A stretch of 64,000 nt of DNA from Candidatus Levybacteria bacterium RIFCSPHIGHO2_01_FULL_36_15b (lineage in GTDB: Bacteria > Patescibacteriota > Microgenomatia > Levybacterales > UBA12049): assembly GCA_001782045.1 (NCBI GenBank), contig MFNK01000012.1, positions 21,753 through 85,752 on the forward strand. The letters are read 5' to 3'. This document shows, piece after piece, positions 1-64,000 of this stretch. The translations under genes and the position numbers were made by a program. The notes under the pieces were generated by a model, which saw only the letters and a list, made by a program, of their open reading frames with translations, was not told the DNA's origin and made no database searches. Position 1 is the first letter of the stretch. Every line of letters begins with the position of its first letter.

Positions 1-860
1 TGATCTAGCGTAGCTTTAATAAGCTCCGGAAACATATGTGTCATCTCCTCTAGGTTTCTTGAAAACATCCGCACATTTTGTCCGTCTTTGTGGATCTGAA
101 CCCTGAATCCATCGTATTTATACTGAACATCGACCTCTCCCATTTTTTCGATTACTTTTTCGGGGTTGGGAAGTCTTTCGCAAAGCTCGGATCTAATTGG
201 AGAACCAACGCGGACTTCAAGCCGTTCGACTCCGCTCAGGCCCTTTTGCCAAAGGGTTTTTGCAATTAAACCCAAATCTGAGGTTCTATTGTAAGCCCCT
301 TCAAGTTTTTTTCGGTTTAGTTTGTCTCCTAATTTTGCTGTTGCTAGAGCATCCAAAATTGTAGGATCGCCAATTCCCAAACGCGTATTTCCAAGCGGTA
401 TACGCACTAAATGCTTTGCAGAAATAGCATCTAATTTTTTAAGAAGGCCAGAAAGCAGCGCTTGTCTTTTTTCTACTGTTCCCTCACCGCTTGTTTCTGC
501 AATTTGAGTCAAAACTTCAAAAACCTCGCTTACGGATAACTTTGAACTTTGAACTTTGAACTTTGAACTAAACTGCTCTGCAGTTTTTCCCATGTCTCCT
601 AATTTGTTGAAAAGATTTATTACTTTTTCTTTATCCGATCCATATGCGTTTGCTAAAGCCGAAGCAACACTTTTTTCCGCCATTCCCATTTCAACAGGTG
701 CATAAAATGGTGCTATTCTTCCTTGAATTAAATAAACAATTTTTTCGATTTCTTCCTCCGGAGTTTTATTAAAAAGCTCAGATAAAATTTCAATCAAAGA
801 AAGTCTAGAAGATGTTTCCTCAAGCTTTTCTAGATATTTTGCAAGTTCTGTAAATTTCAT
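1..860 (-). CDS. lig: ATP-dependent DNA ligase, N-terminal part (gene runs off the window start)
   Basis: Hand translation of the minus strand from the ATG at 858-860 gives MKFTELAKYLEKLEETSSRLSLIEILSELF..., then ...KYDGFRVQIHKDGQNVRMFSRNLEE, which contains the KxDGxR adenylation motif. There are no stops through to position 1. The plus-strand ORFs at 78..269 and 322..507 lie opposite it and are spurious. Confidence 0.75.
   Translation of the reverse strand, partial: MKFTELAKYLEKLEETSSRLSLIEILSELFNKTPEEEIEKIVYLIQGRIAPFYAPVEMGMAEKSVASALANAYGSDKEKVINLFNKLGDMGKTAEQFSSKFKVQSSKLSVSEVFEVLTQIAETSGEGTVEKRQALLSGLLKKLDAISAKHLVRIPLGNTRLGIGDPTILDALATAKLGDKLNRKKLEGAYNRTSDLGLIAKTLWQKGLSGVERLEVRVGSPIRSELCERLPNPEKVIEKMGEVDVQYKYDGFRVQIHKDGQNVRMFSRNLEEMTHMFPELIKATLD
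541..568. repeat. Tandem heptamer TTTGAAC x4, in-frame inside the ligase gene (encodes SSKFKVQSSK)
   Basis: Direct reading of ...aac tttgaac tttgaac tttgaac tttgaac taaac... Confidence 0.8.
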
Positions 861-861
861 G

Positions 862-1923
862 TTATGACATTATATACTTTGCGCCTTTTGTAACCCCATG
901 TTTTTTAATTATTCCAGCTTTAAGCAGAGCCTTAAGTTCGTTTAGTATTGTATCCTCGGAAATCATAGGAAATAAACCTTCAAAAGCCTGATTTTGCAGA
1001 TATCCTACTTTTTGAATATATTCTATAATTTTTAGCTGCCTCGGAGACAAAAGAATGGGTGCGCCACCTAATTTTTCTTTTAGCCTTGCATCAATAGAGA
1101 TGTTTTCTACTTTTTGTCGTATCTTGGATAGCTCGAAAGACAAACCCAAAGTAAAATATTCAAGCCATTTAGTTAAATCTCCATCGTACTTTTCCACACT
1201 TTGCAAAGCCTCGTAATACTTAAGAGCGTCTTGATCAAAATATTCCTCTAAAGAAAAAAATCGCCTTATATCATATCCTTCTAAAAATAAAATAAGAGTT
1301 GCAAAAGCACGGGCCACTCTTCCGTTTCCGTCTAAGAAAGGATGTATTCTAACAAATTCATAATGAACAATTCCGCTTTCCAAAACGGGGTGAATATCTT
1401 GATTTTTAGAGCTTTCTATAAACTCCAAAAGTTCTTTAATTTGAAAAGGAACGGCAACTGCCATGGGTGGTCTAAAAGAAATCTCACCCGTTAAACTATT
1501 TTTTACAACTACTTGAGTTTTTCTGTAAACACCATTCTGCGCTTCGGGTAAAATTTTATAAACTGTCATCCTGTGGAGCTCTTTAATTAAATCCTGAGTA
1601 ATTTTGAACTCTGAACTCTGAACTCTGAATTGCTCTATGTATTCCAAAACTTTTCTATAATTAATAACCTCCTGTACGTCTCTTTCTCTTGCTGCTATAT
1701 TGTGCCCCATTAAAACTTTTTCAGCCTCTGTTAGGTTTAGCTCGTTACCTTCGATGTGTGTTCCGTAATGGACAGAACGAACAAGAGCGTCTTCTCTAAA
1801 TTCTTTTTCAAAGTAGGGTAAAAGTGGTGCATGATCAATTATTTCTTTAGATGCCTCAATGGAGCCGATGTTTTTAAGGATTTGATTGCTAATGTAGAAT
1901 TTAGGCTTATACATGCGTAACAA
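862..1923 (-). CDS. fic: Fic/Doc family protein (adenylyltransferase-type fold)
   Basis: Fic motif HPFLDGNGRVARAFATL. The 353-aa ORF sits one base from the ligase start. Confidence 0.8.
   Translation of the reverse strand: MLRMYKPKFYISNQILKNIGSIEASKEIIDHAPLLPYFEKEFREDALVRSVHYGTHIEGNELNLTEAEKVLMGHNIAARERDVQEVINYRKVLEYIEQFRVQSSEFKITQDLIKELHRMTVYKILPEAQNGVYRKTQVVVKNSLTGEISFRPPMAVAVPFQIKELLEFIESSKNQDIHPVLESGIVHYEFVRIHPFLDGNGRVARAFATLILFLEGYDIRRFFSLEEYFDQDALKYYEALQSVEKYDGDLTKWLEYFTLGLSFELSKIRQKVENISIDARLKEKLGGAPILLSPRQLKIIEYIQKVGYLQNQAFEGLFPMISEDTILNELKALLKAGIIKKHGVTKGAKYIMS
1604..1630. repeat. Tandem heptamer TTGAACT/CTGAACT x3-4, in-frame inside fic (encodes RVQSSEFK)
   Basis: Direct reading of ttgaact ctgaact ctgaact ctgaat. 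It is related to the repeat at 541-568. Confidence 0.8.
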
Positions 1924-2222
1924 TTAACGCATAATTCCCGAAGAAAGTCAACAATATCAACTAAAAGAAGACTTTAGCTAAACCTAACCCCGTCTTTTGG
2001 GTAGTTTCCCATTATATAGTCTCTCGCCTCTTAATATGTCTCTTGGAGCATAAGACGACCTACTTACTCCTACTTCCGGCAAACGCGCGGCTGACGTATC
2101 AACTTTATGATTATCAATAAAATCTCTGGCGGCAGGACTGAATAATTCCGGTCTTTCTATAATAACTCACCCCATTTCCCTGCTTATTGATATATTAATA
2201 CCTATTTTTATCAAATGTCAAA

Positions 2223-2948
2223 TCAAAGAGTCTTTAAAAACCAGGAAATAATTTTGTTTTGAGAATCTTTTTTTTGTTTTGGCTGAACACTTAATCTATG
2301 TTTTGCTCCTTTTATAACATATTTTTCTTTCTTAGCTACATTTTTTGCCATATCAAAATATAAATCATCCATACCTTCAGGTAACACATCATCGAATTCA
2401 CAAACCTGAACCATTAATTTTCCACGATATTTTTTAATTTCTTTATAAGATTCACTTTCTTCAAATCCTAAATGATCTACCGCGTCTCTCTGTTTATTTA
2501 GCGAAGAGGACGAAAACGAAGCAGGAGCCTCAAGGACTATTGATTTGACATTAAATTTATTAGCTAGCATTGATGCAATATAACCACCAAAGCTTCCTCC
2601 GACAAAACCTAATCTATTTTTATCTAATTCAAGCACTGTAAGAAAAAACCCTACTGCTTCTATGCTATCTTCTATGCCCATTTCTACTGTTTGATCTTCA
2701 AATTTACCCTCGCTCGGACCTGCTCCTCTATAGTTAAAATGCAACGCTAATATCCCTTCTTCTGCCAGCATTTTTGCAGTTTCTAAATGTACAACACCTA
2801 TTCCACCACTCCCATGAAAAAAAATTACTCCTGGAAATGGACCTTTTCCCTCTGGGACAAATAAAGATCCACGGAGTGTTTCTTGCCCTACTTTAAATTC
2901 AACCTGCCTGCCGGCAGGCAGGCTTTCTTTTTTTACTTTTATTTTCAT
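2223..2948 (-). CDS. alpha/beta-hydrolase fold protein (dienelactone hydrolase / peptidase S9-like)
   Basis: GGSFGG nucleophile elbow, HGSGG motif, 241 aa. It overlaps the recF stop. Confidence 0.55.
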   Translation of the reverse strand: MKIKVKKESLPAGRQVEFKVGQETLRGSLFVPEGKGPFPGVIFFHGSGGIGVVHLETAKMLAEEGILALHFNYRGAGPSEGKFEDQTVEMGIEDSIEAVGFFLTVLELDKNRLGFVGGSFGGYIASMLANKFNVKSIVLEAPASFSSSSLNKQRDAVDHLGFEESESYKEIKKYRGKLMVQVCEFDDVLPEGMDDLYFDMAKNVAKKEKYVIKGAKHRLSVQPKQKKDSQNKIISWFLKTL

Positions 2949-3985
2949 AATTTTATCACTTTCATCTTTTTTAGATATTTTGCAGATACGAATTCCTTGT
3001 GGGTTGTGGAAATTATTGTTTGTTGTTTGCCAATCTGTTCTAAAATAAGTTTTATGTGACTGCTGTCGAGTTCGGAAAATATATCATCGAGTATTAAAAG
3101 TGGCTTTTTGCCTAAGACTTTTTCTACGTACTCAAGTTCCAGGCTTTTTAGCTGTAGAATTGCAAGCCTTTGCTGACCGCGGGAGCCGAAATATCTAACG
3201 TCATGCAAATCATGATTCTTCATAAGCAAAGAAAAATCATCTCGGTGAGGCCCAACCAAAGTTACACCCGCTGCAAGCTCTTCCCTTTCGTATTGCAAAA
3301 GCCGCAACTGTGATATTTCGCTTTTATCATAGCTAATTTCAAATTCAAAAATATCTTTGAGAGAGCTATTCACAAACTCTATGAACTCTTCACGTTTCTT
3401 AGTAATTATTTGCCCGTTTTCAATAACCTGATTATCCCAGTATTCAAAATGCTTAGGATTTTTCGTGCCAGAATCGTGGGCATTCTCTAAAAGTGCATTT
3501 CGCTGTCTTAAAGCTTTAACAAAAGAAATATTTGCAATTCTGTAGTCTCTGTCTACTTGTTCTAAAACGTTGTTTAAAAATTCCCTTCTAAGTGTTGGCG
3601 AATCCACAATAATATCTAAGTCTTGAGGTGAAAACAAAACTGCGGGTAAATTTCCTTCAAAATCTACCCTTCGCTTGGCAACCCCATTTATTAAAAATTT
3701 CTTGTACTGTGATTTGTTTCCGCCTAAGTTCCCGTTCGTCAGTACTACTTCAAGCTCCAAATCATCTACTTGGGCCTTAACTCTTCCAATTTCTTTTCCA
3801 AAATGAATCATTTGAGGATCAATACCCGCCCTGTTGCTTTTTCCTGTTGAAATTAAAAAGATTGCCTCGAGCAAATTGCTTTTCCCGGCGGTATTTGGCC
3901 CAACGATAAGAGTCGAATTTTCAGAAAATTCAAAGTCATCCTTTTTATAACTTCGAAAATTTTGGAGAAAAATGCTTTTTAGCAT
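2945..3985 (-). CDS. recF: DNA replication and repair protein RecF
   Basis: N-terminus MLKSIFLQNFRSYKK...GPNTAGKSNLLEAI (Walker A) and C-terminal signature LLILDDIFSELD. Confidence 0.85.
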   Translation of the reverse strand: MLKSIFLQNFRSYKKDDFEFSENSTLIVGPNTAGKSNLLEAIFLISTGKSNRAGIDPQMIHFGKEIGRVKAQVDDLELEVVLTNGNLGGNKSQYKKFLINGVAKRRVDFEGNLPAVLFSPQDLDIIVDSPTLRREFLNNVLEQVDRDYRIANISFVKALRQRNALLENAHDSGTKNPKHFEYWDNQVIENGQIITKKREEFIEFVNSSLKDIFEFEISYDKSEISQLRLLQYEREELAAGVTLVGPHRDDFSLLMKNHDLHDVRYFGSRGQQRLAILQLKSLELEYVEKVLGKKPLLILDDIFSELDSSHIKLILEQIGKQQTIISTTHKEFVSAKYLKKMKVIKL

Positions 3986-4008
3986 GCAGCTATTTTAGCA
4001 CAAGATGA

Positions 4009-4971
4009 TTATTTAAAGGCTATTATTGTTCTAAATTGTATATCAGACAAATTTTGCTCTCTACTATCTAGCCCTTGAGATTGTGCATCCTCAGCTCCTC
4101 TTATAATAACTTTTGCTTCTCTCCCAAACGATTTGTGGTGTGAGGTTGAAGTCCACTCAGGCCATATATTACGTTGTTCCAAGCGATTTAAATACAAATT
4201 AGTCTCCAATGCATTTGGGAGTCTTAATTCTGCTTGTCCTTCTTCAAGTCCTAATACTCCTTGAAGTATAAAATAAGTTCGGTCAGCTAGAATTTGTTGG
4301 ACTTCATGATAAGTTGAGGCTCTTGAATTTATACCTAAATATGTATTAAGTGGTGGTGGAGTTTGATTCCCGTAATAAGCGCCGTTAGGATTATCAGAAT
4401 TTAATTCTATGGCCACCCATTGTCCCGGCATTCGTGGAAGATCTATACTTTTATTTTTTACATTTTCCCAAAATTTATTGTTTATATTCCTATAATTTGC
4501 CCTAACGCCAATTTGCTGCTCTGTTAAATCTTCGTAAGGTTTCCAATTTGGATAATTACTATTTAAATATTGGGGAATCGTTTGACCTTGAGCAAAAAGA
4601 TCTATTACGCTTAAGTTTCCTTCTAGATCCGGCATATAAATTAGCTGCATGTTTAAATTATCTAACTTATCTATTAAACTTTTTGTAATTATTTGGTTTC
4701 CTTTTTCATCAACCGGTAAGGGTTTTATATAAAGACCTGTCCCCAAAATCTGTTTCCAAACCTTTTCTTCACGTTTAATTAAAGTTTTCCATAAATCGTC
4801 CTCTTTTTTTTCTGGAACTTGCCTTGTACGCTTTTTCTCTGTTTTTGGAACTTTTAGCAGCACTTTTGCAGCTTCTTCTTGCGGAGAAGTTCTAACATTG
4901 TACGGATCTAGATCCGCTACCTCGTCTGCTCTTGTAATACCTTCTTCTGATCTTAATTCTTCCATAGGCAC
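4009..4971 (-). CDS. Hypothetical protein, RADEVADLDPY-motif family, large paralog B
   Basis: N-terminal GITRADEVADLDPYNVR. Shares internal blocks with 4985..6037 (YPNWK, MPGQWVAIE, LIYMPDLEGNL). Confidence 0.55.
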   Translation of the reverse strand: MPMEELRSEEGITRADEVADLDPYNVRTSPQEEAAKVLLKVPKTEKKRTRQVPEKKEDDLWKTLIKREEKVWKQILGTGLYIKPLPVDEKGNQIITKSLIDKLDNLNMQLIYMPDLEGNLSVIDLFAQGQTIPQYLNSNYPNWKPYEDLTEQQIGVRANYRNINNKFWENVKNKSIDLPRMPGQWVAIELNSDNPNGAYYGNQTPPPLNTYLGINSRASTYHEVQQILADRTYFILQGVLGLEEGQAELRLPNALETNLYLNRLEQRNIWPEWTSTSHHKSFGREAKVIIRGAEDAQSQGLDSREQNLSDIQFRTIIAFK

Positions 4972-4984
4972 AATTATACCAAAT

Positions 4985-6037
4985 TTAGCCTGATTGAGGC
5001 TTTCTAATGTCTGAAAACCTTCTATCCCGTTTTCTGTTTATTCTCATTTCTTTTATTTTTTCGTTTCCTAATATAATTGGGACTGCAAGCGCTGCAGGAC
5101 CAGTCATAAGAGGAGAAAGCGGGGGAAGCGGTTTGGGTGGTTTTTCCTCTTTATCGAAGACAATCATTAATCGAAAACCCAAATCGTTTGTATCTTCGCT
5201 TACGTTTACAACTAATGCTTCATTTTCATCTGCTACCAAAACAAAGGGTGGTTTTTTATCTCCTATTCTTTGCTTATCCTTCCCAAAGTACGAACTGTCG
5301 GTCCATTCTAACTTGATGCCCTGATCCCAATTTTCTCTTTGGTTTAAAACATTCCATTCGATAAAATCGGGGAGTCTAATATGGGCATCCTTGGCAATTC
5401 CAAGTTCGGCCAACTTTCCTTTTCCCTTAGATTCTAATTCTTGATATATAAAATCCCATGAAACATCTCTCCTGGGTTTATATGGCGCAAAAAAATCTGC
5501 AAATGGCCTTACATCGTAAGGTTGGTCACCTTGTGGTACTTTTACATTTTCAACTGCTACCCACATACCGGGCAAAAATGGAAAATCGATATTTCTTGCT
5601 TTTACTTGCTCCCAATACCATTCTTCAGGTATATTTTTCCAATTGGGATAAACCTCCAAACGGTCATTCATAAAACCCTCAGCGCCTAATCGCTTTAGCC
5701 AGTTTAATCCAGCGAGATTTAAATTCGGAATATATCTTAAATCGAATCCTGCCTTTTCCAATGTTTTAAATGTTTCTTCATCTATCTGATGCGGCAAATC
5801 TTTAATGTCAAAAGCAGCTCCGCCTAAGACTTTTTTCCATTCGTTTTTTTCTCTTTTTATAATTTCTTGAGGGTTAAATTCGGGCTCTGGTTGCGGCTCT
5901 GGTTGCGGCTCTGGTCCAAGTAATTCTTTAGCTGCTTTTTCGTTTCCTTTTTCCCTAACTTTATATGGATCAAGTTCTGCGACTACGTCTGCTCTTGTGA
6001 TACCTTGCTCTAGTTCACTTGATTTTAGTTCGCTCAT
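4985..6037 (-). CDS. Hypothetical protein, RADEVADLDPY-motif family, large paralog A
   Basis: N-terminal GITRADVVAELDPYKVR. Has a PEPQ x3 repeat and the YPNWK and LPGMWVAVE blocks. Its stop overlaps the AAA+ gene upstream. Confidence 0.55.
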   Translation of the reverse strand: MSELKSSELEQGITRADVVAELDPYKVREKGNEKAAKELLGPEPQPEPQPEPEFNPQEIIKREKNEWKKVLGGAAFDIKDLPHQIDEETFKTLEKAGFDLRYIPNLNLAGLNWLKRLGAEGFMNDRLEVYPNWKNIPEEWYWEQVKARNIDFPFLPGMWVAVENVKVPQGDQPYDVRPFADFFAPYKPRRDVSWDFIYQELESKGKGKLAELGIAKDAHIRLPDFIEWNVLNQRENWDQGIKLEWTDSSYFGKDKQRIGDKKPPFVLVADENEALVVNVSEDTNDLGFRLMIVFDKEEKPPKPLPPLSPLMTGPAALAVPIILGNEKIKEMRINRKRDRRFSDIRKPQSG

Positions 6038-7881
6038 GAACTTCCACCGTTCCAGGAATTAAGAGTAGTTTGATTAAGATCTGAAACATTAAACTCTTCA
6101 GCTTTTCGCCCCTTTAAAAACCCTTTGAGGGCAAAAATTTCAACCAAGTAATATCTATCTTCTTCTGGATATGCCCTATTGTTTATAAACTCCATTGCTT
6201 TATCTCCAACATATTCTCTAAAACCCACGCCTTTTGCTTTTGCCGCCTGCCATCCAGCAAGCATTTCAAGCATTCTCCCAGGATCAAGTATTGCTTTTTT
6301 TAAGGAAGCCGTCTCGCCTCTAGTTGCTCCTGCACGAGCTTTAAGAATTTGCTCAGAAGTCCCTGCTCCGCTTACCACAACTTTTTTCCCTTGATATGCT
6401 CTTTGTATCCAATCTGCAGCATCGCACAAATTCTTAAGAACCGTTCCTGATTCTTCTCTTGTTAAAGGAATATTACCTCTCCTATCCATAAGTTGCGCCA
6501 GAGAAAGGTCATATACTTCGTGGGGAGGAATGTAGTCAACATCGATAGGGGCATCAAAAACACGCACTATCGCAGGATCCAAGTCTGTAGCAGTTGTATA
6601 TTTACTGCTTTTAATGTTTGCGGTTGCCGAAACTGCATAATCCGGTCCTGCATTTATTTCTCCGCCCGAATCAGTTTGTATTTTAATTCCCTTTTCTCCC
6701 GGCCTAACATTAAGAAGCGTTTTAATTCCCATTACAGCCTGGTTTGGAGCTCTGTCTATTTCGTCAAAAAGGAAAGGAAGGCCCTTTCCATCTCTACCAT
6801 TCATTGCCCTAATCATAGGAGCTGGCCTAAATTCGTCTCCTACCTGTACTTTAAATCCGGTTTTACCTAAAAGCTCGTAGATACTTAAGTCCTGATGTCC
6901 CGTAACATATTCTGGAGTAACGCCAAATAACGCACGAGAAGCATGTTTTAATAGCTCGGTTTTGCCGGTTCCTGTCTCTCCCGTTGCCAAAACTCTTCTT
7001 CCTTCTGCCCAAGCTTGCTGAATTTGTCTTAAATATCTTTTTCTTGAAGGTGTTTCTGCAAAATGATCACGATGCAGCTGTCTTTTATATTCCATTAACT
7101 CCATCGTTCTGGCTTTTCTGAAAACTTCTGCGTCTGAAAGTAAAACTTTTTTTCTTTCATCCACGTCTTTAACTAATTCTTCATTTTCTTGGATAAATTT
7201 ATTTTCCGCAGATGTTAAACCTCTTCCTGAAATTTGAGCTTCCCTTGCAAGTTTAGTTCGAATAAGATCTATTTGATCTACAAATTTGTCTAGTTTTCTT
7301 ACTTCCCTTGCATCTTTCCTTACCCTTGTTTCGTGTCCAAGTTCCAATAGTACCGCGTCATAAAGCCCGGGAGTTTTAAAAAGCTCTCCAATTCTGTTAT
7401 CAATTTCGACAAGTCTTTTTTGTCTTTCTGCATTCACTTGGGCAAAAGAGGTATTTTCTCCGTCTGAAACAAGAAGGGAATCAATTCTTCCCTGTTTTAT
7501 CAATTCTTTTTTACTATCTAGTGAAGCCTCCTGTTGTCCTTCTTTACTCCCTTCCGCCAACTCTTTTTTTACCTTTGCAGCTAAATCTTCTCTTCTTACT
7601 TTTCTCTCATTTAGTGAAGAACTATTAGGCGTAAGCGGAGTGCCCATTTCCCGCACCAACTTCCTTACAACGTCTGCTTTTAGCTCCTCTTTTTCTGCAA
7701 ACAAATCGTAAGCTTCCTGTTTTAGATCTGTTATGTCTGTGGGCGCAACTTTTTCTTTTACCTTGGAAATAATATTTTTTTCCGGAGCAGATTCTCCAAC
7801 GCCTTTAATTCTAAGCCACCTTTTAGCAGCTTCGGCTGAGTGATCTCCCTGGCTTACTTGTTCTTCTTGTTGATCTGGCAT
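6034..7881 (-). CDS. MoxR/AAA_5-type AAA+ ATPase (CbbQ/NorQ/GvpN-like)
   Basis: Walker A LATGETGTGKTELLK and Walker B LPFLFDEIDRAP. Its ATGA start-stop overlaps the vWA gene, as in MoxR-vWA pairs. Confidence 0.7.
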   Translation of the reverse strand: MPDQQEEQVSQGDHSAEAAKRWLRIKGVGESAPEKNIISKVKEKVAPTDITDLKQEAYDLFAEKEELKADVVRKLVREMGTPLTPNSSSLNERKVRREDLAAKVKKELAEGSKEGQQEASLDSKKELIKQGRIDSLLVSDGENTSFAQVNAERQKRLVEIDNRIGELFKTPGLYDAVLLELGHETRVRKDAREVRKLDKFVDQIDLIRTKLAREAQISGRGLTSAENKFIQENEELVKDVDERKKVLLSDAEVFRKARTMELMEYKRQLHRDHFAETPSRKRYLRQIQQAWAEGRRVLATGETGTGKTELLKHASRALFGVTPEYVTGHQDLSIYELLGKTGFKVQVGDEFRPAPMIRAMNGRDGKGLPFLFDEIDRAPNQAVMGIKTLLNVRPGEKGIKIQTDSGGEINAGPDYAVSATANIKSSKYTTATDLDPAIVRVFDAPIDVDYIPPHEVYDLSLAQLMDRRGNIPLTREESGTVLKNLCDAADWIQRAYQGKKVVVSGAGTSEQILKARAGATRGETASLKKAILDPGRMLEMLAGWQAAKAKGVGFREYVGDKAMEFINNRAYPEEDRYYLVEIFALKGFLKGRKAEEFNVSDLNQTTLNSWNGGSS

Positions 7882-9932
7882 TATTCCTCCTTTACTCTTA
7901 GCATATCATATAGATTTCCAACAGATAAATCGGACAAAAACTCCTCTAATAAATTCTCTACCGTCTGTGGCAGGTCTGATACTTTATAAGCTACTTTTCC
8001 GTCCGGGGCATAGGTTCGAACTACTGCGGCTCCTTCTTGAGAAACTCCGACTCCCACAACTTTTACTCCTTTTCCCCTCAAGCTTTGTAGTCTTTCTGCA
8101 ACTATGCTTGCATCGTTGCTTTCCCCGTCCGACATTATTATTACAATTTCTCTTTTTCTTCCCGACTTTAACTCCTCTGCATATTTTTTGTCTTGCATCA
8201 TTCTTTTATCCATTTCTGTTTCTATTTCTTCTAATGCGTCGTAATCGTTTGTACCTCCGCTGATATTAAGCAATCCTCTAAAATACTCTATTCTTTGTAC
8301 CTCTGTTAATTCTTTGGATAAAGGCTTATAAACTTTCGTTTGTGTATTCGTCGGAGCACCAAAACTTCGAAGTTCTGTTCGTATATCCAAATTTTCAATT
8401 AATTCCTGGCTTACGCTGTCTGAAAAATCTGAAAATTCTTTTAAGGCCTCCATCATAAGTATTGCTGTCCTTCTCTGAAATATGTGCTTATCGTAATCTC
8501 GCATACTTCCGCTTTGATCGGCAACTAAATGAATGGAAAAACTGGCTGGAATATTATCCGGCATCGTGTATCCTTCGAAATCTTTCATAGTTTTTGGATT
8601 TATTGCACCATGTCTAGTTTCTAAATAAGTTTGCGTAACTAGACCCGGGTCTACCATTACGCCTTCCTCTTTCAACGATCCAAGTCTTCTTTTAGGAATA
8701 GTTCGCTCCTGAATTATTCTTCTAAAAACTTTTCTTAAAGGTTCTATATAAGGCTCGATTTTTTGGTATTCACTGTAATACTCTGCTGCTTCTTCTTTGG
8801 TTATTCCATGTTCCTCTTCATATGCTCTATTTTCTCGTCTGGCTGGATCGGCATTTTTAATCGTTTCCCTTATTATTTGATCTAAATCTTTTTCCTTACC
8901 TTGTATTCCTCTGTTATCTTTTTTTTCATCTTCATCCTCAAAAGAGTCTGCCGGCGGCTGTTTTCCGCCTTGATTCTGATCGGAGCCACCTTTTTGCTTT
9001 TTGCTTTGATTTGATTGTTTTTCTTTGTCTTTTTTATCTTTCCCCTTGTCTTCTTTAGTATCGGGATGAGCTTCTTCCCGTTTTGCATATTCCTCTTCAA
9101 AAGGATCGCTAGATGGCTGACTTTGTCCTTCACCTTGTTGAGGCTCACCTTCTCCTTGACCCTGGTTATTTTTATCTTTATTTTTTTCCTCCTCTTTCTT
9201 TTTCTTTTCGTAATCCTCTTTGTCTTTCTGCCAAAGTTTATCAATTATCGGCTCTATATATTTTTCGGACAGTCTTAAGGCTAAATATGGATCCTGATCT
9301 GGATCTGTAGCAAGCTCTATAACATCTTTCCCCTTAATATTTCTAAGTTTCTTTATTTCCTCTTCTATTTCGGGGGAAATTTTTACTTCCTCTCCCGGTA
9401 CCATGGCGCGTCTTATAATTGCGTCCATAAACTGCAAATGCTTATATTGCTTAGTCATGTCTGTAACGGGAAAAAGTTTTTCTTTGTAAAGAGTTTGTGT
9501 TTGCGTAGCAAGGGATGGAGCAATTTTTAAAATAGAGCGGTTTCCTTTAATATCCTGTCTTATATTTTCCCATAGATGAATTCTCTTTTTTTTCTCGCTT
9601 CTTTGTTTTAATCTTTTATTAGCCTTATCTCCTTCAGGTGTAGACAAAAGCTGTGCAGTTTCTACCAAATGGGCTCTTATTTCGTGAAAAGATGCAAACA
9701 ATGCTTGAGATCTTGTGTGTCCTTTATCTTCAAAAAACTTAGGGTCGTAAGTTGCTTCTCCTGTTTCTGGATCTATCGCCCACTGATTTCCCCTTCTAAA
9801 TTTAAAGACCCCACCGCCCGCAATATCGCCTAAAATTCTTTCCTCTCTTGCAAAAAAAGAGGCTTCTGCCTCTCTCTTTTCTAAAACATCTTGTGGTGGT
9901 GCTTCTGTTTCCATATCACCAGTCATTTTCAT
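7881..9932 (-). CDS. von Willebrand factor A (vWA) domain protein with MIDAS motif and a long K/E/Q/G-rich low-complexity insert
   Basis: MIDAS DxSxS appears as HLVADQSGSMRD. The vWA-like C-terminal half ends ...VIIMSDGESNDA. The low-complexity segment maps to roughly 8900-9250. Confidence 0.7.
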   Translation of the reverse strand: MKMTGDMETEAPPQDVLEKREAEASFFAREERILGDIAGGGVFKFRRGNQWAIDPETGEATYDPKFFEDKGHTRSQALFASFHEIRAHLVETAQLLSTPEGDKANKRLKQRSEKKKRIHLWENIRQDIKGNRSILKIAPSLATQTQTLYKEKLFPVTDMTKQYKHLQFMDAIIRRAMVPGEEVKISPEIEEEIKKLRNIKGKDVIELATDPDQDPYLALRLSEKYIEPIIDKLWQKDKEDYEKKKKEEEKNKDKNNQGQGEGEPQQGEGQSQPSSDPFEEEYAKREEAHPDTKEDKGKDKKDKEKQSNQSKKQKGGSDQNQGGKQPPADSFEDEDEKKDNRGIQGKEKDLDQIIRETIKNADPARRENRAYEEEHGITKEEAAEYYSEYQKIEPYIEPLRKVFRRIIQERTIPKRRLGSLKEEGVMVDPGLVTQTYLETRHGAINPKTMKDFEGYTMPDNIPASFSIHLVADQSGSMRDYDKHIFQRRTAILMMEALKEFSDFSDSVSQELIENLDIRTELRSFGAPTNTQTKVYKPLSKELTEVQRIEYFRGLLNISGGTNDYDALEEIETEMDKRMMQDKKYAEELKSGRKREIVIIMSDGESNDASIVAERLQSLRGKGVKVVGVGVSQEGAAVVRTYAPDGKVAYKVSDLPQTVENLLEEFLSDLSVGNLYDMLRVKEE

Positions 9933-10284
9933 TATTTTTTATAGAATTTATCTTCTTTTCGTTAATGTAGTTGCTTTTAAACTCCTTACTTATATGCTCG
10001 TAATTTTTATCAATATGACTCTTCTTAAAAGATTCCATAATTTGTTTTTGGTCTTCTTCTATTTTATTTTTAAAAAAACTTGCATCAAAAGGTTTTGGGA
10101 TCGGTGCATCCCAAGTACCGGGCGGTAATGTATCTTCAGAACCATCTGCTGGAGCCGCAGCAGGTTCTTCGTCTCCATCCAGTAATTCTTCAGCCTGCTG
10201 CTGCACAGGAGGCTTTCTTACACCATAAGGGTCTAAGTCTGCAACTTCGTCTGCCCTCATTACTTCATCGCGTTCATCAGCCAT
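9916..10284 (-). CDS. Small hypothetical protein, RADEVADLDPY-motif family, member C
   Basis: N-terminal MADERDEVMRADEVADLDPYGVRKP. It overlaps the vWA start by 17 bp, so it is the first gene of the operon. Confidence 0.5.
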   Translation of the reverse strand: MADERDEVMRADEVADLDPYGVRKPPVQQQAEELLDGDEEPAAAPADGSEDTLPPGTWDAPIPKPFDASFFKNKIEEDQKQIMESFKKSHIDKNYEHISKEFKSNYINEKKINSIKNNENDW

Positions 10285-10344
10285 AAATGTATTATACTAT
10301 CAGATAAACTTATCTACAAACTCGTTTGACTTTAATTCACCCCT

Positions 10345-10749
10345 TTGATATATTCCCTGTCTATGGGAAATGAGATACAAAATTATAGATTAAGAGCGGA
10401 TGAGGTTGCTGATTTAGACCCGTATGAAAGAAGAAGCAAGAAAAAGACAGAAATAATAGAAGCTCCGGTAGAAGTAAAAGCTATACCAGAAAGTTCTGAA
10501 TTTAAAGAAAACTATATAATTCCGCCTGATTCCAAGAGCGCAGAGAATTCCCATTCAAAAATAATAAAAGGCTTAAGGTTTTTAGAATATTCAAGCGCAG
10601 CGGCTTTAATTTTAGACTTACAATTGTTTGCTTTGACACGCGGAGAAACACCATTTAGATCCGAACAAGCACTTGGAGGCTTATTATGTTTGGCAATTTT
10701 TATATTAACCAAAGCAGGAGCCGATAAATACGAAGACGATCTCAATTGA
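10345..10749 (+). CDS. Small hypothetical membrane-anchored protein, RADEVADLDPY-motif family, member D
   Basis: YRLRADEVADLDPYERR near the N-terminus; the true start may be the Met at 10363. It has a C-terminal hydrophobic helix. It is divergent from the operon. Confidence 0.5.
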   Translation: MIYSLSMGNEIQNYRLRADEVADLDPYERRSKKKTEIIEAPVEVKAIPESSEFKENYIIPPDSKSAENSHSKIIKGLRFLEYSSAAALILDLQLFALTRGETPFRSEQALGGLLCLAIFILTKAGADKYEDDLN

Positions 10750-11174
10750 CTTTTAATTTAACTTATAGTAATATACTCGGCATGGAAAGTGAATATCGTT
10801 ATAGACAAGATACAGAAGCTTTGTTCGATGATGATGAGGTTTATATTGATGACCTTGAAGCATCATTAAAACTTTATCCTGAAACTGAAAGACAATACAA
10901 ACGTGCCCAAAATATTCGTAGGGCTCTTTTTGGTGTTTCTTTACTTACTTTATTCGGAGGTTTGTATGAAGCCCTTATTGCGCAAGCAAACAAAAATAAC
11001 GGGCTAGATTATCTCGGGCACGAACAAAACAGTTGGCTTGCGGTAATTACTGCAGGAGTCCTAATTGCATCTGGGTTAATCATAGATAATATAGCTGTAA
11101 ATCGCATAAGAACTGAGCAATTTGAATTCAAATTAAATGGCTCAAAGGGAAAGTTTACTAAATTAGTTAAATAA
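10746..11174 (+). CDS. Hypothetical membrane protein (2 TM)
   Basis: Overlaps the stop of member D by 4 bp. Two hydrophobic helices. Confidence 0.4.
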   Translation: MTFNLTYSNILGMESEYRYRQDTEALFDDDEVYIDDLEASLKLYPETERQYKRAQNIRRALFGVSLLTLFGGLYEALIAQANKNNGLDYLGHEQNSWLAVITAGVLIASGLIIDNIAVNRIRTEQFEFKLNGSKGKFTKLVK

Positions 11175-12020
11175 TCACTTCTGATGTACTGGGCAGAAGT
11201 AGGTACCGCGGCCTGCTAAGAAATTCTTTTGAATTACTCCACCATCATTTTTAGAACATTTTTCTCCTTGCCTACCATAAGCTAAACTATGATGTTGATA
11301 TTCTCCTTCTTGTCCTAATACATTTACAAAGTTTAATTCCGATGCGCCTCCATATTTCATACTTTTTTCCATTACTTTTAGTATTGAATCGTAAAGAAGT
11401 TTAATTTCGGAAGGGGAAAGATCTTTTGCCCGTCTTTTTGGGTTAATTCCGGCCAAAAAAAGCGCATCATTTGCATAAATATTTCCTATTCCGCCTATTC
11501 TAGTTTGATCCATTAAGAGTGGTTTTATTATAGTTTGTCTACCCGAAATTATCTTTTCAAACAACTCAAGTGTTAAATCTTTGAAAGGCTCTGGTCCCAT
11601 GTTCTTAAAGAATGGCATTTTAAAAACATCTTCTGTTTTTACCACTCTTATCCATCCAAAACGTCTTTTATCGTTGTAGTAAAGAAAAGCTCCCTTATCT
11701 AGTTTGAAAATTACGTGTGTAAATTGATTTGGAATTTTATCCCCTACTTTTTTGGATATTATAAATTTTGAAGTTTTTTCGTCTCTGTAAATTAACTGCC
11801 CTGTAAGTTTTATGTGGATTGCCAAGGAATATTTATTTGATAAATCAATAACCAAACCTTTTCCAAATCGGCGAACATCTTTAACTTTTGCTCCTATAAT
11901 GTCTTTCGATTGTCCTTCAAAAAGCTTTGCAACTTTAACTTCAACATTTTCTATCTTGTGTCCGACAAGATATTTCTGGAGTCCTAATTTTACTGTTTCA
12001 ACTTCTGGAAGTTCCGGCAT
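11175..12020 (-). CDS. mutM: Formamidopyrimidine-DNA glycosylase (Fpg/MutM)
   Basis: N-terminal MPELPEVE and a C-terminal zinc finger CxxC...CxxC. Confidence 0.85.
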   Translation of the reverse strand: MPELPEVETVKLGLQKYLVGHKIENVEVKVAKLFEGQSKDIIGAKVKDVRRFGKGLVIDLSNKYSLAIHIKLTGQLIYRDEKTSKFIISKKVGDKIPNQFTHVIFKLDKGAFLYYNDKRRFGWIRVVKTEDVFKMPFFKNMGPEPFKDLTLELFEKIISGRQTIIKPLLMDQTRIGGIGNIYANDALFLAGINPKRRAKDLSPSEIKLLYDSILKVMEKSMKYGGASELNFVNVLGQEGEYQHHSLAYGRQGEKCSKNDGGVIQKNFLAGRGTYFCPVHQK

Positions 12021-12067
12021 ATGTTAATAAACTATAGACTTTAAATAGCATCTCAAATCTTTTAGAT

Positions 12068-13186
12068 TTAATCTTTAATTTTTGATTTAACGAAGTTTTC
12101 TATTTCTTTCTTAAACCTTTCTTTACTAAATTTTTGTGCATGTTTTATAATTTCGTTTTGATCAAATTCCAATGTTTCAAAAATATGTATTGCCTCTATT
12201 AAACCGGCTAGAGAATATTCATAAAAGAATACCCCCGTCTTTCCCTCAACCACAGTTTCCTTGTAGCCTCCACCGTTAAACGCTATTACCGGCGTTCCGG
12301 CTAGCATGCTTTCAACCGGTGTTATTCCAAAATCTTCATCTTTTGCCAGAGCCAAAAATCCCTTTGCGCCTTTGTAAAGCTTTGAAAGTTCTTCGTCTGT
12401 TACTTGACCCAAGAATTGAACATTTTGTTTAGCTTTTGAGGCTAACTTATCGTATTCAAAATAATAACCCGCAGGTGCTCCTGCAATTTTTAGCTTAAAT
12501 CCCATTTTACTTGCCGCTTCAACTGCCAAATCAAGTCCTTTTGCGCCAACAATTCTGGAAACTATAAAATAATAATCCTTACGGGATTTACTATTTACCA
12601 TCGACGATTTACCAACAGGAAGTGACACTGGAGGATAAATTACTGTTGAATCTCTTCTGTAGAATTTTTGAATCCTTGATTGCACCTCTTTGGAATTTGC
12701 AATAAAAAAATTTACTTTTTGAGCTCTTTTAAAGTCATAAAGTCTTAAAAAATGTCCAACAATTGCAGCATATGCCCTAACTATTGCGAATTTTTGAAAA
12801 TTAACAGAGGTGGTATATCCATAAAGCCATCGCGGAGGCGTATGGCAATAACAAATCTCTATAAATTTTGAATTTGAGCGCTTGAATCCTTTTGTAATAA
12901 ACCAACTGGCAGAACTTATCACAACGTCAAAATCTTTAAAGTTAAAGCTTCCCCAAATAAACGGCGTTAAAAAACGTAAAGGTGAAGCTAATTTTCCCGC
13001 AAAAGGAAGTAAATTGAACCAGGAAGAGACTATTTTTTTATTTTTGAAATGGGAATAAGCACTCGAGTTTTTATCAACAAAGGCTGTATAAATTGCAGCA
13101 TCAGGATAAATTTCGCAAAGCGCTTCTAGTACTCTTTCCGCACCTCCAAATTCCTTAATATAATCATGAACTATCGCAGCTTTCAT
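12068..13186 (-). CDS. Glycosyltransferase family 4 (GT1-fold)
   Basis: EDFGITPVESMLAGTPVIAF motif. Confidence 0.7.
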   Translation of the reverse strand: MKAAIVHDYIKEFGGAERVLEALCEIYPDAAIYTAFVDKNSSAYSHFKNKKIVSSWFNLLPFAGKLASPLRFLTPFIWGSFNFKDFDVVISSASWFITKGFKRSNSKFIEICYCHTPPRWLYGYTTSVNFQKFAIVRAYAAIVGHFLRLYDFKRAQKVNFFIANSKEVQSRIQKFYRRDSTVIYPPVSLPVGKSSMVNSKSRKDYYFIVSRIVGAKGLDLAVEAASKMGFKLKIAGAPAGYYFEYDKLASKAKQNVQFLGQVTDEELSKLYKGAKGFLALAKDEDFGITPVESMLAGTPVIAFNGGGYKETVVEGKTGVFFYEYSLAGLIEAIHIFETLEFDQNEIIKHAQKFSKERFKKEIENFVKSKIKD

Positions 13187-13252
13187 CCCGTTAGAAATAA
13201 ACCGCTCCTTGGACGGTTGTTTTTATTCTTGAATAAAAAATTTCTAACGGGA

Positions 13253-14188
13253 TCATAAAAGTTCTAGTTGATTTTCCTCTTTCTTTTTCAATACAGAAGG
13301 TTTAAATTCTTCTTTTATCTCTGTTATCTCATCTGCCTTTTCCAAATTAAACCTTTGTATTAAACTATTAAATTTAAGCATCTTAAAGTTTTCTAAAATG
13401 CCTTTTTCATTTATATCTGCAGCCTTACATTCCGTATTTTTATATTTAATTGGCGAGTTTACATCTATTGTTGCCAGTTTTTTTGCCAAGGCAGCCTGCT
13501 CTGCATCCGTTGCTAGTTTTTCAGATACTTTTGGAGCAATTTCACCCAGGTTATTATAAAGATTTTCAAGATTTTGAAATCTACTAATTAAATCGCTTGC
13601 TGTTTTTGGCCCGATTCCCATAACCCCGGGGTAATTATCCGAAGCATCCCCCACCAAAGCTTTGTAATCGGGGATTTGCTCGGGCTGTAATCCGTATTTT
13701 TCAACCACTGCTGCCTTGTCGAACAAAATCATTTTAGTAACACCGGTTATTGGAGCTATCATTCTTACATGTCCATTAACCAGCTGCAGTAAGTCTCTAT
13801 CGCCGGAAAGTATTATGACCTCTTCTTTTGCCTGATTTGAAATAGTTCCTATCAAATCGTCTGCTTCAAAACCATCTACTTCGAATATTTTAAATTTAGA
13901 CTGCAGAAGAATATCGTGAATCAAGACAAATTGAGAAGAAAGTTCATCTTCCATCTTTGGTCTTTGTGCCTGATAGCCTACGTACATTTGTTTTCTAAAG
14001 GTCGGGGCTTCTCTATCAAAACAAACAACAATATATGTAGGTTTTAAATCGTTTATAACTTTTAAAACCATTGCAAAGAAACCGTAAACAGCATTTGTAG
14101 GTTTTCCTTTATGGGAATGAAGCGGAGGTAGAGCGTGATAAGCCCTGTGAACTATGGCATTTCCATCTATTAAAAGAAGCTTTTCCAT
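13253..14188 (-). CDS. 5'-3' exonuclease (Pol I N-terminal / FEN-like)
   Basis: LLLIDGNAIVHRAYHAL...VCFD and GIGPKTA motifs. Confidence 0.8.
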   Translation of the reverse strand: MEKLLLIDGNAIVHRAYHALPPLHSHKGKPTNAVYGFFAMVLKVINDLKPTYIVVCFDREAPTFRKQMYVGYQAQRPKMEDELSSQFVLIHDILLQSKFKIFEVDGFEADDLIGTISNQAKEEVIILSGDRDLLQLVNGHVRMIAPITGVTKMILFDKAAVVEKYGLQPEQIPDYKALVGDASDNYPGVMGIGPKTASDLISRFQNLENLYNNLGEIAPKVSEKLATDAEQAALAKKLATIDVNSPIKYKNTECKAADINEKGILENFKMLKFNSLIQRFNLEKADEITEIKEEFKPSVLKKKEENQLELL

Positions 14189-14210
14189 ATCCGCAATTAT
14201 ATCAGGTGGG

Positions 14211-14801
14211 CTACTTTTCAGAAAGCTTGAGGTAAACGTTGGCTTGAGCTAGTGAAGTTAACGGAACGGTTACTAATAACCCGACTATCAAAAGAAAGAA
14301 ACCAAAAATATTTAAAAGCATGCTTACGATTCCAAATCCCAGAAGCGTAAAAAAGTTGTTTTTAGTTAGTTTCCAGCTCCCTTTTATAGCCTCTATTGGG
14401 CCCAATTGTTTTTCAACTATTAAAAACCCAACGAATTGAAGCCTAACGGCAAATACAATACCTGGAATAATAAGGGCCAGGAATCCTAAAAATATTACAA
14501 CTCCAGAAAGAAAATTTCCAATTATTAATTTTAAAACTGATTTATAGTCTTTTAGTCGAGAAGATATTGTTGTTTTCCTTTTGTTAAAAGCGCTTACTGT
14601 AAAAGTGACTATTGCAACCTGTACTAATGCTCCAAAAATCCAAGATTCAATATTTGAAATAATTGAGCCTAGCTGCGAAGATATTGCTAAATTTAAAATC
14701 GAAATTACGCCGATTAAAAGAAAAAATCCTATTATATTTTTAGGATTTTTTTTAAGAGTTTTCCAGGAAGTAGTTATTACTTGTTCTATAGAGAAGTCCA
14801 T
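14211..14801 (-). CDS. Hypothetical polytopic membrane protein
   Basis: Four or five hydrophobic helices and no recognisable motif. Confidence 0.45.
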   Translation of the reverse strand: MDFSIEQVITTSWKTLKKNPKNIIGFFLLIGVISILNLAISSQLGSIISNIESWIFGALVQVAIVTFTVSAFNKRKTTISSRLKDYKSVLKLIIGNFLSGVVIFLGFLALIIPGIVFAVRLQFVGFLIVEKQLGPIEAIKGSWKLTKNNFFTLLGFGIVSMLLNIFGFFLLIVGLLVTVPLTSLAQANVYLKLSEK

Positions 14802-14844
14802 AATTTTATTATTTGTCTAAATTTTTATTCTGTCAATGGGCAAC

Positions 14845-16704
14845 TTAAGCCTTAACAGTAGCGTATGCTGCTTTTTTGGGGCCGATTAATTTTTCAAACT
14901 CTTCAGATTCAATCGTTTCCTTTTTTAGAAGCTCTTCTGCCAGAACATCCAGCTTGTTTCTTAATTTCTTGAGTACTTGATTTGCTTTTATATATGCTTC
15001 GTCTGTAATTTTTTTAACTTGCGAGTCGATTCTTGCAGCCATATCGGGCGAAATATTAGGGCTTTCGTAGGGCATCCTTTTGGCTTCCCCGTCTAAATTT
15101 ATTGGGCCAAGTTCGCTCATTCCATATTCAACAACCATTGTTCGGGCAACTTGAGTTGCTTTTGCAATATCATCAGATGCTCCTGTTGTTAATTCTTTAA
15201 ATACCAAGTTTTCAGCCGCTCTTCCTCCAAGCATTACCGCAATTTCTTCCATTAAATGAGTTTTTGTTTCATGAACTCTATCTATTGGCTCCATCATTGT
15301 GTGACCCAAACTCATTCCTCTTGATACTATAGAAATTCTATGAATCGGGTCCATGTTTGGCATAAACCATGAAACTAAAGCATGCCCGGCTTCGTGATAT
15401 GCTGTCATTTTTCTATCCATGTCTGATTGAAGTCTTTTCTTTTCAGGTCCTAATTTTACTTTGGTTGCTGCTTCTTCCAAATCCTGCATATCAATCTGTT
15501 TTTTAGCAAGTCTTGCTGCTAAAATTGCAGACTCGTTTAACATATTTTCCAAATCAGCTCCTGAGAATCCAACTGTTCTTCTTGCAATTCGACTCCAGTT
15601 AACATTTTTCTCGAAAGGTTTTCCCCGTGCATGGATTTTAAGAATTTCCTGCCTACCATTAACGTCCGGCAGTTCAAGCATTACGGTTCTATCAAATCTT
15701 CCGGGACGGACTAGTGCCGGGTCTAAAACATCGGGTCTGTTTGTTGCTGCCATAACAACTAGCTGCTCATTTGGCGTAAAACCGTCCATTTCAACTAGAA
15801 TTTGGTTAAGCGTCTGCTCTCGCTCGTCATGTCCGCCCATAAAACCTGCGCCGCGTTGTCTTCCAATAGCATCAATTTCATCTATAAAAATAATTGCGGG
15901 CTGTGCTTTTTTTGCGTTATTAAACAAATCCCGAACGCGAGAAGCTCCAACTCCAACTAGCATTTCCATAAATTCACTTCCCGCCATAGAGAAAAAAGCA
16001 ACTTCCGCCTCTCCCGCTGTTGCTCTTGCAAGGAGTGTCTTACCTGTTCCCGCAGGGCCAATCATCAACACGCCTTTTGGAGTTCTTGCTCCCATTGCCT
16101 TGTATTTGCCCGGATTTTTAAGAAAATCTACAACTTCTGTTAATTCCTGCTTTGCTTCATCTACTCCAGCCACATCTTTAAAACTGACTTTTGGAGTATC
16201 TTTGCTGTAAAGCTTTGCAGATGATTTTCCGAAAGAGAAAATGCTCTCCTGAGCTCCTCTTGCCTGCCTGAATATAAACCAGAAAAAAGCGACCATTAAA
16301 ATAATTGGAAGAATTCCTGTTAAAATGCTTATCCAATTATTAAGTGTCGTTTCATCTTTTACAGCCACTTTTGTTTTTCCTAAATCAACTCCTGCGTCTT
16401 TAAAAAGCTGATAAACGCTGGCGTTTGTTTCTTTAAAACTCTCTACTGTTTGATTTTTTTCTTTAGCAACTATTTTATTGGGATAAACCTCAATTGAGCT
16501 TACTTTTCCTCCCTTTACGTCAGAAATTATTGTTGAAAGGGGAACTGTTTTAGATTGCTCAGTTGTTCCACTTCCTGTTGGCTGGGTTATTCCAAAAAAT
16601 AAAAATGCAGTAAAAGCAATTAGAAAAACATAAATGATTATATTTTTCCATGACCATTTCATTTTAAAGTTTTTAAATTTTTTCGGTCTTTTTAGCCTTG
16701 CCAT
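14845..16704 (-). CDS. ftsH: ATP-dependent zinc metalloprotease FtsH
   Basis: Walker A GPAGTGKT, the SRH region, and zinc motif HEAGHAL. Length 619 aa. Confidence 0.9.
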
Positions 16705-16747
16705 AAGTAGGCCAAATTATAACACAGCTTGAACTTGAATAAAAGAC

Positions 16748-17737
16748 TTATACGAGGCTTAGGCTTTCTTTTACTTGGTTGAGTGTTTCCCCAGCAATTC
16801 TTCTTGTCTTCTCTGCACCCTCTTTTAAAATTGCATCTAAATCTTGCGCTTTAAATTCTAATCTTTTCTTTCTTATTGGCTCAAGTAATGAATTAAGAAC
16901 TTCTACCAAAAACTTTTTAACTTCAACATCTCCGACTTCACCTTTTTGGTATCTAGTTTTAAAGTCTTCCACTTTTTTTAAATCGGCCTCGCTTGCAAAA
17001 GTATCAAGATAAACAAAAACGGGATTTCCATCTACAGTCCCAGGGTCGTTGGCATGAATTCTTTTTGGGTCGGTATACATTCCCATTACTTTTTTTTCTA
17101 CTTCTTCTTTTGAATCAGATAAATAAATAGTGTTATTTAGGCTTTTTCCCATTTTTGGATTTCCGTCTGTTCCCACAAGCTTTCCTACTCTTCCAATCAA
17201 GGCTTTGGGTTCTGGGAATAATTCGCTTTTTGCAAATTTATTTATAACTCTTGCGATTTCTCTTGTCTGCTCTAAATGCGCTTCTTGATCTTTTCCAACA
17301 GGCACAAGCTCTGCTTTTACGCACAAAATGTCAGCTGCCTGATAAATTGGATAGTTAATAAAACCTAAGGAGAATAAATCACCTAAGCCTTTAGAAGCAA
17401 TTTCATCTTTAATTGTGGGGTTTCTTAGGGCTCTATTATGCGAAACATACATACTAAAAATAGATGCTAGTTCGTAAATTTCAGCAACGTCTGATTCTTT
17501 AAAGAAAGTAACTTTTTTAGGATCAAGTCCAATAGATAAATTGTCTAAAAGAACTTCTTTTGTATATTCTTTAATTTTTTCAGGAACCTCGGAAAGTGTG
17601 GTTAAGGCATGCGTGTCTGCCAATATAATAAAAACTTCATATTCGTTTTGAAGTTTTACGCGGTTTTCCAATGTTCCTACAAAATGACCCAAATGAAGCC
17701 TTCCTGTAGGAGTATCGCCTGTTAAAATCCTTTTCAT
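16748..17737 (-). CDS. trpS: Tryptophanyl-tRNA synthetase
   Basis: TGDTPTGRLHLGHFVG (HIGH-type) and KMGKS (KMSKS). 329 aa, a size typical of TrpRS rather than TyrRS. Confidence 0.75.
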   Translation of the reverse strand: MKRILTGDTPTGRLHLGHFVGTLENRVKLQNEYEVFIILADTHALTTLSEVPEKIKEYTKEVLLDNLSIGLDPKKVTFFKESDVAEIYELASIFSMYVSHNRALRNPTIKDEIASKGLGDLFSLGFINYPIYQAADILCVKAELVPVGKDQEAHLEQTREIARVINKFAKSELFPEPKALIGRVGKLVGTDGNPKMGKSLNNTIYLSDSKEEVEKKVMGMYTDPKRIHANDPGTVDGNPVFVYLDTFASEADLKKVEDFKTRYQKGEVGDVEVKKFLVEVLNSLLEPIRKKRLEFKAQDLDAILKEGAEKTRRIAGETLNQVKESLSLV

Positions 17738-17751
17738 GACTTAATTATACA

Positions 17752-18951
17752 TTAAAGCCATAATTTTTTGAGGTTTGGAAAATTATTGTTGAGAATTGAT
17801 TCGCGGATTTGACGGGTAAGATTTAGTAAAAAATGTACATTGTGTAGGCTCAATAAGTTATAAGAAAGCAGTTCACGAGAGCGGAATAAATGATGGATAT
17901 ATGCTCTACTAAAGTTTTGGCACGAATAACAGTTGCAGTTTGAATCAAGTGGTTTTGAATCTTTCCGGTATTGCGGCTTATCAATGTCTGTTCTAAATCT
18001 GTTTTTCATGCTACCTTGTGGTGGTGAAATAAAAAAGAAACCTGTTCGTCCAATTCTTGTTGGAATTACGCAGTCAAAAGTATCAACTCCACGCTCTATA
18101 ATTTCAAAAATATCATCTATCTCCCCAATTCCTAGAAGATGTCTGGGTTTTTCTTCGCTTGTATTTTTAACTGTCCAGTCAATTACGTCATAGAGATTTT
18201 TCTTTGATAGATGTGCCCCACCTAACGCAATTGCGTCGAAATTTTTGTCTACAAATTTTGCGCTTTCAGTCCTCAATTCTTTGAATTGTCCACCATGAGT
18301 TACTCCATATAAAAGTTGCGATTTGTTCTTTTGAGACGCTTTTGAGCGCAATTCCCAACGATTTGTGAGCTCCAAGCTCTTCTTTGTTTTCTCGTGATCA
18401 TATTTTGGAGATTCCAAATCATCAAAGCTAACTATTAAATCCGCTCCTAATTTTTCCTGAATTTCAATTGAGGACTCAGGTGTCAATTTATGAGTTGAGC
18501 CGTCTATGTGAGACTGAAATGTCACTCCTTCTTCCGTAATTCGGTTTAACCGTCCTGAGCCTGTCGAAGGATTGTTTTCGTCTGTTATAACATTGTTATA
18601 ACGTATCTCATTTCTTAGAAACTTTACTCCCCCGCCTTCTTTGCCAACTCCAAGTGAAAACACCTGAAATCCTCCGGAATCTGTCATAGTAGGGCTATTC
18701 CAGCTCATCCATTTAGAAAGTCCCCCCATTTTTTTTATCAGGTTTTCTCCCGGCCGAAGATGTAAGTGATAAGTATTTGCCAAAACAATTTGTGCTCCGG
18801 CTTCTTTTAAATCCTTTGGCGAGATTGCTTTCACGCTTCCTTGTGTTCCAACAGGCACAAAAGCAGGCGTTTCAATGTCTCCGTGGGGAGTTTTTATAAT
18901 CCCGGCCCTAGCGGCTTTGCTTTTCTTGATAATTTTGAAAGTGGGTTTCAT
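17752..18951 (-). CDS. tgt: Queuine tRNA-ribosyltransferase
   Basis: N-terminal ARAGIIKTPHGDIETPAFVPVGT and zinc site CNCYSC...H. Confidence 0.85.
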   Translation of the reverse strand: MKPTFKIIKKSKAARAGIIKTPHGDIETPAFVPVGTQGSVKAISPKDLKEAGAQIVLANTYHLHLRPGENLIKKMGGLSKWMSWNSPTMTDSGGFQVFSLGVGKEGGGVKFLRNEIRYNNVITDENNPSTGSGRLNRITEEGVTFQSHIDGSTHKLTPESSIEIQEKLGADLIVSFDDLESPKYDHEKTKKSLELTNRWELRSKASQKNKSQLLYGVTHGGQFKELRTESAKFVDKNFDAIALGGAHLSKKNLYDVIDWTVKNTSEEKPRHLLGIGEIDDIFEIIERGVDTFDCVIPTRIGRTGFFFISPPQGSMKNRFRTDIDKPQYRKDSKPLDSNCNCYSCQNFSRAYIHHLFRSRELLSYNLLSLHNVHFLLNLTRQIRESILNNNFPNLKKLWL

Positions 18952-20273
18952 TTTTTGAGGGCATTTACTTCTTTTCTAAACTGTTCGCCTCTGTCTTTAT
19001 AGTTCTTAAACATATCATAACTTTTGCACGCCGGGGACAAAAGAACAATGTCGCCGCTTTTTGCAATTTTCGAAGCTGCTAAAACTATTTTTTCCATACT
19101 ATCTGCCCCTTCAACGAGAATTAGATTTGATTTTTGATATTTGATTTTTGATTTAATTTTCGGCCAATCTCTTCCGATCCCTATAATTGCTTTTATAGTT
19201 TCGTTCTTTGAAATTATACCTCCGAGTTCTATGAAGTCGCTCCCCTCGCTTAAACCACCCAAAATAAGAATTTTAGGCTGGTTAAAAGCCGCAATCGCAG
19301 CCATTGCGCTCTCGGGATTTGTAGCAATCGAATCGTCATAATATTTAACTCCACCAACTTCTATAACAAGCTCAAGTCTATGCGGAAGTCCTTTAAAATC
19401 GTGGATCGCAGCTTTCATTACCTCGATTGAGACACCAGATAAATATGCTGCTACAGAAGCTGCTGCTATGTTTTCAAAATTGTGAGCTCCGGGAATAATA
19501 ATATCTTTTGTATCGATTACTTTCCTATCGTTTCCAGCAATTCTCAGCCATATTGCTTCATCTTTAACAAAAGCGCCTTCATCTACATCCCTTTCACGCG
19601 AGAAAAAATAGATTTTTCCATCTGTGTGAATATCCGATTCACTGCTTGCAGGATAGTCTCTATTTATAATTGCAAAATCAGAAGAATTTTGAAAACGTAT
19701 CAAATTTCTTTTTGCATCAATATATTCGTCTAAATCTTTATGGAAATTTTTCTGCCACTTAGAAGGTATAAGATGTTCTGATGTAACCATTAACATTACT
19801 GCAATATGGGGGCTTTTATGTAAGTCTTGCAACTGAAAACTGGAAAGTTCTAACACCACAATTGATGAACTGTTTAGTTGTTCAATAAAGTCCAATGGGG
19901 GCTTTCCGATATTGCCGCCTAAATACACATCTTTTCCACTTTTTTTCAACATTTCCTGTATTAGTGAGGATGTCGTTCCCTTTCCTTTTGTTCCGGTTAC
20001 TCCAATAATGGGACACGGACATAAATCGAAAAAGAGTTTTGTTTGGGATGTTACTTTTTCCTGAGGAACATTTTTTAGAAGTTCTAATTTAATTCCCGGA
20101 CTTCTAACAACTAGATCATATTTCTCTAAGTTATCTAAATAATTACTCCCCTGTTTTTGATCAAGTATTGTAACTTCTGCATCTTGTTTTTCAAGAAACT
20201 TTGCGCTCGATAATCCCTCTATTCCCTCTCCGATTACGGCGATTTTTTTATTCTTAAAATTCATGTAGGCCAA
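18948..20273 (-). CDS. murD: UDP-N-acetylmuramoylalanine--D-glutamate ligase
   Basis: Mur-ligase P-loop GVTGTKGKGTT plus N-terminal Rossmann IAVIGEGIEG. Confidence 0.8.
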   Translation of the reverse strand: MAYMNFKNKKIAVIGEGIEGLSSAKFLEKQDAEVTILDQKQGSNYLDNLEKYDLVVRSPGIKLELLKNVPQEKVTSQTKLFFDLCPCPIIGVTGTKGKGTTSSLIQEMLKKSGKDVYLGGNIGKPPLDFIEQLNSSSIVVLELSSFQLQDLHKSPHIAVMLMVTSEHLIPSKWQKNFHKDLDEYIDAKRNLIRFQNSSDFAIINRDYPASSESDIHTDGKIYFFSRERDVDEGAFVKDEAIWLRIAGNDRKVIDTKDIIIPGAHNFENIAAASVAAYLSGVSIEVMKAAIHDFKGLPHRLELVIEVGGVKYYDDSIATNPESAMAAIAAFNQPKILILGGLSEGSDFIELGGIISKNETIKAIIGIGRDWPKIKSKIKYQKSNLILVEGADSMEKIVLAASKIAKSGDIVLLSPACKSYDMFKNYKDRGEQFRKEVNALKK

Positions 20274-20443
20274 TTATACTAAAAAGCTCACTTCCAAAGA
20301 AGCGAGCGATTTGTTGCGGGGCTAGGAGTTGCGCCTAGCCTGTGAGATTATGAGCCTCACGTGCACTGTACACTACCCCGCACGTGCGTAATATTATAAC
20401 AGAAATTTGCCTCAATTAGAAGATAATGTTAAAATATCTCAGC

Positions 20444-20517
20444 GCCAGGGTAGCTCAGTCGGTTAGAGCACAGGATTCATATCCCTGAGGTCGTGGGTTC
20501 GATCCCCACCCCTGGTA
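20444..20517 (+). tRNA. tRNA-Met (anticodon CAU)
   Basis: Manual cloverleaf: acceptor GCCAGGG/CCCTGGT, D-arm GCTC-AGTCGGTTA-GAGC, anticodon loop TTCATAT, T-arm GTGGG-TTCGATC-CCCAC, discriminator A. Confidence 0.8.
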
Positions 20518-20531
20518 CTAAAAAAATAGGT

Positions 20532-21134
20532 TTATCCACTGTTGCCATGCATATCTTTATCTATTAATTTCCTCAAATAATCTGATTTTGAAAGATTGAA
20601 ATGTTTGGCCGCACTATCCAAATGCTGCCTTTCTTTGTCGGAAATGAATAAATTGAACCTGTTTCTAAGTCTAAACTGGCGAATATGACGCAGGAATTTC
20701 TCAATTTCGTCAGGTAAAGTAAACTCCGTATATTTTGCTCCGAAAAAATTCGGCTGATCAATTAAGTTACCATAGTTTCTATCCTTAGATAAAACAAGTA
20801 CTGGTTTCTGAGCAGACAACGCAAAAAACGCTTCAAAACCAAGACGAAAACTTGGATAACTCGCTTCTATTACTAGTCCGTCTGCTCTAAGAATCGCTGC
20901 TCTAACTGCTTTGTCGTGAATATAACGATATTCCTTTTCCGAAACACTAAGGTTTAAAATCTGTTTTAGTTTAGGAGTTTTATCTAAATGAGTTTTAACA
21001 ATAGTGGCCTCTACATTTGCACCTTGATCTTGAATTTCTTTTAAAACTTGTAGATAAGTTTCTTTATACTCCCCCATTCCTGTTTTGGAACAAGTGAAAA
21101 ATATTCTCATACGTATATATGTATATTCTATCAA
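20532..21134 (-). CDS. Nucleoside 2-deoxyribosyltransferase-like domain fused to a C-terminal ribbon-helix-helix (CopG/Arc-type) DNA-binding domain
   Basis: The N-terminal part resembles the NDT Rossmann fold (ADGLVIEASYPSFRLGFEAFFALSAQKPVLVL). The C-terminus SDKERQHLDSAAKHFNLSKSDYLRKLI is RHH-like. The true start may be an internal Met. Confidence 0.45.
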   Translation of the reverse strand: MIEYTYIRMRIFFTCSKTGMGEYKETYLQVLKEIQDQGANVEATIVKTHLDKTPKLKQILNLSVSEKEYRYIHDKAVRAAILRADGLVIEASYPSFRLGFEAFFALSAQKPVLVLSKDRNYGNLIDQPNFFGAKYTEFTLPDEIEKFLRHIRQFRLRNRFNLFISDKERQHLDSAAKHFNLSKSDYLRKLIDKDMHGNSG

Positions 21135-21190
21135 AAATTGTCCAGCTTTTATAGTATAAATCCAATTTATCGGTTAGGAGTTATGTATAA

Positions 21191-21565
21191 ATGGGTAAAA
21201 TTGAGGTTAGAGATAGATCAATTCGGGGAAGAATTAAAAGGGATAAGTTTGTGATGCCCCAAGGTTCACTTCGTAAACTTTCTGTTTCTAGAACAAATGT
21301 TTTTGAAGGAGATGTTGTTTTAGGCGAAGCAGATATATTCAATCGCTACGACGACGAAAATGTCAACGTGCGTGTCTGGAGAGGAGAACAAAATGTTTTC
21401 TCAGATGAACCAGCAAAAGAATATAGAAATAAAGTCGTTATTTCTGACAGTGAATTACAAAAGGGAGTAAGACTTCCCTCTCCTTTTGAGTATTTAGAAG
21501 TAAGGAATGCGCGCAAAGGCGCTTTTTCAAGACTCAGAAGAAAATTAAGCAGGAGGAGTCAATAA
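21191..21565 (+). CDS. Hypothetical protein, IEVRDRGI-family paralog 1
   Basis: The N-terminus MGKIEVRDRSIRGRI is shared with 21565..21909 and 24162..24473. Confidence 0.4.
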   Translation: MGKIEVRDRSIRGRIKRDKFVMPQGSLRKLSVSRTNVFEGDVVLGEADIFNRYDDENVNVRVWRGEQNVFSDEPAKEYRNKVVISDSELQKGVRLPSPFEYLEVRNARKGAFSRLRRKLSRRSQ

Positions 21566-21909
21566 TGGGAATCGAATTCAGAGACACTGGAATAATTGGA
21601 CGATTTATTCGAAGGCCGAGAGAAATTACTCAGGATAGTACTTTTTATTTAAAAAGGGCAAATAATCGTTACGATCTTGAAGACGATCAGACCATATTAA
21701 GCCGTAGGTCCACGTATTCATCTTATTCTCTACAGGAAGATGGATCAGTAATAGAAACCGACTATGCTAATGTTTTTCATCTTGTAGATTTACTGGAGTA
21801 TAGCCCTCGTCCATGCCAAGTAGTTGTCTTCCAAAGAACTCTTCCTAAAGAAGAGTTAGCAAGTGGTTATAAAATACCTCACTCTCATTGGAGAATTATC
21901 AAAACATAA
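21565..21909 (+). CDS. Hypothetical protein, IEVRDRGI-family paralog 2
   Basis: N-terminus MGIEFRDTGIIGRFI. ATGA overlap with the upstream gene. Confidence 0.4.
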   Translation: MGIEFRDTGIIGRFIRRPREITQDSTFYLKRANNRYDLEDDQTILSRRSTYSSYSLQEDGSVIETDYANVFHLVDLLEYSPRPCQVVVFQRTLPKEELASGYKIPHSHWRIIKT

Positions 21910-21910
21910 T

Positions 21911-22366
21911 ATGTCAGCTGAGCAAGAGAAATCAAAAAAGCAAGAATCTCAACCTTTAAATCCCTGGCCGTTCTCTATCTTAAAGGATCCTATGATTTAT
22001 CCTATTGAACAACCATATTTTTACCAAGAGTATAGGAATGCGTCTCATACTCAAATTGCATGTTTAGAGGCAAGAGAAGGTTTGGATGTGACAGAAAGTC
22101 TAATTACAGCTGAACGCGATGAAGGGTTACCTTTTTGGCGGATATATCAAATTAAAGCGGTTTCTCATTTTAGAAGGGCGGAAAGATACCTTAAGGAAGC
22201 AAGGAAGTCTGAAGATGTCCAGTCTATTCAGAGATCGATTGATGGCTGGAATAATCAACTTTCACGTGGTCATGCTGAAATTTGGGCGATAATTCAACCA
22301 ACTCGAGACCTCCATTTAACACGAGATCAAATTATGGAAATATTAGATATTGTGCCAAGAGCCTAA
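21911..22366 (+). CDS. Hypothetical protein (start taken at MSAEQEK)
   Basis: The ORF shares a CLEAREG / CLFAREG block with 22417..22899. The upstream extension of the 21863 ORF overlaps the previous gene. Confidence 0.4.
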   Translation: MSAEQEKSKKQESQPLNPWPFSILKDPMIYPIEQPYFYQEYRNASHTQIACLEAREGLDVTESLITAERDEGLPFWRIYQIKAVSHFRRAERYLKEARKSEDVQSIQRSIDGWNNQLSRGHAEIWAIIQPTRDLHLTRDQIMEILDIVPRA

Positions 22367-22416
22367 AATCCGAAAACTCTGATGAAGGAGAATTCACAAA
22401 TTTAATCTAAAATAAA

Positions 22417-22899
22417 ATGTCACCTGAAAGAAAACAAAAAGGAAATGAAAAGAAAAAAACTGTTGATTATGTTGCGATTTTAGATCAGCCAACTTATTAT
22501 GCAACTGGTCTTTTAGACAGTGACTCTCTAGAAGCTCGTATCCCCAATTTTGAAAAAGAGGTGGAAGGAGCAAAATCTGATACTGAAAAAACTTGTCTAT
22601 TTGCTCGAGAAGGAATGGTTGGGAGAATGAGACAACAGTATCTTCAAGCAGCATATAACGAGAAATTAAATTTAAATATGGAACTTGCCTATCAAATATT
22701 GATAACAGGCTATGCAAGAGCTTCTAAAAACTTTTTATACCTTTATAACGCTTATTCGTATGCAGATCCAGAGCGACTAAAAGCGCTTGTCAGAAGCCTC
22801 GAGCTTTACACTAATGCAATTGAAAATGGCTTAGCGGCAGAAACGAATGGAACACTAACATTAGCAAGAGTAGATAAAATACTTGGTCTACAAAAATAG
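22417..22899 (+). CDS. Hypothetical protein, possible paralog of 21911..22366
   Basis: 160-aa ORF with a TCLFAREGM block. Confidence 0.4.
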   Translation: MSPERKQKGNEKKKTVDYVAILDQPTYYATGLLDSDSLEARIPNFEKEVEGAKSDTEKTCLFAREGMVGRMRQQYLQAAYNEKLNLNMELAYQILITGYARASKNFLYLYNAYSYADPERLKALVRSLELYTNAIENGLAAETNGTLTLARVDKILGLQK

Positions 22900-23226
22900 A
22901 TTTACCCACTGTTTCCAGTAAGGATCCTGCTTAATGGCTTTAATTTCATTGTCTTTTGGCAGCAAATCTTCCGGAATAAGCACGTTTTGCTCCCCTTCTT
23001 TTACCCAAAAGAGCTTATTTCTTGCCTCCTTCTCCACAAAATCTTGTTTCTGCGCAAGTGTGTATTCTGCTTTTAGTTTTGCGTTTTTTGCCTTTTCTTG
23101 CTCTAGCTTTCTTTGTGCTTCTTTTACTACGTCCTGCTTGCTCCAAAGATCGAAAATAGAGCCGATAAGGCCGTTAATAACAAGAAGTAAACCCACAACT
23201 GCAATAATATAAGCGGCTTTTTTCAT
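22888..23226 (-). CDS. FtsB/DivIC-like septum formation initiator (single TM + coiled coil)
   Basis: MKKAAYIIAVVGLLLVINGL is a TM helix, followed by a K/E-rich coiled coil. I chose the start at the internal Met because the longer ORF overlaps the recombinase gene. Confidence 0.45.
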   Translation of the reverse strand: MKKAAYIIAVVGLLLVINGLIGSIFDLWSKQDVVKEAQRKLEQEKAKNAKLKAEYTLAQKQDFVEKEARNKLFWVKEGEQNVLIPEDLLPKDNEIKAIKQDPYWKQWVNLFL

Positions 23227-23299
23227 ATTACTATAGTAACATAATTTTAAAATTCCTAGTTGACTAACTGCATTTTTAATGATATTATAGGCCATAACA

Positions 23300-24160
23300 A
23301 TGAAATCGATTACCCTCCGTTCTGCCCTCGAGGAGTTCAAAAATTTTCTTAAAAATAATCAGAAAAGCAACTCTACAATAGTTGCATATGGCAAGGATAT
23401 TGACCAGCTTTTAACCTTTTTAGAAGGTTTGGAAAGAGGAGAAATAAGCCATGTGTTAAAAGAAGACTTAGATTCTTTTTTGGCAAAACTTTCCAAAGAA
23501 GGATATACTCCTAAGTCGGTTTCGCGAAAGATTAACTCAATTAGAACTTTTTATAGATTCCTTAAAGTTTCCGAATACATAGAAGAAGACCCTTCCCTTT
23601 TGGTGGTTCATCCTAAATACGAACTAGCACCACCCAGAATTTTAACTCCAACAGAATACAGAGCTTTGCGTGATGCTGCAAGGGGAGACGGCAGAATGTT
23701 TGCAATAATTGAGCTTTTACTTCAAACAGGAATTAGAATCGGAGAACTTGCCAATTTAAGGTTATCTGATGTTGGAAAAGATACTTTGCACATTTTGCCT
23801 TTTGAAAAACATGAAGAAAGAACAATTGCATTAAATAAAAGGGCACAGGAAGCGTTGCAAAGATATATGACAGTTCGGCCAAAGGTAGAAGACGATCATT
23901 TGTTTGTTACAAAAAGCGGAAAACCATTCTTGATTCGAAATATAAGAACTGCAGTAGAAAGGTATTTTAGACTTGCAGAAATTCAAGCTGCCAAAGTAAA
24001 TGATTTAAGGCACACTTTTGTAGCACACCACTTAAAACACGGTGTATCGTTACAGGTGTTGAGTAAAACACTAGGACACAAAAGACTTTCCACAACGGAG
24101 CGATATCTTCAATACGTGCCCGAACGCGGCAAAGACACCTCAGTACTTACGGAACTTTAA
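23300..24160 (+). CDS. Tyrosine site-specific recombinase, XerC/XerD-like
   Basis: N-terminal SAM-like core-binding domain. Catalytic R...HxxR...Y appears as ARGDGRM, LRHTFVAHHL and RYLQY. 286 aa. Confidence 0.75.
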   Translation: MKSITLRSALEEFKNFLKNNQKSNSTIVAYGKDIDQLLTFLEGLERGEISHVLKEDLDSFLAKLSKEGYTPKSVSRKINSIRTFYRFLKVSEYIEEDPSLLVVHPKYELAPPRILTPTEYRALRDAARGDGRMFAIIELLLQTGIRIGELANLRLSDVGKDTLHILPFEKHEERTIALNKRAQEALQRYMTVRPKVEDDHLFVTKSGKPFLIRNIRTAVERYFRLAEIQAAKVNDLRHTFVAHHLKHGVSLQVLSKTLGHKRLSTTERYLQYVPERGKDTSVLTEL

Positions 24161-24161
24161 T

Positions 24162-24473
24162 ATGACAATAGAAGTTAAAGACAGAGGAATAAAAGGTCTT
24201 TTTACAAAAACCAAATCTTATCAAGTAGGAGAACCCGTAAATATTCCATACAAGCAGATTCTCGATGATGACAGCCTAATTCACGGCAGAGATTTACTTA
24301 CTGAATTACCAAATGGAAGAATAAGCATTGAAAGTATGATTGATTTTCATCCTATTGAATTTATGACTGTTCTGCGTGGAGATGAAAGCTTAGAGGTTCC
24401 AGCAAGAGAGATTGGAAAGTATGATTTGGGATTTAGAGCAGGAAAAAAAGTAGTTTGGAAACCCTCTAAATAG
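24162..24473 (+). CDS. Hypothetical protein, IEVRDRGI-family paralog 3
   Basis: N-terminus MTIEVKDRGIKGLF. It is immediately downstream of the recombinase. Confidence 0.4.
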   Translation: MTIEVKDRGIKGLFTKTKSYQVGEPVNIPYKQILDDDSLIHGRDLLTELPNGRISIESMIDFHPIEFMTVLRGDESLEVPAREIGKYDLGFRAGKKVVWKPSK

Positions 24474-24545
24474 TGCTCCCGCTTGGATTCGAACCAAGGA
24501 CATCTACTTTATAAGAGTAGCGCTCTACCACTGAGCTACAGGAGC
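24474..24545 (-). tRNA. tRNA-Ile (anticodon read as UAU)
   Basis: Manual fold of the reverse complement: GCTCCTG-TA-GCTC-AGTGGTA-GAGC-G-CTACT-CTTATAA-AGTAG-ATGTC-CTTGG-TTCGAAT-CCAAG-CGGGAGC-A. Confidence 0.7.
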
Positions 24546-24560
24546 TTGTAACGTATTTTA

Positions 24561-26933
24561 TCAGAGGCGGGCGCGTTGGGCAATAATTGGCTCGAGTTTA
24601 TTAACCGGCACTCCGTATTTTACTCTAGATAATTCCCTAATTAACTCGGCAACTCTTTTGTTTTCCACTTGCTTTTCCTTGGTCATATCTCTTGTTAAAT
24701 CCATAGAAAATGAAGTTACAGGCTCGTTATTTACAATGGTTTTAACATAGGCGTTATAAACATCTACATTAATTAAATCTGCCTCTGTAAAAGTCGGCTG
24801 AAACTCGTGTTGTAGGTAGCTCGCATCCGTTACCCCTACTCTAAACGCTGCCAAAGTACCAACGTTTCCGAAAATTGCATTTTTAACCTCTTCATCCATT
24901 TGTCCTATAAACTGGTTTGCAACAATTAAATTGAGCCTGTATTTTCGGGCTTCTGACAAAATCTGTGCAAAATCAGGTGTTGCAAAGTTTTGAAACTCAT
25001 CTACATATAAATAAAAGTCTCGTCTTGATTCTTCTGGTATATCCTGCCTGCTCATTGCTGCAACCAAAATCTTAGGAACCAAAACTAAACCTAAGAAGCT
25101 AGCGTTTTCTTCTCCTATTTTTCCTTTGGATAAAGAGACGAGAAGAATTTTACCCTCATCCATTGCCTTTCTAAAATCAAATGCGCTCTTGCTTTGCCCA
25201 ATTATGTTTCTCATCATCTTATTTGTGACAAACCGGCCAAATTTGGAAACAATATAATCTAAGGTTTCTGATTTATGGAAATCGGAAGTCTGTGCAATTT
25301 GGTCTGTCCAATAACGTCTAATAATTGGATCCTGGACTTTAGGAAGCAGCTCCTGAACAAAATTTGAATCAGTAAGAGCACGTACAACTTCTATAAAAGT
25401 GCTTCCCGGCTCGCTCATTACGGTTAACATTGCGTTTCTTATAGCATGCTCAAAACGGGGGCCAATAATTCCGGTTTTATTGGGGTCGTAAAGCTTGTAC
25501 ATGAGCCCTACAATTGAGCTTACAATATAGTGTTTTTCCTGCTCGGTTTGGGCCTCTAACATGTTTAGTCCAAGAGGCATTTCCGTGTCTGATGGATCAA
25601 ATAAAATTACATCTTCTGCCCGCTCCGGCGGAATTAAAGGTAAAAGTTTATCTATTGTGTCGTGGGGATCGATAAAGCAAACCCCTTCCCCATTTCTTAT
25701 GTCCTGCAAAATCATGTCTTTAAGAAATTCGGATTTTCCCGTTCCAGTTTTTCCAATTACATACATATGTCTTCGTCTGTCATCTTTTTGAATATATACA
25801 GGTTTTGCCATACCCCTGTATGTACTCATTCCAAGATAAAGTCCTGTACTTGGAATTTGAACGGGTGCGGGCGCTTTTTTGGCATTAAGCCAGAAAATAT
25901 GAGGCGTTTGTATGGTTTTATTTGGAAAATGATAAACTCCGGCAAGCTCTTCGCTTGTTAAAACCGAAAAGTTTCCGGTTGCCGGGAAGTAGCGATAAAT
26001 AAAATCTGTTATAAAATTTCCTTTTAAAAACTGCTTCTGTTTTGTAAATTCATTAAATGACGCAAACTGATCGAATGCATTTTCCAAATTGTTAAGATGG
26101 GCCTCTGCTGCTTCCTTAGTAGAGGATGAAACAACCAATCTTACTACTGTATAAAAGCCGGGTTTTCCTATTTTTTGCTCAACAGCTTCAAGTTCTTTAG
26201 GGTCTGAAGAATACTTTGCAGTTTCCGGGTTTGATTCTCTTTTTTTAGTATCTGCGATGTGTTTTCTACCCATCTTAGACCATTTTGAATCTGCACCAGA
26301 AATTAAAATTTGAATTGCTGCGCCCTCTCCTTCCCCCATTTTGGCAAGGACAGAAGTTATTGAGGATATTGGATCAACTGCAAATTCTTTATAAACTTTT
26401 AAGGATTTGTAATTACTGTCTTTAAGTTTCAAGGTTTTGAATGCAACGCTACCATTTTCAGAAAATATATTATATTCATTGCCTAAAATGTAGCCTTCCT
26501 TTGAGTATCTCGAATTACCTTCTTCTACGACTCGTATTTCGGCATCCGGGTAAGAAGCGTTAATCTGCTTTTCAACCATGTCTTTATATTTATTAGGTGT
26601 GTATATGAAAAACCGAATGTCGCCAGGCATTCCTACTATTTCAAAAGATATATGAGGTCTGTATTTTAAAAACTGCAGGCGACCGCTTGATTTTATCCCT
26701 GCAAAAGCGCTAAAAAGCTGTTCTGCGGCGTCAATTTTTATTTCGTTGTCTCTTGGAAGCGCAATTTGCAAAAGAGTCGAGTCTAAGGAATGCTTTTCGC
26801 GTTCTCTATTTCTGTACCAAACCATCCAAACATATCCAAGCCCAACCACTACAGCAGCCATTAAGATAAGAATTCCTACTGTAACAAATAGCGATATTAG
26901 TAACTGAGTTAGAGCTGTTAAAGAATTTATCAT
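24561..26933 (-). CDS. VirB4/TrbE/CagE-family type IV secretion ATPase with N-terminal TM segment
   Basis: Walker A VIGKTGTGKSEFLKDM and Walker B LYVDEFQNFAT. 790 aa with an N-terminal hydrophobic helix. Confidence 0.8.
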   Translation of the reverse strand: MINSLTALTQLLISLFVTVGILILMAAVVVGLGYVWMVWYRNREREKHSLDSTLLQIALPRDNEIKIDAAEQLFSAFAGIKSSGRLQFLKYRPHISFEIVGMPGDIRFFIYTPNKYKDMVEKQINASYPDAEIRVVEEGNSRYSKEGYILGNEYNIFSENGSVAFKTLKLKDSNYKSLKVYKEFAVDPISSITSVLAKMGEGEGAAIQILISGADSKWSKMGRKHIADTKKRESNPETAKYSSDPKELEAVEQKIGKPGFYTVVRLVVSSSTKEAAEAHLNNLENAFDQFASFNEFTKQKQFLKGNFITDFIYRYFPATGNFSVLTSEELAGVYHFPNKTIQTPHIFWLNAKKAPAPVQIPSTGLYLGMSTYRGMAKPVYIQKDDRRRHMYVIGKTGTGKSEFLKDMILQDIRNGEGVCFIDPHDTIDKLLPLIPPERAEDVILFDPSDTEMPLGLNMLEAQTEQEKHYIVSSIVGLMYKLYDPNKTGIIGPRFEHAIRNAMLTVMSEPGSTFIEVVRALTDSNFVQELLPKVQDPIIRRYWTDQIAQTSDFHKSETLDYIVSKFGRFVTNKMMRNIIGQSKSAFDFRKAMDEGKILLVSLSKGKIGEENASFLGLVLVPKILVAAMSRQDIPEESRRDFYLYVDEFQNFATPDFAQILSEARKYRLNLIVANQFIGQMDEEVKNAIFGNVGTLAAFRVGVTDASYLQHEFQPTFTEADLINVDVYNAYVKTIVNNEPVTSFSMDLTRDMTKEKQVENKRVAELIRELSRVKYGVPVNKLEPIIAQRARL

Positions 26934-27397
26934 GTAGTTTGCCTTTTTCTTATTCTAAAAAAATCTAAAAATTTGTTTATCTTATCTACTAAAGTTGCCA
27001 GACCCAATTTTGAGGGAACAACGTATGCATCATGTTCACCGTGTTCTCCTATATCGTAGGTAACTTTGTTTTCGTACTGTTTCATTACGCCTTGCGCTTC
27101 TTCTTCAGTCATCGGAAGCTGAACCGTACCAATTGAATCGGTATTGACAGGAGTATCAACGGGGGCGTGAGCTATTCCGATTCTCTCATGAGTTTTATCA
27201 AGTTCAATTTTATCCGTGCGTGCTTCAACTCCTATGTCTTTTAGCTCTTGTTCTACTTGTGGCTGGGTTTCAGAAGTTACAGATTCATTAACATATGAAG
27301 AAACTGGTCTTTCAACCTCTTTTGCAACACTTCCTGCTTGAGGAACTGGTGCTTGATTGTTTTGATTTGGATTTGGATTATTTTGAACGTCTACCAC
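26930..27397 (-). CDS. Hypothetical protein, translationally coupled upstream of the VirB4-like ATPase
   Basis: 4-bp overlap with the VirB4 start. N/Q/P-rich N-terminus. Confidence 0.4.
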   Translation of the reverse strand: MVDVQNNPNPNQNNQAPVPQAGSVAKEVERPVSSYVNESVTSETQPQVEQELKDIGVEARTDKIELDKTHERIGIAHAPVDTPVNTDSIGTVQLPMTEEEAQGVMKQYENKVTYDIGEHGEHDAYVVPSKLGLATLVDKINKFLDFFRIRKRQTT

Positions 27398-27440
27398 ATT
27401 ATAATTCTATCACAAAACTTAATTTAATCTTTATAATAAC

Positions 27441-27501
27441 CTGACAATTTACCCTGTTAAATGGCTTTGCCAATTTGTTTAATCAAATTATTTAACAGGG
27501 T
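27441..27501 (-). promoter_or_regulatory. Palindromic operator-like element (ACCCTGTTAAAT-N27-ATTTAACAGGGT) plus an adjacent TTGTCA box, upstream of the VirB4 operon
   Basis: Perfect 12-bp inverted repeat at 27451-27462 and 27490-27501. The same element recurs at 53423-53481. Confidence 0.5.
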
Positions 27502-27531
27502 GAAAATTAAACTCACAAAATCTTAACAAAA

Positions 27532-27672
27532 CTATCCCTTAAGAGATCCGCAGACTGGACAAGTTGTTAATTTACCATTTACTACCATCTGAAATTCTAT
27601 ATCACTTGGTTCCCAACCGCAGTTTCTGCATATAATTTTGTAACAAACCTCGCAATCTTTTTCTCTTTCCAT
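27532..27672 (-). CDS. Small zinc-ribbon protein (46 aa), not in the ORF track
   Basis: Hand translation MEREKDCEVCYKIICRNCGWEPSDIEFQMVVNGKLTTCPVCGSLKG shows two CxxC pairs. Confidence 0.35.
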   Translation of the reverse strand: MEREKDCEVCYKIICRNCGWEPSDIEFQMVVNGKLTTCPVCGSLKG

Positions 27673-27673
27673 G

Positions 27674-28834
27674 TTAGTTTAGTTTTGAATAAGGTGCAGA
27701 TTTTCCACACTCAGGGCAACTTATTCTTCCTCCTCCTATTGCTGCTTCAACCTGCCTTTGGCAAAAAGGGCATTTACAACAAAGTGTGGTTTGTTCGGTT
27801 TTTTTCTGACCGAATTGGGCCACGCTATAAGGATTATTTATATTCTCGGCACTTGCCAAATTGAACCCTGCGGAAACACCTGGACAAGGACCCCCTGCTA
27901 CTCTGGGTGTGAACATTCCCATCGTGGCGGCCTTTCTCTCTACTTGCTCGTCTGGAGCAAAGGCAGCCCAATATTCTAGTTTTTTAATAAATTCGTTATC
28001 GTTATTAACGATAGCAGATAGGGTTTCGTCTGTTTGGTTTAAGACAGAGTTAAACTTTAGACGGTGGGTAAAGAAGTCATACGGATTTTTAATCAAAGAG
28101 TTTATGTAGCTCACCGTCAAACGTGCATTAATTTTGTTAATGAGCTCAAGTTTTTCTTCATCTAGAGCTACTGCGTCTTTATTTAAGTATTTTTGGACAT
28201 CATCTGAGGACTCGAAAACATCTACGTTTATGGGCTCTTTTAGAAAATCGGATGCCCTTTCGTAACTTTGGCAGTTAGTAAATGGTTTGAGTTTTTCTTT
28301 ATACTGCTCTAAAGTTAGGGTAGATAAATACCTGTTTAACTCTACGTATCTTTTCCCATTCTCATCCTCTTTCAGCTCATAAACGTCGAAAAAATTGTTT
28401 GTATAGTCGGAGCCTTTTTCTCCCCTTGACGAAACCGAGAGCCTTTTTGCCCCCACTTTAGAATCTTTGACAGTTAGCTCGGCTTGAGTTTTTACTGCCC
28501 CCAAAAGCTCTGCATCTTCGCGATCGAAATCCAACGGGTTACCATATTTTCTTCTGTATTCAACTCCTTTTCTTACCATGTCCTCCATTGATTGATTTAC
28601 CCCGTCAGCCACCATTTTCTCCTCAACGATCTCAAAGCGGGTTGTCGACCTTATAGCACTTACCCTTTCTCCTATGTATGTTTCTAGCTGTCTTCTGGTA
28701 TAAGTTTTTAACCTTTGTTGCTCGGAGAATGTAAGTTGATGAAAGCTTCTGTAGTCTCTTTCGTCAAAAGAAGGATTGTATACAAGCTTTCTTTCCTCCT
28801 CAAAATTCGGTGTGTAAGTTTGTCTTTCTATCAT
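27674..28834 (-). CDS. Hypothetical protein with C-terminal Cys-rich zinc-ribbon
   Basis: 386 aa ending CCKCPFCQ...CPECG. Confidence 0.45.
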   Translation of the reverse strand: MIERQTYTPNFEEERKLVYNPSFDERDYRSFHQLTFSEQQRLKTYTRRQLETYIGERVSAIRSTTRFEIVEEKMVADGVNQSMEDMVRKGVEYRRKYGNPLDFDREDAELLGAVKTQAELTVKDSKVGAKRLSVSSRGEKGSDYTNNFFDVYELKEDENGKRYVELNRYLSTLTLEQYKEKLKPFTNCQSYERASDFLKEPINVDVFESSDDVQKYLNKDAVALDEEKLELINKINARLTVSYINSLIKNPYDFFTHRLKFNSVLNQTDETLSAIVNNDNEFIKKLEYWAAFAPDEQVERKAATMGMFTPRVAGGPCPGVSAGFNLASAENINNPYSVAQFGQKKTEQTTLCCKCPFCQRQVEAAIGGGRISCPECGKSAPYSKLN

Positions 28835-28900
28835 CTGGTTTTTTTATCCACCTTGATTCGCAGCATGAGGCGTGTTCGAATAGAACAGAAAAGCCGAATG

Positions 28901-29449
28901 CTAAGATCTGGTGGACCAAATTACTTCTTTCTTTTTATCTTTTTTGTTAATAAATCGGGCATACACAAATAAAACGTCAGAAAGTCTATTGAGATAAATC
29001 AGTGTTTGAGGATTAACTTTTTCTTTTTCAGAAAGCTCTACAGTTTTTCTTTCAGCTCTTCTTGCAAGGGTACGGGCGTAATGTAGGTGGGATCCCGAGA
29101 CCGATCCTCCGGGAAGAATAAAGTTTTCTAGTTCTGGCAATTTTTTTGAGAGGTTATCGATTTGATATTCGAACTCTTCTGTTCTTTTAAACAAATATTT
29201 TCCCATTTCTTTAAATTTGCCAGTCGATGGGTTAGCAAGAAACGCTCCTATTTCAAAAAGATCATTCTGGATTCTTATTAGTTCTTTTTTAATTTCTTGA
29301 GGAAGTTTGTAGGAAAGCACAATGCCTAAATAACTATTGAGCTCGTCTAAGGTGCCGTATGTATTGACCCTAAGACTTGCTTTAGAAACGGTTTTACCTC
29401 CGTACAGAGATGTTTTTCCTTTGTCTCCAAATTTTGTATAAATTGACAT
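28901..29449 (-). CDS. PduO-type ATP:cob(I)alamin adenosyltransferase (start taken at MSIYTKFGDKG)
   Basis: MSIYTKFGDKGKTSLYGGKTVSKASLRVNTYGTLDELNS is the canonical PduO/MMAB N-terminus. The 41-codon upstream extension of the ORF is probably not translated. Confidence 0.7.
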   Translation of the reverse strand: MSIYTKFGDKGKTSLYGGKTVSKASLRVNTYGTLDELNSYLGIVLSYKLPQEIKKELIRIQNDLFEIGAFLANPSTGKFKEMGKYLFKRTEEFEYQIDNLSKKLPELENFILPGGSVSGSHLHYARTLARRAERKTVELSEKEKVNPQTLIYLNRLSDVLFVYARFINKKDKKKEVIWSTRS

Positions 29450-29473
29450 AATTTCCAAATAAAAAAGTCCTCT
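29443..29473 (-). terminator. Intrinsic-terminator-like hairpin (AGTCCTCT-ACG-AGAGGACT) followed by a T-run, immediately 5' of the adenosyltransferase ATG
   Basis: Read directly from the sequence. On the minus strand it reads ...GCAGTCCTCTCGTAGAGGACTTTTTTATTTGGAAATTATG. Confidence 0.5.
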
Positions 29474-29649
29474 ACGAGAGGACTGCGGCTGCCCTGCTCG
29501 GAGCTTAAATTTTGTATCGTTTTCTGGATATACAGTACCGGCAGTTCCGCCGACTTTCACGGCGATTTCCAATACAAAGTTTTAAATTTTATTTAATTAG
29601 GACATTCGGCTGAGCTCAGTCGAAGCCAAAGTTGGACAAGTCATATTTA

Positions 29650-32094
29650 TTAACACTCTGAATAGCCACAGGCATAACATTTTTTACAACCTTCTTCATA
29701 TGCCAGAGATGCTGCACCGCAATCAGGACAAATATCATAAAGTCCGGTTGAAGCTGCAGACGTTGAAAGCTCATTTGATGGAGTAGGAGCAAGAGTAAGC
29801 TGCTCCAGTTTTACTACATCATCTTTTACTTCTACTATAATATCCGCAGCTTTTGGAAGGTGTGAATTTGCTTTCCCGTTTAGAGCCCCATTTCCGTTTG
29901 AATGCCCATTAGAAAGCCCATTTGTAATAATTTTTTTATCCTCTACAATTCCGTTAACTCTAAATTCGAAATGCCTGGATAGTATTTTTGCAACCGCATC
30001 AGGAAGAGAGCGCACCCTATTTTCTCCGAAACCAACACTTCTTGCTCCCCCAATTCCTATTAATTGCGCAACAACTTGTCTAATTCGCTCGCGTGGCGCC
30101 AGCATTCCATTTAGCCTTAAGTTTAACGAGATCATTCTTCCCAATGCGTCTGCCATTGCTGCAACATCACTTCCTGATTTTCCTACCGTTATAAATACTT
30201 CGAAAGGCTCTTTACTTGTATCGTGGTTAATTGTTATGTAAGTTTTGCCAACAGGTGTCTCTGTTCCGTATGTTACTCCCTCAACCACCATTGGTCTTGG
30301 AATAACCGGAACTTGGGGTATTTGAACTATTTCTTCTTTTTTATCCTCTTTCTTGTCTTCTTTTCGCGATAGAACGCCCTCACGAGAACCATCTCTCATA
30401 TATGTTATTCCCTTTAATCCTGCATCATATGCCATACTATAGAGCCTTTTTACATCTTCGACGGTATGTGAATTGGGAGCATTAACAGTTTTTGATATTG
30501 AAGAATCTATATAATCTTGCGCTACAGCTTGAACTTTAACATGATCCTCGGGAGATAAATCGTTTGCAGACACAAAATAATCGGGTTTTTCCGCTTTTGG
30601 ATTTTCTTTTTTCCACTCTTCAAATAGAGGATGGTACATCATGTGTTCGCCAAGCCTATCTCGTCTTATAAACTCAAACTCATAAACCGGCTCGACTCCG
30701 GAGGAAACTCCAGAAATAAGCGATGTAGTTCCTGTTGGCGCAATAGTTAAGAGCACCGCATTTCTAATTCCCTGTTTTGCAATTTTCTTTTTTATATCTT
30801 CGGGTAGTTTTTGTATGTGAAATCCTTTTTGATATTTTTCTTTGTTATACTTTGGGAAACTTCCTTTCTCTAATGCTATGTCCGAGGAAGCAATATAAGC
30901 GTTATCTCTTAATGTTTTAAATATTTTCTCTATTACCGGCAGACTTTCTTCAGAACCATATCGTACTTTCATTTTTATCAAAGCGTCTGCAAGTCCAAGA
31001 ATTCCCAAACCGGTTCTTCTTATGTTTTTTGCAACCTTCTCATTTTCTTTATAAAAGTAATATGTTTCATCTATAACATTGTCCAAAAATCTCATTGCGA
31101 CTCTTACGTCTTTTCCAAAATTATCATAGTCAAATTCTCCTCTTTTGTTTACGTAAGCAGATAGATTCATCGCACCTAAATTACAAACTGCCCAGGGAGA
31201 AAGTGGCTGCTCGCCGCACGGATTAGTTGCTGAAAGTCTCTCAAAATACCAAGTATTACTCCTTTTGTTTGACCTATCCAAGAAGTGAAGCCCCGGCTCT
31301 GCGCTTTTCCATGCTGCCGTGCAAATCAAATCCCATAGATACCTTGCTTTTATGGTTTTATAAACCTTTAATTTCCCCCCCAATTTCTTCCATTCTTCGA
31401 TATCGCCCTTCCATTTTTTATCGTATTTTTTATCATCCAAATCAGGAAAAACTAAATCCCAATTCCCATCTTTTTTAACTGCCTCCATAAATGCGTCAGA
31501 CACGCAAACAGAAAGATTAGCGCCATTTATTTTATTTAAATCTTCTTTTACTGTTATAAACTCTTCTATGTCCGGATGCCAATCATGAAGCATTAACATC
31601 AAGGCGCCTCTTCTGCTTCCACCCTGCTGTACAATGTCTTTTGTTGCCAGGGAGTAAAGCTCTGCCCAGTTCATTGGACCCGAAGAGAATCCATTTACTT
31701 TTTTAACTCTTGCTCCTCTTGGCCGAAGCGAAGATAGATTAACTCCAACTCCTCCTGCTCTTGCCATAATTTCAATCATCTGGGTTAGATTTTCCATTAT
31801 TCCGCCCCTTGAGTCTGGGGGATTGGGAATAACAAAACAGTTAAAATAACTTACTTCAAAGCCGGTGCCTGCGCCTGATAATATTCTTCCGCCCGGTAAA
31901 AACTTGAAGTCGTACATTGCGTCATAAAATTTTTTCTCCCATTTTTTTCGGTCTTTTGGTTTTTCAACGCTGGCAATTGCCTTAGCTACTCTTTTCCACA
32001 TTTCATCGGGAGTTTTTTCCAGAGCGTTACCCGCTTGGTCTTTTAATGAATATCTATCTAAAAATACTTTTTGTCTTACACCGTCTAATTTCAT
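29650..32094 (-). CDS. nrdJ: Class II (adenosylcobalamin-dependent) ribonucleotide reductase
   Basis: 814 aa. The N-terminus ...VFLDRYSLKD... is NrdJ-like, and the C-terminal Cys cluster CPDCG...CKKCYACG is typical of monomeric class II RNR. Confidence 0.75.
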   Translation of the reverse strand: MKLDGVRQKVFLDRYSLKDQAGNALEKTPDEMWKRVAKAIASVEKPKDRKKWEKKFYDAMYDFKFLPGGRILSGAGTGFEVSYFNCFVIPNPPDSRGGIMENLTQMIEIMARAGGVGVNLSSLRPRGARVKKVNGFSSGPMNWAELYSLATKDIVQQGGSRRGALMLMLHDWHPDIEEFITVKEDLNKINGANLSVCVSDAFMEAVKKDGNWDLVFPDLDDKKYDKKWKGDIEEWKKLGGKLKVYKTIKARYLWDLICTAAWKSAEPGLHFLDRSNKRSNTWYFERLSATNPCGEQPLSPWAVCNLGAMNLSAYVNKRGEFDYDNFGKDVRVAMRFLDNVIDETYYFYKENEKVAKNIRRTGLGILGLADALIKMKVRYGSEESLPVIEKIFKTLRDNAYIASSDIALEKGSFPKYNKEKYQKGFHIQKLPEDIKKKIAKQGIRNAVLLTIAPTGTTSLISGVSSGVEPVYEFEFIRRDRLGEHMMYHPLFEEWKKENPKAEKPDYFVSANDLSPEDHVKVQAVAQDYIDSSISKTVNAPNSHTVEDVKRLYSMAYDAGLKGITYMRDGSREGVLSRKEDKKEDKKEEIVQIPQVPVIPRPMVVEGVTYGTETPVGKTYITINHDTSKEPFEVFITVGKSGSDVAAMADALGRMISLNLRLNGMLAPRERIRQVVAQLIGIGGARSVGFGENRVRSLPDAVAKILSRHFEFRVNGIVEDKKIITNGLSNGHSNGNGALNGKANSHLPKAADIIVEVKDDVVKLEQLTLAPTPSNELSTSAASTGLYDICPDCGAASLAYEEGCKKCYACGYSEC

Positions 32095-32098
32095 AGTA

Positions 32099-32548
32099 TT
32101 AATTAATTAGTCTTTTTACTTCTTTTTCAAAATCTTCAACATCTACAAAATTTTTAAAGACGCTTGAAAATCTTATATATGCTACTTTGTCCAGTTTTTT
32201 AAGTTTACCTGCTACCATATTTCCGATTTTCTTGCTTTCTACTTCTACTCCTGTTTCCCCTCTTAAGTCTCTTTCAATATCCGTAACTATTGCTTCTATT
32301 ACTTCAAGAGGAACTTTTGTCTTCTCGCAAGATCTTATTATTCCTCTTTTTAATTTATCTCTGTCAAACTGCTCTCTTCTTCCGTCTTTCTTAATTACTA
32401 TTAAATTTATGTTTTCAATTCGCTCGTATGTCGTAAACCTTTTAGTACAATGCCCACACTCTCTCCTTCTTCTTATGGTTTCCTCAGTATCGCTGTCTCT
32501 GGTTTCAACTACTTCTGTATCTGTTAATCCGCAATATGGACATTTCAT
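32099..32548 (-). CDS. nrdR: Transcriptional repressor NrdR
   Basis: N-terminal zinc ribbon MKCPYCG...CGHC followed by an ATP-cone. 149 aa. Confidence 0.85.
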   Translation of the reverse strand: MKCPYCGLTDTEVVETRDSDTEETIRRRRECGHCTKRFTTYERIENINLIVIKKDGRREQFDRDKLKRGIIRSCEKTKVPLEVIEAIVTDIERDLRGETGVEVESKKIGNMVAGKLKKLDKVAYIRFSSVFKNFVDVEDFEKEVKRLIN

Positions 32549-32757
32549 TTTTTAATCACTAGATATAGCGTTAGAAAAAGCATATGGCACTACATTTGCC
32601 CTGTCAACTATTAATATCTATATCAAATAATGTCAGTTTAATTTTTAGCCTCAAATTTTTATGTAAGAAAAACATTTTGCTAAAATAGCCGATTTTTTGT
32701 GGACAGTTTAAAATTGGGCGGATAAAAAAAATGTTCTAAAGAGGCAGTTTATACCAA

Positions 32758-33306
32758 TTAGTCAGACTTTATAATTTCCAGTCTTTCTTGAAAATCATGA
32801 GCTCTTGCTTCCTGAAATCTTAAATTTAAAAGCGAATCGCCTTTTTGTCCTTTTTGCATTTCCCTTATTACTAACTGGTGTTTTATCGATGAGGTAATCA
32901 TTCTATCTAAAAGTTGGTCTACCTTTTCCCCTTGTTTTTTCGCTTTAAAAATATTTGCAATTGCATCGTCAAAATAATTTCCGCTTTTTGAAAGAGTTGT
33001 AATACATAAATCATAATTTCCTTTCTTTAAAAGGGCATATGAGGCTCCAAGTCTTTTATCAGATTGCAGTAAATCAAATTCTGCTTTTTTCATTGGGTCT
33101 CTAATTAGAAATTTTAAAATGTTGTCTCTTATTGCTTTAAGATAATAAAGAGGATTGTCGGGCAAAAGTCCTGGATATGGCAGCTCGTATTCCACTTTGG
33201 GTATTGCAGAAGATGTTGAAATATTTTGTGCAAATGAGAAAGATGGAGCAAGTATTGTAAGAAGAACAATAAATAGAATTAAAACTGCGGTTCTCATTGA
33301 GGGCAT
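32758..33306 (-). CDS. Secreted hypothetical protein (signal peptide)
   Basis: N-terminus MRTAVLILFIVLLTILAPSFSFAQ. Confidence 0.45.
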   Translation of the reverse strand: MPSMRTAVLILFIVLLTILAPSFSFAQNISTSSAIPKVEYELPYPGLLPDNPLYYLKAIRDNILKFLIRDPMKKAEFDLLQSDKRLGASYALLKKGNYDLCITTLSKSGNYFDDAIANIFKAKKQGEKVDQLLDRMITSSIKHQLVIREMQKGQKGDSLLNLRFQEARAHDFQERLEIIKSD

Positions 33307-34382
33307 TATACACCCGAGGAATATTTTTTGCCAAGCATTAATACTTCCTCAACTAATCTGTTTGCATATCCATATTCGTTGTCATACCAAGCTATAACTT
33401 TTACCATATTTCCTATAACTTGCGTTAAAGATAAATCAACTATAGATGAATAGGGACTCCCGATAATATCGCTTGAGACTATTGGATCGTCTGTTACTGT
33501 TAGAATTCCTTCAAATGCTGCAAGTTTTGATGCATTTCGAAGCGCGCTGTTTACTTCTTCCTTTGTGGTTTCTTTTTTTAATATGAACGTGAAATCCGAA
33601 AGAGAGCCAACTGCAACGGGAACTCTTATTGCTAAACCATTAAATAAACCTTTAAGTTCCGGCAAAGCTTGCGTTGCTGCAATTGTTGCACCCGTTGATG
33701 TCGGGACTATATTTTGCGCTGCAGCACGTGAGCGTCTGTAATCTTTATGTCCTCCATCTTGCAACTCTTGATCTGAAGTATATCCATGAATTGTTGTCAT
33801 CATAGCCTTCTCTACTCCGAAAGTATCTACCATAACCTTAGCAACGGGTGTAATACAGTTTGTCGTGCAAGACGCATTGCTAATTGCATTTTCACCTTTA
33901 TAATCTTTGTCATTTACCGAAAGAACATATGTTGGGATGTTTCCTTCTTTAATTGGAGCTGATAAAACTACAGATTTAGCCCCTGCTCCTAAGTGTTTTT
34001 TTAAACCTTCCTCATCTGTAAAATGTCCTGTTGATTCAATTACTACATCTACATTTAAATCGCGCCAAGGCAAAAGGGTCGGGTCTTTCTGCGAAAAAAC
34101 AGGTATTTTTTTGCTATCCAAAAGTAAATAGCCAATTAAATCTTGATGGGGAGAATTTTCTCCTGCCTGCGCAGGCGGGTCTTTTTCCTGGTAAGAGACG
34201 TCCAGGGCATAAATGGGGCCATATGAAGTATCATACTTTAATAAATACATCCATCCTTTAATATCGGTTGAGTGCCCTGCATTAATTGCAACAACATCTA
34301 TTTTGTCGGAGTATTTTTCAAGTATTACTCTATGCGCTACTCTTCCTATTCTTCCATAGCCATTAATTGCTAACCGAATCAT
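33306..34382 (-). CDS. gap: Glyceraldehyde-3-phosphate dehydrogenase
   Basis: INGYGRIGR Rossmann motif and active-site ASCTTNC. Confidence 0.9.
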   Translation of the reverse strand: MIRLAINGYGRIGRVAHRVILEKYSDKIDVVAINAGHSTDIKGWMYLLKYDTSYGPIYALDVSYQEKDPPAQAGENSPHQDLIGYLLLDSKKIPVFSQKDPTLLPWRDLNVDVVIESTGHFTDEEGLKKHLGAGAKSVVLSAPIKEGNIPTYVLSVNDKDYKGENAISNASCTTNCITPVAKVMVDTFGVEKAMMTTIHGYTSDQELQDGGHKDYRRSRAAAQNIVPTSTGATIAATQALPELKGLFNGLAIRVPVAVGSLSDFTFILKKETTKEEVNSALRNASKLAAFEGILTVTDDPIVSSDIIGSPYSSIVDLSLTQVIGNMVKVIAWYDNEYGYANRLVEEVLMLGKKYSSGV

Positions 34383-34422
34383 ACAAATAGTATAACGAGA
34401 TTAAAAATTTGGAACAAGAGGA

Positions 34423-34851
34423 CTAACTATTATCTAATGTTGCCAATCTGTAACAAAGAGCAATCAGCTGTTCATTTTTTCTTACTGCCTGCTTTATGGA
34501 AAGAACTCTTAATCCATCAACCTTAATTGGAAACTCTTCAAGTCTAAATACTTCTTGTTCTTGCGGATCAATTGAAGTGTAAAGCCTTGGCCACCTTTCA
34601 TTTGGATTATCATGCAAAGACCAATGCTCATGAAGAAATAAGTCCATTGCATTTTCCACATTGCCTAAGTCTACCCTTCTAAATTTCTTTGGTAGAATCT
34701 TTAATTCTCCATTTCTTTTGGAAGTATCTGCGTAGAATAACAGCTTTGATCTATCAATTGATTTCTCTGTTTGCCTGATTGATGATTTAATCTCCAAATC
34801 AACCTGAATATTAAGAAGTTCTAAATTCATTTCGACTATTATACCGCCCAA
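34423..34851 (-). CDS. Hypothetical protein
   Basis: 142-aa ORF between gap and pgk, no recognised motif. Confidence 0.35.
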   Translation of the reverse strand: MGGIIVEMNLELLNIQVDLEIKSSIRQTEKSIDRSKLLFYADTSKRNGELKILPKKFRRVDLGNVENAMDLFLHEHWSLHDNPNERWPRLYTSIDPQEQEVFRLEEFPIKVDGLRVLSIKQAVRKNEQLIALCYRLATLDNS

Positions 34852-34868
34852 ACAGAAGATGTCAAATG

Positions 34869-35228
34869 TTATAAACGGCTAAGATATTCTTTATCTTGCA
34901 CGAAATACTTTATAGATTTTCTTTCTTCATCTTGTTCAAAAGTAAATATTAATTCAGGAAACCTTTTATTTACCAAAAATGCCGTTTTGAATAATCCTTC
35001 AATTAAATCTCCGCCATCGCGATTATGTTCTAAAATTAAACGGTAGAAGAAAGATTTTACTATTCTATTTGTTTCCGTTGGCAGAAAATTTGTTCTTTGG
35101 ATTGATTTAAGAACTACTGTCTCTGAAAATATGCCATTTGCTTTAGTAATTCTTTCTTTTAAATTTTGGCCTGCAATAGATAAATCTCTTTCTCTTTCAA
35201 TTTTTCTTGGGTCATATTCCTTATTCAT
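34869..35228 (-). CDS. Hypothetical protein
   Basis: 119-aa ORF between gap and pgk. Confidence 0.35.
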   Translation of the reverse strand: MNKEYDPRKIERERDLSIAGQNLKERITKANGIFSETVVLKSIQRTNFLPTETNRIVKSFFYRLILEHNRDGGDLIEGLFKTAFLVNKRFPELIFTFEQDEERKSIKYFVQDKEYLSRL

Positions 35229-35291
35229 GAGGAAATTGTAAACAAAAACTAAATAAAGATCTTTATATGTTTTTTATAGAATGTTTACAAT

Positions 35292-36362
35292 TTATACTGA
35301 AATAGCTTCTAGGCCTGGGAGTTTGGAGCCGGATAAAAATTCTAGCATTGCTCCGCCTCCTGTTGAAACAAAGGAGAATTTATCGAGAAGTCCTTCTTTT
35401 TTGCAAAACTCAATGGTTTCTCCTCCTCCAACTATTGTATATGCGTTTGAATTGGCTACTGCTTTTGCAATTTCTTTTGTACCCTTATCGAATCCTTTTT
35501 CAAATTCTCCCATTGGGCCGTTCCAAACAATTGTTTTTGAATTATTAATTACTTGAATAAAATTTTGTATTGAAACTTCGCTAATATCTTCGTTGTCCGA
35601 AGTTAAATCCGCAACAAGAAGAATTGATTTTTTATTCTCGAGTTTATCGTGTGCAACTTTTGCAAGCTCCCTTACGTGTTCTGCAATTTCTCCTCCTACC
35701 AAAACGTAATCTGCAAAGAAATGCATTTTTTCAACCAAAGGAAGTTTTGTTTCTATTTTAGCACCTCCTATTATAATAGTAAGCGGACGGTCTGGATTTT
35801 CTAAAATTTTTGAAAGCTCTTCCACTTCTTTTTGGAGCCTTAACCCGGCGAAGGAGGGAATAAATTTGGGTATTCCAACAATGGAGGCGTGTGGACGGTG
35901 AGATACAGCAAAAGCATCATTTACATAAATATCTGCAAGAGATGAGAGCTTCTTTGAAAATTCTTGTCCTGAGCTTGTCGAAGGATCCTCTTCCTCTTTA
36001 TAGAATCTTAAATTTTCAAGAAGTATTATTTTGTCCCCTATCTCGAATGCATCAAAATCTCCAACATTTATTTCTTTGAGTTCTGTTTCGAAATGTTTTG
36101 AGAACCATTCGGCAATAGGTTTTAAACTAAATTTTTCATCTTTTCCTTCCGGCCTTCCCAAGTGCCCAATGATTATAATTTTCTGAGCTTTGGTAAGAAG
36201 CAGATTTAAAGTTTCTAATGAACTTTCGAGTCTTGAGTCATCTATAATCTCCCCTTCTTCAACCGGAGTATCCAAATCTAGCCTAAGAAGAACTTTTTTT
36301 CCTTCTAAGTCCGCATCTTGAATTTTTTTTAAATTAATCATTAATCTGAAAATTCCTGACAA
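35292..36362 (-). CDS. pgk: Phosphoglycerate kinase
   Basis: Motifs IIGHLGRPEG, LENLRFYKEEE and STGGGA. Confidence 0.85.
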   Translation of the reverse strand: MSGIFRLMINLKKIQDADLEGKKVLLRLDLDTPVEEGEIIDDSRLESSLETLNLLLTKAQKIIIIGHLGRPEGKDEKFSLKPIAEWFSKHFETELKEINVGDFDAFEIGDKIILLENLRFYKEEEDPSTSSGQEFSKKLSSLADIYVNDAFAVSHRPHASIVGIPKFIPSFAGLRLQKEVEELSKILENPDRPLTIIIGGAKIETKLPLVEKMHFFADYVLVGGEIAEHVRELAKVAHDKLENKKSILLVADLTSDNEDISEVSIQNFIQVINNSKTIVWNGPMGEFEKGFDKGTKEIAKAVANSNAYTIVGGGETIEFCKKEGLLDKFSFVSTGGGAMLEFLSGSKLPGLEAISV

Positions 36363-37339
36363 AACATTTCTCCGTAAATTCCACCATCTATAACTCCAAT
36401 CCCCACTTTTCCAAAGTCCTTCCCTAAAATATTTGCTTTGTGACCTGGAGACTGCATTAATCCTTTCATTGCCAAATCCGTATTAGGAGCCAACGCCAGA
36501 TTTTCTCCCGCGTAGTTAAATTCGACATTCGCAGCAACCATTCTGTCAAAGGGCGAAAGCCCTTCCAGCGTATAATGGGAAAAGTATCCTCTTATAAACA
36601 TATCGCTGCAATGTGCACGCCCTACTTTTGCCAATTCCTCTGAAAAAGAGAGGGTAGAAAGCCCACTTGAGGCTCTTTCTGCATTTACTTTCGCAAACAT
36701 ATCCTGTTCAGCCGCATTATCTACACTTATATTGCTGGTTTTAAAATTTAGGCCAACAGTTTGGTTTGATTGGGGCTCAACTGTTAAAAAAGAAAGCGTA
36801 TCGTTAACTGCACCGCCAAAGACTTGATTAAGGCTTCGGGAGAAAACTTGAGTATTGGCAACTAAAACGCTACCAATTCTTGACTCTGTAACGCTTTTCT
36901 TTAAGTAAACTGAAAAAGGAAGCGCAATAATAAGGCTTAAAATAAAAGCGGACAAAACTAAACCCGAAAGTATTCCAGGAATAAGACCGAGTATTTTTTC
37001 AAGCGGTAATAATTGCTGGAATTTGGGATTTGATTTCATAAAAAGAGGCAGTGTATAAAAAATTTTCTTAAAAATAACACTAAAGATAATTTCAAAAATT
37101 ATTGCTGCTGCCAAAAATCCTACTGCGTTTGAAAATCCTTGCGGCATGCTAAATATTTGGACAAGGAGTGCAGCAATTTTACTATAAATTGCAAGTCCGA
37201 AAACAAAAGAAAGTACAAAACTCATAAAGTCAACTAGTGCTGCAAAAAAACCCAAGAAGTAACCCTCTACCATATAAATCGTTACTATAATAAGTAAAAT
37301 AAAGTCGATCCAATTGAGGCCAAATAAATTAATGTCCAC
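36341..37339 (-). CDS. CvpA-like membrane domain fused to a CAP/SCP (PR-1-like) extracellular domain
   Basis: N-terminal polytopic TM region. The C-terminal block HCSDMFIRGYFSHYT...GHKANIL is CAP-domain-like. Confidence 0.5.
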   Translation of the reverse strand: MDINLFGLNWIDFILLIIVTIYMVEGYFLGFFAALVDFMSFVLSFVFGLAIYSKIAALLVQIFSMPQGFSNAVGFLAAAIIFEIIFSVIFKKIFYTLPLFMKSNPKFQQLLPLEKILGLIPGILSGLVLSAFILSLIIALPFSVYLKKSVTESRIGSVLVANTQVFSRSLNQVFGGAVNDTLSFLTVEPQSNQTVGLNFKTSNISVDNAAEQDMFAKVNAERASSGLSTLSFSEELAKVGRAHCSDMFIRGYFSHYTLEGLSPFDRMVAANVEFNYAGENLALAPNTDLAMKGLMQSPGHKANILGKDFGKVGIGVIDGGIYGEMFCQEFSD

Positions 37340-37398
37340 ATAAAGATTATATTAAATCCGAACGATTTATTAAAGATTAATATGATATTATTGTAGAA

Positions 37399-39606
37399 GT
37401 GAAAAACAACCAAAATTTTAAAAATTTTATTAGTAAATTAAGAAAACTTTCAAGAATTAGAGTTGTAGCACTTGTAATTTTAATATTCTTTTTTGCGGCT
37501 TTCTATTTCTTTATCCTAAAGGACCTTCCACTTCCAACCAAGCTTTCTTCATCTTCTAACCCGGAAACAAGCGTAGTGTATGACAGAAATGGAAAGCTTT
37601 TGTATCAGATTTACGATAAAAGAAACCAAATATCAATTCCTATTTCAAACATTCCGGAAAATCTGAAAGAAGCAACAATTGCAATTGAGGATAAAAACTT
37701 TTATCACCATGGCGCGATAGACTTAAGAGGAATGACAAGAGCTGTCGTTTCAATCTTATTCAAGCAGCAAATTCAAGGAGGCTCAACCCTAACACAACAA
37801 CTTGTAAAAAATAGTCTTCTTACCCAAGAAAGAACTATTCCAAGAAAAATTAAAGAAATAATTCTTTCTTTCGCAACTGAATTTCTATATTCCAAAAACC
37901 AAATTTTGGAAATGTATCTTAATCAGACTCCATATGGCGGCCCTGCATACGGAGTTGAAGCAGCTTCTGAGGCTTATTTCGGAAAACATGCCAAAGATTT
38001 AACACTGGCAGAAGCTGCGCTTCTTGCCGGACTACCTCAGTCTCCAACCCGCTATTCACCTTTTGGCGCCCATCCCGAATTTGCCAAAAAAAGACAAGTA
38101 GAAGTTCTAAAAAATATGCAAGAAGCAGGTTACATAACAGAAAAAGAAAGAGAAAAAGCGCAGGAAGAAAAACTTAAGTATAAAACCATTGCTACACAAA
38201 TAAATGCACCTCATTTTGTTTTGTATATAAAAGATTTATTAATTGAAAAATACGGGGAAAAAGCAGTTGAGGAAGGTGGACTTAAGGTGACGACAACCCT
38301 CGATTTAAATGTTCAAGAGGCTGCAGAAGCATCTGTTGCCGCTGAGATAGAAAGCCTACCAAAATATTATCATGTAACTAACGGCGCTGCTTTGGTTACA
38401 GATCCCTCTACTGGAGAAATTCTTGCGATGGTTGGGAGCAAAAATTATTTCGATACTTCAATTGATGGAAACGTAAACTTAACAACTTCTCTTCGCCAGC
38501 CGGGTTCCTCTATTAAACCTATAAACTATGCAGCAGGACTTGCTAATAATTACAACGCTGCTACGGCTTTCGTAGATCAGCCGACTTGTTTTGCAAATCA
38601 AGGAGGAAGAAATTATTGTCCGCAAAACTATGATAATAAGTGGCATGGTTTGGTACAAATGAGAGATGCACTAGGCAATTCTTTTAATATACCTGCAGTA
38701 AAAATGCTAAAAGCCAATGGAATATCGACAATGATTGCAACAGCATCTGCAATGGGAATAACTACTTTTAAAGACCCAGTCAATTACGGCCTTTCTCTAA
38801 CCCTGGGAGGGGGAGAAGTAAAAATGACAGAAATGGCTACCGCGTTTGGGGTTTTTGCCAATGGTGGATATAGGATTAATTTGCATCCTATCTTAAAAAT
38901 AGTAGACAAAAAAGGGAAAGTCTTAGAAGAATACTCTGCTCCTAAAAGTCCAATATTCGGAAAAAGAGTGTTAGACAACGGAGTTGCATTTATAATTTCC
39001 GATATTTTGTCAGATAACGGCGCAAGAACACAAGCATTTGGGTCTAATTCAGAACTTAGAATTGATAACAAGGTAGTTTCTGTAAAAACAGGAACCACTA
39101 ATGATTATAGGGATAACTGGACAATAGGATATACGCCTTCTGTATTAGTCGCTACTTGGGTAGGAAATAATGACAATACCAGAATGAGCGGTGTCGTTTC
39201 AGGCGTAACGGGAGCTGCGCCAATTTGGAATGATATTATGTCATTTCTTTTGAAAGACAAGCCTTCGCAGCCACCATCAAGGCCTGCTTCGGTCGTGCAA
39301 AAAAAGGTGTGTGTTGATACGGGAGTAATAGCGTCTTTAGAAAACGGAGTGGGTTGTCAAACAAGACTGGAATACTTTATTAAGGGTACGGAATCAAAAA
39401 CAGGCTCCATCGCTTCAAGAGATATATGGATTAAAAAAAATTCCGATGACTTACCGCAACCCGATGATACTCAAGATGTAGAGCTCAAAAGCTCCAGAGT
39501 TTATATAGATCCTGTTGGCGATTTATACTGCCTAGACTGCAAAAAACCATCTGGAGTTCCAACTGTCAAATCGTCTCCAACCCCTTCCCCAACTTCTACA
39601 CCTTAA
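37399..39606 (+). CDS. Class A penicillin-binding protein (bifunctional transglycosylase/transpeptidase), copy 1
   Basis: GT51 motifs IAIEDKNFYHHGAID and GGSTLTQQL. Transpeptidase motifs SSIKP (SxxK), SFN and KTGTT. Confidence 0.85.
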   Translation: MKNNQNFKNFISKLRKLSRIRVVALVILIFFFAAFYFFILKDLPLPTKLSSSSNPETSVVYDRNGKLLYQIYDKRNQISIPISNIPENLKEATIAIEDKNFYHHGAIDLRGMTRAVVSILFKQQIQGGSTLTQQLVKNSLLTQERTIPRKIKEIILSFATEFLYSKNQILEMYLNQTPYGGPAYGVEAASEAYFGKHAKDLTLAEAALLAGLPQSPTRYSPFGAHPEFAKKRQVEVLKNMQEAGYITEKEREKAQEEKLKYKTIATQINAPHFVLYIKDLLIEKYGEKAVEEGGLKVTTTLDLNVQEAAEASVAAEIESLPKYYHVTNGAALVTDPSTGEILAMVGSKNYFDTSIDGNVNLTTSLRQPGSSIKPINYAAGLANNYNAATAFVDQPTCFANQGGRNYCPQNYDNKWHGLVQMRDALGNSFNIPAVKMLKANGISTMIATASAMGITTFKDPVNYGLSLTLGGGEVKMTEMATAFGVFANGGYRINLHPILKIVDKKGKVLEEYSAPKSPIFGKRVLDNGVAFIISDILSDNGARTQAFGSNSELRIDNKVVSVKTGTTNDYRDNWTIGYTPSVLVATWVGNNDNTRMSGVVSGVTGAAPIWNDIMSFLLKDKPSQPPSRPASVVQKKVCVDTGVIASLENGVGCQTRLEYFIKGTESKTGSIASRDIWIKKNSDDLPQPDDTQDVELKSSRVYIDPVGDLYCLDCKKPSGVPTVKSSPTPSPTSTP

Positions 39607-39646
39607 TTTTGCCCCTTTTCAAAAAAGTATACCTATAGTATAATCC

Positions 39647-41926
39647 GTGCAACTCCTTCTTGGTATGAAATTTTTAATAATTTTTATTAATGATTTACTA
39701 TATATTCTGTCCTCAATCGGAGATCTTGTACTCTTCTATTTAAAGCTTGTCTTTTGGCTAATAAGAAAGTTATTTGAACCATTATCTAATAAAATTTTAC
39801 AAGCTGGCCTATTTTTTAAAAACACCAAAGACAATATTGATAAAAAAGCTAAGCTTGCCGCTTTTAGATTTTTCTTATCCTATAAGTCTTTGAGGTCTAA
39901 ATTGTTTAAAAGCTCCAAGAGGGTAAAAGCTAAAAAAAAGGAAAAGCAAATAACTATTTACCCAGCTCCCCGAAATATTTTACTAAAATTAAGGTTTTTT
40001 ATCTTCGGGTTTCTAGTCTGTTTTGTATTTATAATGATTCCGCTTTCGTTATATCTTTTAGTTAATAGTCTTCCCAATCCAAAGAGTCTTTCAAACAGAG
40101 AAATTCCTCAAACAACAAAAATTTATGACAGAAACGGAAAGCTTTTGTATCAAATTTACGCAAATGAAAACAGAACTCTGGTGCCACTCTCACAAATTCC
40201 CAAAAACTTAATAAATGCAACTATTTCAATAGAAGATAAGGACTTTTATAAAAATCCTGGATTTGATGTTGCTGGCATAACAAGAGCAGCAATTGCTGAT
40301 CTTTCCGGAAAACCCATTCAAGGAGGCTCCACAATTACTCAGCAGTTAATTAAATCTACTCTTTTGACCCCCGAGGTAAGTATTACAAGAAAAGTTAAGG
40401 AAATAATACTAGCTTTCTGGGCTGAGCGAATTTACAAAAAAAACGAGATATTGGAAATGTATTTTAATCAGGTGCCTTATGGCGGAACAGCTTGGGGCGT
40501 AGAAGCAGCATCGGAAACTTATTTTGGGAAAAACGTCAGGGAACTTAGCCTAGCAGAAAGCGCATTTTTAGCCGGAATGCCACAAGCTCCTACTACCTAT
40601 TCTCCATACGGACAAAATCCTAATTTATGGAAAAAGCGCCAAATTGATGTTTTATCAAAAATGAAAAACTTAAAATATATATCAGAGGAAAATATGCAGG
40701 AAGCATTAACAGAAGAGCTTGTTTTCCAATCCCCAAGAACTCCTATTTACGCTCCTCATTTTGTAATGTATGTGAAAGATTTACTAATTCAAAAGTATGG
40801 ACTTCCTATGGTAGAAAAAGGAGGCTTAAATGTAATTACTACTCTCGATTTAAATACGCAGAATATGGCGCAAGAAGTAGTAACTACAGAAGTTGACAAT
40901 AACTGGTACCTTAATTTAACAAATGGCTCGGCTTTGGTTACAAATCCTAAAAACGGTGATATTTTGGCAATGGTAGGAAGCAGAGACTACAACGATCCTA
41001 ATGGCGGAAATGTAAATCTAACTACCGCACTGCGGCAACCTGGTTCATCTATAAAAGTTGTCACGTATGCAGCAGCGTTATCTAATGGTTTTACTGCAGC
41101 AACAGTGCTTGATGATTCTCCAGTCGTCTATCAAATTCCGGGCTCTGTTCCATATGCTCCGGTTAATTATGACGGAGGATTTCATGGAAAAGTGCCTTTA
41201 AGAATTGCTTTTGCAAACTCTTTCAATATTCCCGCAGTAAAAACCCTTGCTAAAATTGGGGTTCCCACAATGGTTGAAACAGCCAAAAAAATGGGAATTA
41301 CAACATGGAAATCTGCTGATAATTATGGCCTTTCGATAACGCTGGGAGCCGCAGAAGTTAAGATGACAGAACTTGCAACAGTTTATGGAACCGTTGCAAA
41401 CTTAGGAGAAAAAGTAGAATTAAACCCTTTTTTAAAAATAACAAATAAGGGCGGAGACGTATTTTATCAAAAAGAAAATGTAACGGGTAAGAAAGTTATA
41501 GATCCCGGAGTTGCATATATTATTTCGAACATTCTCTCTGATAATGGAGCTCGTTCAATAGAATTTGGAACTAGTTCGCCGCTTAACATTCCCGGACGTG
41601 TAGTTTCGGTTAAAACAGGTACAACTGATAACAAAAGAGATAACTGGACGGTTGGTTTTACTCCTGACTTATTAGTCGCTGTTTGGGTTGGAAATAATGA
41701 TAATTCTCCAATGAGTCCTTCTCTTGCATCCGGAATTACTGGAGCAGCACCAATTTGGAATAAAATTCTCACTAATTTAATAGCAAAGGAAAAAAGCGTA
41801 TTAGTTTCTACTCCACCTAATATAGTTTTAAAAAAATGCGGAAGCCGAATGGAATATTTTATAAAAGGGACAGAAAATCTTGCAAGTTGCTATTCAATAG
41901 CAACTCCTAGTGGAAAACCTATTTAG
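39647..41926 (+). CDS. Class A penicillin-binding protein, copy 2 (tandem paralog)
   Basis: The same motif set: ISIEDKDFYKNPGFD, GGSTITQQL, SSIKV, KTGTT. Confidence 0.85.
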   Translation: MQLLLGMKFLIIFINDLLYILSSIGDLVLFYLKLVFWLIRKLFEPLSNKILQAGLFFKNTKDNIDKKAKLAAFRFFLSYKSLRSKLFKSSKRVKAKKKEKQITIYPAPRNILLKLRFFIFGFLVCFVFIMIPLSLYLLVNSLPNPKSLSNREIPQTTKIYDRNGKLLYQIYANENRTLVPLSQIPKNLINATISIEDKDFYKNPGFDVAGITRAAIADLSGKPIQGGSTITQQLIKSTLLTPEVSITRKVKEIILAFWAERIYKKNEILEMYFNQVPYGGTAWGVEAASETYFGKNVRELSLAESAFLAGMPQAPTTYSPYGQNPNLWKKRQIDVLSKMKNLKYISEENMQEALTEELVFQSPRTPIYAPHFVMYVKDLLIQKYGLPMVEKGGLNVITTLDLNTQNMAQEVVTTEVDNNWYLNLTNGSALVTNPKNGDILAMVGSRDYNDPNGGNVNLTTALRQPGSSIKVVTYAAALSNGFTAATVLDDSPVVYQIPGSVPYAPVNYDGGFHGKVPLRIAFANSFNIPAVKTLAKIGVPTMVETAKKMGITTWKSADNYGLSITLGAAEVKMTELATVYGTVANLGEKVELNPFLKITNKGGDVFYQKENVTGKKVIDPGVAYIISNILSDNGARSIEFGTSSPLNIPGRVVSVKTGTTDNKRDNWTVGFTPDLLVAVWVGNNDNSPMSPSLASGITGAAPIWNKILTNLIAKEKSVLVSTPPNIVLKKCGSRMEYFIKGTENLASCYSIATPSGKPI

Positions 41927-42563
41927 AGTAGTCCACTAAATTGACAAGTTTTTTAAAGGACTCGAGAGGGTTTCCTGAGAACAGAAAACTTGTAGAAACA
42001 AACCTATCCGCGCCCATCTTTTGAAGCTCAACTATATTTGAATCATTTATTCCTCCATCGATTTCGATGGGAATAAAAGTTTTGGACTTAAGAGCTTGTA
42101 ATTTTCCAAACACCCTAGTTTGCATTTGTTGTCCCGATTCTCCAGCTTTTACTCCCATAAGAAGAAGACAATCTAAGTCTTCCAGATTAATTTTTAAGTC
42201 CGCTGGATTTGTGTCAATATCCAAAGCCAATCCTACTTCCCCAAGAAGCTGACCCTTTGCAACAAATTCTGCGATATCTGGCATTTTTTCAACATGTCCC
42301 AAAAATCTTTTAAAGCCGGCGTCTGCAAAAGGTTCTAAAAACTTAAGAGGATTATCAACCATAAAGTGAGCCTCAAAGAATATCTCATTTGAGTATTTTG
42401 AAAAAGGTTTGGGATCTAAAAATGTCTGATTTTTTGCAAAAACTCCGTCAATTATATCTATGTGGATTGTTTTAGATAATATTTTTGCGGTTTCTATTTT
42501 TTTTTCAATGTCTTCCCATTTTGTTTCCAAAATTCCGGGAATAATCTTATTCATTGCTCTCAA
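41919..42563 (-). CDS. rpe: Ribulose-phosphate 3-epimerase-like TIM-barrel protein
   Basis: IIPGILETKWED...HIDIIDGVF and GADRFV motifs. 214 aa. Confidence 0.65.
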   Translation of the reverse strand: MRAMNKIIPGILETKWEDIEKKIETAKILSKTIHIDIIDGVFAKNQTFLDPKPFSKYSNEIFFEAHFMVDNPLKFLEPFADAGFKRFLGHVEKMPDIAEFVAKGQLLGEVGLALDIDTNPADLKINLEDLDCLLLMGVKAGESGQQMQTRVFGKLQALKSKTFIPIEIDGGINDSNIVELQKMGADRFVSTSFLFSGNPLESFKKLVNLVDYSK

Positions 42564-42993
42564 ATTCTTTTATTTTGTCTATCCTTCTTTGATGGTTTTC
42601 AGAATTTATATATTGAGTATCCAAAAACGCATCTGCTAGTTCTTTAGCTTTTTCAAAATCTGTAAAATCTGAGGCAATAGCAAGTACATTAATATCGTCT
42701 GCCTCTCTTGCTTTTTGAACTTGCTCTTTTGATTGTCCAAGGCTGCACCTTATGCCCTTTACCTTATTAGAGGCTACTTCAACTCCCGCTCCCGAACCAC
42801 AAATAACTATCCCTTTGTCTTGCATGTTTTGGGAAATTTTTTTTCCTACATCAACTGCATAATCAACAAAATCGTCATTGTCTATAAATTGGGTTGCGCC
42901 CAAATCTTCTGTCTCATGTTTTTGAGACAAATAATTAACTAGTTTATTTTTTAACTCAAAACCTCTGTGATCTGCCGCAAGATAAATCTTCAT
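42547..42993 (-). CDS. rpiB: Ribose-5-phosphate isomerase B
   Basis: MKIYLAADHRGFELK...GIVICGSGAGVEVASNK. Confidence 0.8.
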   Translation of the reverse strand: MKIYLAADHRGFELKNKLVNYLSQKHETEDLGATQFIDNDDFVDYAVDVGKKISQNMQDKGIVICGSGAGVEVASNKVKGIRCSLGQSKEQVQKAREADDINVLAIASDFTDFEKAKELADAFLDTQYINSENHQRRIDKIKEFESNE

Positions 42994-43565
42994 TACTTAC
43001 CTATTATAACAAGAGCGTTGGAGGAAAAACTATTAGAAAGGTTTGAGGACGCGCTACCAACGGTATATGTAAAACCCAAATCTTTTTTCAAAAGATTTAA
43101 ATAGTCAGTCTTTGCCGATTTAACTTGTATAGATACATTTTGGTATTCGAAATTATCGGCATTTCCTGTTCCAACAACATTATATCCGAGGTTTTTTAAC
43201 GTATCTGAGCCTTTTGAAGCCGCCCCTGCTTCACCGCTTCCGTTTTGAACAGTGACGGAAAGCTCGCTTCTATCAAGACCTGATTGTGTATCCACAGGGT
43301 TTATTGTGGGCTTGGGAGTTGGGGTGTTTGTTGAGGAAGGAGTTGGAGAATCACTTGGGGAAGGAATTGATATTTCTGTAGGAAAAACTGTGGGGGTTAA
43401 AACTTGCGGTTTATCATTTACGCTTTCGTTTGTTGAACCCAGGATTTTAAAAGTAAAAAATATTAATAAAGCGAAAACGGCAAGAGCTAAGTAGATAAAT
43501 TTTTTATTTATCTTTCTTTTGGGCTGGGAAAATGTTGGAACCGACTCAAGCGGTGCTTCTTCCAT
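42993..43565 (-). CDS. LytR_C-domain (LCP-associated) membrane protein with P/T/S-rich linker (start taken at MEEAPLES)
   Basis: One TM helix, then a PTPS-rich linker, then a C-terminal block LSVTVQNGSGEAGAASKGSDTLKNLGYNV typical of the LytR C-terminal domain. Confidence 0.5.
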   Translation of the reverse strand: MEEAPLESVPTFSQPKRKINKKFIYLALAVFALLIFFTFKILGSTNESVNDKPQVLTPTVFPTEISIPSPSDSPTPSSTNTPTPKPTINPVDTQSGLDRSELSVTVQNGSGEAGAASKGSDTLKNLGYNVVGTGNADNFEYQNVSIQVKSAKTDYLNLLKKDLGFTYTVGSASSNLSNSFSSNALVIIGK

Positions 43566-43650
43566 ATCCTGCCTTTCAAGCGCAAGAGTATCAAAATTTT
43601 TTTTATTTTGCAAGGTGCTATTTAAGATTGTTTGGTATAATAAGAACTCA

Positions 43651-45297
43651 ATGAAAAAAATACTTGCCCTAGCATTTCTGACTCTTTTTACTTTTCTTTT
43701 TTCTGTTATAAACGTTCCCCAAGGTTTAACAGATGAACTTGACGATATCACTAAGCAAATAAATGACCTTACTAATGCGCTAAATATGTCAATAAGCGCA
43801 ACAAAACCACTGGAAACCGAGGTAAACTCAATAAAAAATAGAGTTACTGTAATAGAGAAGGATTTGATAGTTAAGGAAAAAAATATAGAAGACGGGTATA
43901 AAAATCTTGAAAAGGAATATCAAATTCTAAATGAAACAATAAGAGACTACTATATAAAAAGCTACTATAATTCTCCCCTTCTTATACTGCTTAGTTCAAA
44001 TTCGGCATCCGAACTTACTCAGATTTTGGGATATCAAAGGGCAACTGCAGATAGAGATAAGGCAATAATAACAAACATCGTGCTTTCTATATCATCCCTT
44101 GAAGAAAGAAAAAAAGAGCTAGAAAGCGAAAAAGGAAGAATCGTAGTTATCAAGGATAAACTATCTAAAATTATAGGCGAAGCAAAGACTTATCAGGCAG
44201 ATCTTTCCGGTAAAATTGCAGACCTTTCCGCACGACAACAAGAAATTATTAACTCCAGGTCGGGAAGTTTTACAGCAACAATAGGAGACAGTAATCTTGC
44301 CGATGATTATAACGCTTCTATTAACGGTTTTAGGGCATCTGCTCCGAGTGGATATTTTGCTGCGTTCTCATTTGGTGCCTTCACCCATAGAAAGGGCATG
44401 AGTCAGTATGGAGCAAGAGGAAGAGCAATGAATGGACAAAGCGCAAATCAAATACTTTCAAAGTACTATGGCAAAGAACCTGTAAACAAGGACACGGGTG
44501 GAGATATCAGTGTTTCGGGTTTTGGATCTATGAATTTTGAAGATAGATACTTAATGGGCATAGCTGAAATGCCTTCAACTTGGCACCCGGAAGCATTAAA
44601 AGCCCAGGCTATTGCAGCAAGAACCTATGCTTACAGATATAAGGTCGAAGGAAAAGAGATATGCACAACCGAGGCATGCCAAGTTTTCTCATCCAGCAAG
44701 GCTGACAACCCGCCACAGGCTTGGCGCGACGCTGTAAATTCTACCCGAGGACAAGTACTTGAAGACGTGGTTACATATTATGCTTCAACTCATGGAGGCT
44801 TTACCACAACCTCCGGTTGGGATACAACCGATGGATCTGGGGGCTCAAGCTTTACAGATAAGGCGTGGGACGGAAAGGGCGGATCGCCATGGCTTTATAA
44901 AGCATGGTATACACAGGGCTACAGCACCGGGTCGGATAAATGTGGAAGGTCAAATCCCTGGCTTTCGCCGGAAGAAATGGCGGATATTGTAAACGCTGCA
45001 ATAGCTCTTAAGACAGGCGGCATTGATACTTCAAGAATTACACCAGTTACCACTTCCTGCTGGGGAGGAAATCCTTATTCTATGGATGAGTTACGAAACC
45101 TAGTTTCCGGAAATGGAGGGATATCCTCAGCCACATCTGTTTCTGTTTCGCAAGGCGACGGAACTACAAATAATGTGACAATAAATGGAATAAGTTTTAG
45201 TGGTTCTGAGTTTAAAAAAGCGTTTAATTTAAGGGCTCCAGGTCGACTTTCTATTCCTCAGTCAGGATTTGCTTTCTTTAATATAGAGAAAAAATAG
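43651..45297 (+). CDS. SpoIID/LytB-domain protein with N-terminal coiled coil (start taken at MKKILALAF)
   Basis: Signal/TM segment, a long coiled coil, then GMSQYGARGRA...AARTYAYRY (SpoIID/LytB amidase-enhancer domain). Confidence 0.65.
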   Translation: MKKILALAFLTLFTFLFSVINVPQGLTDELDDITKQINDLTNALNMSISATKPLETEVNSIKNRVTVIEKDLIVKEKNIEDGYKNLEKEYQILNETIRDYYIKSYYNSPLLILLSSNSASELTQILGYQRATADRDKAIITNIVLSISSLEERKKELESEKGRIVVIKDKLSKIIGEAKTYQADLSGKIADLSARQQEIINSRSGSFTATIGDSNLADDYNASINGFRASAPSGYFAAFSFGAFTHRKGMSQYGARGRAMNGQSANQILSKYYGKEPVNKDTGGDISVSGFGSMNFEDRYLMGIAEMPSTWHPEALKAQAIAARTYAYRYKVEGKEICTTEACQVFSSSKADNPPQAWRDAVNSTRGQVLEDVVTYYASTHGGFTTTSGWDTTDGSGGSSFTDKAWDGKGGSPWLYKAWYTQGYSTGSDKCGRSNPWLSPEEMADIVNAAIALKTGGIDTSRITPVTTSCWGGNPYSMDELRNLVSGNGGISSATSVSVSQGDGTTNNVTINGISFSGSEFKKAFNLRAPGRLSIPQSGFAFFNIEKK

Positions 45298-45394
45298 ATG
45301 GATTATTATTACTTTTATTGACAAGCCTTGTTATACTATAAGAAGATAATGATGCGTTCGACCTGCTCAGCATCATATTGAGTATAATCAAAAT

Positions 45395-47149
45395 ATGACG
45401 AGTGCAAATCTTACTTTTGCCAAAGTTGTAGCTAATCCAACATCCATGGGTTGGTCGCAAGTTTATAGCGCCGGAAAGCTTTTTTCTGCAATTTCCCTTG
45501 AAAAAGGACAGGAGACAGAAGAAAAAGACTATCTGAATATTTTGGGTAAAGAGATTCTAAATACTCTAGAGCAGGAATTTTTCACCCTAGAAACTAAAGA
45601 TCAGGAATCAATCCGCAAAGCAGTGCTCTCCACTTCTCAGAAAATACCAGAAGAAGTAAAAGTATCTTTTGTCACAGGAGCTGTCGTTGGAAACGTTTTA
45701 TACCTTTTTATAATGGGAAGCGGAAAAGTAGATATTAAAAGAGGCCAAACACTAGGCACTCTTTTAGAGGCAAAAGAAGAAGAGGGAAAAGATCTAAAAG
45801 AAGCATCGGGTTTCTTACAAGACCAGGATATAATAATACTTGAGACAAAAGCATTTAGCGATGAAATTTCAGAATCTACTCTTTTGGAATTTTTAGAAAA
45901 GCCCTCAATTGATGAAGCTGCAGAAAACCTTGCGCCGCTTGTGCACGAGAAAGAAAATTCTTTAGTTTCATCTATTCTTGTTTCCTATAAAGAGGCGGAA
46001 GAAGTAGATGAAGAAGAGGCAGTTGTTGCGCCTGTTAGCGATGAAGCTGCAGAAGAAAAGATGGAAGACAAAAAAGAGGTTGAAAAAGAAGAAGCTCCGT
46101 CTTCCCCATCGGTTTTCCCAAATTTAAAAAGACCTAATTTTAGACGTCCGTTAAGATTAAGAGGAACAAGAAATTTAATTGTTCTTTTAATCATTGCTGT
46201 AATTGTTGTTTTTGCAATAAGCATTATATTTGCAGTCAAAAAACAGGAGAATGATAAATTAATTGCTGCATTTAATTCTGTATATCCGGCTGCAGAAAAA
46301 AAATATAATGAAGGAGAAAGTCTGGTCGATTTAAATCAGGCTTTAGCAAGAGACAGTTTTCTAGAAGCAAAAAAAATTCTTGATGACTCAAAAGATAAAT
46401 TTCCAAAAGATTCAAGTCAGCAAAAACAAATAGAAGGCTTGTCAACAAAGGTAGATTCTGCCCTAAAAGATACTGCAAAAGCAAGTGAAAAAGAAGCAAA
46501 AGAGGTAAGCAAAAGCGAAAGTCCTTATTTATCTGCTATTTTAGACACAAAAGCACTGTCTTTTGCAAAAGACGAAAAAAATGTATATTACGTAACTTCA
46601 AACGGATTATTTTCCCTGGCAAACGGATCTAAATCGGAAAAATCGTTAGTAGAAAATAATGATGACTGGACAAGCGTCGGAGGACTAGCAACATATAATA
46701 CAAATTTATACGTAGTTGAAAAAAGCGACAATCAAATTCTAAAATTTGTTAACACAGGAAGCGCATATGAAAAAACCGGATACTTCCCAACAAGCGTAAA
46801 AGTTGATTTTTCAAAAGCAGTTTCTGCAACGATTGATAATAATATCTATGTACTTTTTTCTGACGGAACTGTTTCTAAATATTTCAAAGGCGTTAGAGTT
46901 GATTTTTCAATTAAGGGACTTGATAAATCCCTTAGTAATCCAACCAGAGTTTACTCGAATGCCGACTTTGACAATATTTATATTTTAGACAAGGGAAATA
47001 GTAGAATTGTAGTTATCGATAAAACCGGCAGTTTTAAAGCGCAATATCGGTCTAAAGTTATTTCAAACGCGGTTGATTTTGATGTATTAGAAGCTGATAA
47101 AAAAATCTATATCCTCTCGGGCGGAAAAATCTACGAAATAGAAATTTAA
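45395..47149 (+). CDS. Hypothetical membrane protein (central TM; C-terminal beta-rich repeat region)
   Basis: 584 aa with a TM at LIVLLIIAVIVVFAISIIFAV. No catalytic motif recognised. Confidence 0.4.
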   Translation: MTSANLTFAKVVANPTSMGWSQVYSAGKLFSAISLEKGQETEEKDYLNILGKEILNTLEQEFFTLETKDQESIRKAVLSTSQKIPEEVKVSFVTGAVVGNVLYLFIMGSGKVDIKRGQTLGTLLEAKEEEGKDLKEASGFLQDQDIIILETKAFSDEISESTLLEFLEKPSIDEAAENLAPLVHEKENSLVSSILVSYKEAEEVDEEEAVVAPVSDEAAEEKMEDKKEVEKEEAPSSPSVFPNLKRPNFRRPLRLRGTRNLIVLLIIAVIVVFAISIIFAVKKQENDKLIAAFNSVYPAAEKKYNEGESLVDLNQALARDSFLEAKKILDDSKDKFPKDSSQQKQIEGLSTKVDSALKDTAKASEKEAKEVSKSESPYLSAILDTKALSFAKDEKNVYYVTSNGLFSLANGSKSEKSLVENNDDWTSVGGLATYNTNLYVVEKSDNQILKFVNTGSAYEKTGYFPTSVKVDFSKAVSATIDNNIYVLFSDGTVSKYFKGVRVDFSIKGLDKSLSNPTRVYSNADFDNIYILDKGNSRIVVIDKTGSFKAQYRSKVISNAVDFDVLEADKKIYILSGGKIYEIEI

Positions 47150-47215
47150 TTTACAATTCGTCGGATTTCAATTATCATTGAGCTTAAGAAGTACATTTAG
47201 TGAGCCTTTCGAACC

Positions 47216-47647
47216 ATGAAAATTACAAACAGAAAAGCGTTTTTTGAATACGAAATCCTGGAAACCTTTGAAGCAGGGATTAATTTATATGGTCATGAAG
47301 TTAAATCAGCACGCTTAGGCAAGGCAGATTTGGCTGGGTCGTTTGTAAGAATTTTGGGAAGTGAAATATATCTTGTTAATGCAAAGATTTGGGAGTATCA
47401 ACCCGGACAAATAGAGGGATACGATGAGGGAAGAACAAGAAAACTCCTTTTGCACAAAAAACAGATTATTTCGCTTAAATCAAAAACAGAGGGTTCAAAC
47501 TTATCTTTGGTTCCAATTTCGATGTATTTAAAAAACGGGTTTATTAAAGTGGAGGTAGGACTAGGCCGTGGTAAGAAAAAGTACGAAAAAAGACAGGCTA
47601 TAAAAAAGAGAGATTTACAAAGAGATTTAGAAAGGGAGTTAGGTTAG
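47216..47647 (+). CDS. smpB: SsrA-binding protein
   Basis: N-terminus NRKAFFEYEILETFEAGI...GHEVKS and C-terminal K/R-rich tail. Confidence 0.9.
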   Translation: MKITNRKAFFEYEILETFEAGINLYGHEVKSARLGKADLAGSFVRILGSEIYLVNAKIWEYQPGQIEGYDEGRTRKLLLHKKQIISLKSKTEGSNLSLVPISMYLKNGFIKVEVGLGRGKKKYEKRQAIKKRDLQRDLERELG

Positions 47648-47926
47648 GCTCTTGCCCCCAAAAGAATAAGGAACTATTGCAAAAAGGGCGAAAGCGCAAG
47701 CAATAAACATATTTGTCATTGCATTTGATATGTTTCCCATTCCGTTTATTAAAAAACTAAACAAGCCTCCAAAAACTGCTGCTGCGGCCACAATCGTAAC
47801 AAATTTTCTTGTTGGTATGTTCTTCAGCTTTTTCCAGTCTTTCTGCACAAAATAAGCAATTAGAGTTCCAATCATTATAAATCCCAAAAGATTTGCTAAG
47901 TTGAATAATATATATAACCAGTCCAT
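47639..47926 (-). CDS. Small hypothetical membrane protein
   Basis: 95 aa with three hydrophobic helices. Confidence 0.35.
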   Translation of the reverse strand: MDWLYILFNLANLLGFIMIGTLIAYFVQKDWKKLKNIPTRKFVTIVAAAAVFGGLFSFLINGMGNISNAMTNMFIACAFALFAIVPYSFGGKSLT

Positions 47927-47977
47927 ATCTTTAAAACGTATTTTTACTAATTTTTATACAAATTAGTAAAATTTATA

Positions 47978-48003
47978 ATAAAAAACCCCGCGGTTAAGCA
48001 GGG
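47978..48003 (-). terminator. Hairpin CCCTGC-TTAACC-GCGGGG followed by a T-run, just 3' of the tmRNA
   Basis: Read on the minus strand immediately after the tmRNA 3' end. Confidence 0.4.
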
Positions 48004-48010
48004 TTTATTT

Positions 48011-48373
48011 GTGGAGATGTCGGGAAGTGATCCCGAGTCCAAGAAAGTGATTTTAAAAACTTCTACAAGCTTATTTTGTTATTTTTTTGATCGCCTTACT
48101 CTTTGAAAACAAACATCCATAAGTAAGGTCAAGGTTATAAATTCAAAAGAGCTCTAACCAGTTTCTCTTTAGATTTCTCGACTAAGTTTATGCCCAAAAT
48201 GTCTCATCGAGAAAAGACATTAAGGACAGCTCAACTAGTTAAGCAAAAGCAAAACGAGGCTGAGCGAATGAAGAGTTTCCTCTATCATTTATAGTTTTGA
48301 CCTGTTTTACGACTTAGATCATTGTCGGCTTGCAGTTTTTAAAGAACTATCCTGTCGATGCATTTGCATCCCC
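48011..48373 (-). ncRNA. ssrA: tmRNA (transfer-messenger RNA)
   Basis: No ORF in any frame. The minus-strand 5' end GGGGATGCAAATGCATCGACAGG resembles the canonical tmRNA 5' end (GGGGAcG...GATTCGACAGG). The 3' end GGAC-TCGGG-ATCACTT-CCCGA-CATCTCC-A is a tRNA-like T-arm plus acceptor that pairs with the 5' GGGGATG. An internal tag-like reading frame reads ...NDRGNSSFAQPRFAFA-TAA. The gene lies next to smpB. Confidence 0.7.
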
Positions 48374-48412
48374 AGTACCGGCATTCTAGCACTTCGAGGC
48401 AAAAAAGTCAAC

Positions 48413-49105
48413 TTAATCCCTTGCTAAAGTAAGGCCGAACACGACTTTTGCGCCGGCTCGCTTGAGCACATTTGCAGCTTCTTTTAGGGTAGAACCGGTT
48501 GTAACAACATCATCCACAAGAAATATATTTCTGGCTTCCAGTTTCAAGCTTCTATCATCTAACTCGAATGCTTCTTTAATATTTTCTTTCCTCTCTTCTT
48601 TTGTAAGTTTAAACTGGCTTTTTGTATCTTTTAATCTTACAAGCAAGTTTTGAACGGGAATATTTAATTTTTTTGAAAGAGCAATAGATAAAATTTCTGC
48701 CTGATTATATCCTCTTTTACGAAGTTTGGAACCGTATAAAGGAACAGGAGCCATAAGCCATTCGCCATTAGCTATAAGCTTCATGAACTGCTCATTTTGA
48801 ATAATACTTTCTACAAAAAGTTCTGACAAAAAAGTTTTTAAATCTGAAAGATATGGCTTATATTTAAAATTAAAAATTAGCTTTCTTGCGATTTTGTTAT
48901 AAGAAATTGCGCTAAAACAGCCATCTATTGAATACCTACTTTTGCATTTGGGATGAGTAAGACTATTGTAAGTTGGTTTGTCGCAAACCAAACAAAGATT
49001 CTTTACATCAAACGAGATAAATGGAAGACAGTTTGCACAAACATAATCCCCTGATTTTGCACAATTAACACATTTTTTTGGGAAAATTAAATCAATTAAG
49101 TTCAT
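48413..49105 (-). CDS. comF: ComF family protein (phosphoribosyltransferase domain, N-terminal zinc finger)
   Basis: CVNCAKSGDYVCANC zinc finger and the PRTase motif LVDDVVTTGSTL. Confidence 0.75.
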   Translation of the reverse strand: MNLIDLIFPKKCVNCAKSGDYVCANCLPFISFDVKNLCLVCDKPTYNSLTHPKCKSRYSIDGCFSAISYNKIARKLIFNFKYKPYLSDLKTFLSELFVESIIQNEQFMKLIANGEWLMAPVPLYGSKLRKRGYNQAEILSIALSKKLNIPVQNLLVRLKDTKSQFKLTKEERKENIKEAFELDDRSLKLEARNIFLVDDVVTTGSTLKEAANVLKRAGAKVVFGLTLARD

Positions 49106-49146
49106 TGATAAGTTAAATAGTAAATGGTAAATTGTAATTAGTAAAT

Positions 49147-49704
49147 ATGGTCAAGATTTTTATATTCCGCCACGGAGAAACCTACGATAATAAACACCAC
49201 GACTTTTCAGGATGGAGAAATGTAGATTTGGATGAAGCTGGAATCATTGAAGCACAAAAAATAAGAGATGCGCTGCAAAACGAACACGTGTCAAAAGCTT
49301 ATCAATCAGACTTACTACGCTCCCAAAGAACTCTTGAAATTGTTTTAGAAGATCATGAAAGTGTTGATGTGATAACAGACTCACGGATTAAAGAAAGAGA
49401 CTACGGAGATTTAACCTCTATGTCAAAAGACGCTCTTAAACAAAAAGACCCCGAAGATTTTGAGCTTTGGCACAGAAGCTATGAAGTCGCACCTCCAAAT
49501 GGAGAAAGCATTAAAGACGTAGAAAAAAGAGTTTTGGAGTTTCTTAATGATGAAATTCCTAAGTGGAAAGCGGGTGATGTAATTTTTATATCAGCTCATG
49601 CAAATTCAATAAGACCCCTAAGAAGATATTTTGAAAAGATTTCAATTGAAGAGATGTGCAGTTACGAAAATATCCCCGGCAAAATCTACGAATACCAAAT
49701 TTAG
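49147..49704 (+). CDS. Histidine phosphatase superfamily (phosphoglycerate-mutase-like) protein
   Basis: RHGETYDN catalytic motif and a downstream SAHANSIR. Confidence 0.75.
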   Translation: MVKIFIFRHGETYDNKHHDFSGWRNVDLDEAGIIEAQKIRDALQNEHVSKAYQSDLLRSQRTLEIVLEDHESVDVITDSRIKERDYGDLTSMSKDALKQKDPEDFELWHRSYEVAPPNGESIKDVEKRVLEFLNDEIPKWKAGDVIFISAHANSIRPLRRYFEKISIEEMCSYENIPGKIYEYQI

Positions 49705-49792
49705 CGGAGAAGGTGAGATTCGAACTCACGCGAGCTTATTCAGCTCAAGGGTTTAGCAAACCCTCGCAATGGACCATGCTATGCGACTTCTC
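49705..49792 (-). tRNA. tRNA-Ser (anticodon GCU)
   Basis: Manual fold of the reverse complement: GGAGAAG...AGGGT-TTGCTAA-ACCCT, long variable arm, GTGAG-TTCGAAT-CTCAC, CTTCTCC-G. Confidence 0.8.
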
Positions 49793-49833
49793 CTTGAAAG
49801 TATTATAATTCAGTAGGAAGCTAAAATCCAGTT

Positions 49834-50547
49834 ATGGAAAATCACCCGGAACCCAAATATCATATTCAAAGCCACGAATCAAAACTTAATTGGTTAAGAG
49901 CTGCCGTTTTAGGCGCAAATGACGGTATTGTCTCAATTGCAGGCTTAGTTGTTGGAGTAGCAGGCGCAACTCAATCATCTGTGGTAATTTTAACCGCCGG
50001 AATTGCAGGAATTATTGCAGGTGCAATATCAATGGCAGCCGGTGAATATGTTTCCGTATCAAGCTCAAAAGACACAGAAAAGGCTTTGCTTGTTAAAGAA
50101 CGCTTTGAACTTGAACATTATCCAAAAGAGGAAATGGAAGAATTAAAAAATATTTATAAACACAAAGGGCTGTCGGAAAATACCGCAGCACAAGTTGCAA
50201 AAGAGCTGACAGAAAAAGATCCGATGGCTGCACACTTTGATGCCGAACTTAGAATTGATCCTGACAATTTGATAAACCCATGGCATGCTGCAATAGCCTC
50301 TGCTGCTTCTTTTTTCCTGGGCTCTATGATTCCGCTTTTTGCAATCGCCTTACCTCCGCAGGAATTAAGAGTTCAAGTTGCATTTGTTTCTGTAATATTT
50401 GCTCTATTTTTAACAGGGACTTTAAGTGCAAAAATTGGAGGGGCAAGTATAACAAGAGCAGTTTTAAGAGTGGTAACAGGTGGAATTTTGGCTATGGCCG
50501 TAACTTATGCAATAGGAAGAGCCTTCGGTGTATCTGGAATTATTTAG
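49834..50547 (+). CDS. VIT1/CCC1-family (DUF125) membrane transporter
   Basis: LRAAVLGANDGIVSIAGLVVGVAGA...GEYVSVSS is typical of the VIT family. Confidence 0.7.
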   Translation: MENHPEPKYHIQSHESKLNWLRAAVLGANDGIVSIAGLVVGVAGATQSSVVILTAGIAGIIAGAISMAAGEYVSVSSSKDTEKALLVKERFELEHYPKEEMEELKNIYKHKGLSENTAAQVAKELTEKDPMAAHFDAELRIDPDNLINPWHAAIASAASFFLGSMIPLFAIALPPQELRVQVAFVSVIFALFLTGTLSAKIGGASITRAVLRVVTGGILAMAVTYAIGRAFGVSGII

Positions 50548-50600
50548 TACTTCCCGCTTATCTTTGGAAATACTCATTTTTGAGTTATAATATCAACCAA

Positions 50601-50688
50601 GGAGAGGTCGCATAGTTGGTCTAGTGCGTTCGCTTGGAAAGCGGATATTGTCGTAAGGCAATCGCGGGTTCGAATCCCGCCCTCTCCG
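50601..50688 (+). tRNA. tRNA-Ser (anticodon GGA)
   Basis: GGAGAGG-TC...anticodon loop TTGGAAA, long variable arm, GCGGG-TTCGAAT-CCCGC, CCTCTCC-G. Confidence 0.8.
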
Positions 50689-50689
50689 C

Positions 50690-51121
50690 ATGAGATATGA
50701 GTTTTCCGCAGGTGGCGTAGTCTACAAAAAAGTCCGTTCGACAAGCTCAGGATTTAAATATCTTATTCTTATTGGGCAACACTCTGGCCACAAAGGATGG
50801 GTTTTTCCAAAAGGCCTTATAGGAGACCACAAAAAGAAAGAGGGAAAAGAAGATACTGCAATAAGGGAAGTTAAAGAAGAAACAGGAGTTGAAGCAAATA
50901 TAGAAAAAGCATTAACGCCTATTACCTATTGGTACGTTTGGGAAGAGGAAAAAAGAAGGAAAACAGTTTACTATTTTATAATGAAGGCAACGGGCGGAAA
51001 AATAGAAAATCATGACTGGGAAATGAGCGATGTTAAATGGGTAAACGTTGAAAAAGTCGAAGACACACTAACTTATCCCTCCGATAAAAAAGTCTGGGAA
51101 GAAGCCCGAAAACTGCTATAA
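50690..51121 (+). CDS. NUDIX hydrolase
   Basis: Nudix box GDHKKKEGKEDTAIREVKEETGV. Confidence 0.8.
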   Translation: MRYEFSAGGVVYKKVRSTSSGFKYLILIGQHSGHKGWVFPKGLIGDHKKKEGKEDTAIREVKEETGVEANIEKALTPITYWYVWEEEKRRKTVYYFIMKATGGKIENHDWEMSDVKWVNVEKVEDTLTYPSDKKVWEEARKLL

Positions 51122-51130
51122 TAAGCACGA

Positions 51131-51214
51131 GGAAGGTTGGCCGAGCGGTTCATGGCGCTGGTTTTGAAAACCAGTGAGCGAAAGCTCTCAGAGGTTCGAA
51201 TCCTCTACCTTCCG
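51131..51214 (+). tRNA. tRNA-Ser (anticodon UGA)
   Basis: GGAAGGT...CTGGT-TTTGAAA-ACCAG, long variable arm, AGAGG-TTCGAAT-CCTCT, ACCTTCC-G. Confidence 0.8.
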
Positions 51215-51257
51215 CAGGTTTCTTGACTTATTCTTCAATCTCTCTTAAAGTTAAGTT

Positions 51258-51776
51258 ATGCCCGAACACCATAAAACTCATAACGTTAACGATGTAAAAA
51301 CACTTTTCGAATGGAAATCCCCCGGTCGGCCATTTAAGAAAAGGGGGAAACAATATTATCTAACTGCACTTTTAATTATGCTTTTTGTAGAGGTAATTCT
51401 TTTTCTTTTTTCCCAGTATCTTTTAATGGTGGTAGTTGTAGCTTTGGTTTTTGTCGCTTTTGCGCTTGCTTATGTTCCCCCAAAAAATTTCTATTATAAA
51501 ATTTCATCAGAGGGAGTAATGGTAGAAGATAGATTTTTCTTATGGAAAGAGCTTTATGATTTTTATTTTAGAGAAAGTGAAAATCTGGAAACTTTGCATA
51601 TAAGAACCGAGTCTTTTATTCCCGGAGAGCTGATTTTAACTTTTCATGAAAGCGACAAAGATAAAATTAAGCAAGCACTTCTTCCATATCTTGAATTTAG
51701 GGAATATATTAAACCGACCTTTGTAGACAAAGCAGCAAACTGGTTAACTAAAAACTTCCCTCTTGAGAATAAGTAA
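51258..51776 (+). CDS. Hypothetical membrane protein (2 TM)
   Basis: 172-aa ORF with the hydrophobic pair LTALLIMLFVEVILFLF / LLMVVVVALVFVAFALAYV. Confidence 0.4.
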   Translation: MPEHHKTHNVNDVKTLFEWKSPGRPFKKRGKQYYLTALLIMLFVEVILFLFSQYLLMVVVVALVFVAFALAYVPPKNFYYKISSEGVMVEDRFFLWKELYDFYFRESENLETLHIRTESFIPGELILTFHESDKDKIKQALLPYLEFREYIKPTFVDKAANWLTKNFPLENK

Positions 51777-51809
51777 ATTTGGCCTCAATTTGCTATAATT
51801 ACTCAGCGA

Positions 51810-51882
51810 GTGCCCGTAGTTCAATGGATAGAACGCCCGGTTGCGGACCAGGTGGTTGGAGGTTCGATTCCTCTCGGGCACG
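51810..51882 (+). tRNA. tRNA-Arg (anticodon read as GCG; tentative)
   Basis: GTGCCCG-TA-GTTC-AATGGATA-GAAC-G-CCCGG-TTGCGGA-CCAGG-TGGTT-GGAGG-TTCGATT-CCTCT-CGGGCAC-G. One mismatch in the anticodon stem. Confidence 0.6.
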
Positions 51883-51886
51883 CAAA

Positions 51887-51971
51887 GGAGGGTTCGCATA
51901 GCGGCCAATTGCACGAGTTTCGAAAACTCGAGGGAGCAATCCCTGCGCAGGTTCAAATCCTGCACCCTCCG
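51887..51971 (+). tRNA. tRNA-Ser (anticodon CGA), CCA encoded
   Basis: GGAGGGT...CGAGT-TTCGAAA-ACTCG, long variable arm, GCAGG-TTCAAAT-CCTGC, ACCCTCC-G-CCA. Confidence 0.8.
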
Positions 51972-52015
51972 CCACAATTCTTGACTTCTTAGAAATTTAA
52001 GGTATTATTCTTTCA

Positions 52016-53422
52016 ATGGAAAAAGAAGGGAGACGAAGCCACAAAAAACTCAGAGGAATTTCTGCCACAATAGCTTCTCTTCTTGTTGCCGCCTGTGCGC
52101 CTTCTGGCGGAAGTATTCCACGGCCATCAGGCGAAGTTTTGGGAACCTCAGATCAAAATACAATTGAAATGGGATGGCCAATAGACAGAACAAAACCCCA
52201 AAGGCTAAATGGAGCCGCTCATAATTATAATAAAGCTCCACAGATAGATATGACAGCTTTTCCGGACATAATAAGAAACGAGCTGGATCTAAGCAATCTA
52301 AATCCTGTAAGTTGTATAGATAATCCAAATGCAACAATGGATTTTGACACCATTGCATCAAGAAGTGGTACGGTAGTTTCAGTTGGAGGAGATTTTAGTA
52401 TTATTAAAATAAAAGACGATCTAGGCTTTTTTGAACAATATACTCACTTAGACGGTATAGGTGTTGAAAAGAATAAACACGTAGATCAAGGCGACGTAAT
52501 CGCACGAAAACTCAAATGTACTCCAAATGACACAGGGCTTCATATGGACTTTGCGGTTTCAGATGCAACCGGAACGGGAGTAGATATGGAAAGAGTTGTA
52601 TTTGTTGACGCTTTAGGAGGAAGGACAAGAAATACTAAAGCTCCAACAAATTATGATGGAACAATGATTCTGCCCGACAATACAATTGTTACGGCGGACA
52701 AAAGGGTTTGTCAGACAAGTGCAGATTGCAAAGGAATAATAAATATCATTCCTCCTTTAAGTGGTACTGCAATAGAAACCCAAGCGCCGGAAACGACCGA
52801 AGAATTGATGGACATATATCTCAAGCCTGAAAATTTTAGTGATATTAATCAGCAATTTATGGTTAGAGGTTTTAGATTTTGGCTGGAAACATATACGGCT
52901 AAAAAGGGGGAAACAGAGTTAGCAGAGCCTGACCCAGACTATGATTATAAAGGTAGTTACGTTCAGATTGAAACTAACGCAGATGAATGGATCAAAGATG
53001 CATCTAGAGTTTTATCGGCACCTCTTCTGCAACCAGACGGTTGGGGAATCACAACTGCAGAAGATATAGATACTGTCTTCAAAGCTCACTGTACATGGAG
53101 TGGGCAAGAGGAAAAAGAAACATGGGTAGAGATGAAGGGATTCCAACCTCGAACCTGGGCTATTACTGATTTTACAGCTGCTCAAATAGAAAATGGTTTG
53201 GAAAGACTACAATCTTTCCACTTTACCGCCATATATAGATTTAGGGAAAACGATGAAGAGTGGTCTGAGTGGAAAGAATACGAAGGCGAATATAGGCCTT
53301 ACCAATGGAGAATAAAAAACGGAGAGTTAATCATGGAAACATCAGATAACGACAGCCAAATGGGACTATCCCACCCACAAAACGAATATAATGACCCCGC
53401 CAAAGAAGAACCATTCTGCTAA
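52016..53422 (+). CDS. Lipoprotein with degenerate LytM/peptidase-M23-like domain
   Basis: Lipobox LLVAAC. YTHLDGIGVEKNKHVDQGDVIARK...TGLHMDFAV matches the M23 architecture, but HLH is replaced by HMD. Confidence 0.45.
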   Translation: MEKEGRRSHKKLRGISATIASLLVAACAPSGGSIPRPSGEVLGTSDQNTIEMGWPIDRTKPQRLNGAAHNYNKAPQIDMTAFPDIIRNELDLSNLNPVSCIDNPNATMDFDTIASRSGTVVSVGGDFSIIKIKDDLGFFEQYTHLDGIGVEKNKHVDQGDVIARKLKCTPNDTGLHMDFAVSDATGTGVDMERVVFVDALGGRTRNTKAPTNYDGTMILPDNTIVTADKRVCQTSADCKGIINIIPPLSGTAIETQAPETTEELMDIYLKPENFSDINQQFMVRGFRFWLETYTAKKGETELAEPDPDYDYKGSYVQIETNADEWIKDASRVLSAPLLQPDGWGITTAEDIDTVFKAHCTWSGQEEKETWVEMKGFQPRTWAITDFTAAQIENGLERLQSFHFTAIYRFRENDEEWSEWKEYEGEYRPYQWRIKNGELIMETSDNDSQMGLSHPQNEYNDPAKEEPFC

Positions 53423-53481
53423 ACCCTGTAAAATAATTTGCTCACAAATTGCCTTAAGCATTTAACAGGGTAAACTTGACA
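53423..53481 (+). promoter_or_regulatory. Palindromic operator-like element (ACCCTGTAAAAT-N25-ATTTAACAGGGT) followed by TTGACA, upstream of the VirB6-like gene
   Basis: Arms at 53423-53434 and 53460-53471, with TTGACA at 53476-53481. Same architecture and orientation (relative to the downstream operon) as 27441-27501. Confidence 0.5.
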
Positions 53482-53512
53482 GGAGACTGAATTTATCTCA
53501 AACTGATACTAG

Positions 53513-55303
53513 ATGAGAAAAATCCTGTCCGCCTTATTGCTTGTCTTCTCTTTATTTTTGCTTTTATCGGTTAAGCCCTCTTTTGCCCAGTATCAGCAAA
53601 ATTATACAGCTCCAAATGTAAACTCCGATGTTGTCCAAAACCAGCATACTTGGGTGCAAAGCATAATGCTTGAATCTATGTCTGCACTTTCCTGCCAATT
53701 AACCGGGGTGGATCCATTAAGTGCAAATAATAAATGCTTGGGATTCGATACCAAAACAGGAAAATTAGGATACGTTGATGGAAACGGCGGGCTTGTTGGT
53801 TTTGCAAGCAGCGCTATTGGACAACTGTATATCATGCCTGTTCATACTGCAGATTATGTAAGACATTTGGCAGGAAACTTCGGTTTTGCAAAAAATAGTT
53901 ATGCTGCTAATGCAGATTTGGGATTCGATAGTTTAACACCATTGCAACCTTTATGGTCAACGTTTAGAAATTTTGTTTACGCCGCGTTTATTGTTATTTT
54001 CCTTATTCTTGGCGTTGCGATAATGTTTAGGGTAAAAATTGACCCTAGAACTGTAATGACTCTGCAAAATCAAATACCAAGAATCATTATTGGTATAATT
54101 TTAGTTACCTTCTCTCTTGCAATAGCAGGACTTCTAATAGATTTAATGTATGTATCTTGTTATCTTGCAGTTAATATATTTATGCAAGCCGAGCCGGGGC
54201 TTTTCAAAGAAACCGCTGGAACAATTGTCGGTTCAACCAATCCGTTCGATGGGTTATATAATACTTTAAGCTCAACGTATGCCTTACCAGATATCACACA
54301 AAATGCAGCGGGAACCATAGGAGGACATCTGGGAGATTTGTTTGATAATGTAATGGGTAGAGGCATCGTGGGCTTGCTCGGTGGGATATTTGGAATAATA
54401 ATTGGTGGAACAGTAGGAAATTTGCAAGTTTTTGGTACAGGGGGCGCCGGAATTGGCGCTCTTATTGGTGGGGCTGCAGGATCTATATTTGGAGCAGCAT
54501 TCGCGCCCCAAGTAATGGGAACGGTAATTTCTATGATAGCTTTTCTTGTAATTGCAGTTGCAGTCATTGCTTCTTTGTTTAGGCTCTGGTTTCAACTTAT
54601 ATTAGCCTACATAGGAATATTAATAGATATCGTCTTTGCTCCATTTTGGATTGTCGCGGGACTTATTCCGGGAAGTAAAATTAACTTTAGTTCGTGGATA
54701 AGAAATTTAGCAGCAAACCTTGCAGCATTTCCGGCTGTACTTATTTTATTTATGCTGGCAAAAATATTTATTTATGAATTCGGCAAGGGTGACTCAGCTA
54801 CATATTTTACGCCCCCTCTAATTGGAAATCCTGCAAATTCAATCCAGTTGGGATCAATTATTGCCTTGGGTCTTATTCTTATTTCACCTTCTGTTGTTAA
54901 AATGATGAAAACAGTTTTCGGCGCACCGCAAGCTGGTTTTGGACCAGTGTTTGAAGGTTTAACTACTGGATTTGGAATTATCGCAACGCCTACCAGAAAA
55001 CTTACGGGGTCGTTATTTGGCAAAAATCCATATACGGGTGCCCCTAGGGCTGGAAGTCGAATTCTGGGTACGTTTATGCGAACTAAAGTTGGAGGCGCAG
55101 CGGGAGCATGGGCACAATTACTTACTGGTGGAGGAAGACAAGGTGCAGGACATTTAACGCCACAGAGACTTAGAAATTGGAGGACTGCAAGAAGAAACAG
55201 GGGTGGAGCCGCAAATCAACAACCACCTGCTCCTCAAAATAATATACCTGATAATACCGCGACCATCCAGGGTCAGGACGACACCGAGGGAACAACTAGC
55301 TAG
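53513..55303 (+). CDS. VirB6/TrbL-like polytopic membrane protein with Gly-rich helices
   Basis: Signal peptide, then at least seven hydrophobic helices rich in G/A/I (GIVGLLGGIFGIIIGGTVG...), and a hydrophilic Q/P-rich tail. Confidence 0.55.
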   Translation: MRKILSALLLVFSLFLLLSVKPSFAQYQQNYTAPNVNSDVVQNQHTWVQSIMLESMSALSCQLTGVDPLSANNKCLGFDTKTGKLGYVDGNGGLVGFASSAIGQLYIMPVHTADYVRHLAGNFGFAKNSYAANADLGFDSLTPLQPLWSTFRNFVYAAFIVIFLILGVAIMFRVKIDPRTVMTLQNQIPRIIIGIILVTFSLAIAGLLIDLMYVSCYLAVNIFMQAEPGLFKETAGTIVGSTNPFDGLYNTLSSTYALPDITQNAAGTIGGHLGDLFDNVMGRGIVGLLGGIFGIIIGGTVGNLQVFGTGGAGIGALIGGAAGSIFGAAFAPQVMGTVISMIAFLVIAVAVIASLFRLWFQLILAYIGILIDIVFAPFWIVAGLIPGSKINFSSWIRNLAANLAAFPAVLILFMLAKIFIYEFGKGDSATYFTPPLIGNPANSIQLGSIIALGLILISPSVVKMMKTVFGAPQAGFGPVFEGLTTGFGIIATPTRKLTGSLFGKNPYTGAPRAGSRILGTFMRTKVGGAAGAWAQLLTGGGRQGAGHLTPQRLRNWRTARRNRGGAANQQPPAPQNNIPDNTATIQGQDDTEGTTS

Positions 55304-58300
55304 GCTTTAATAGTATATTGCATTGTTCTTGCTAAAATTTCTAATAAACTAGACAAAGCAGGTCCACCCATTTCTACACCTAGATCCTCAACCAACAATT
55401 TCCAGGGTTTACTATCGGAATTGTTTCTCATTAGTTTAATAAGGTCTTCATCAAAAAACCTCATAGGTTTGCCATCTGGTCCTAGTCTTACCCTTGTTCG
55501 TCCTGGATGATCTGGATCTGGTTCTAATTCCTCCATATGATTAAGTAGCGAGAAAAATGCCTCTGTTCTTACATATCCCCATTTTGCACCTGGTCCTCCA
55601 AAATGCCTGTGATGTCGCAGTTCTGCAGCAACATTTAAAGCTATTCCAAACTTAACCATGTCCATTCTTCCTGAAACTATTTCCCCTGAATCAATTTGCA
55701 CTGCGCCGTCCAAGTATTTTTTTTGCTTGTCTGTTAGGTTTCTAAAATCCATTTCTTCGCCGTTGTGTTCTTTTGCCCATTTTTCCTTAACCAGATTTAT
55801 AACTTCCGGCCCGTAAGAAGCTTCTGCCAAAGTCACGTCTTCGTATACCGGAACTGCATCATTTGCAAGATTATTAGTAGCAACAACGTCTAATCTTCTC
55901 ACCTTGCTTGAGAACTTCATTCCTCCGTTTGTATTACCAAAATATCTTGCAGGCTTAATAAAACCATCATTAAAGTTCTCTTCAACGTATCCTAAATCAA
56001 CTAATGCACCTTGAATTGCGTCATAAGTTACCATTTTGTTTATATCCAATCTCTCTCCTCCTGTTTGTGCATGGAAAATCTGGAACCCTCTCATCTTTAC
56101 ATTTCCTGCGATATCTCTTTCGGCATTTTGGTTAAATTTAAGCTTCTCAATCCATTCTTTTATCTCATCTTTTCGCCTGTCTTCTAGTAATTTTGACTTG
56201 TCTTCATTTGATAAGCTTTTTATTTCCTCTTGTTTTATTCTGCCGCTTCCAAGATATCTATCAAGAAGCCACTCATGGGGAATGTTTTCAACTCCTCTTA
56301 TTTCATTGAAAATTTCCATCGGACTCATTTTCCCCTCTGTTTTTAATGCCGACCACATATCAGGTATTATATTTCTGTAAATTCCAATTGCTTCTCTAAC
56401 TCCAGTTGGCCCTGCTCTAACAGCTTCAGATTGCCTTATTGAATAATCCTCTAGGTTTCCTTTTGTCGATGCGTCATACCCTCTTCTATTTACGTCGTTT
56501 CTTGCTCCTCCTCCATATGCCCTTTGAAAATGCTCACCTATGTTTTCTGCGAAGGATATATTAACCCGTTCAGCGTAACGTTCGATATCAAGCAGTTTTC
56601 TGTTAGCAGCTGAGGTAGCTTGCTCTTCGGTTCTGCCCAGCGACAATTGTGCTCGTACAATACTTTCCCATTCTTTTCTTTTCTCGCTTTTAGCAGTTTC
56701 TGTTCTTGCTATTCCGGGATTTAATCCGTATTTTTCAGCTGCTTTTAGCCGAACCAGTTCCTTAGCAAGTTCAAACATACTCTGCGGGGCATTAGCATAA
56801 TTGTAAAAATTCATTACTTTTGCAAAATTTTTAACATTAAATTTATCTCCTTCAAAAAGACTATATTTAATTCCCGAATAAGGGTCTGTACAGTAAAACT
56901 CATCTGAGTTAGCTGAATCGAAATACCCTTCAAAGCTATCGATATCTTCCCAGTCTTTCTTTTTTTGAATAATTCTTATAGCATCTCTAAAATCATCTTT
57001 TGTAAACATAAATCCGCTTTGCTCCTTAGGTAAATCTTTTAAGCGAGATTGAAATGTTTCTTGATTAATCCTGCCTTCCCTAAGATCTGCTTCAAGCTGT
57101 GCTTTTCCTTTTTGAATTTCACTCCCTCTGACAATTTCAGTCAATTTTTCCCAGTCCGAAAGATTGTAATAAAATTCATTAGCAAACATTACAGCTCTTC
57201 CCTCGTTTATTTCTCCACTGCCAAACTCACCCGACATTTTTAATATATCTCTTAAGTTGGTACTTCTTGTAATATCGCTTCTTGAATGAATCTGGCCTAC
57301 AACTTCCGGTAGTTTTTTATCCTCATTCATGGTCTGTCTATAAACAAGGTCCGAATTTCTAACAACTCCAAATAGCCAAGTATCATATAACAGAGCGTTT
57401 GCTAAATCTTCCATTATTTCCCCTGTTTTTTCGTCCCTAAAATATCTCTGCTTATTTATAAGTGTCATTTCTATTAGCGAGACATCCCTAAAGCCGGTGT
57501 TAATATGAATTGAGCCTAGAGGACTTATTTGGTCATTCGGATTGCTAAGATGTAATAACACTGATTGTTCTCTTCCCCATTTAAGCAAGTTCTCCGGATG
57601 AAATTTTCCTTCTCTGTCGATAAGAGGAAAAACCCCATCCACCCCCCAATACTCAGCATTTTGAGAAGTGACTAAATATCTAGATAGCTCCTGAACTGAA
57701 TTTACGGGGTTGTATTGGTCGGGATTTTTTGGAGTCTGGTATTCTAGGAAACGTTTAGTTACTGAATTTACTATTTCTGCCAATCTTTCTTTTTTTTGTT
57801 CGGCTGTTAAATTTGTGGCATCCCTTATTGATTCTATGTTTAGTCTAGCTCTTCTTATTTCGTCCATATTTCCACCTGAGGAAGCAGCCACCATGTTTAT
57901 CAGCGTTCCATTTGCATAGAGAAACTCATCAAAAACGGCGTTAGAAGCATCATCGGAGGCGCCAAAGGTTTCTACTATGTTTATGAGTCTCCCTCTTTCA
58001 ATTTCCATATCAGCTTCGAAGCCGGATACCATTTCTTCTATCATTTCCTCTCTTGTTCGTGCCGCTGTTTCTTTATCCGCCAGTTCTTCCATGAGGCCTC
58101 TCATTTGGCTTGCAATAATTTTATCTTTATCCTTGAAAACGCTTTCCATATCTTGAAGTATTAAAATAAGTTGTGCTTTTTGTTCAGATTTATCAAGCTT
58201 GAGGACATTTACTAGTTTTTCTCGATACTTTGCTTTTTCTTCTCTAGATAATTCTTTTACTGTATTTCGAATGTCTTTAATTATTTCTGGCAGCTCCATT

Positions 58301-59046
58301 TTTCTATAATCTTTGGCTTCTACTTTCATACTCTCATCCACTTTAAGAGCTTTTGTTCTTTGGCTTGCAACAGCTCTTACTAACTTTTGAAGCTCAAGCC
58401 TTGCAATGTGAGGAGGTAAAGATTTAATTTCCGTAAATCTTTTTCTATACTTACTCATTAATTCGGCGGAAAATTTATTACCTACTTGTCTTTCGGTTTC
58501 GTTTAAGTAAAGGTCAACCAAATTATCTGTATCTTCCTTAAGAATAGACTCTAAATCTTTTTCTCGCAGAGATTCGACTGCCTTAGTGAGCATTTTTGCA
58601 AAACCTGCTGGATCATCTTGCAAAGCTACGTAAAGCTTGTCTCTTAGTGCCTGCTGTTCAGGGGTTAAATTTTTTCCTTCAAAAAGGCTTACAAATTCTT
58701 TTGCCTGTTCCGGACTTAGGTGGCCTTCTTTAATGTAAAATGCGATAGTCCCATCCGGCTTAACCACTGTATATTCAGGTTTTTCGCTTGGGACTTCCTT
58801 TGGTTCTGTATCAGAGGCTCCCGCAACGGGAAGTATGCCTCTTTCAATAAGCATTTCCTGCGTTCTTCGCTCGCTCACAGAAAGTGTTCTTCCTCTATTA
58901 ACTTTTTCCCAAGCTGACCTAACTTCGGTAGGTTCTTGTATGGTTGACTCTAACTCGCTTTGTCCTGGCTCCGGCATAAATTGCTCTCCTACCTCAAGTT
59001 TAGAATTTACAGATTTTATTGTCAATTGAACTTCTTTTTCTTTCAT
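55300..59046 (-). CDS. Giant hypothetical protein (1248 aa), no TM or signal peptide, coiled-coil-rich N-terminal third
   Basis: Single uninterrupted ORF, convergent with the VirB6-like gene with stops overlapping. No recognisable catalytic motif. Confidence 0.5.
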   Translation of the reverse strand: MKEKEVQLTIKSVNSKLEVGEQFMPEPGQSELESTIQEPTEVRSAWEKVNRGRTLSVSERRTQEMLIERGILPVAGASDTEPKEVPSEKPEYTVVKPDGTIAFYIKEGHLSPEQAKEFVSLFEGKNLTPEQQALRDKLYVALQDDPAGFAKMLTKAVESLREKDLESILKEDTDNLVDLYLNETERQVGNKFSAELMSKYRKRFTEIKSLPPHIARLELQKLVRAVASQRTKALKVDESMKVEAKDYRKMELPEIIKDIRNTVKELSREEKAKYREKLVNVLKLDKSEQKAQLILILQDMESVFKDKDKIIASQMRGLMEELADKETAARTREEMIEEMVSGFEADMEIERGRLINIVETFGASDDASNAVFDEFLYANGTLINMVAASSGGNMDEIRRARLNIESIRDATNLTAEQKKERLAEIVNSVTKRFLEYQTPKNPDQYNPVNSVQELSRYLVTSQNAEYWGVDGVFPLIDREGKFHPENLLKWGREQSVLLHLSNPNDQISPLGSIHINTGFRDVSLIEMTLINKQRYFRDEKTGEIMEDLANALLYDTWLFGVVRNSDLVYRQTMNEDKKLPEVVGQIHSRSDITRSTNLRDILKMSGEFGSGEINEGRAVMFANEFYYNLSDWEKLTEIVRGSEIQKGKAQLEADLREGRINQETFQSRLKDLPKEQSGFMFTKDDFRDAIRIIQKKKDWEDIDSFEGYFDSANSDEFYCTDPYSGIKYSLFEGDKFNVKNFAKVMNFYNYANAPQSMFELAKELVRLKAAEKYGLNPGIARTETAKSEKRKEWESIVRAQLSLGRTEEQATSAANRKLLDIERYAERVNISFAENIGEHFQRAYGGGARNDVNRRGYDASTKGNLEDYSIRQSEAVRAGPTGVREAIGIYRNIIPDMWSALKTEGKMSPMEIFNEIRGVENIPHEWLLDRYLGSGRIKQEEIKSLSNEDKSKLLEDRRKDEIKEWIEKLKFNQNAERDIAGNVKMRGFQIFHAQTGGERLDINKMVTYDAIQGALVDLGYVEENFNDGFIKPARYFGNTNGGMKFSSKVRRLDVVATNNLANDAVPVYEDVTLAEASYGPEVINLVKEKWAKEHNGEEMDFRNLTDKQKKYLDGAVQIDSGEIVSGRMDMVKFGIALNVAAELRHHRHFGGPGAKWGYVRTEAFFSLLNHMEELEPDPDHPGRTRVRLGPDGKPMRFFDEDLIKLMRNNSDSKPWKLLVEDLGVEMGGPALSSLLEILARTMQYTIKA

Positions 59047-59101
59047 ACCCCGTAGTTTATACGCAGCAAAGTCAAAGTACTTGATACTAACCTTACAAAT
59101 T

Positions 59102-59121
59102 CTTTACAGTTCGCTGTAAAG
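59102..59121. promoter_or_regulatory. Perfect inverted repeat CTTTACAG-TTCG-CTGTAAAG in the divergent intergenic region
   Basis: Read directly. It lies between the start of the giant gene and the four-helix-bundle gene. Confidence 0.35.
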
Positions 59122-59148
59122 AGATTTATGATATATGAGAGATGATTT

Positions 59149-59529
59149 ATGAATAAAATCAAAAGCTTCACAGATTTAAATGTTTGGAATGAAGGTCATA
59201 AGCTAGCAGTATTAATTTATTCGATAACTAAAACATTTCCGAAGGAAGAAACCTATTCATTAGTAGACCAAATGCGAAGAGCTGCGGCTTCTGTAACCGC
59301 AAATATCGCAGAGGGGTTTGGAAGACAAACCTATAAAGAAAAACTTCAATTTTATTACATGGCGCAAGGCTCTCTAACTGAGTTGAAAAATTTTATTCTT
59401 ATTGCAAAAGACGTGGGTTATTTGAAGGAAAAAGATTTCAAATCTTTAGTAGAGCGATCTAACTTAACTCATAAATTACTTCAAGGATTAATAACAAAAA
59501 CAAAAACATTCTTAAATCCTAAATCATAA
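59149..59529 (+). CDS. Four-helix-bundle protein (23S rRNA intervening-sequence protein family / Avd-like fold)
   Basis: The N-terminus FTDLNVWNEGHKLAVLIYSITKTFPKEE...QMRRAAASVTANIAEG is typical of this family. Confidence 0.7.
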   Translation: MNKIKSFTDLNVWNEGHKLAVLIYSITKTFPKEETYSLVDQMRRAAASVTANIAEGFGRQTYKEKLQFYYMAQGSLTELKNFILIAKDVGYLKEKDFKSLVERSNLTHKLLQGLITKTKTFLNPKS

Positions 59530-59547
59530 TTCTTAAATCTTTTAAGT

Positions 59548-60855
59548 TTATGGAATAAACTTAAAGCCTCGGCCTTTTATTGTTTGTATGTGCGTTGGGG
59601 AATTTGGATTTTCTTCTATTTTTTTTCTTAGCCTAAAAATAAGCTGGTCAAGTGCTTGATCGGTTACTCCTAAAACTGTTTTTTGCTCTCCCCAAACTGC
59701 ATTTATTATTTCCTCTTTTTCTACAATTCTTTCTTTATTCTCAAGCAAAAATTTAAGTAGCCTATACTCAAGAGCGGTTAGTTTTTCGGATAATACATTT
59801 AAATCTAGTGCGTCTTCTTTTAAATCAGAAGCTTTTTCTTTTGCGTAGTCACCAAAAAGCGGGATCGAAAGTAATTTGTCTTTTATCAAACCTACTTTTT
59901 CTAAAAAGGGGGAGATGTTAAAATTTCCTCCTGCCTGCGCAGGCAGGTTTACAATCAGTTTTTGTTCTTGTGGTGTTAAAAAGTTCCAAATTGCAAAAAG
60001 AGCGCTTCGAACGGGTTTTTGTGTAAGAAAATATTTTCTTAAAAGCTGTTTATTGTCAAGCAACTCTGTGCCTGCAAGAAAGCTTTCTGCACATAGTCGA
60101 ACAAGGTTGGTGTGTCCTCCAGTGAGCTCGAAAATCTGTGAAAGTAATGTTTTATCTAATTTTTTATTCGTAATTTTTTCTAAATATGAAACCCTAAAAT
60201 CTAAACCTGCTTCATCCGAAATAGGTAAATAAACTACTTTTCCTGCAACCGTTTCGTAAAAATCTGCAAAAAAAGTTGGGTCAAAAGTATCCTCAAGCGG
60301 CCTATTTAAAGAAAAAACGACTGAAAATTTATACTTTGCCCTGTTTCTTAAAATCTTTAGGTTTGCAAAAAATTCACTTGTTATAGTTGGGGCATATTCT
60401 TCAAACCTATCGAAAAGCAAAACAACATTTAAGTCTTTTTCCAAAGACAAATAATCTATTGCTTTTTTTAATCCTGAAAATATAACCATTTCGTCTTTAA
60501 GGCTTATACTTTCTTTAAAAATCTTATTTACAACTTCGTATCTTTTAGAAAATCCTCTGTCTTTTAAAGAATCTATAACTCCAATAAAGATGAACTTGAA
60601 TACGTCTGAAAGGGGCTTTTTTCTTATTTCTGAAAAGTTTAAATATACAAAGTGGTAATTTTTTTGAGAATCTCCTAGGTGTTTTTCGCGGACTTTTTTG
60701 TTATAAGCTAAGAGTCCCAAAAAATTAGATCTTCCAACTCCGGGAATTGAAACGAGTTGCACCGAATTGCCTTCTTTAACAAAAGACAAAACTTTTTCTA
60801 TTTCTTCAAATCTTGTATTTTCCGGATAAAGATATTCAAAATGCTTATCTTCCAT
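59548..60855 (-). CDS. Putative transcriptional regulator: N-terminal P-loop ATPase-like domain and C-terminal OmpR/PhoB-type winged-helix DNA-binding domain
   Basis: The C-terminus LEYRLLKFLLENKERIVEKEEIINAVWGE...TIKGRGFKF is trans_reg_C-like. The N-terminal GVGRSNF is loop-like. Confidence 0.5.
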   Translation of the reverse strand: MEDKHFEYLYPENTRFEEIEKVLSFVKEGNSVQLVSIPGVGRSNFLGLLAYNKKVREKHLGDSQKNYHFVYLNFSEIRKKPLSDVFKFIFIGVIDSLKDRGFSKRYEVVNKIFKESISLKDEMVIFSGLKKAIDYLSLEKDLNVVLLFDRFEEYAPTITSEFFANLKILRNRAKYKFSVVFSLNRPLEDTFDPTFFADFYETVAGKVVYLPISDEAGLDFRVSYLEKITNKKLDKTLLSQIFELTGGHTNLVRLCAESFLAGTELLDNKQLLRKYFLTQKPVRSALFAIWNFLTPQEQKLIVNLPAQAGGNFNISPFLEKVGLIKDKLLSIPLFGDYAKEKASDLKEDALDLNVLSEKLTALEYRLLKFLLENKERIVEKEEIINAVWGEQKTVLGVTDQALDQLIFRLRKKIEENPNSPTHIQTIKGRGFKFIP

Positions 60856-60921
60856 ATTTTAATTATAACTTATGGCTTACTAAACTTGCATTTTTATTTA
60901 ATATTGAGATACGATAAGCTT

Positions 60922-62286
60922 GTGATTAAAAAACTGCTCACCATTTCAATAGCATGTTTGTTTTTTTCGTTTTTATCTCTAGCATACCCCAGCGCGTCTT
61001 TGGCAGATAACTGTGTTATTACCTCAGAAACTTCCACCCCTTATGTAACAGGGGCAACTCAAGCAACAATTAAAATAAATCCGAGTGGCCTATCTCCAAA
61101 TACAACTTTTTGGGTGGGTTTAAGAAATACAAGCGATAGTTGTTACCGATATAGAGATCCCCATCCCTCTTGTTTTACCGATTGGGAGCAATTTCCCTCA
61201 GGCACTTCGACAAGCGAGATTCCTTTAAACTTCGAATTTCCAAAGGCTTTGCAAACTGGACGCGTAGGAATTATCGTCAACCGAGAACAAAATTATGATA
61301 ATATATCTACCAGACAATGTTCTACGTCAATTGATGTTATTCCTTCTAATCCGGGTTCAAGCAATAAATGCCTACTCAGGGTCTGGAGCGATAATAACAA
61401 CAGATTTACTACGGCTGATAAGATATATGTAACTTTTGCTGAGGGATCACTTAAAGAGGCTCGAGACTCATTTGCACTCAAGATATTTAGAAGGGATGCA
61501 ACTGGTGATTATAAAATCATTGATAATAGCGATCAGGACTTAACACTGTCTCAGCTTTCAGAACTAACTGCTCCAACTACAAATACTCCACCTCTGCATT
61601 ATGGGACATCTAATCAGACTACTTTTGATGAGGGAGAATATCAAATAAAATTGTTCTCTAAAGATTGGTTTAATGAAAAACAATGGTGCCCTACTGCTAC
61701 ATTTCCAATAAGCCAAGAAGGCACAGAAACTCCTGGGCCGATAACCGGAGGCGGGTCTTGTAAATTCTGTCCTCCAACAAGCAGATATGAACCGGATACT
61801 AATCCGTTGGTGTGCAAAGACACATCAGGGAATACCTTGCCGGACAATCAACTGTTGTCAGCAAATTGCGAGGAGGATAAAGCTTGTAGTCCAATTTTTG
61901 GCTGCGTTGATAAAATTTCAGGAAGCCCATTTGGAGATGAAACAATTGATACGGGAAGGGCTCCGCCTTGCTCCGTGCCATTAGATGAAAATGGCTTTTG
62001 TCCTGAAATATTTACTGGTTTAGGAATTAGTTTTCCCACTACAATTGGGGGATTCACTTCTGCCCTACTTGGTGTGATGCTTAGCCTAATAGGAGGTATT
62101 GCTTTAATACTAATAATAATATCCGGATATAGGATAATGGCTTCTCAGGGAAATCCTGAAGCCTTGCAAGCAGCCCGGGAACAGTTAACCGCTGCAATTG
62201 TCGGACTTTTGTTTGTAATATTTTCGCTTGTAGTTCTTGAGGTAATTGGAGTTGATATATTAAAGTTGCCTGGATTAACAAGATAA
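60922..62286 (+). CDS. Secreted Cys-rich protein with C-terminal TrbC/VirB2-like T4SS pilin module (start taken at GTG 60922)
   Basis: Signal peptide KKLLTISIACLFFSFLSLAYPSASLA, multiple Cys pairs, and a C-terminus ...LIGGIALILIIISGYRIMASQGNPEALQAAREQLTAAIVGLLFVIFSLVV matching the downstream pilin paralogs. Confidence 0.5.
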   Translation: MIKKLLTISIACLFFSFLSLAYPSASLADNCVITSETSTPYVTGATQATIKINPSGLSPNTTFWVGLRNTSDSCYRYRDPHPSCFTDWEQFPSGTSTSEIPLNFEFPKALQTGRVGIIVNREQNYDNISTRQCSTSIDVIPSNPGSSNKCLLRVWSDNNNRFTTADKIYVTFAEGSLKEARDSFALKIFRRDATGDYKIIDNSDQDLTLSQLSELTAPTTNTPPLHYGTSNQTTFDEGEYQIKLFSKDWFNEKQWCPTATFPISQEGTETPGPITGGGSCKFCPPTSRYEPDTNPLVCKDTSGNTLPDNQLLSANCEEDKACSPIFGCVDKISGSPFGDETIDTGRAPPCSVPLDENGFCPEIFTGLGISFPTTIGGFTSALLGVMLSLIGGIALILIIISGYRIMASQGNPEALQAAREQLTAAIVGLLFVIFSLVVLEVIGVDILKLPGLTR

Positions 62287-62289
62287 TTA

Positions 62290-62616
62290 ATGATAGAAAT
62301 CGCATTAAATTTAGACGGCGAAACTATTCAAGCTCCACCCGGCGTACCAACCGGTGGGCTTAATAAACTGGTTGAGATAGTACGACTTTCGATTGAACTT
62401 GCATTTATATTTGCAATACTACTCTGTCTTTATGTGCTTATATTTTCCGGTTTCCAATGGGTGTTTTCCGGTGGCGATAAACAAAAGTTGCAAACTGCAA
62501 GACAGCGACTTACTTATGCAGTTGTTGGCTTAAGTCTTGTATTCTTGTCCTTGCTTATAATGAGCGTTCTTTCAAAAGTTGCAGGCGTTAACCTTTTGGA
62601 TATTCCAACGCCTTGA
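62290..62616 (+). CDS. T4SS pilin-like protein (two TM helices flanking an SGGDK...AR loop), paralog 2
   Basis: VFSGGDKQKLQTARQRLTYAVVGLSLVFLSLLIM. Confidence 0.55.
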   Translation: MIEIALNLDGETIQAPPGVPTGGLNKLVEIVRLSIELAFIFAILLCLYVLIFSGFQWVFSGGDKQKLQTARQRLTYAVVGLSLVFLSLLIMSVLSKVAGVNLLDIPTP

Positions 62617-62651
62617 CATAGATTTTCCTGATGTTAATATTGATTTGAACG

Positions 62652-63176
62652 GTGAAAATAATCTTAACGCTACTATTTTCTGCTACTTTCTTCTTTTTTA
62701 CGGGTAAAGCATTTGCGGATAGCATTTGCCCAAGAACTGCAAGTTTTGGTGGCCTTTGTCTTGGATCGGATGATTTAGGAAGAGTAGTTGGAACGGGAAC
62801 TGAGTATCTTTTTGTTATAGCGATTATTATCGCACTTTTGTATCTGGTCTGGGGAGGTTTAAAATGGCTTACGTCCGGCGGAGATAAAACCGCACTTCAG
62901 GCAGCTCGCGAGCACATAGTTGCTGCGGTAGTTGGATTAATAATAGTTTTCTTATCATATTTCATACTCGCATTTTTAATAAAGTTCTTTATTCCGGATT
63001 TTGATATTACCGAATTTGATTTGCCAACTGTTGGAACATCCGGTGGTTCGGGCAGCAGCGGTTCAGAATGCAGCGCAATAACTGATGGGTACTGTGTTAG
63101 AGCTCAAGCTTGTCCAGATACAAAAAGGCATGGCCAAAAGGATTGTGGTATAGGACAAGTTTGCTGCACATATTAA
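62652..63176 (+). CDS. T4SS pilin-like protein, paralog 3 (signal peptide, Cys-rich C-terminal extension)
   Basis: LVWGGLKWLTSGGDKTALQAAREHIVAAVVGLIIVFLSYFIL. Confidence 0.55.
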   Translation: MKIILTLLFSATFFFFTGKAFADSICPRTASFGGLCLGSDDLGRVVGTGTEYLFVIAIIIALLYLVWGGLKWLTSGGDKTALQAAREHIVAAVVGLIIVFLSYFILAFLIKFFIPDFDITEFDLPTVGTSGGSGSSGSECSAITDGYCVRAQACPDTKRHGQKDCGIGQVCCTY

Positions 63177-63231
63177 GATTATTAAGAAGGGACTTGACAA
63201 ACTGTAAAAAGATGTCTAGCATAAATTATAG

Positions 63232-63636
63232 ATGAGAAAAATAGTTGCTTTTTCTTCAACCCTTGGAGCTTATCTTGTAAGTGCTAGTTCTGCTTTTGCC
63301 CAGCTAGATACGACAGACGTAACGCTTTGCCCAAAAGAAGGATCAAACTTTATAAATCTTTGTGGCTTACAAATTAGCGATTTAATCGGCCCTGCAATAA
63401 ACTTCCTATTCATTATTGCTGTAATTATTACTCTCTTTTATCTTGTCTGGGGAGGCTTAAAATGGCTTACATCAGGCGGGGACAAAACTGCTGTTCAGGC
63501 AGCTCGCGAGCACATTGTAGCAGCAGTAGTTGGGTTAGTAATAATTTTCTTATCATATTTCATACTTAACTTTATACTGGTATTCTTCCTTGGACAAGAA
63601 TTTGGTATTTCAAGCTTCTCCATTCCTCATCTTTAA
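63232..63636 (+). CDS. T4SS pilin-like protein, paralog 4
   Basis: LVWGGLKWLTSGGDKTAVQAAREHIVAAVVGLVIIFLSYFIL, near-identical in the core to paralog 3. Confidence 0.55.
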   Translation: MRKIVAFSSTLGAYLVSASSAFAQLDTTDVTLCPKEGSNFINLCGLQISDLIGPAINFLFIIAVIITLFYLVWGGLKWLTSGGDKTAVQAAREHIVAAVVGLVIIFLSYFILNFILVFFLGQEFGISSFSIPHL

Positions 63637-63680
63637 ATCTACTTGAACTAAAACAATTAGTCTGATACTCTGAATTTAAT

Positions 63681-64000
63681 ATGTTTTCAATGCCGTTAAA
63701 TGGCGACGAATGGGAATGCGCTGTCGAAGGCGTAGCTACTCTTTCGTGTATTCCCGATATTTTAAAAGTGGTAATCTTTTGGGCTTTAGTTTTTGCAGGA
63801 ACCGTTGCCTTGTTTTTAATGATTTTTGCAGGAATTAGGTTTATAAATTCCGGTGGAGACCCAAAAGCAGCAGACACTGCACGAAAAACTTTTACCTACA
63901 CAATTCTTGGGCTTTTAGTAATTATTTTATCTTTCTTTATTCTAAATTTAATTTCAACAATCACAAACGTTCCTTGCATTCTCAAATTTGGAGAGCTGGG
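63681..64000 (+). CDS. T4SS pilin-like protein, paralog 5 (partial; runs off the window end)
   Basis: Hand translation MFSMPLNGDEWECAVEGVATLSCIPDILKVVIFWALVFAGTVALFLMIFAGIRFINSGGDPKAADTARKTFTYTILGLLVIILSFFILN... Confidence 0.5.
   Translation, partial: MFSMPLNGDEWECAVEGVATLSCIPDILKVVIFWALVFAGTVALFLMIFAGIRFINSGGDPKAADTARKTFTYTILGLLVIILSFFILNLISTITNVPCILKFGEL

Follow-up and report, generated by a model that had tools for sequence, protein, structure and literature searches.

A DUF8128-family ATPase of hybrid VirB4/coupling-protein build and its small upstream partner in a Candidatus Levybacteria genome

RESULTS AND DISCUSSION

The ATPase and a small upstream gene form a conserved unit in a core-genome locus

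The window, by which we mean the whole 64-kb stretch of DNA analyzed here, carries a gene for a 790-aa ATPase and, directly upstream, a gene for a 155-aa protein. These and the adjoining features are listed with the coordinates of the window.

23300 to 24160, plus strand: XerC/D-like tyrosine recombinase (Pfam Phage_integrase and a SAM-like N-terminal domain), convergent with the ATPase gene
24473 to 24545, minus strand: tRNA-Ile (anticodon UAU; ARAGORN and Rfam), 16 nt downstream of the ATPase stop codon
24561 to 26933, minus strand: ORF of the 790-aa DUF8128-family ATPase (TM helix, VirB4-type N-terminal domain, T4CP-like P-loop motor)
24984 to 25001, minus strand: Walker B, DEFQNF, residues 645 to 650 (D645 and E646 invariant)
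25731 to 25754, minus strand: Walker A, GKTGTGKS, residues 394 to 401 (G394, G399 and K400 invariant)
25818 to 26801, minus strand: N-terminal cytoplasmic domain, residues 45 to 372 (Pfam DUF8128, VirB4-NTD-like fold)
26814 to 26912, minus strand: single N-terminal TM helix, residues ~8 to 40 (Kyte-Doolittle and AF2)
26930 to 27397, minus strand: 155-aa partner protein, GTG start, its TGA overlapping the ATPase ATG by 4 nt (ATGA)

The 155-aa protein joins a low-complexity N/Q/P-rich N terminus to short conserved motifs and is probably mostly disordered. It has no TM segment (maximum 19-residue Kyte-Doolittle value, 0.77), and most members of its family carry a C-terminal amphipathic helix. In an iterated HMM search of 81 Microgenomatia loci, 65 had a gene of this family as the immediate upstream neighbor of the ATPase; the overlapping gene recorded in the initial annotation is a genuine conserved partner. 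In 58 of these 65 loci, the stop codon of the partner lies within -8 to +15 nt of a possible ATPase start. The partner evolves fast, with 53 to 65% identity where the ATPase shows 84 to 93%, and small hydrophilic ORFs are found directly upstream of the ATPase in other lineages as well (loci L094, L095, L099, and L102). The conserved unit consists of two genes, the small partner and the ATPase.

The synteny around the ATPase is one of core genes, in the order NrdR-RNR-PduO ... ATPase-tRNA-Xer-DivIC. Each of the eight related loci scanned has a tRNA gene downstream of the ATPase, a Xer recombinase is among its neighbors in 58 of 84 loci and DivIC in 50 of 84, and the position of the recombinase is kept within Microgenomatia. 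Taken by themselves, the tRNA-Ile gene 16 nt away, the adjoining Phage_integrase-family recombinase and a faint NikA-like match 3.4 kb away might describe the remnant of an integrative mobile element, with a coupling-protein gene beside genes for a tRNA and a recombinase. We consider this origin extremely unlikely, as dozens of species have the same gene order, in which sequence identities fall along with that of the ATPase, the GC content shows no anomaly, and the recombinase has the SAM-like N-terminal domain of the XerC/D type. Moreover, none of the window genes scanned with profiles matched a relaxase family, and no homologue of VirB4, TrsD, PrgI, VirB6-like proteins or pilins was found within 6 to 8 kb of the ATPase in 91 loci. 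Since not one T4SS gene lies within this distance, a link between the ATPase and a T4SS has no support from the neighborhood.

A coupling-protein-like motor joined to a VirB4-type N-terminal domain

The Walker A and Walker B motifs and the N-terminal TM helix reported in the initial annotation are all present in the ATPase, and the catalytic motifs are intact, their invariant residues being read from a 52-member family alignment. The N-terminal segment is strongly hydrophobic (maximum 19-residue Kyte-Doolittle window, 2.95), AF2 renders residues 2 to 50 as one helix, and an equivalent lone hydrophobic segment is seen in nearly all of the 52 aligned sequences. The basic stretch YRNREREKH that follows the helix suggests an N-out, C-in topology. 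A cytoplasmic VirB4-type domain of ~330 aa separates the TM helix from the motor, and an all-helical insert (residues ~464 to 592) sits between Walker A and Walker B.

By its sequence, the 790-aa protein is a member of DUF8128 (PF26449), a widespread and uncharacterized family found throughout the ultra-small Patescibacteria. This precomputed Pfam assignment was found for a 100% identical database protein (P0001), for all 120 homologues among the matches listed, and in distant family members too. More than 7,000 homologues of the ATPase were found at E ≤ 1e-3, and it matches 22,512 cluster representatives; because of these numbers, a chance origin of the features described was rejected. Identity is 62 to 93% across Levy-, Beckwith- and Gottesmanbacteria.

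The initial annotation had named the protein a VirB4-family ATPase, a call that agrees with its fold and disagrees with its sequence. At the sequence level the fit is better to coupling proteins (TrwB, TraD, and VirD4) than to VirB4, the very outcome that the annotation had said would speak against it. Pfam returned TrwB_AAD_bind (PF10412; 26.4 bits against a gathering score of 20.5), TraG-D_C (PF12696; 26.1 against 22) and DUF87 above its gathering score, and none of the VirB4 families in that scan, CagE_TrbE_VirB included. The top NCBIfam matches were TraD and VirD4-like families, with TraD at 4.5e-12 versus 1.6e-3 for VirB4_CagE (TIGR00929), which reached 16.8 bits where 643 are required. 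For T4CPs, the TraD subfamily and equivalog models of NCBIfam themselves gave 45 bits against a cut-off of 366, and scores this far below the cut-offs make the protein a distant member of the T4CP family at best. When the family profile was compared with the PDB, the sole T4SS chains recovered were TrwB (7.7e-8) and DotL (1.8e-6), and no VirB4 chain was among them. The same pattern extends over the family: of 52 members, 51 match PF10412, 51 match PF12696 and 30 match T4SS-DNA_transf (PF02534), against 9 for AAA_10 and none for the CagE_TrbE_VirB N-terminal family.

In contrast to these sequence comparisons, the best Foldseek matches of the ATPase fold are full-length TrwK/VirB4 proteins over 800 to 890 aligned columns, and the model predicts the two-domain architecture of VirB4, with an N-terminal domain and a RecA-like C-terminal ATPase domain. 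The structural matches also include PDB entry 8dol, whose title refers to the regulation of Cagbeta by CagZ. Within the FtsK-HerA superfamily, the DUF8128 ATPase falls in the VirB4/VirD4 branch. It is a P-loop ATPase anchored in the membrane, and its build is a hybrid of a coupling-protein-like single TM helix, a VirB4-NTD fold, and a T4CP-like motor sequence with a helical insert.

With the T4CPs (TrwB of R388, VirD4, TraD, DotL, and Cagbeta) the ATPase shares an N-terminal membrane anchor and a P-loop motor whose all-helical insert lies between Walker A and Walker B; like many of them, it is located away from virB4. TrwB has two TM helices and the DUF8128 ATPase has one. The ATPase also differs from T4CPs in that its gene is core chromosomal and outside any mobile element, and above all in its VirB4-type N-terminal domain, which, to our knowledge, no described T4CP carries. 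The classical T4CP architecture, in which the TM anchor runs straight into the NBD/AAD, was ruled out, since the VirB4-type domain lies between. With VirB4/TrwK/TraC it shares the N-terminal domain, the RecA-like C-terminal domain and a small gene directly upstream that overlaps its start; it differs from them by its own TM helix, by the lack of a significant match to VirB4 sequence families, and by a partner that is soluble and of low complexity, unlike the membrane-bound VirB3. An FtsK/SpoIIIE translocase was likewise rejected, as the protein does not combine the FtsK motor profile, the alpha and gamma (winged-helix) domains and a 4-TM N terminus.

Matches to ATPases of anti-phage defense systems (MADS mad8-like, DndH/DptH-like, and HerA-like) are confined to the common P-loop motor, the one to mad8 (1.1e-16) covering residues 377 to 686 only. 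A defense function is, in our view, exceedingly improbable, given the TM anchor and the VirB4-type N-terminal domain, the core syntenic position of a gene that is near-universal in the phylum, and the four adjacent upstream proteins scanned with PADLOC, none of which matches a defense family.

The T4SS of this genome has its own VirB4

A T4SS region is encoded toward the end of the window. It is preceded by a second copy of an inverted repeat that also lies between the 155-aa ORF and the next ORF upstream.

27435 to 27509, minus strand: copy A of a ~60-nt Y-shaped inverted repeat, between the stop of a 46-aa ORF and the 155-aa ORF
53418 to 53494, plus strand: copy B of the same element (nhmmer E 6e-21; covariance model 64.4 bits)
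53513 to 55303, plus strand: polytopic membrane protein (596 aa; signal peptide, many TM segments), first in the T4SS region
60757 to 63636, plus strand: T4SS_pilin (VirB2-like) array, Pfam PF18895, in a cluster that runs on past the window

The 596-aa protein matched no profile; its place in the cluster makes it a candidate VirB6-like channel subunit. A walk along the same contig with NCBIfam models showed that the cluster comprises five pilin genes, of which the fifth lies past the window end, followed by PrgI/VirB3-like and TrsD-like genes, VirB4, dnaN and dnaA. This genuine VirB4 (611 aa; NF045971, 388.9 bits against a cut-off of 325) is encoded ~2 kb beyond the window end, adjoining the pilin genes and near oriC. 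It is only a distant relative of the 790-aa ATPase (hhalign E 1e-5), which, judging from the profile matches, is not the VirB4 of the T4SS of its own genome and is a second ATPase beside it.

The initial annotation had the distance right, at about 26 kb: the gene for the polytopic membrane protein starts 26.6 kb away (53513), the T4SS_pilin ORF 33.8 kb away (60757), and the cluster with PrgI, TrsD and VirB4 lies 26 to 39 kb from the ATPase. It had concluded that the apparatus is genomically split and apparently co-regulated, with the ATPase as its VirB4, a fused VirB3-like TM segment, and the channel and pilin genes at a distance. The two-domain VirB4-like fold and the small upstream gene that overlaps the ATPase start, as virB3 precedes virB4, would fit that account. 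It is nevertheless largely refuted, and we regard it as very unlikely. A VirB4 above its curated cut-off stands with TrsD-like and PrgI/VirB3-like genes by the pilins, so that the T4SS neither lacks a VirB4 nor is split as proposed; the 790-aa ATPase falls short of TIGR00929 and leaves the VirB4 N-terminal Pfam family unmatched; its partner has no TM segment; and no VirB3-VirB4 fusions were found in Patescibacteria (PMC12102498).

The remaining argument for a split apparatus was the repeat, called an operator in the initial annotation. It occurs twice in the window, once before the ATPase operon and once before the first gene of the T4SS region. Copy A fills part of the 134-nt gap between the 46-aa and 155-aa ORFs, and a promoter-like TTAACA-16-TATTAT (27433 to 27460) overlaps its 3' arm; copy B starts 2 nt past the stop of an M23 peptidase gene, and a further 19 nt separate its end from the gene for the 596-aa protein. 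In 80 related genomes the element is absent upstream of the ATPase operon; at other sites it precedes unrelated genes with no evident T4SS link. The idea of co-regulation rests on this repeat, and the shared element hints weakly at a link between the ATPase operon and the T4SS region.

Comparison with Southlakia epibionticum and Patescibacteria at large

In the literature, proteins of the DUF8128 family are classed as 'orphan T4CP (VirD4) homologues encoded far from virB4'. A survey (PMC12102498) counted 5,713 T4CP homologues in Patescibacteria, only 148 of them near virB4; they occur in 2,918 of 3,035 genomes, against 2,417 of 3,035 for VirB4, and relaxases are rare (109 in 103 genomes).

Two paralogues of Southlakia epibionticum, SEML1_0142 and SEML1_0293, belong to the DUF8128 family like the window ATPase, as judged from synteny-matched proxies (proteins P0202 and P0210; the DUF8128 protein P0202 resembles SEML1_0142 in synteny). 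They are 35 to 37% identical to the window ATPase and longer (921 to 1019 aa); BLAST scores of 478 and 461 bits assign it to neither. A 139-aa gene precedes SEML1_0142, as the 155-aa gene precedes the window ATPase, and the two small partners have no detectable sequence homology. In Table S1 of the Tn-seq study, SEML1_0142 and its upstream 139-aa neighbor, SEML1_0141, are scored as essential, SEML1_0293 is dispensable, and the T4SS is essential (PMC10633639). Wang et al. (2023) described that T4SS cluster as one without a recognizable coupling protein or relaxase (PMC10633639). S. epibionticum keeps a canonical, essential FtsK; the DUF8128 ATPase is thus no FtsK replacement.

Possible roles of the ATPase and its partner

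The best overall explanation, which we hold with moderate confidence, is that this hybrid DUF8128 ATPase and its small partner work with the chromosomal T4SS. The ATPase would oligomerize at the inner membrane face, its structural relatives making a hexamer probable, and its VirB4-like N-terminal domain would dock it on the T4SS membrane platform (PrgI/VirB3-like, VirB6-like, and VirB4 proteins). ATP hydrolysis may then drive the hand-over of a substrate or the dynamics of pilins or the pilus, and the small partner may serve as an adaptor or regulator. Small regulators that bind a T4CP are known from the Cagbeta-CagZ and DotL adaptor complexes. The 155-aa protein might be comparable, as a small accessory protein accompanying a coupling ATPase; this would be an analogy of arrangement, and no homology to CagZ, IcmS/W or DotM came to light.

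Several observations speak against a T4SS role, namely, the lack of T4SS genes within 6 to 8 kb of the ATPase in 91 loci, the presence of T4CP homologues in more Patescibacteria genomes than VirB4, the dispensability of SEML1_0293 in a species whose T4SS is essential, the T4SS cluster described by Wang et al. as having no recognizable coupling protein or relaxase, and the missing repeat upstream of the operon in relatives. The ATPase could instead be essential and T4SS independent, a membrane-anchored translocation or extraction motor of another core process (membrane DNA or protein handling, competence or type IV pilus-linked DNA uptake, or envelope biogenesis), its kinship with T4SS ATPases being evolutionary only. 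We take this to be possible, though on the unlikely side. The wider distribution of T4CP homologues counts in its favor, as does a gene that always lies among housekeeping genes and never by T4SS genes, with Xer and DivIC adjoining it within Microgenomatia, and so does the very high conservation of the ATPase across a class. In one lineage, a ComF-like gene with PilM, PilO and PilB genes behind it lies ~1 kb from the ATPase. Against it, a VirB4-type N-terminal domain is known solely from T4SS ATPases, and the neighborhoods of the ATPase differ between classes; as they are not conserved at that level, they indicate no alternative process.

Whichever role applies, the analysis shows the following. 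The 'orphan T4CP homologues' present almost throughout the phylum carry a VirB4-type N-terminal domain, and in Microgenomatia the DUF8128 ATPase and its small partner are a conserved two-gene unit with positional analogues in other lineages. An assignment is also corrected, in that the T4SS is unsplit and has its own VirB4 just outside the window. Patescibacteria (CPR) make up a large share of bacterial diversity, and the epibiotic lifestyle of the only one that is genetically tractable requires the T4SS, whose cluster reportedly has no coupling protein. Public Tn-seq data score one DUF8128 paralogue and its partner as essential, and not the paralogue discussed in the literature. The pair is directly testable, either as a missing part of CPR secretion or as a separate essential motor, and the hybrid architecture bears on how VirB4 and coupling proteins are related in evolution. 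More tentatively, DUF8128 might be a third, previously unrecognized lineage of T4SS-type ATPases, intermediate between VirB4 and T4CPs, with the VirB4 N-terminal docking domain retained on a TM-anchored motor of coupling-protein type. With its fast-evolving and probably disordered upstream adaptor it would form an essential core module of Patescibacteria; we think this rather doubtful. If true, the module might supply the coupling function that seems 'missing' from an essential, relaxase-less T4SS, and its architecture could bear on the origin of coupling proteins from VirB4-like ancestors.

The 46-aa cysteine-rich ORF travels with the upstream PduO/riboswitch operon

Upstream of the repeat lies a further group of features.

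27532 to 27672, minus strand: 46-aa Cys6 zinc-ribbon-like protein, starting 1 nt past the stop of the 386-aa gene
27674 to 28834, minus strand: 386-aa protein, Cys-rich near its C terminus (CxCxxC...CxxC), encoded after PduO and the AdoCbl riboswitch
28901 to 29446: CDS of a PduO-type adenosyltransferase, downstream of the AdoCbl-II riboswitch
29509 to 29588, minus strand: AdoCbl-II riboswitch (Rfam RF01689, 42.1 bits against a gathering score of 36.5)

The riboswitch precedes, in this order, the adenosyltransferase, the 386-aa gene and the 46-aa gene. It was found in five relatives and lies directly upstream of a 386-aa-type gene in two loci (L004 and L010). The 386-aa protein has no Pfam, NCBIfam or PADLOC match; tblastn recovered it in 22 loci, partially in some.

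The 46-aa ORF scored below the cut-offs of Pfam Zn_ribbon_8 (17.7 against 34.4) and TIGR02605 (13.7 against 31.3 bits), and in a database of 5.8 billion protein sequences no entry had enough words in common with it to be scored. Gene callers passed it over in the relatives, where tblastn recovered it in 17 of 84 loci. All six cysteines are retained in the orthologues compared, within the motif C..C[YF]KIKC..CGWEP...CP.CG (spacing CxxC-x4-CxxC ... CxxC), and the substitutions relative to ten orthologues number 82, 110 and 199 at codon positions 1, 2 and 3, with an excess at the third position. The ORF marked in the initial annotation is thus real. The expectation of a recurring three-gene arrangement held for the partner and the ATPase and failed for this ORF, which stays with PduO and the 386-aa gene where those part from the ATPase (loci L037, L038, and L043) and is part of the upstream PduO/riboswitch operon rather than of the ATPase unit.

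Gene organization at the ATPase locus

The 790-aa ATPase gene and the three ORFs preceding it all lie on the minus strand of the window, in the following order.

Features at the ATPase locus
29509-29588, minus strand, AdoCbl-II riboswitch (RF01689), preceding PduO
27674-28834, minus strand, 386-aa ORF
27532-27672, minus strand, 46-aa ORF, beginning 1 nt past the stop of the 386-aa ORF
27435-27509, minus strand, copy of a ~60-nt element, between the 46-aa and 155-aa ORFs
26930-27397, minus strand, 155-aa ORF with a GTG start, separated from the 46-aa ORF by a 134-nt gap
24561-26933, minus strand, 790-aa ATPase, its ATG overlapping the 155-aa stop as ATGA
24473-24545, minus strand, tRNA-Ile(UAU), 16 nt beyond the ATPase stop

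What the initial annotation had observed in the sequence was borne out throughout: the ORFs, the motifs, the transmembrane (TM) segment, the ATGA overlap, and a small partner protein of 155 aa that is rich in N, Q and P and has no TM segment. The ATPase carries Walker A (GKTGTGKS) at residues 394 to 401, DEFQNF at residues 645 to 650, and a single strongly hydrophobic segment at its N terminus. The catalytic residues are invariant across a family alignment of 52 sequences that are 33 to 93% identical to the window ATPase.

The window is a stretch of core chromosome from a Levybacteria-like patescibacterium of low GC content, with genes for FtsH, TrpRS, PBPs, GAPDH, PGK, RNR, and tmRNA. Eight related loci were scanned, and each has a tRNA gene 3' of the ATPase. 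Isoleucine tRNAs of the UAU type are uncommon in bacteria, the lysidine-modified CAU tRNA being the usual form. The combination of a type IV coupling protein (T4CP)-like gene, a tRNA gene, and an integrase raised the possibility of an ICE remnant, which we rejected because the gene order is conserved vertically and the GC content shows no anomaly; a mobile-element remnant is therefore highly improbable. A defense ATPase was rejected after a scan for defense families (PADLOC), which matched none of the four adjacent upstream proteins scanned, and we give this reading hardly any credence.

Elsewhere in the window, a MoxR-type AAA_5 ATPase (615 aa) sits beside a VWA-domain protein (683 aa), together with two ORFs of unknown kind (4985-9932, minus strand), and a Fic-domain protein is encoded farther along (862-1923, minus strand). 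In a related, Levybacteria-like locus (L027), the group I intron family RF00028 was matched with 70.3 bits at 14461-14654 on the plus strand.

Sequence class and predicted fold of the ATPase

Judged by sequence, the 790-aa protein is a closer match for the TraG/VirD4 type than for VirB4, which at that level overturns its initial assignment as VirB4. In Pfam, TrwB_AAD_bind, TraG-D_C, and DUF87 each matched barely over the gathering score, FtsK fell under its cut-off, and no VirB4 family was matched. In NCBIfam, TraD-type and VirD4-like coupling proteins (4.5e-12 to 7e-8) outranked VirB4_CagE (1.6e-3), all of these matches being well short of the curated cut-offs. Searches of solved structures with the single sequence and with the family profile returned TrwB (7.7e-8), DotL (1.8e-6), and, weakly, HerA, and no VirB4 chain. 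Among 52 diverse family members, TrwB_AAD_bind and TraG-D_C were each detected in 51 and T4SS-DNA_transf in 30, and none matched the VirB4 N-terminal family. The precomputed Pfam family of the identical protein and of every listed homologue is PF26449 (DUF8128), with more than 7,000 matches in the indexed database; 22,512 cluster representatives were matched at E <= 1e-3, of which 5,873 at E <= 1e-30.

One member of the 52-member scan also gave a T4SS_pilin match, for which our guess at the source is P0133, a family protein with an extra N-terminal TM segment. A further group, P0182 and some 20 other representatives (~1300-1510 aa; ~1440 aa), has a C-terminal motor 50 to 54% identical to that of the window ATPase, nearer to it than the Saccharibacteria DUF8128 paralogues are. 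These ~1440-aa proteins are without DUF8128 and have ~1000 aa of N-terminal sequence with merely a faint TPR-like match. In the sole context viewed (L101, 3034-7365), the neighbors are Dak, FGGY, and acetyl-CoA synthetase, and this context looks non-Patescibacterial.

An AF2 model built from the family alignment was confident (pLDDT 90.1, pTM 0.81), and its top Foldseek matches were full-length TrwK/VirB4 chains (E 1e-15 to 1e-12, 800 to 890 aligned columns). When the N-terminal domain (NTD) was searched, the 60 matches listed included none of the RecA-like ATPases that dominate the whole-protein search, among them the CTD-only VirB4 4ag5. Since these are absent, the domain matched is probably the NTD of TrwK. 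The NTD and the genome's own TrsD/TraC-like protein had no detectable sequence homology (hhalign probability 1.3%). The window protein is an intact P-loop ATPase within the VirB4/T4CP clade, and its sequence class and fold matches together point to a hybrid build, in which a VirB4-type NTD, as judged from predicted structures, is combined with a TM anchor and a motor of T4CP-like sequence. In the described T4CPs TrwB, VirD4, TraD, and PcfC, the TM region runs directly into the nucleotide-binding domain, whereas in the window ATPase a VirB4-type NTD appears to be added. As far as we found, no VirB4-type NTD had been described before on DUF8128 proteins, and our literature search for DUF8128 found no paper mentioning it.

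The T4SS cluster of the genome

The initial annotation had placed the ATPase in a genomically split T4SS. By walking 10 kb past the window's last pilin gene on the same 275-kb contig, we reached a cluster ordered as five T4SS_pilin genes, PrgI, a TraC-like/TrsD-like gene, an ATPase gene, three genes of unknown function, dnaN, and dnaA.

Genes beyond the window end
Fifth pilin gene to dnaA, L096 10450-19352 (contig walk), window-equivalent ~63.7-72.6 kb
PrgI (VirB3-like), 400 aa, after the fifth pilin gene
TraC-like/TrsD-like protein, 222 aa, after PrgI
AAA_10/P-loop_TraG ATPase, VirB4, 611 aa, after the TrsD-like gene

Against NF045971 ("VirB4-like conjugal transfer ATPase, CD1110 family"), the 611-aa protein scores 388.9 bits, over the cut-off of 325; VirB4_CagE is matched too (5e-30). 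The 790-aa protein shows merely remote kinship to it (hhalign E 1e-5), and their genes lie ~39 kb apart. Since a VirB4 over its curated cut-off sits with the pilin, PrgI, and TrsD genes on the same contig, the T4SS is not without its signature ATPase, and the 790-aa protein is a second one; that it is the displaced VirB4 of a split apparatus is very unlikely. As the cluster runs on past the window, the window ends inside an origin-proximal T4SS locus. Such an arrangement, with the T4SS adjoining the replication origin and TrsD beside VirB4, has been described for Microgenomatia (Quinonero-Coronel et al., PMC12102498), and this genome's cluster, near dnaN/dnaA and with a TrsD-like gene beside virB4, conforms to it. 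The same study counted 5,713 VirD4-type T4CP homologues in 2,918 Patescibacteria genomes, merely 148 of them near virB4, and allowed for exaptation (PMC12102498). The window ATPase is evidently part of this population. With entries in Pfam (DUF8128) and among NCBI product names, and with its members included in published counts of T4CP homologues, the family is known although uncharacterized, and this locus is an ordinary representative of it.

Within the T4SS region of the window, we also observed a highly charged 1248-aa protein (55300-59046, minus strand) that looks helical-repeat-like and had no Pfam, NCBIfam, or PADLOC match. Just before the pilin array are an Avd-like/23S-rRNA-IVP four-helix-bundle protein (59149-59529, plus strand) and a 435-aa protein whose C terminus is an OmpR-type winged helix (59548-60855, minus strand); this second protein may regulate the pilin genes.

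The partner gene and the neighborhoods of the ATPase

We sampled 80 loci from GTDB species genomes of Levy-, Beckwith-, and Gottesmanbacteria, with ATPases 62 to 93% identical to that of the window, and four metagenome loci. In 81 of these loci, the ATPase is adjoined by an ORF of ~60 to 190 aa on the same strand, and an iterated HMM recognized 65 of the 81 as homologues of the 155-aa protein. Of the 65 loci, 58 have the partner stop -8 to +15 nt from a possible ATPase start, and 13 show a 4-nt overlap; taking the start codon nearest the stop biases the count upward. The partner diverges far more quickly than its ATPase (53 to 65% identity where the ATPase has 84 to 93%). Its N terminus is of low complexity, short motifs are kept (KE..P, EV..AGV, V.LP[LM][TS]..E), and most family members have a C-terminal amphipathic helix (S.RWLAEW..R..K). 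In a Microgenomatia subclade, the upstream ORF is of another type, acidic, 60 to 75 (up to 90) aa long, and with a common motif, A.IP ... HHE, unrelated to the 155-aa type (loci L047, L050, L051, L054, L055, L057, L059, L063, L071, and L077). In distant family members (L094, L095, L099, and L102), too, a small hydrophilic ORF immediately precedes the ATPase gene. Between the 155-aa family and the small upstream proteins of other classes, the family HMM detected no homology, so that the latter stand as positional analogues only. A conserved small partner of a DUF8128 ATPase has, as far as we found, no prior description.

The partner gene, overlapping the ATPase start, forms an operon with it, and this operon has a core-genome place apart from the complete T4SS cluster. 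Gene order in Microgenomatia is NrdR-RNR-PduO ... ATPase-tRNA-Xer-DivIC; the remaining neighbors are housekeeping genes that differ from class to class, and no T4SS gene was found within 6 to 8 kb of the ATPase in 91 loci. The Xer and DivIC neighbors brought up an FtsK-like chromosome translocase. This was rejected, since the synteny is gone outside Microgenomatia, FtsK is poorer by both fold and profile, and Southlakia epibionticum keeps an FtsK of its own, canonical and essential, which argues against an FtsK-replacement role.

In S. epibionticum, the T4SS cluster is without a recognizable coupling protein (Wang et al., PMC10633639), and the only t4cp homologue cited by Quinonero-Coronel et al. 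is nonessential (PMC12102498). Two proteins neighborhood-matched to S. epibionticum genes, P0202 (like SEML1_0142) and P0210 (like SEML1_0293), both carry DUF8128; the former lies in a ChlI/YifB ... small ORFs ... GyrB neighborhood, and the latter has a sigma factor directly upstream. The window ATPase is about equidistant from both paralogues (35 to 37% identity, near-equal BLAST scores). SEML1_0141, a 139-aa hypothetical gene 13 nt upstream of SEML1_0142, had no insertions and is listed as GD/ES/ES (PMC10633639, Table S1), and the window ATPase with its small upstream gene resembles this essential pair in gene arrangement. SEML1_0142 itself is scored essential in the Tn-seq table, and its paralogue SEML1_0293 dispensable. 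We found no earlier description of this contrast between an essential and a dispensable paralogue in public Tn-seq data.

Overall, we lean toward an ATPase associated with the T4SS; an essential role independent of the T4SS is possible, if rather doubtful. The motor would be oligomeric, probably hexameric, and placed at the membrane's inner face, with an NTD that might dock on the T4SS membrane platform as that of VirB4 does, or on another membrane partner. The small partner may set motor activity or substrate choice.

The 46-aa ORF and the ~60-nt element

The proposal that the zinc-ribbon ORF is a gene held up well. By tblastn it turned up in 17 loci, its pattern being C..C[YF]KIKC..CGWEP...CP.CG; it was uncalled in the relatives' gene calls, and a large protein collection held no candidate. 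Comparison with ten orthologues gave 82, 110, and 199 substitutions at codon positions 1, 2, and 3, an excess at the third position, and all six Cys residues were kept in the ten. It is a real gene, and it travels with the 386-aa gene and PduO, not with the ATPase: in L037 and L043 further genes separate it from the ATPase operon, and in L038 it lies 8 kb off on the opposite strand, close to PduO. Among relatives, the riboswitch sits either ahead of PduO or immediately before a 386-aa-type gene. Therefore, the three-gene arrangement of the initial annotation resolves into two units: the partner-ATPase operon stands, and the 46-aa ORF belongs to a cobalamin-riboswitch operon (PduO, 386-aa, 46-aa). 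The 386-aa protein has a Cys-rich motif at its C terminus, and a class II B12-dependent RNR lies next to these genes (PduO and the 386-aa gene at 27674-29446, minus strand). Among the relatives compared (L004, L005, L010, L040, and L043), the riboswitch can directly precede a 386/452-aa-type gene, as in L004 and L010. These observations suggest that the 386-aa type is an uncharacterized cobalamin-regulated protein family of Patescibacteria.

The putative operator is a Y-shaped element of ~60 nt in the 134-nt gap, with an 11-bp outer stem (CCCTGTTAAAT / ATTTAACAGGG) around two hairpins. A second copy (53418-53494, plus strand) lies 2 nt past the stop of an M23 peptidase gene and 19 nt before the gene for a 596-aa polytopic membrane protein, and nine further copies came from scanning metagenomes with a pattern (L085-L093). 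When the two window copies were aligned with seven of those from metagenomes (nine sequences in all), compensatory changes (GC/CG/UA) were seen in the second hairpin, with 96.8% of cells paired; the 3' arm of the outer stem and the first hairpin are uninformative because the search pattern fixed both. RNA-fold z-scores were -2.7 to -6.7, and Rfam has no family for the element. Most copies with flanks lie just past the stop of a same-strand ORF and upstream of the next gene, and some have promoter-like sequence after or overlapping the 3' arm.

The copy before the 596-aa gene was presumably the ground for calling the ATPase and the T4SS genes co-regulated. A copy does precede both this gene and the operon in the window, but a covariance model run over 80 related genomes found none upstream of the ATPase operon, and the genes that follow the copies in metagenomes had no evident T4SS link. 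We thus rejected a conserved operator, and the element lends a T4SS regulon weak support; it may be a terminator/insulator or else a small mobile repeat.

Follow-up and report, generated by a model that had tools for sequence, protein, structure and literature searches.

Identification of a full-length tmRNA gene near smpB

This locus raises the question of whether the gene-free gap near smpB encodes a genuine tmRNA and, if so, whether its atypical T-loop and its tag ending in FAFA are peculiarities of a single gene. A preliminary description of the window (the whole 64,000-nucleotide stretch of DNA that was analysed) had placed a tmRNA on the minus strand at 48011-48373 and had proposed a covariance-model search, ARAGORN and a fold of pseudoknots PK1-PK4 as checks. 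The Rfam model RF00023 matched 48009..48373 (-) with 124.7 bits (gathering score 47, E 2.6e-48) over positions 1-374 of 374, that is, at full length, and ARAGORN called a tmRNA at 48011..48373 (-) with the tag DRGNSSFAQPRFAFA closed by a stop. Both programs thus bear out the placement. The 5' end GGGGATGCAAATGCATCGACAGG begins at 48373 on the minus strand and the 3' end GGAC-TCGGG-ATCACTT-CCCGA-CATCTCC-A-CAA terminates at about 48011, each as previously described. The segment 48011..48373 (-) is a genuine full-length one-piece tmRNA gene, its match lying far beyond chance. Its parts are as follows.

48011..48373, minus strand: ssrA (tmRNA), one-piece standard form, 363 nt (ARAGORN, RF00023); G1 at 48373, discriminator A362 at 48012, C363 at 48011, remainder of the CCA not encoded
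48367..48373 with 48013..48019, minus strand: acceptor stem GGGGAUG/CAUCUCC, 7 bp (nt 1-7/355-361), including the alanine identity pair G3:U70
48359..48366, minus strand: D-loop analogue CAAAUGCA with a single G (nt 8-15)
nt 16-20/334-337: UCGAC...GGAC junction
48298..48328, minus strand: PK1, CGAC/GUCG and UGAUCU/AGGUCA, just upstream of the resume codon (nt 46-76)
48239..48286, minus strand: tag frame of 15 codons, DRGNSSFAQPRFAFA (nt 88-135; ARAGORN)
48284..48286, minus strand: resume codon GAU (nt 88-90)
48239..48241, minus strand: tag stop UAA (nt 133-135)
48176..48228, minus strand: PK2, UGUCC/GGGCA and UCUCGA/UCGAGA (nt 146-198)
48133..48170, minus strand: PK3, AAAGAG/CUCUUU and GGUUA/UAACC (nt 204-241)
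48075..48128, minus strand: PK4, CCUUACU/AGUAAGG and UUUGUU/AACAAA (nt 246-299)
48020..48036, minus strand: T-arm UCGGG-AUCACUU-CCCGA (nt 338-354)
48026..48030 (loop): predicted T-arm fold, a 6-bp stem UCGGGA/UCCCGA with pentaloop UCACU (covariation, RNAalifold, MFE)
nt 362: discriminator A, followed by CAA, CCA not encoded

The model score, the acceptor stem with G3:U70 and an A discriminator, the tag ORF, PK1-PK4 and the co-occurrence of SmpB all identify the gene as a tmRNA, and two near-universal hallmarks are absent, namely a canonical T-loop in a 5-bp T stem and a GG D-loop. Because the T-loop AUCACUU lacks U54 and A58 and positions 54 and 60 covary, we classify this ssrA as a variant and not as a typical tmRNA.

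The ssrA locus and its maintenance

The neighbourhood of ssrA contains the following features.

47216..47647, plus strand: smpB, 143 aa, convergent with ssrA (Pfam SmpB, E 3.8e-50)
47639..47926, minus strand: hydrophobic ORF, 95 aa, between smpB and ssrA (context only)
47927..48412: ORF-free gap, 486 bp
48383..48411, minus strand: sigma-70-type promoter-like site, TTGACT-17 nt-TAGAAT (consensus match, 10/12)
47983..48006, minus strand: intrinsic-terminator-like hairpin and U tract, TTTATTATAA (9 pairs, 5 of them G-C)

The smpB gene is intact and lies 363 nt from ssrA. Its product matches SmpB homologues in the PDB (E 9e-36) and has as its top relative a protein of the Levybacteria MAG MFNL01000001 (90% identity), and its best relatives come from Candidatus Levybacteria or Patescibacteria MAGs, for which reason the host is taken to be a Levybacteria-lineage CPR bacterium. 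In 14 of the 15 MAG loci that carry these SmpB relatives, a tmRNA found by Rfam adjoins smpB. The gap had been described as 480 bp long and bordered by smpB; it is indeed free of ORFs, but on the smpB side it ends at the 95-aa ORF. This hydrophobic ORF is kept in the closest relative, L001 (61% identity over 92 aa), gave no match in a Pfam search and has, as far as is known, no part in the tmRNA system. Upstream of ssrA, a gene for a ComF-like phosphoribosyltransferase was observed.

Signals resembling those of an independent transcription unit flank the RNA. The promoter-like site has a TG before its -10 element (TTGACT-17-TGnTAGAAT), the -10 hexamer ending 9 nt upstream of the mature 5' G, and the terminator-like hairpin follows 5 nt downstream of the 3' end. 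Integration of a genomic island that replaced the 3' end of ssrA was considered and rejected, since the window contains the 3'-terminal 22 nt only once, even with up to 3 mismatches allowed.

Conservation was assessed in an alignment of the 22 closest relatives, which differ by up to about 35%. All seven acceptor-stem pairs are kept in 22/22 relatives, pair 3:359 being always G:U. The pseudoknot check yielded all eight stems of PK1-PK4, maintained with compensatory changes across the same relatives: stem 2 of PK2 is paired in 19-22/22 per position, most positions of PK4 in 21-22/22 with compensatory changes, and stem 2 of PK4 in 18-21/22 per position, with 3-4 pair types at each position of the two second stems. 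The T-arm is identical in ssrA, L001 and the metagenome contig L133.

The statement that CCA is only partly encoded holds for this gene, but it does not set the gene apart. An encoded CCA is absent from seven of the eight tRNA genes of the window as well, and 15/15 genome-derived related tmRNAs end in CAUCUCC-A-CA. The absence of CCA is thus ordinary in the lineage of this ssrA; CCA is described as "not always" encoded in tmRNA genes (PMC11915505).

These observations bear on the possibility that the tmRNA is decaying or non-functional, the odd T-loop, the absent CCA and the Asp resume codon being signs of decay. Decay would account for the deviation of otherwise conserved positions (U54 and A58 in the T-loop, one G of the D-loop, and GCU changed to GAU at the resume codon) and for the failure of ARAGORN to find most of the relatives, but it is hard to reconcile with a full-length model match, a perfect acceptor stem with G3:U70, four pseudoknots kept by compensatory changes over the divergence given above, an intact and conserved tag frame, promoter-like and terminator-like sites, an intact smpB and tRNA genes that lack CCA in the same way. 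The same features are, moreover, conserved in 51 distinct sequences among the matches listed. We consider decay highly improbable; from its sequence, ssrA appears to be a maintained, functional-looking gene and not a relic.

Coupled change of the D-loop and the T-loop

ARAGORN misses 10 of the 14 Rfam-found tmRNAs that lie beside smpB in relatives, a first sign that the tRNA-like domain deviates across the clade. A set of at least 100 distinct complete tmRNAs was assembled from a metagenome scan and from genome loci. The scan targeted the conserved 3' region and left the T-arm unconstrained; the set is restricted to tmRNAs with the same GGGGAUG/CAUCUCC acceptor stem as the window gene and with the GCUUGUAGA motif. 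Among the matches listed, the T-loop is canonical (UUCRANU) in 48 of 49 tmRNAs with a GG D-loop, L153 included, and non-canonical in 50 of 51 with a single-G D-loop, so that the split of D-loop and T-loop has two exceptions in 100 tmRNAs. The preliminary description had called the T-loop ATCACTT atypical, and these counts agree with it. Among the matches listed, the position-by-position counts (GG group, n=48, L153 excluded; single-G group, n=51) were as follows.

Position 54: GG group U 100%; single-G group U 21, C 11, G 11, A 8
U55: GG group 100%; single-G group 88%
C56: GG group 100%; single-G group 98%
Position 57: GG group R (G 44, A 4); single-G group A 94%
Position 58: GG group A 100%; single-G group C 26, U 14, A 10, G 1
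Position 60: GG group U 100%; single-G group G 18, C 14, A 13, U 6
Pair 53:61: GG group G-C 100%; single-G group G-C 44, A-U 6, U-A 1

Position 58 is thus C or U in 40/51 single-G tmRNAs among the matches listed. The clade is heterogeneous, A58 being kept in 10/51 of these members, and those that also have U54 may retain a T-loop-like fold. In one sequence, L085, the D-loop G and C56 are both lost (to U and A, respectively), a single case that fits a retained G:C56 contact. The tRNAs of the window keep GG D-loops and UUCRA T-loops, and a canonical elbow is also retained by the other CPR lineages (Saccharibacteria, Magasanikbacteria) and the ordinary bacteria of the SmpB-anchored sample, indicating that the elbow change is specific to the tmRNA and to this lineage.

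As judged from these alignments, the T-loop is truly atypical and the D-loop and the T-arm have changed together throughout the clade. The earlier verdict of an unusual tmRNA therefore stands for the T-loop, but not as a quirk of one gene, since the co-change is lineage-wide. We regard it as quite probable that the locus carries a functional ssrA of a Candidatus Levybacteria-lineage (CPR/Patescibacteria) bacterium in which the tRNA-like elbow has been remodelled lineage-wide.

Two metagenome sequences, L141 and L101, have GGCAG-type loops. A two-pair mini-helix between the D-loop and the T-loop, in which the U before the G would pair with A57, was dropped for lack of covariation: on inspection by eye, A57 is kept even where the G is preceded by C or A.

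A predicted sixth pair in the T stem

Positions 54 and 60 form a standard pair in 29 of the 40 distinct single-G T-arms among the matches listed (G-C 9, U-G 9, U-A 5, A-U 3, C-G 3); eight of the 11 remaining T-arms have A.C or C.A there. In a shuffle test, the mean was 16.5 standard pairs against the 29 observed (p = 5e-5), with a mutual information (MI) of 0.87 bit, and sliding the partner column destroyed the signal. A G at position 54 is accompanied by C at position 60 in 10 of 11 cases among the matches listed. When the same test was applied to 54:58 and four other T-loop pairs in the 40 T-arms, none was significant; a 54:58 pair was rejected as the alternative, with 16/40 standard pairs (p = 0.14).

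Kinship was controlled for with 25 non-overlapping, phylogenetically independent nearest-neighbour pairs. Both sides of 54:60 changed in 10/25 of these contrasts, seven of them from one standard pair to another, as between L133 (A-U) and L163 (U-G), which differ by 14% overall. One side changed in 6/25, four of these being wobble interconversions that keep the pair. In the closest relatives of the window gene, 54:60 is paired in 21/22. The RNAalifold consensus has a 6-bp T stem with a 5-nt loop, and the single-sequence MFE fold (-11.5 kcal/mol) likewise has a 6-bp T stem with a pentaloop; in the window gene, A343 would pair with U349 to close the loop UCACU. The T-arm of the single-G clade is therefore predicted by these models to form a 6-bp stem capped by a U-C-A-Y-N pentaloop. 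The normally invariant pair G53-C61 also varies, suggesting that the constraints of the T-loop motif have been lost.

Alternatively, the tmRNA could be functional with a 7-nt T-loop-like fold held by a non-canonical 54-58 contact, the correlation between 54 and 60 arising from protein or ribosome contacts or from shared ancestry. Such a fold would suit the conservation of U55, C56 and A57, which is that of a true T-loop, the retention of A58 in 10/51 members among the matches listed, six of which have U54 too, and the lack of a standard 54:60 pair in 11/40 distinct T-arms; shuffle tests, moreover, ignore relatedness. The both-side changes in the independent contrasts, however, speak against shared ancestry as the source of the correlation, and five Watson-Crick or wobble pair types occur at 54:60, with G54 matched by C60 as described. 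Position 58 gives little room for the contact itself, since the 54:58 counts do not depart from the shuffled ones and C or U at position 58 could not form a reverse-Hoogsteen pair with most of the residues found at 54; the variation at G53-C61 also counts against this fold. We consider the 7-nt fold unlikely and continue with the 6-bp T stem.

The resume codon and the tag

The tag ORF reads GAU AGA GGA AAC UCU UCA UUC GCU CAG CCU CGU UUU GCU UUU GCU UAA, followed by C-UAG. The preliminary description had reported a frame followed by TAA-C-TAG, and this is how the sequence reads: the frame ends ...GNSSFAQPRFAFA, then UAA-C-UAG, the UAG lying out of frame. The resume codon stands in the context AACUAUAAAU followed by GAU, which is A-rich and of the AUAAAU type. 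GAU (Asp) as a resume codon occurs only in the window gene and L001, close relatives having GCU or GCA there, and the tag of L002, ARGNSSFAFVPAYA, is encoded in a frame homologous to that of the window tag.

The C-termini of the tags were compared across the two groups. Tag starts were assigned by a scored heuristic and are approximate for some sequences, whereas the C-termini depend only on the frame picked. Among the matches listed, the tags of the 51 single-G-clade tmRNAs end in YAFA (5), FAFA (4), YAYA (4), AFAA (4), ALAA (4) or LAYA (3), to name those counted, and the GG comparison group has ALAA (17) and PLAA (11). With these heuristic starts, the shortest clade tags among the matches listed have about 8 residues and the longest about 40. 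The FAFA end had been noted as unusual; it is read as described, but it is no oddity, being one of a set typical of the clade. Tags ending in [YF]A[YF]A are, by these counts, common in the clade and resemble the Lon-type tag of Mollicutes. ClpXP is absent from Mollicutes, and Lon reads the M. florum tag, whose end is NYAFA (PMC9382460; see also PMC8403727).

By analogy with these tags, the aromatic-Ala-aromatic-Ala end is most likely a degron. It would be read by an AAA+ protease other than ClpXP; Lon is one candidate and FtsH another. The ftsH gene lies within the window.

14845..16704: ftsH

In tblastn searches with E. coli queries, no matches to clpP, clpX or lon were found in the window and 377 kb of clade contigs, which together make up a small fraction of the genomes; the only clade match to the ClpP, ClpX and Lon queries was the AAA domain of FtsH. 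The literature searched on proteases of Patescibacteria yielded nothing of use. The FAFA-type tag could instead be a variant of the ALAA degron read by ClpXP (or ClpAP), with no switch of protease. The clade tags do grade from ALAA and AFAA (4 each) into YAFA, FAFA and YAYA, and all of them end in Ala, as do tags recognised by ClpX; the closest characterised tags, [N]YAFA, nevertheless come from organisms that lack ClpXP and read them with Lon (PMC9382460), an argument by analogy only. We regard a ClpXP or ClpAP degron as possible rather than probable, and keep a Lon-like protease or FtsH as the candidates in what follows.

A working model for trans-translation with a remodelled elbow

The model below takes its steps from the established tmRNA pathway (PMC3968760). 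ssrA would be transcribed from its own promoter and stop at its own terminator. RNase P would trim the 5' end, and the 3' end would be trimmed and then completed by the CCA-adding enzyme, which would be required because only the A-C of ACCA is encoded. AlaRS would charge the tmRNA with alanine through G3:U70 and the A discriminator. The charged tmRNA would bind the SmpB encoded next door, be delivered to stalled ribosomes by SmpB and EF-Tu, and enter the empty A site. Translation would resume on GAU and append (A)DRGNSSFAQPRFAFA up to the UAA stop, and the tagged protein would then be degraded by a protease that, by analogy only, may be Lon-like or FtsH.

Within the elbow, the D-loop would keep one G as the partner of C56, and the T-loop would do without U54 and A58. 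Positions 54 and 60 (A-U here) would form the sixth pair of a 6-bp stem capped by the pentaloop U55-C56-A57-Y58-N59. The outer stacking platform, G:C56, would be kept, and the internal core of the T-loop, that is the 54:58 pair and the intercalation of G18, would be replaced. An alignment of 81 SmpB sequences shows the clade departing at only four positions (68, 95, 101 and 124) from residues with at least 80% conservation outside it; none of these four represents an obvious RNA-contact switch by which SmpB could compensate.

We lean towards the view that Levybacteria and close relatives run trans-translation with an elbow that has neither the U54:A58 pair nor an equivalent of G18. A 6-bp T stem ending in a UCAYN pentaloop would stand in their place, and the outer contact, G:C56, would alone be kept. 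If this is so, SmpB, EF-Tu, RNase P, the CCA-adding enzyme and the ribosome would all accept an elbow that is not a T-loop, and the interactions between D-loop and T-loop reported to be required in E. coli tmRNA would not be universally required.

The T-loop and the D-loop are the most conserved part of tmRNA. Their interaction has been described as needed for SmpB binding and function (review PMC3968760, citing Barends 2002). A natural clade in which the core is replaced and the rest is kept would offer a comparative test of which elbow contacts trans-translation needs, and it would indicate that the tRNA-like elbow can be rebuilt in an RNA that still passes RNase P, AlaRS, EF-Tu and the ribosome. 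The variant should be of interest to specialists in RNA structure.

Comparison with known tmRNAs

Compared with the standard tmRNA (RF00023; 363 nt in E. coli), the window gene shares the length class, the acceptor stem, the junction, the order PK1-ORF-PK2-PK4, the T-arm and the SmpB partner. It differs in its one-G D-loop (not GG), in its T-loop AUCACUU (not UUCRANU) without U54 and A58, in the predicted sixth T-stem pair with a 5-nt loop, in the resume codon GAU (not GCN), in a CCA that is not encoded and in a tag end FAFA (not LAA).

Departures from the canonical T-arm have been reported before. A possible sixth pair was noted for Dehalococcoides ethenogenes tmRNA (Burks et al. 2005, PMC1168896); set against that published remark only, the present clade differs in that the remark concerns a single sequence without covariation and describes no linked loss of the D-loop GG or of U54/A58. 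The mitochondrial tmRNA of Reclinomonas americana has GG for U341-U342, and in that of Caulobacter crescentus U342 is changed to G (PMC1168896), so that in these, too, the tmRNA T-loop is not absolutely invariant. Those are substitutions at 54/55 in two-piece or organellar tmRNAs, whereas here 54:60 covaries in a clade of one-piece tmRNAs.

Other CPR tmRNAs provide the nearest contrast. In Saccharibacteria (L018, L056) and Magasanikbacteria (L021), which belong to the same superphylum and have a similar genome style, ssrA likewise adjoins smpB, but the GG D-loop and a UUCGAU/UUCAAC T-loop are kept and ARAGORN finds the genes. CPR bacteria as a whole thus do not share the remodelled elbow.

The tags of Mollicutes, such as NYAFA of Mesoplasma florum, share with the clade tags an aromatic-Ala-aromatic-Ala end (FAFA/YAFA/YAYA) in a small-genome bacterium; the window tag ends ...PRFAFA. 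In the published description, the M. florum tag exceeds that of E. coli in length (PMC9382460), and the M. pneumoniae tag has 27 aa (PMC8403727). The window tag, with its 15 codons, is short and does not share this trait. Levybacteria and Mollicutes are unrelated, so that any similarity of their tags would be convergent. By analogy, a second small-genome lineage with such tag ends suggests convergent evolution of tag and protease specificity.

In searchable literature on the tmRNA T-loop and on CPR/Patescibacteria, including the 2025 tmRNA database paper (PMC11915505), we found no description of the T-arm variant, and the structural variant appears to be undescribed there. The database holds 5,275 Patescibacteria tmRNAs (PMC11915505), so the variant sequences themselves are probably already public.

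Consequences for annotation

Detection by ARAGORN follows the split between the two groups: among the matches listed, the program finds 11 of 51 single-G variants, compared with 42 of 49 canonical genes. ARAGORN underlies widely used annotation pipelines. With such low detection, ssrA would often be reported missing in these genomes. According to the tmRNA database paper, detection with ARAGORN and BLAST had a poor yield in 111 taxa (PMC11915505), and missed ssrA calls of the present kind fit the low-yield taxa of its authors.

Arrangement of ssrA and smpB

We compared the window with the genome-derived relatives found through SmpB (L001-L015). In the window, L001 and L006, ssrA and smpB are convergent, whereas in the remaining relatives ssrA lies downstream of smpB on the same strand after a gap of about 45-150 nt (mostly about 55-75 nt). 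This difference points to a local inversion in the sub-lineage of the window. About 360 nt separate the two genes in the window and L001, and a conserved 95-aa membrane-like ORF lies inside this interval. Several MAG contigs among the relatives (L002, L006, L009, L011-L013 and L015) are labelled 'uncultured Gammaproteobacteria bacterium'. Since the contigs with this title carry a Levybacteria-like smpB (57-76% identity) together with a single-G variant tmRNA, these labels on third-party assemblies look wrong.

A palindrome at the tmRNA 5' end and divergent elbows

The 5' end of the tmRNA contains a short palindrome.

48357..48370, minus strand: palindrome GAUGC-AAAU-GCAUC, tmRNA nt 4-17

Folded alone, it gave -7.5 kcal/mol (z = -4.1), and this fold would compete with the acceptor stem. 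The palindrome is retained in the subclade with the D-loops CAUUGCA, CAAUUGCA and CAUCGCA. In most members of the single-G clade, among the matches listed, the first base of the D-loop is the same as the base following the lone G (C..C, A..A or U..U).

Further variation was found in metagenome tmRNA loci. L085 has the D-loop UAUAUAU and the T-loop UGAAAAG, so that the G:C56 contact of the elbow is turned into U:A. The T-loops of L141 and L101 are of the GGCAG type and recall the GG of the Reclinomonas mitochondrial tmRNA. In L153, unrelated sequence stands where the 5' half of the T-arm is expected, possibly an intron in the T-loop.

tRNA genes

20313..20382, minus strand: tRNA-Met (CAU), 70 nt, called by ARAGORN
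24473..24545, minus strand: tRNA-Ile, anticodon UAU, called by ARAGORN
49704..51974: four tRNA-Ser (GCU, GGA, UGA, CGA) and tRNA-Arg(GCG), inside 2.3 kb

The tRNA-Met call has a non-canonical T-loop, CGCAACU, and a D-loop without GG, and the Rfam tRNA model gave no score for it even with E <= 1. The locus may be a second case in this genome of a non-canonical tRNA-like elbow, or else a false positive. Encoded CCA is absent from seven of the eight tRNA genes in the window.

Riboswitch and unassigned ORF groups

29509..29588, minus strand: AdoCbl-II riboswitch (Rfam, 42.1 bits)
29650-32094: gene for a TSCPD-domain ribonucleotide reductase

The riboswitch lies directly downstream of the reductase gene, and is itself followed downstream by the ORFs 28901-29572 and 27674-28834. 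Because the former overlaps the riboswitch, its called start is doubtful; the latter, the one scanned of the pair, had no Pfam match.

4009-4971, 4985-6037, 9916-10284 and 10345-10749: ORFs with a common N-terminal motif, (I)TRADEVADLDPY
6034-7881: gene with an AAA_5 ATPase domain
7881-9932: gene with a VWA domain

The motif ORFs, for which Pfam gave no match, flank the AAA_5 and VWA gene pair on both sides (4009..10749). Three small paralogous ORFs on the plus strand (21191..21909 and 24162..24473) start with M-x-IEV/F-RD-x-G-I-x-GR; the one scanned, 21191-21565, had no match in Pfam. These paralogues lie near a TrwB/TraG-like coupling-protein gene (24561-26933).
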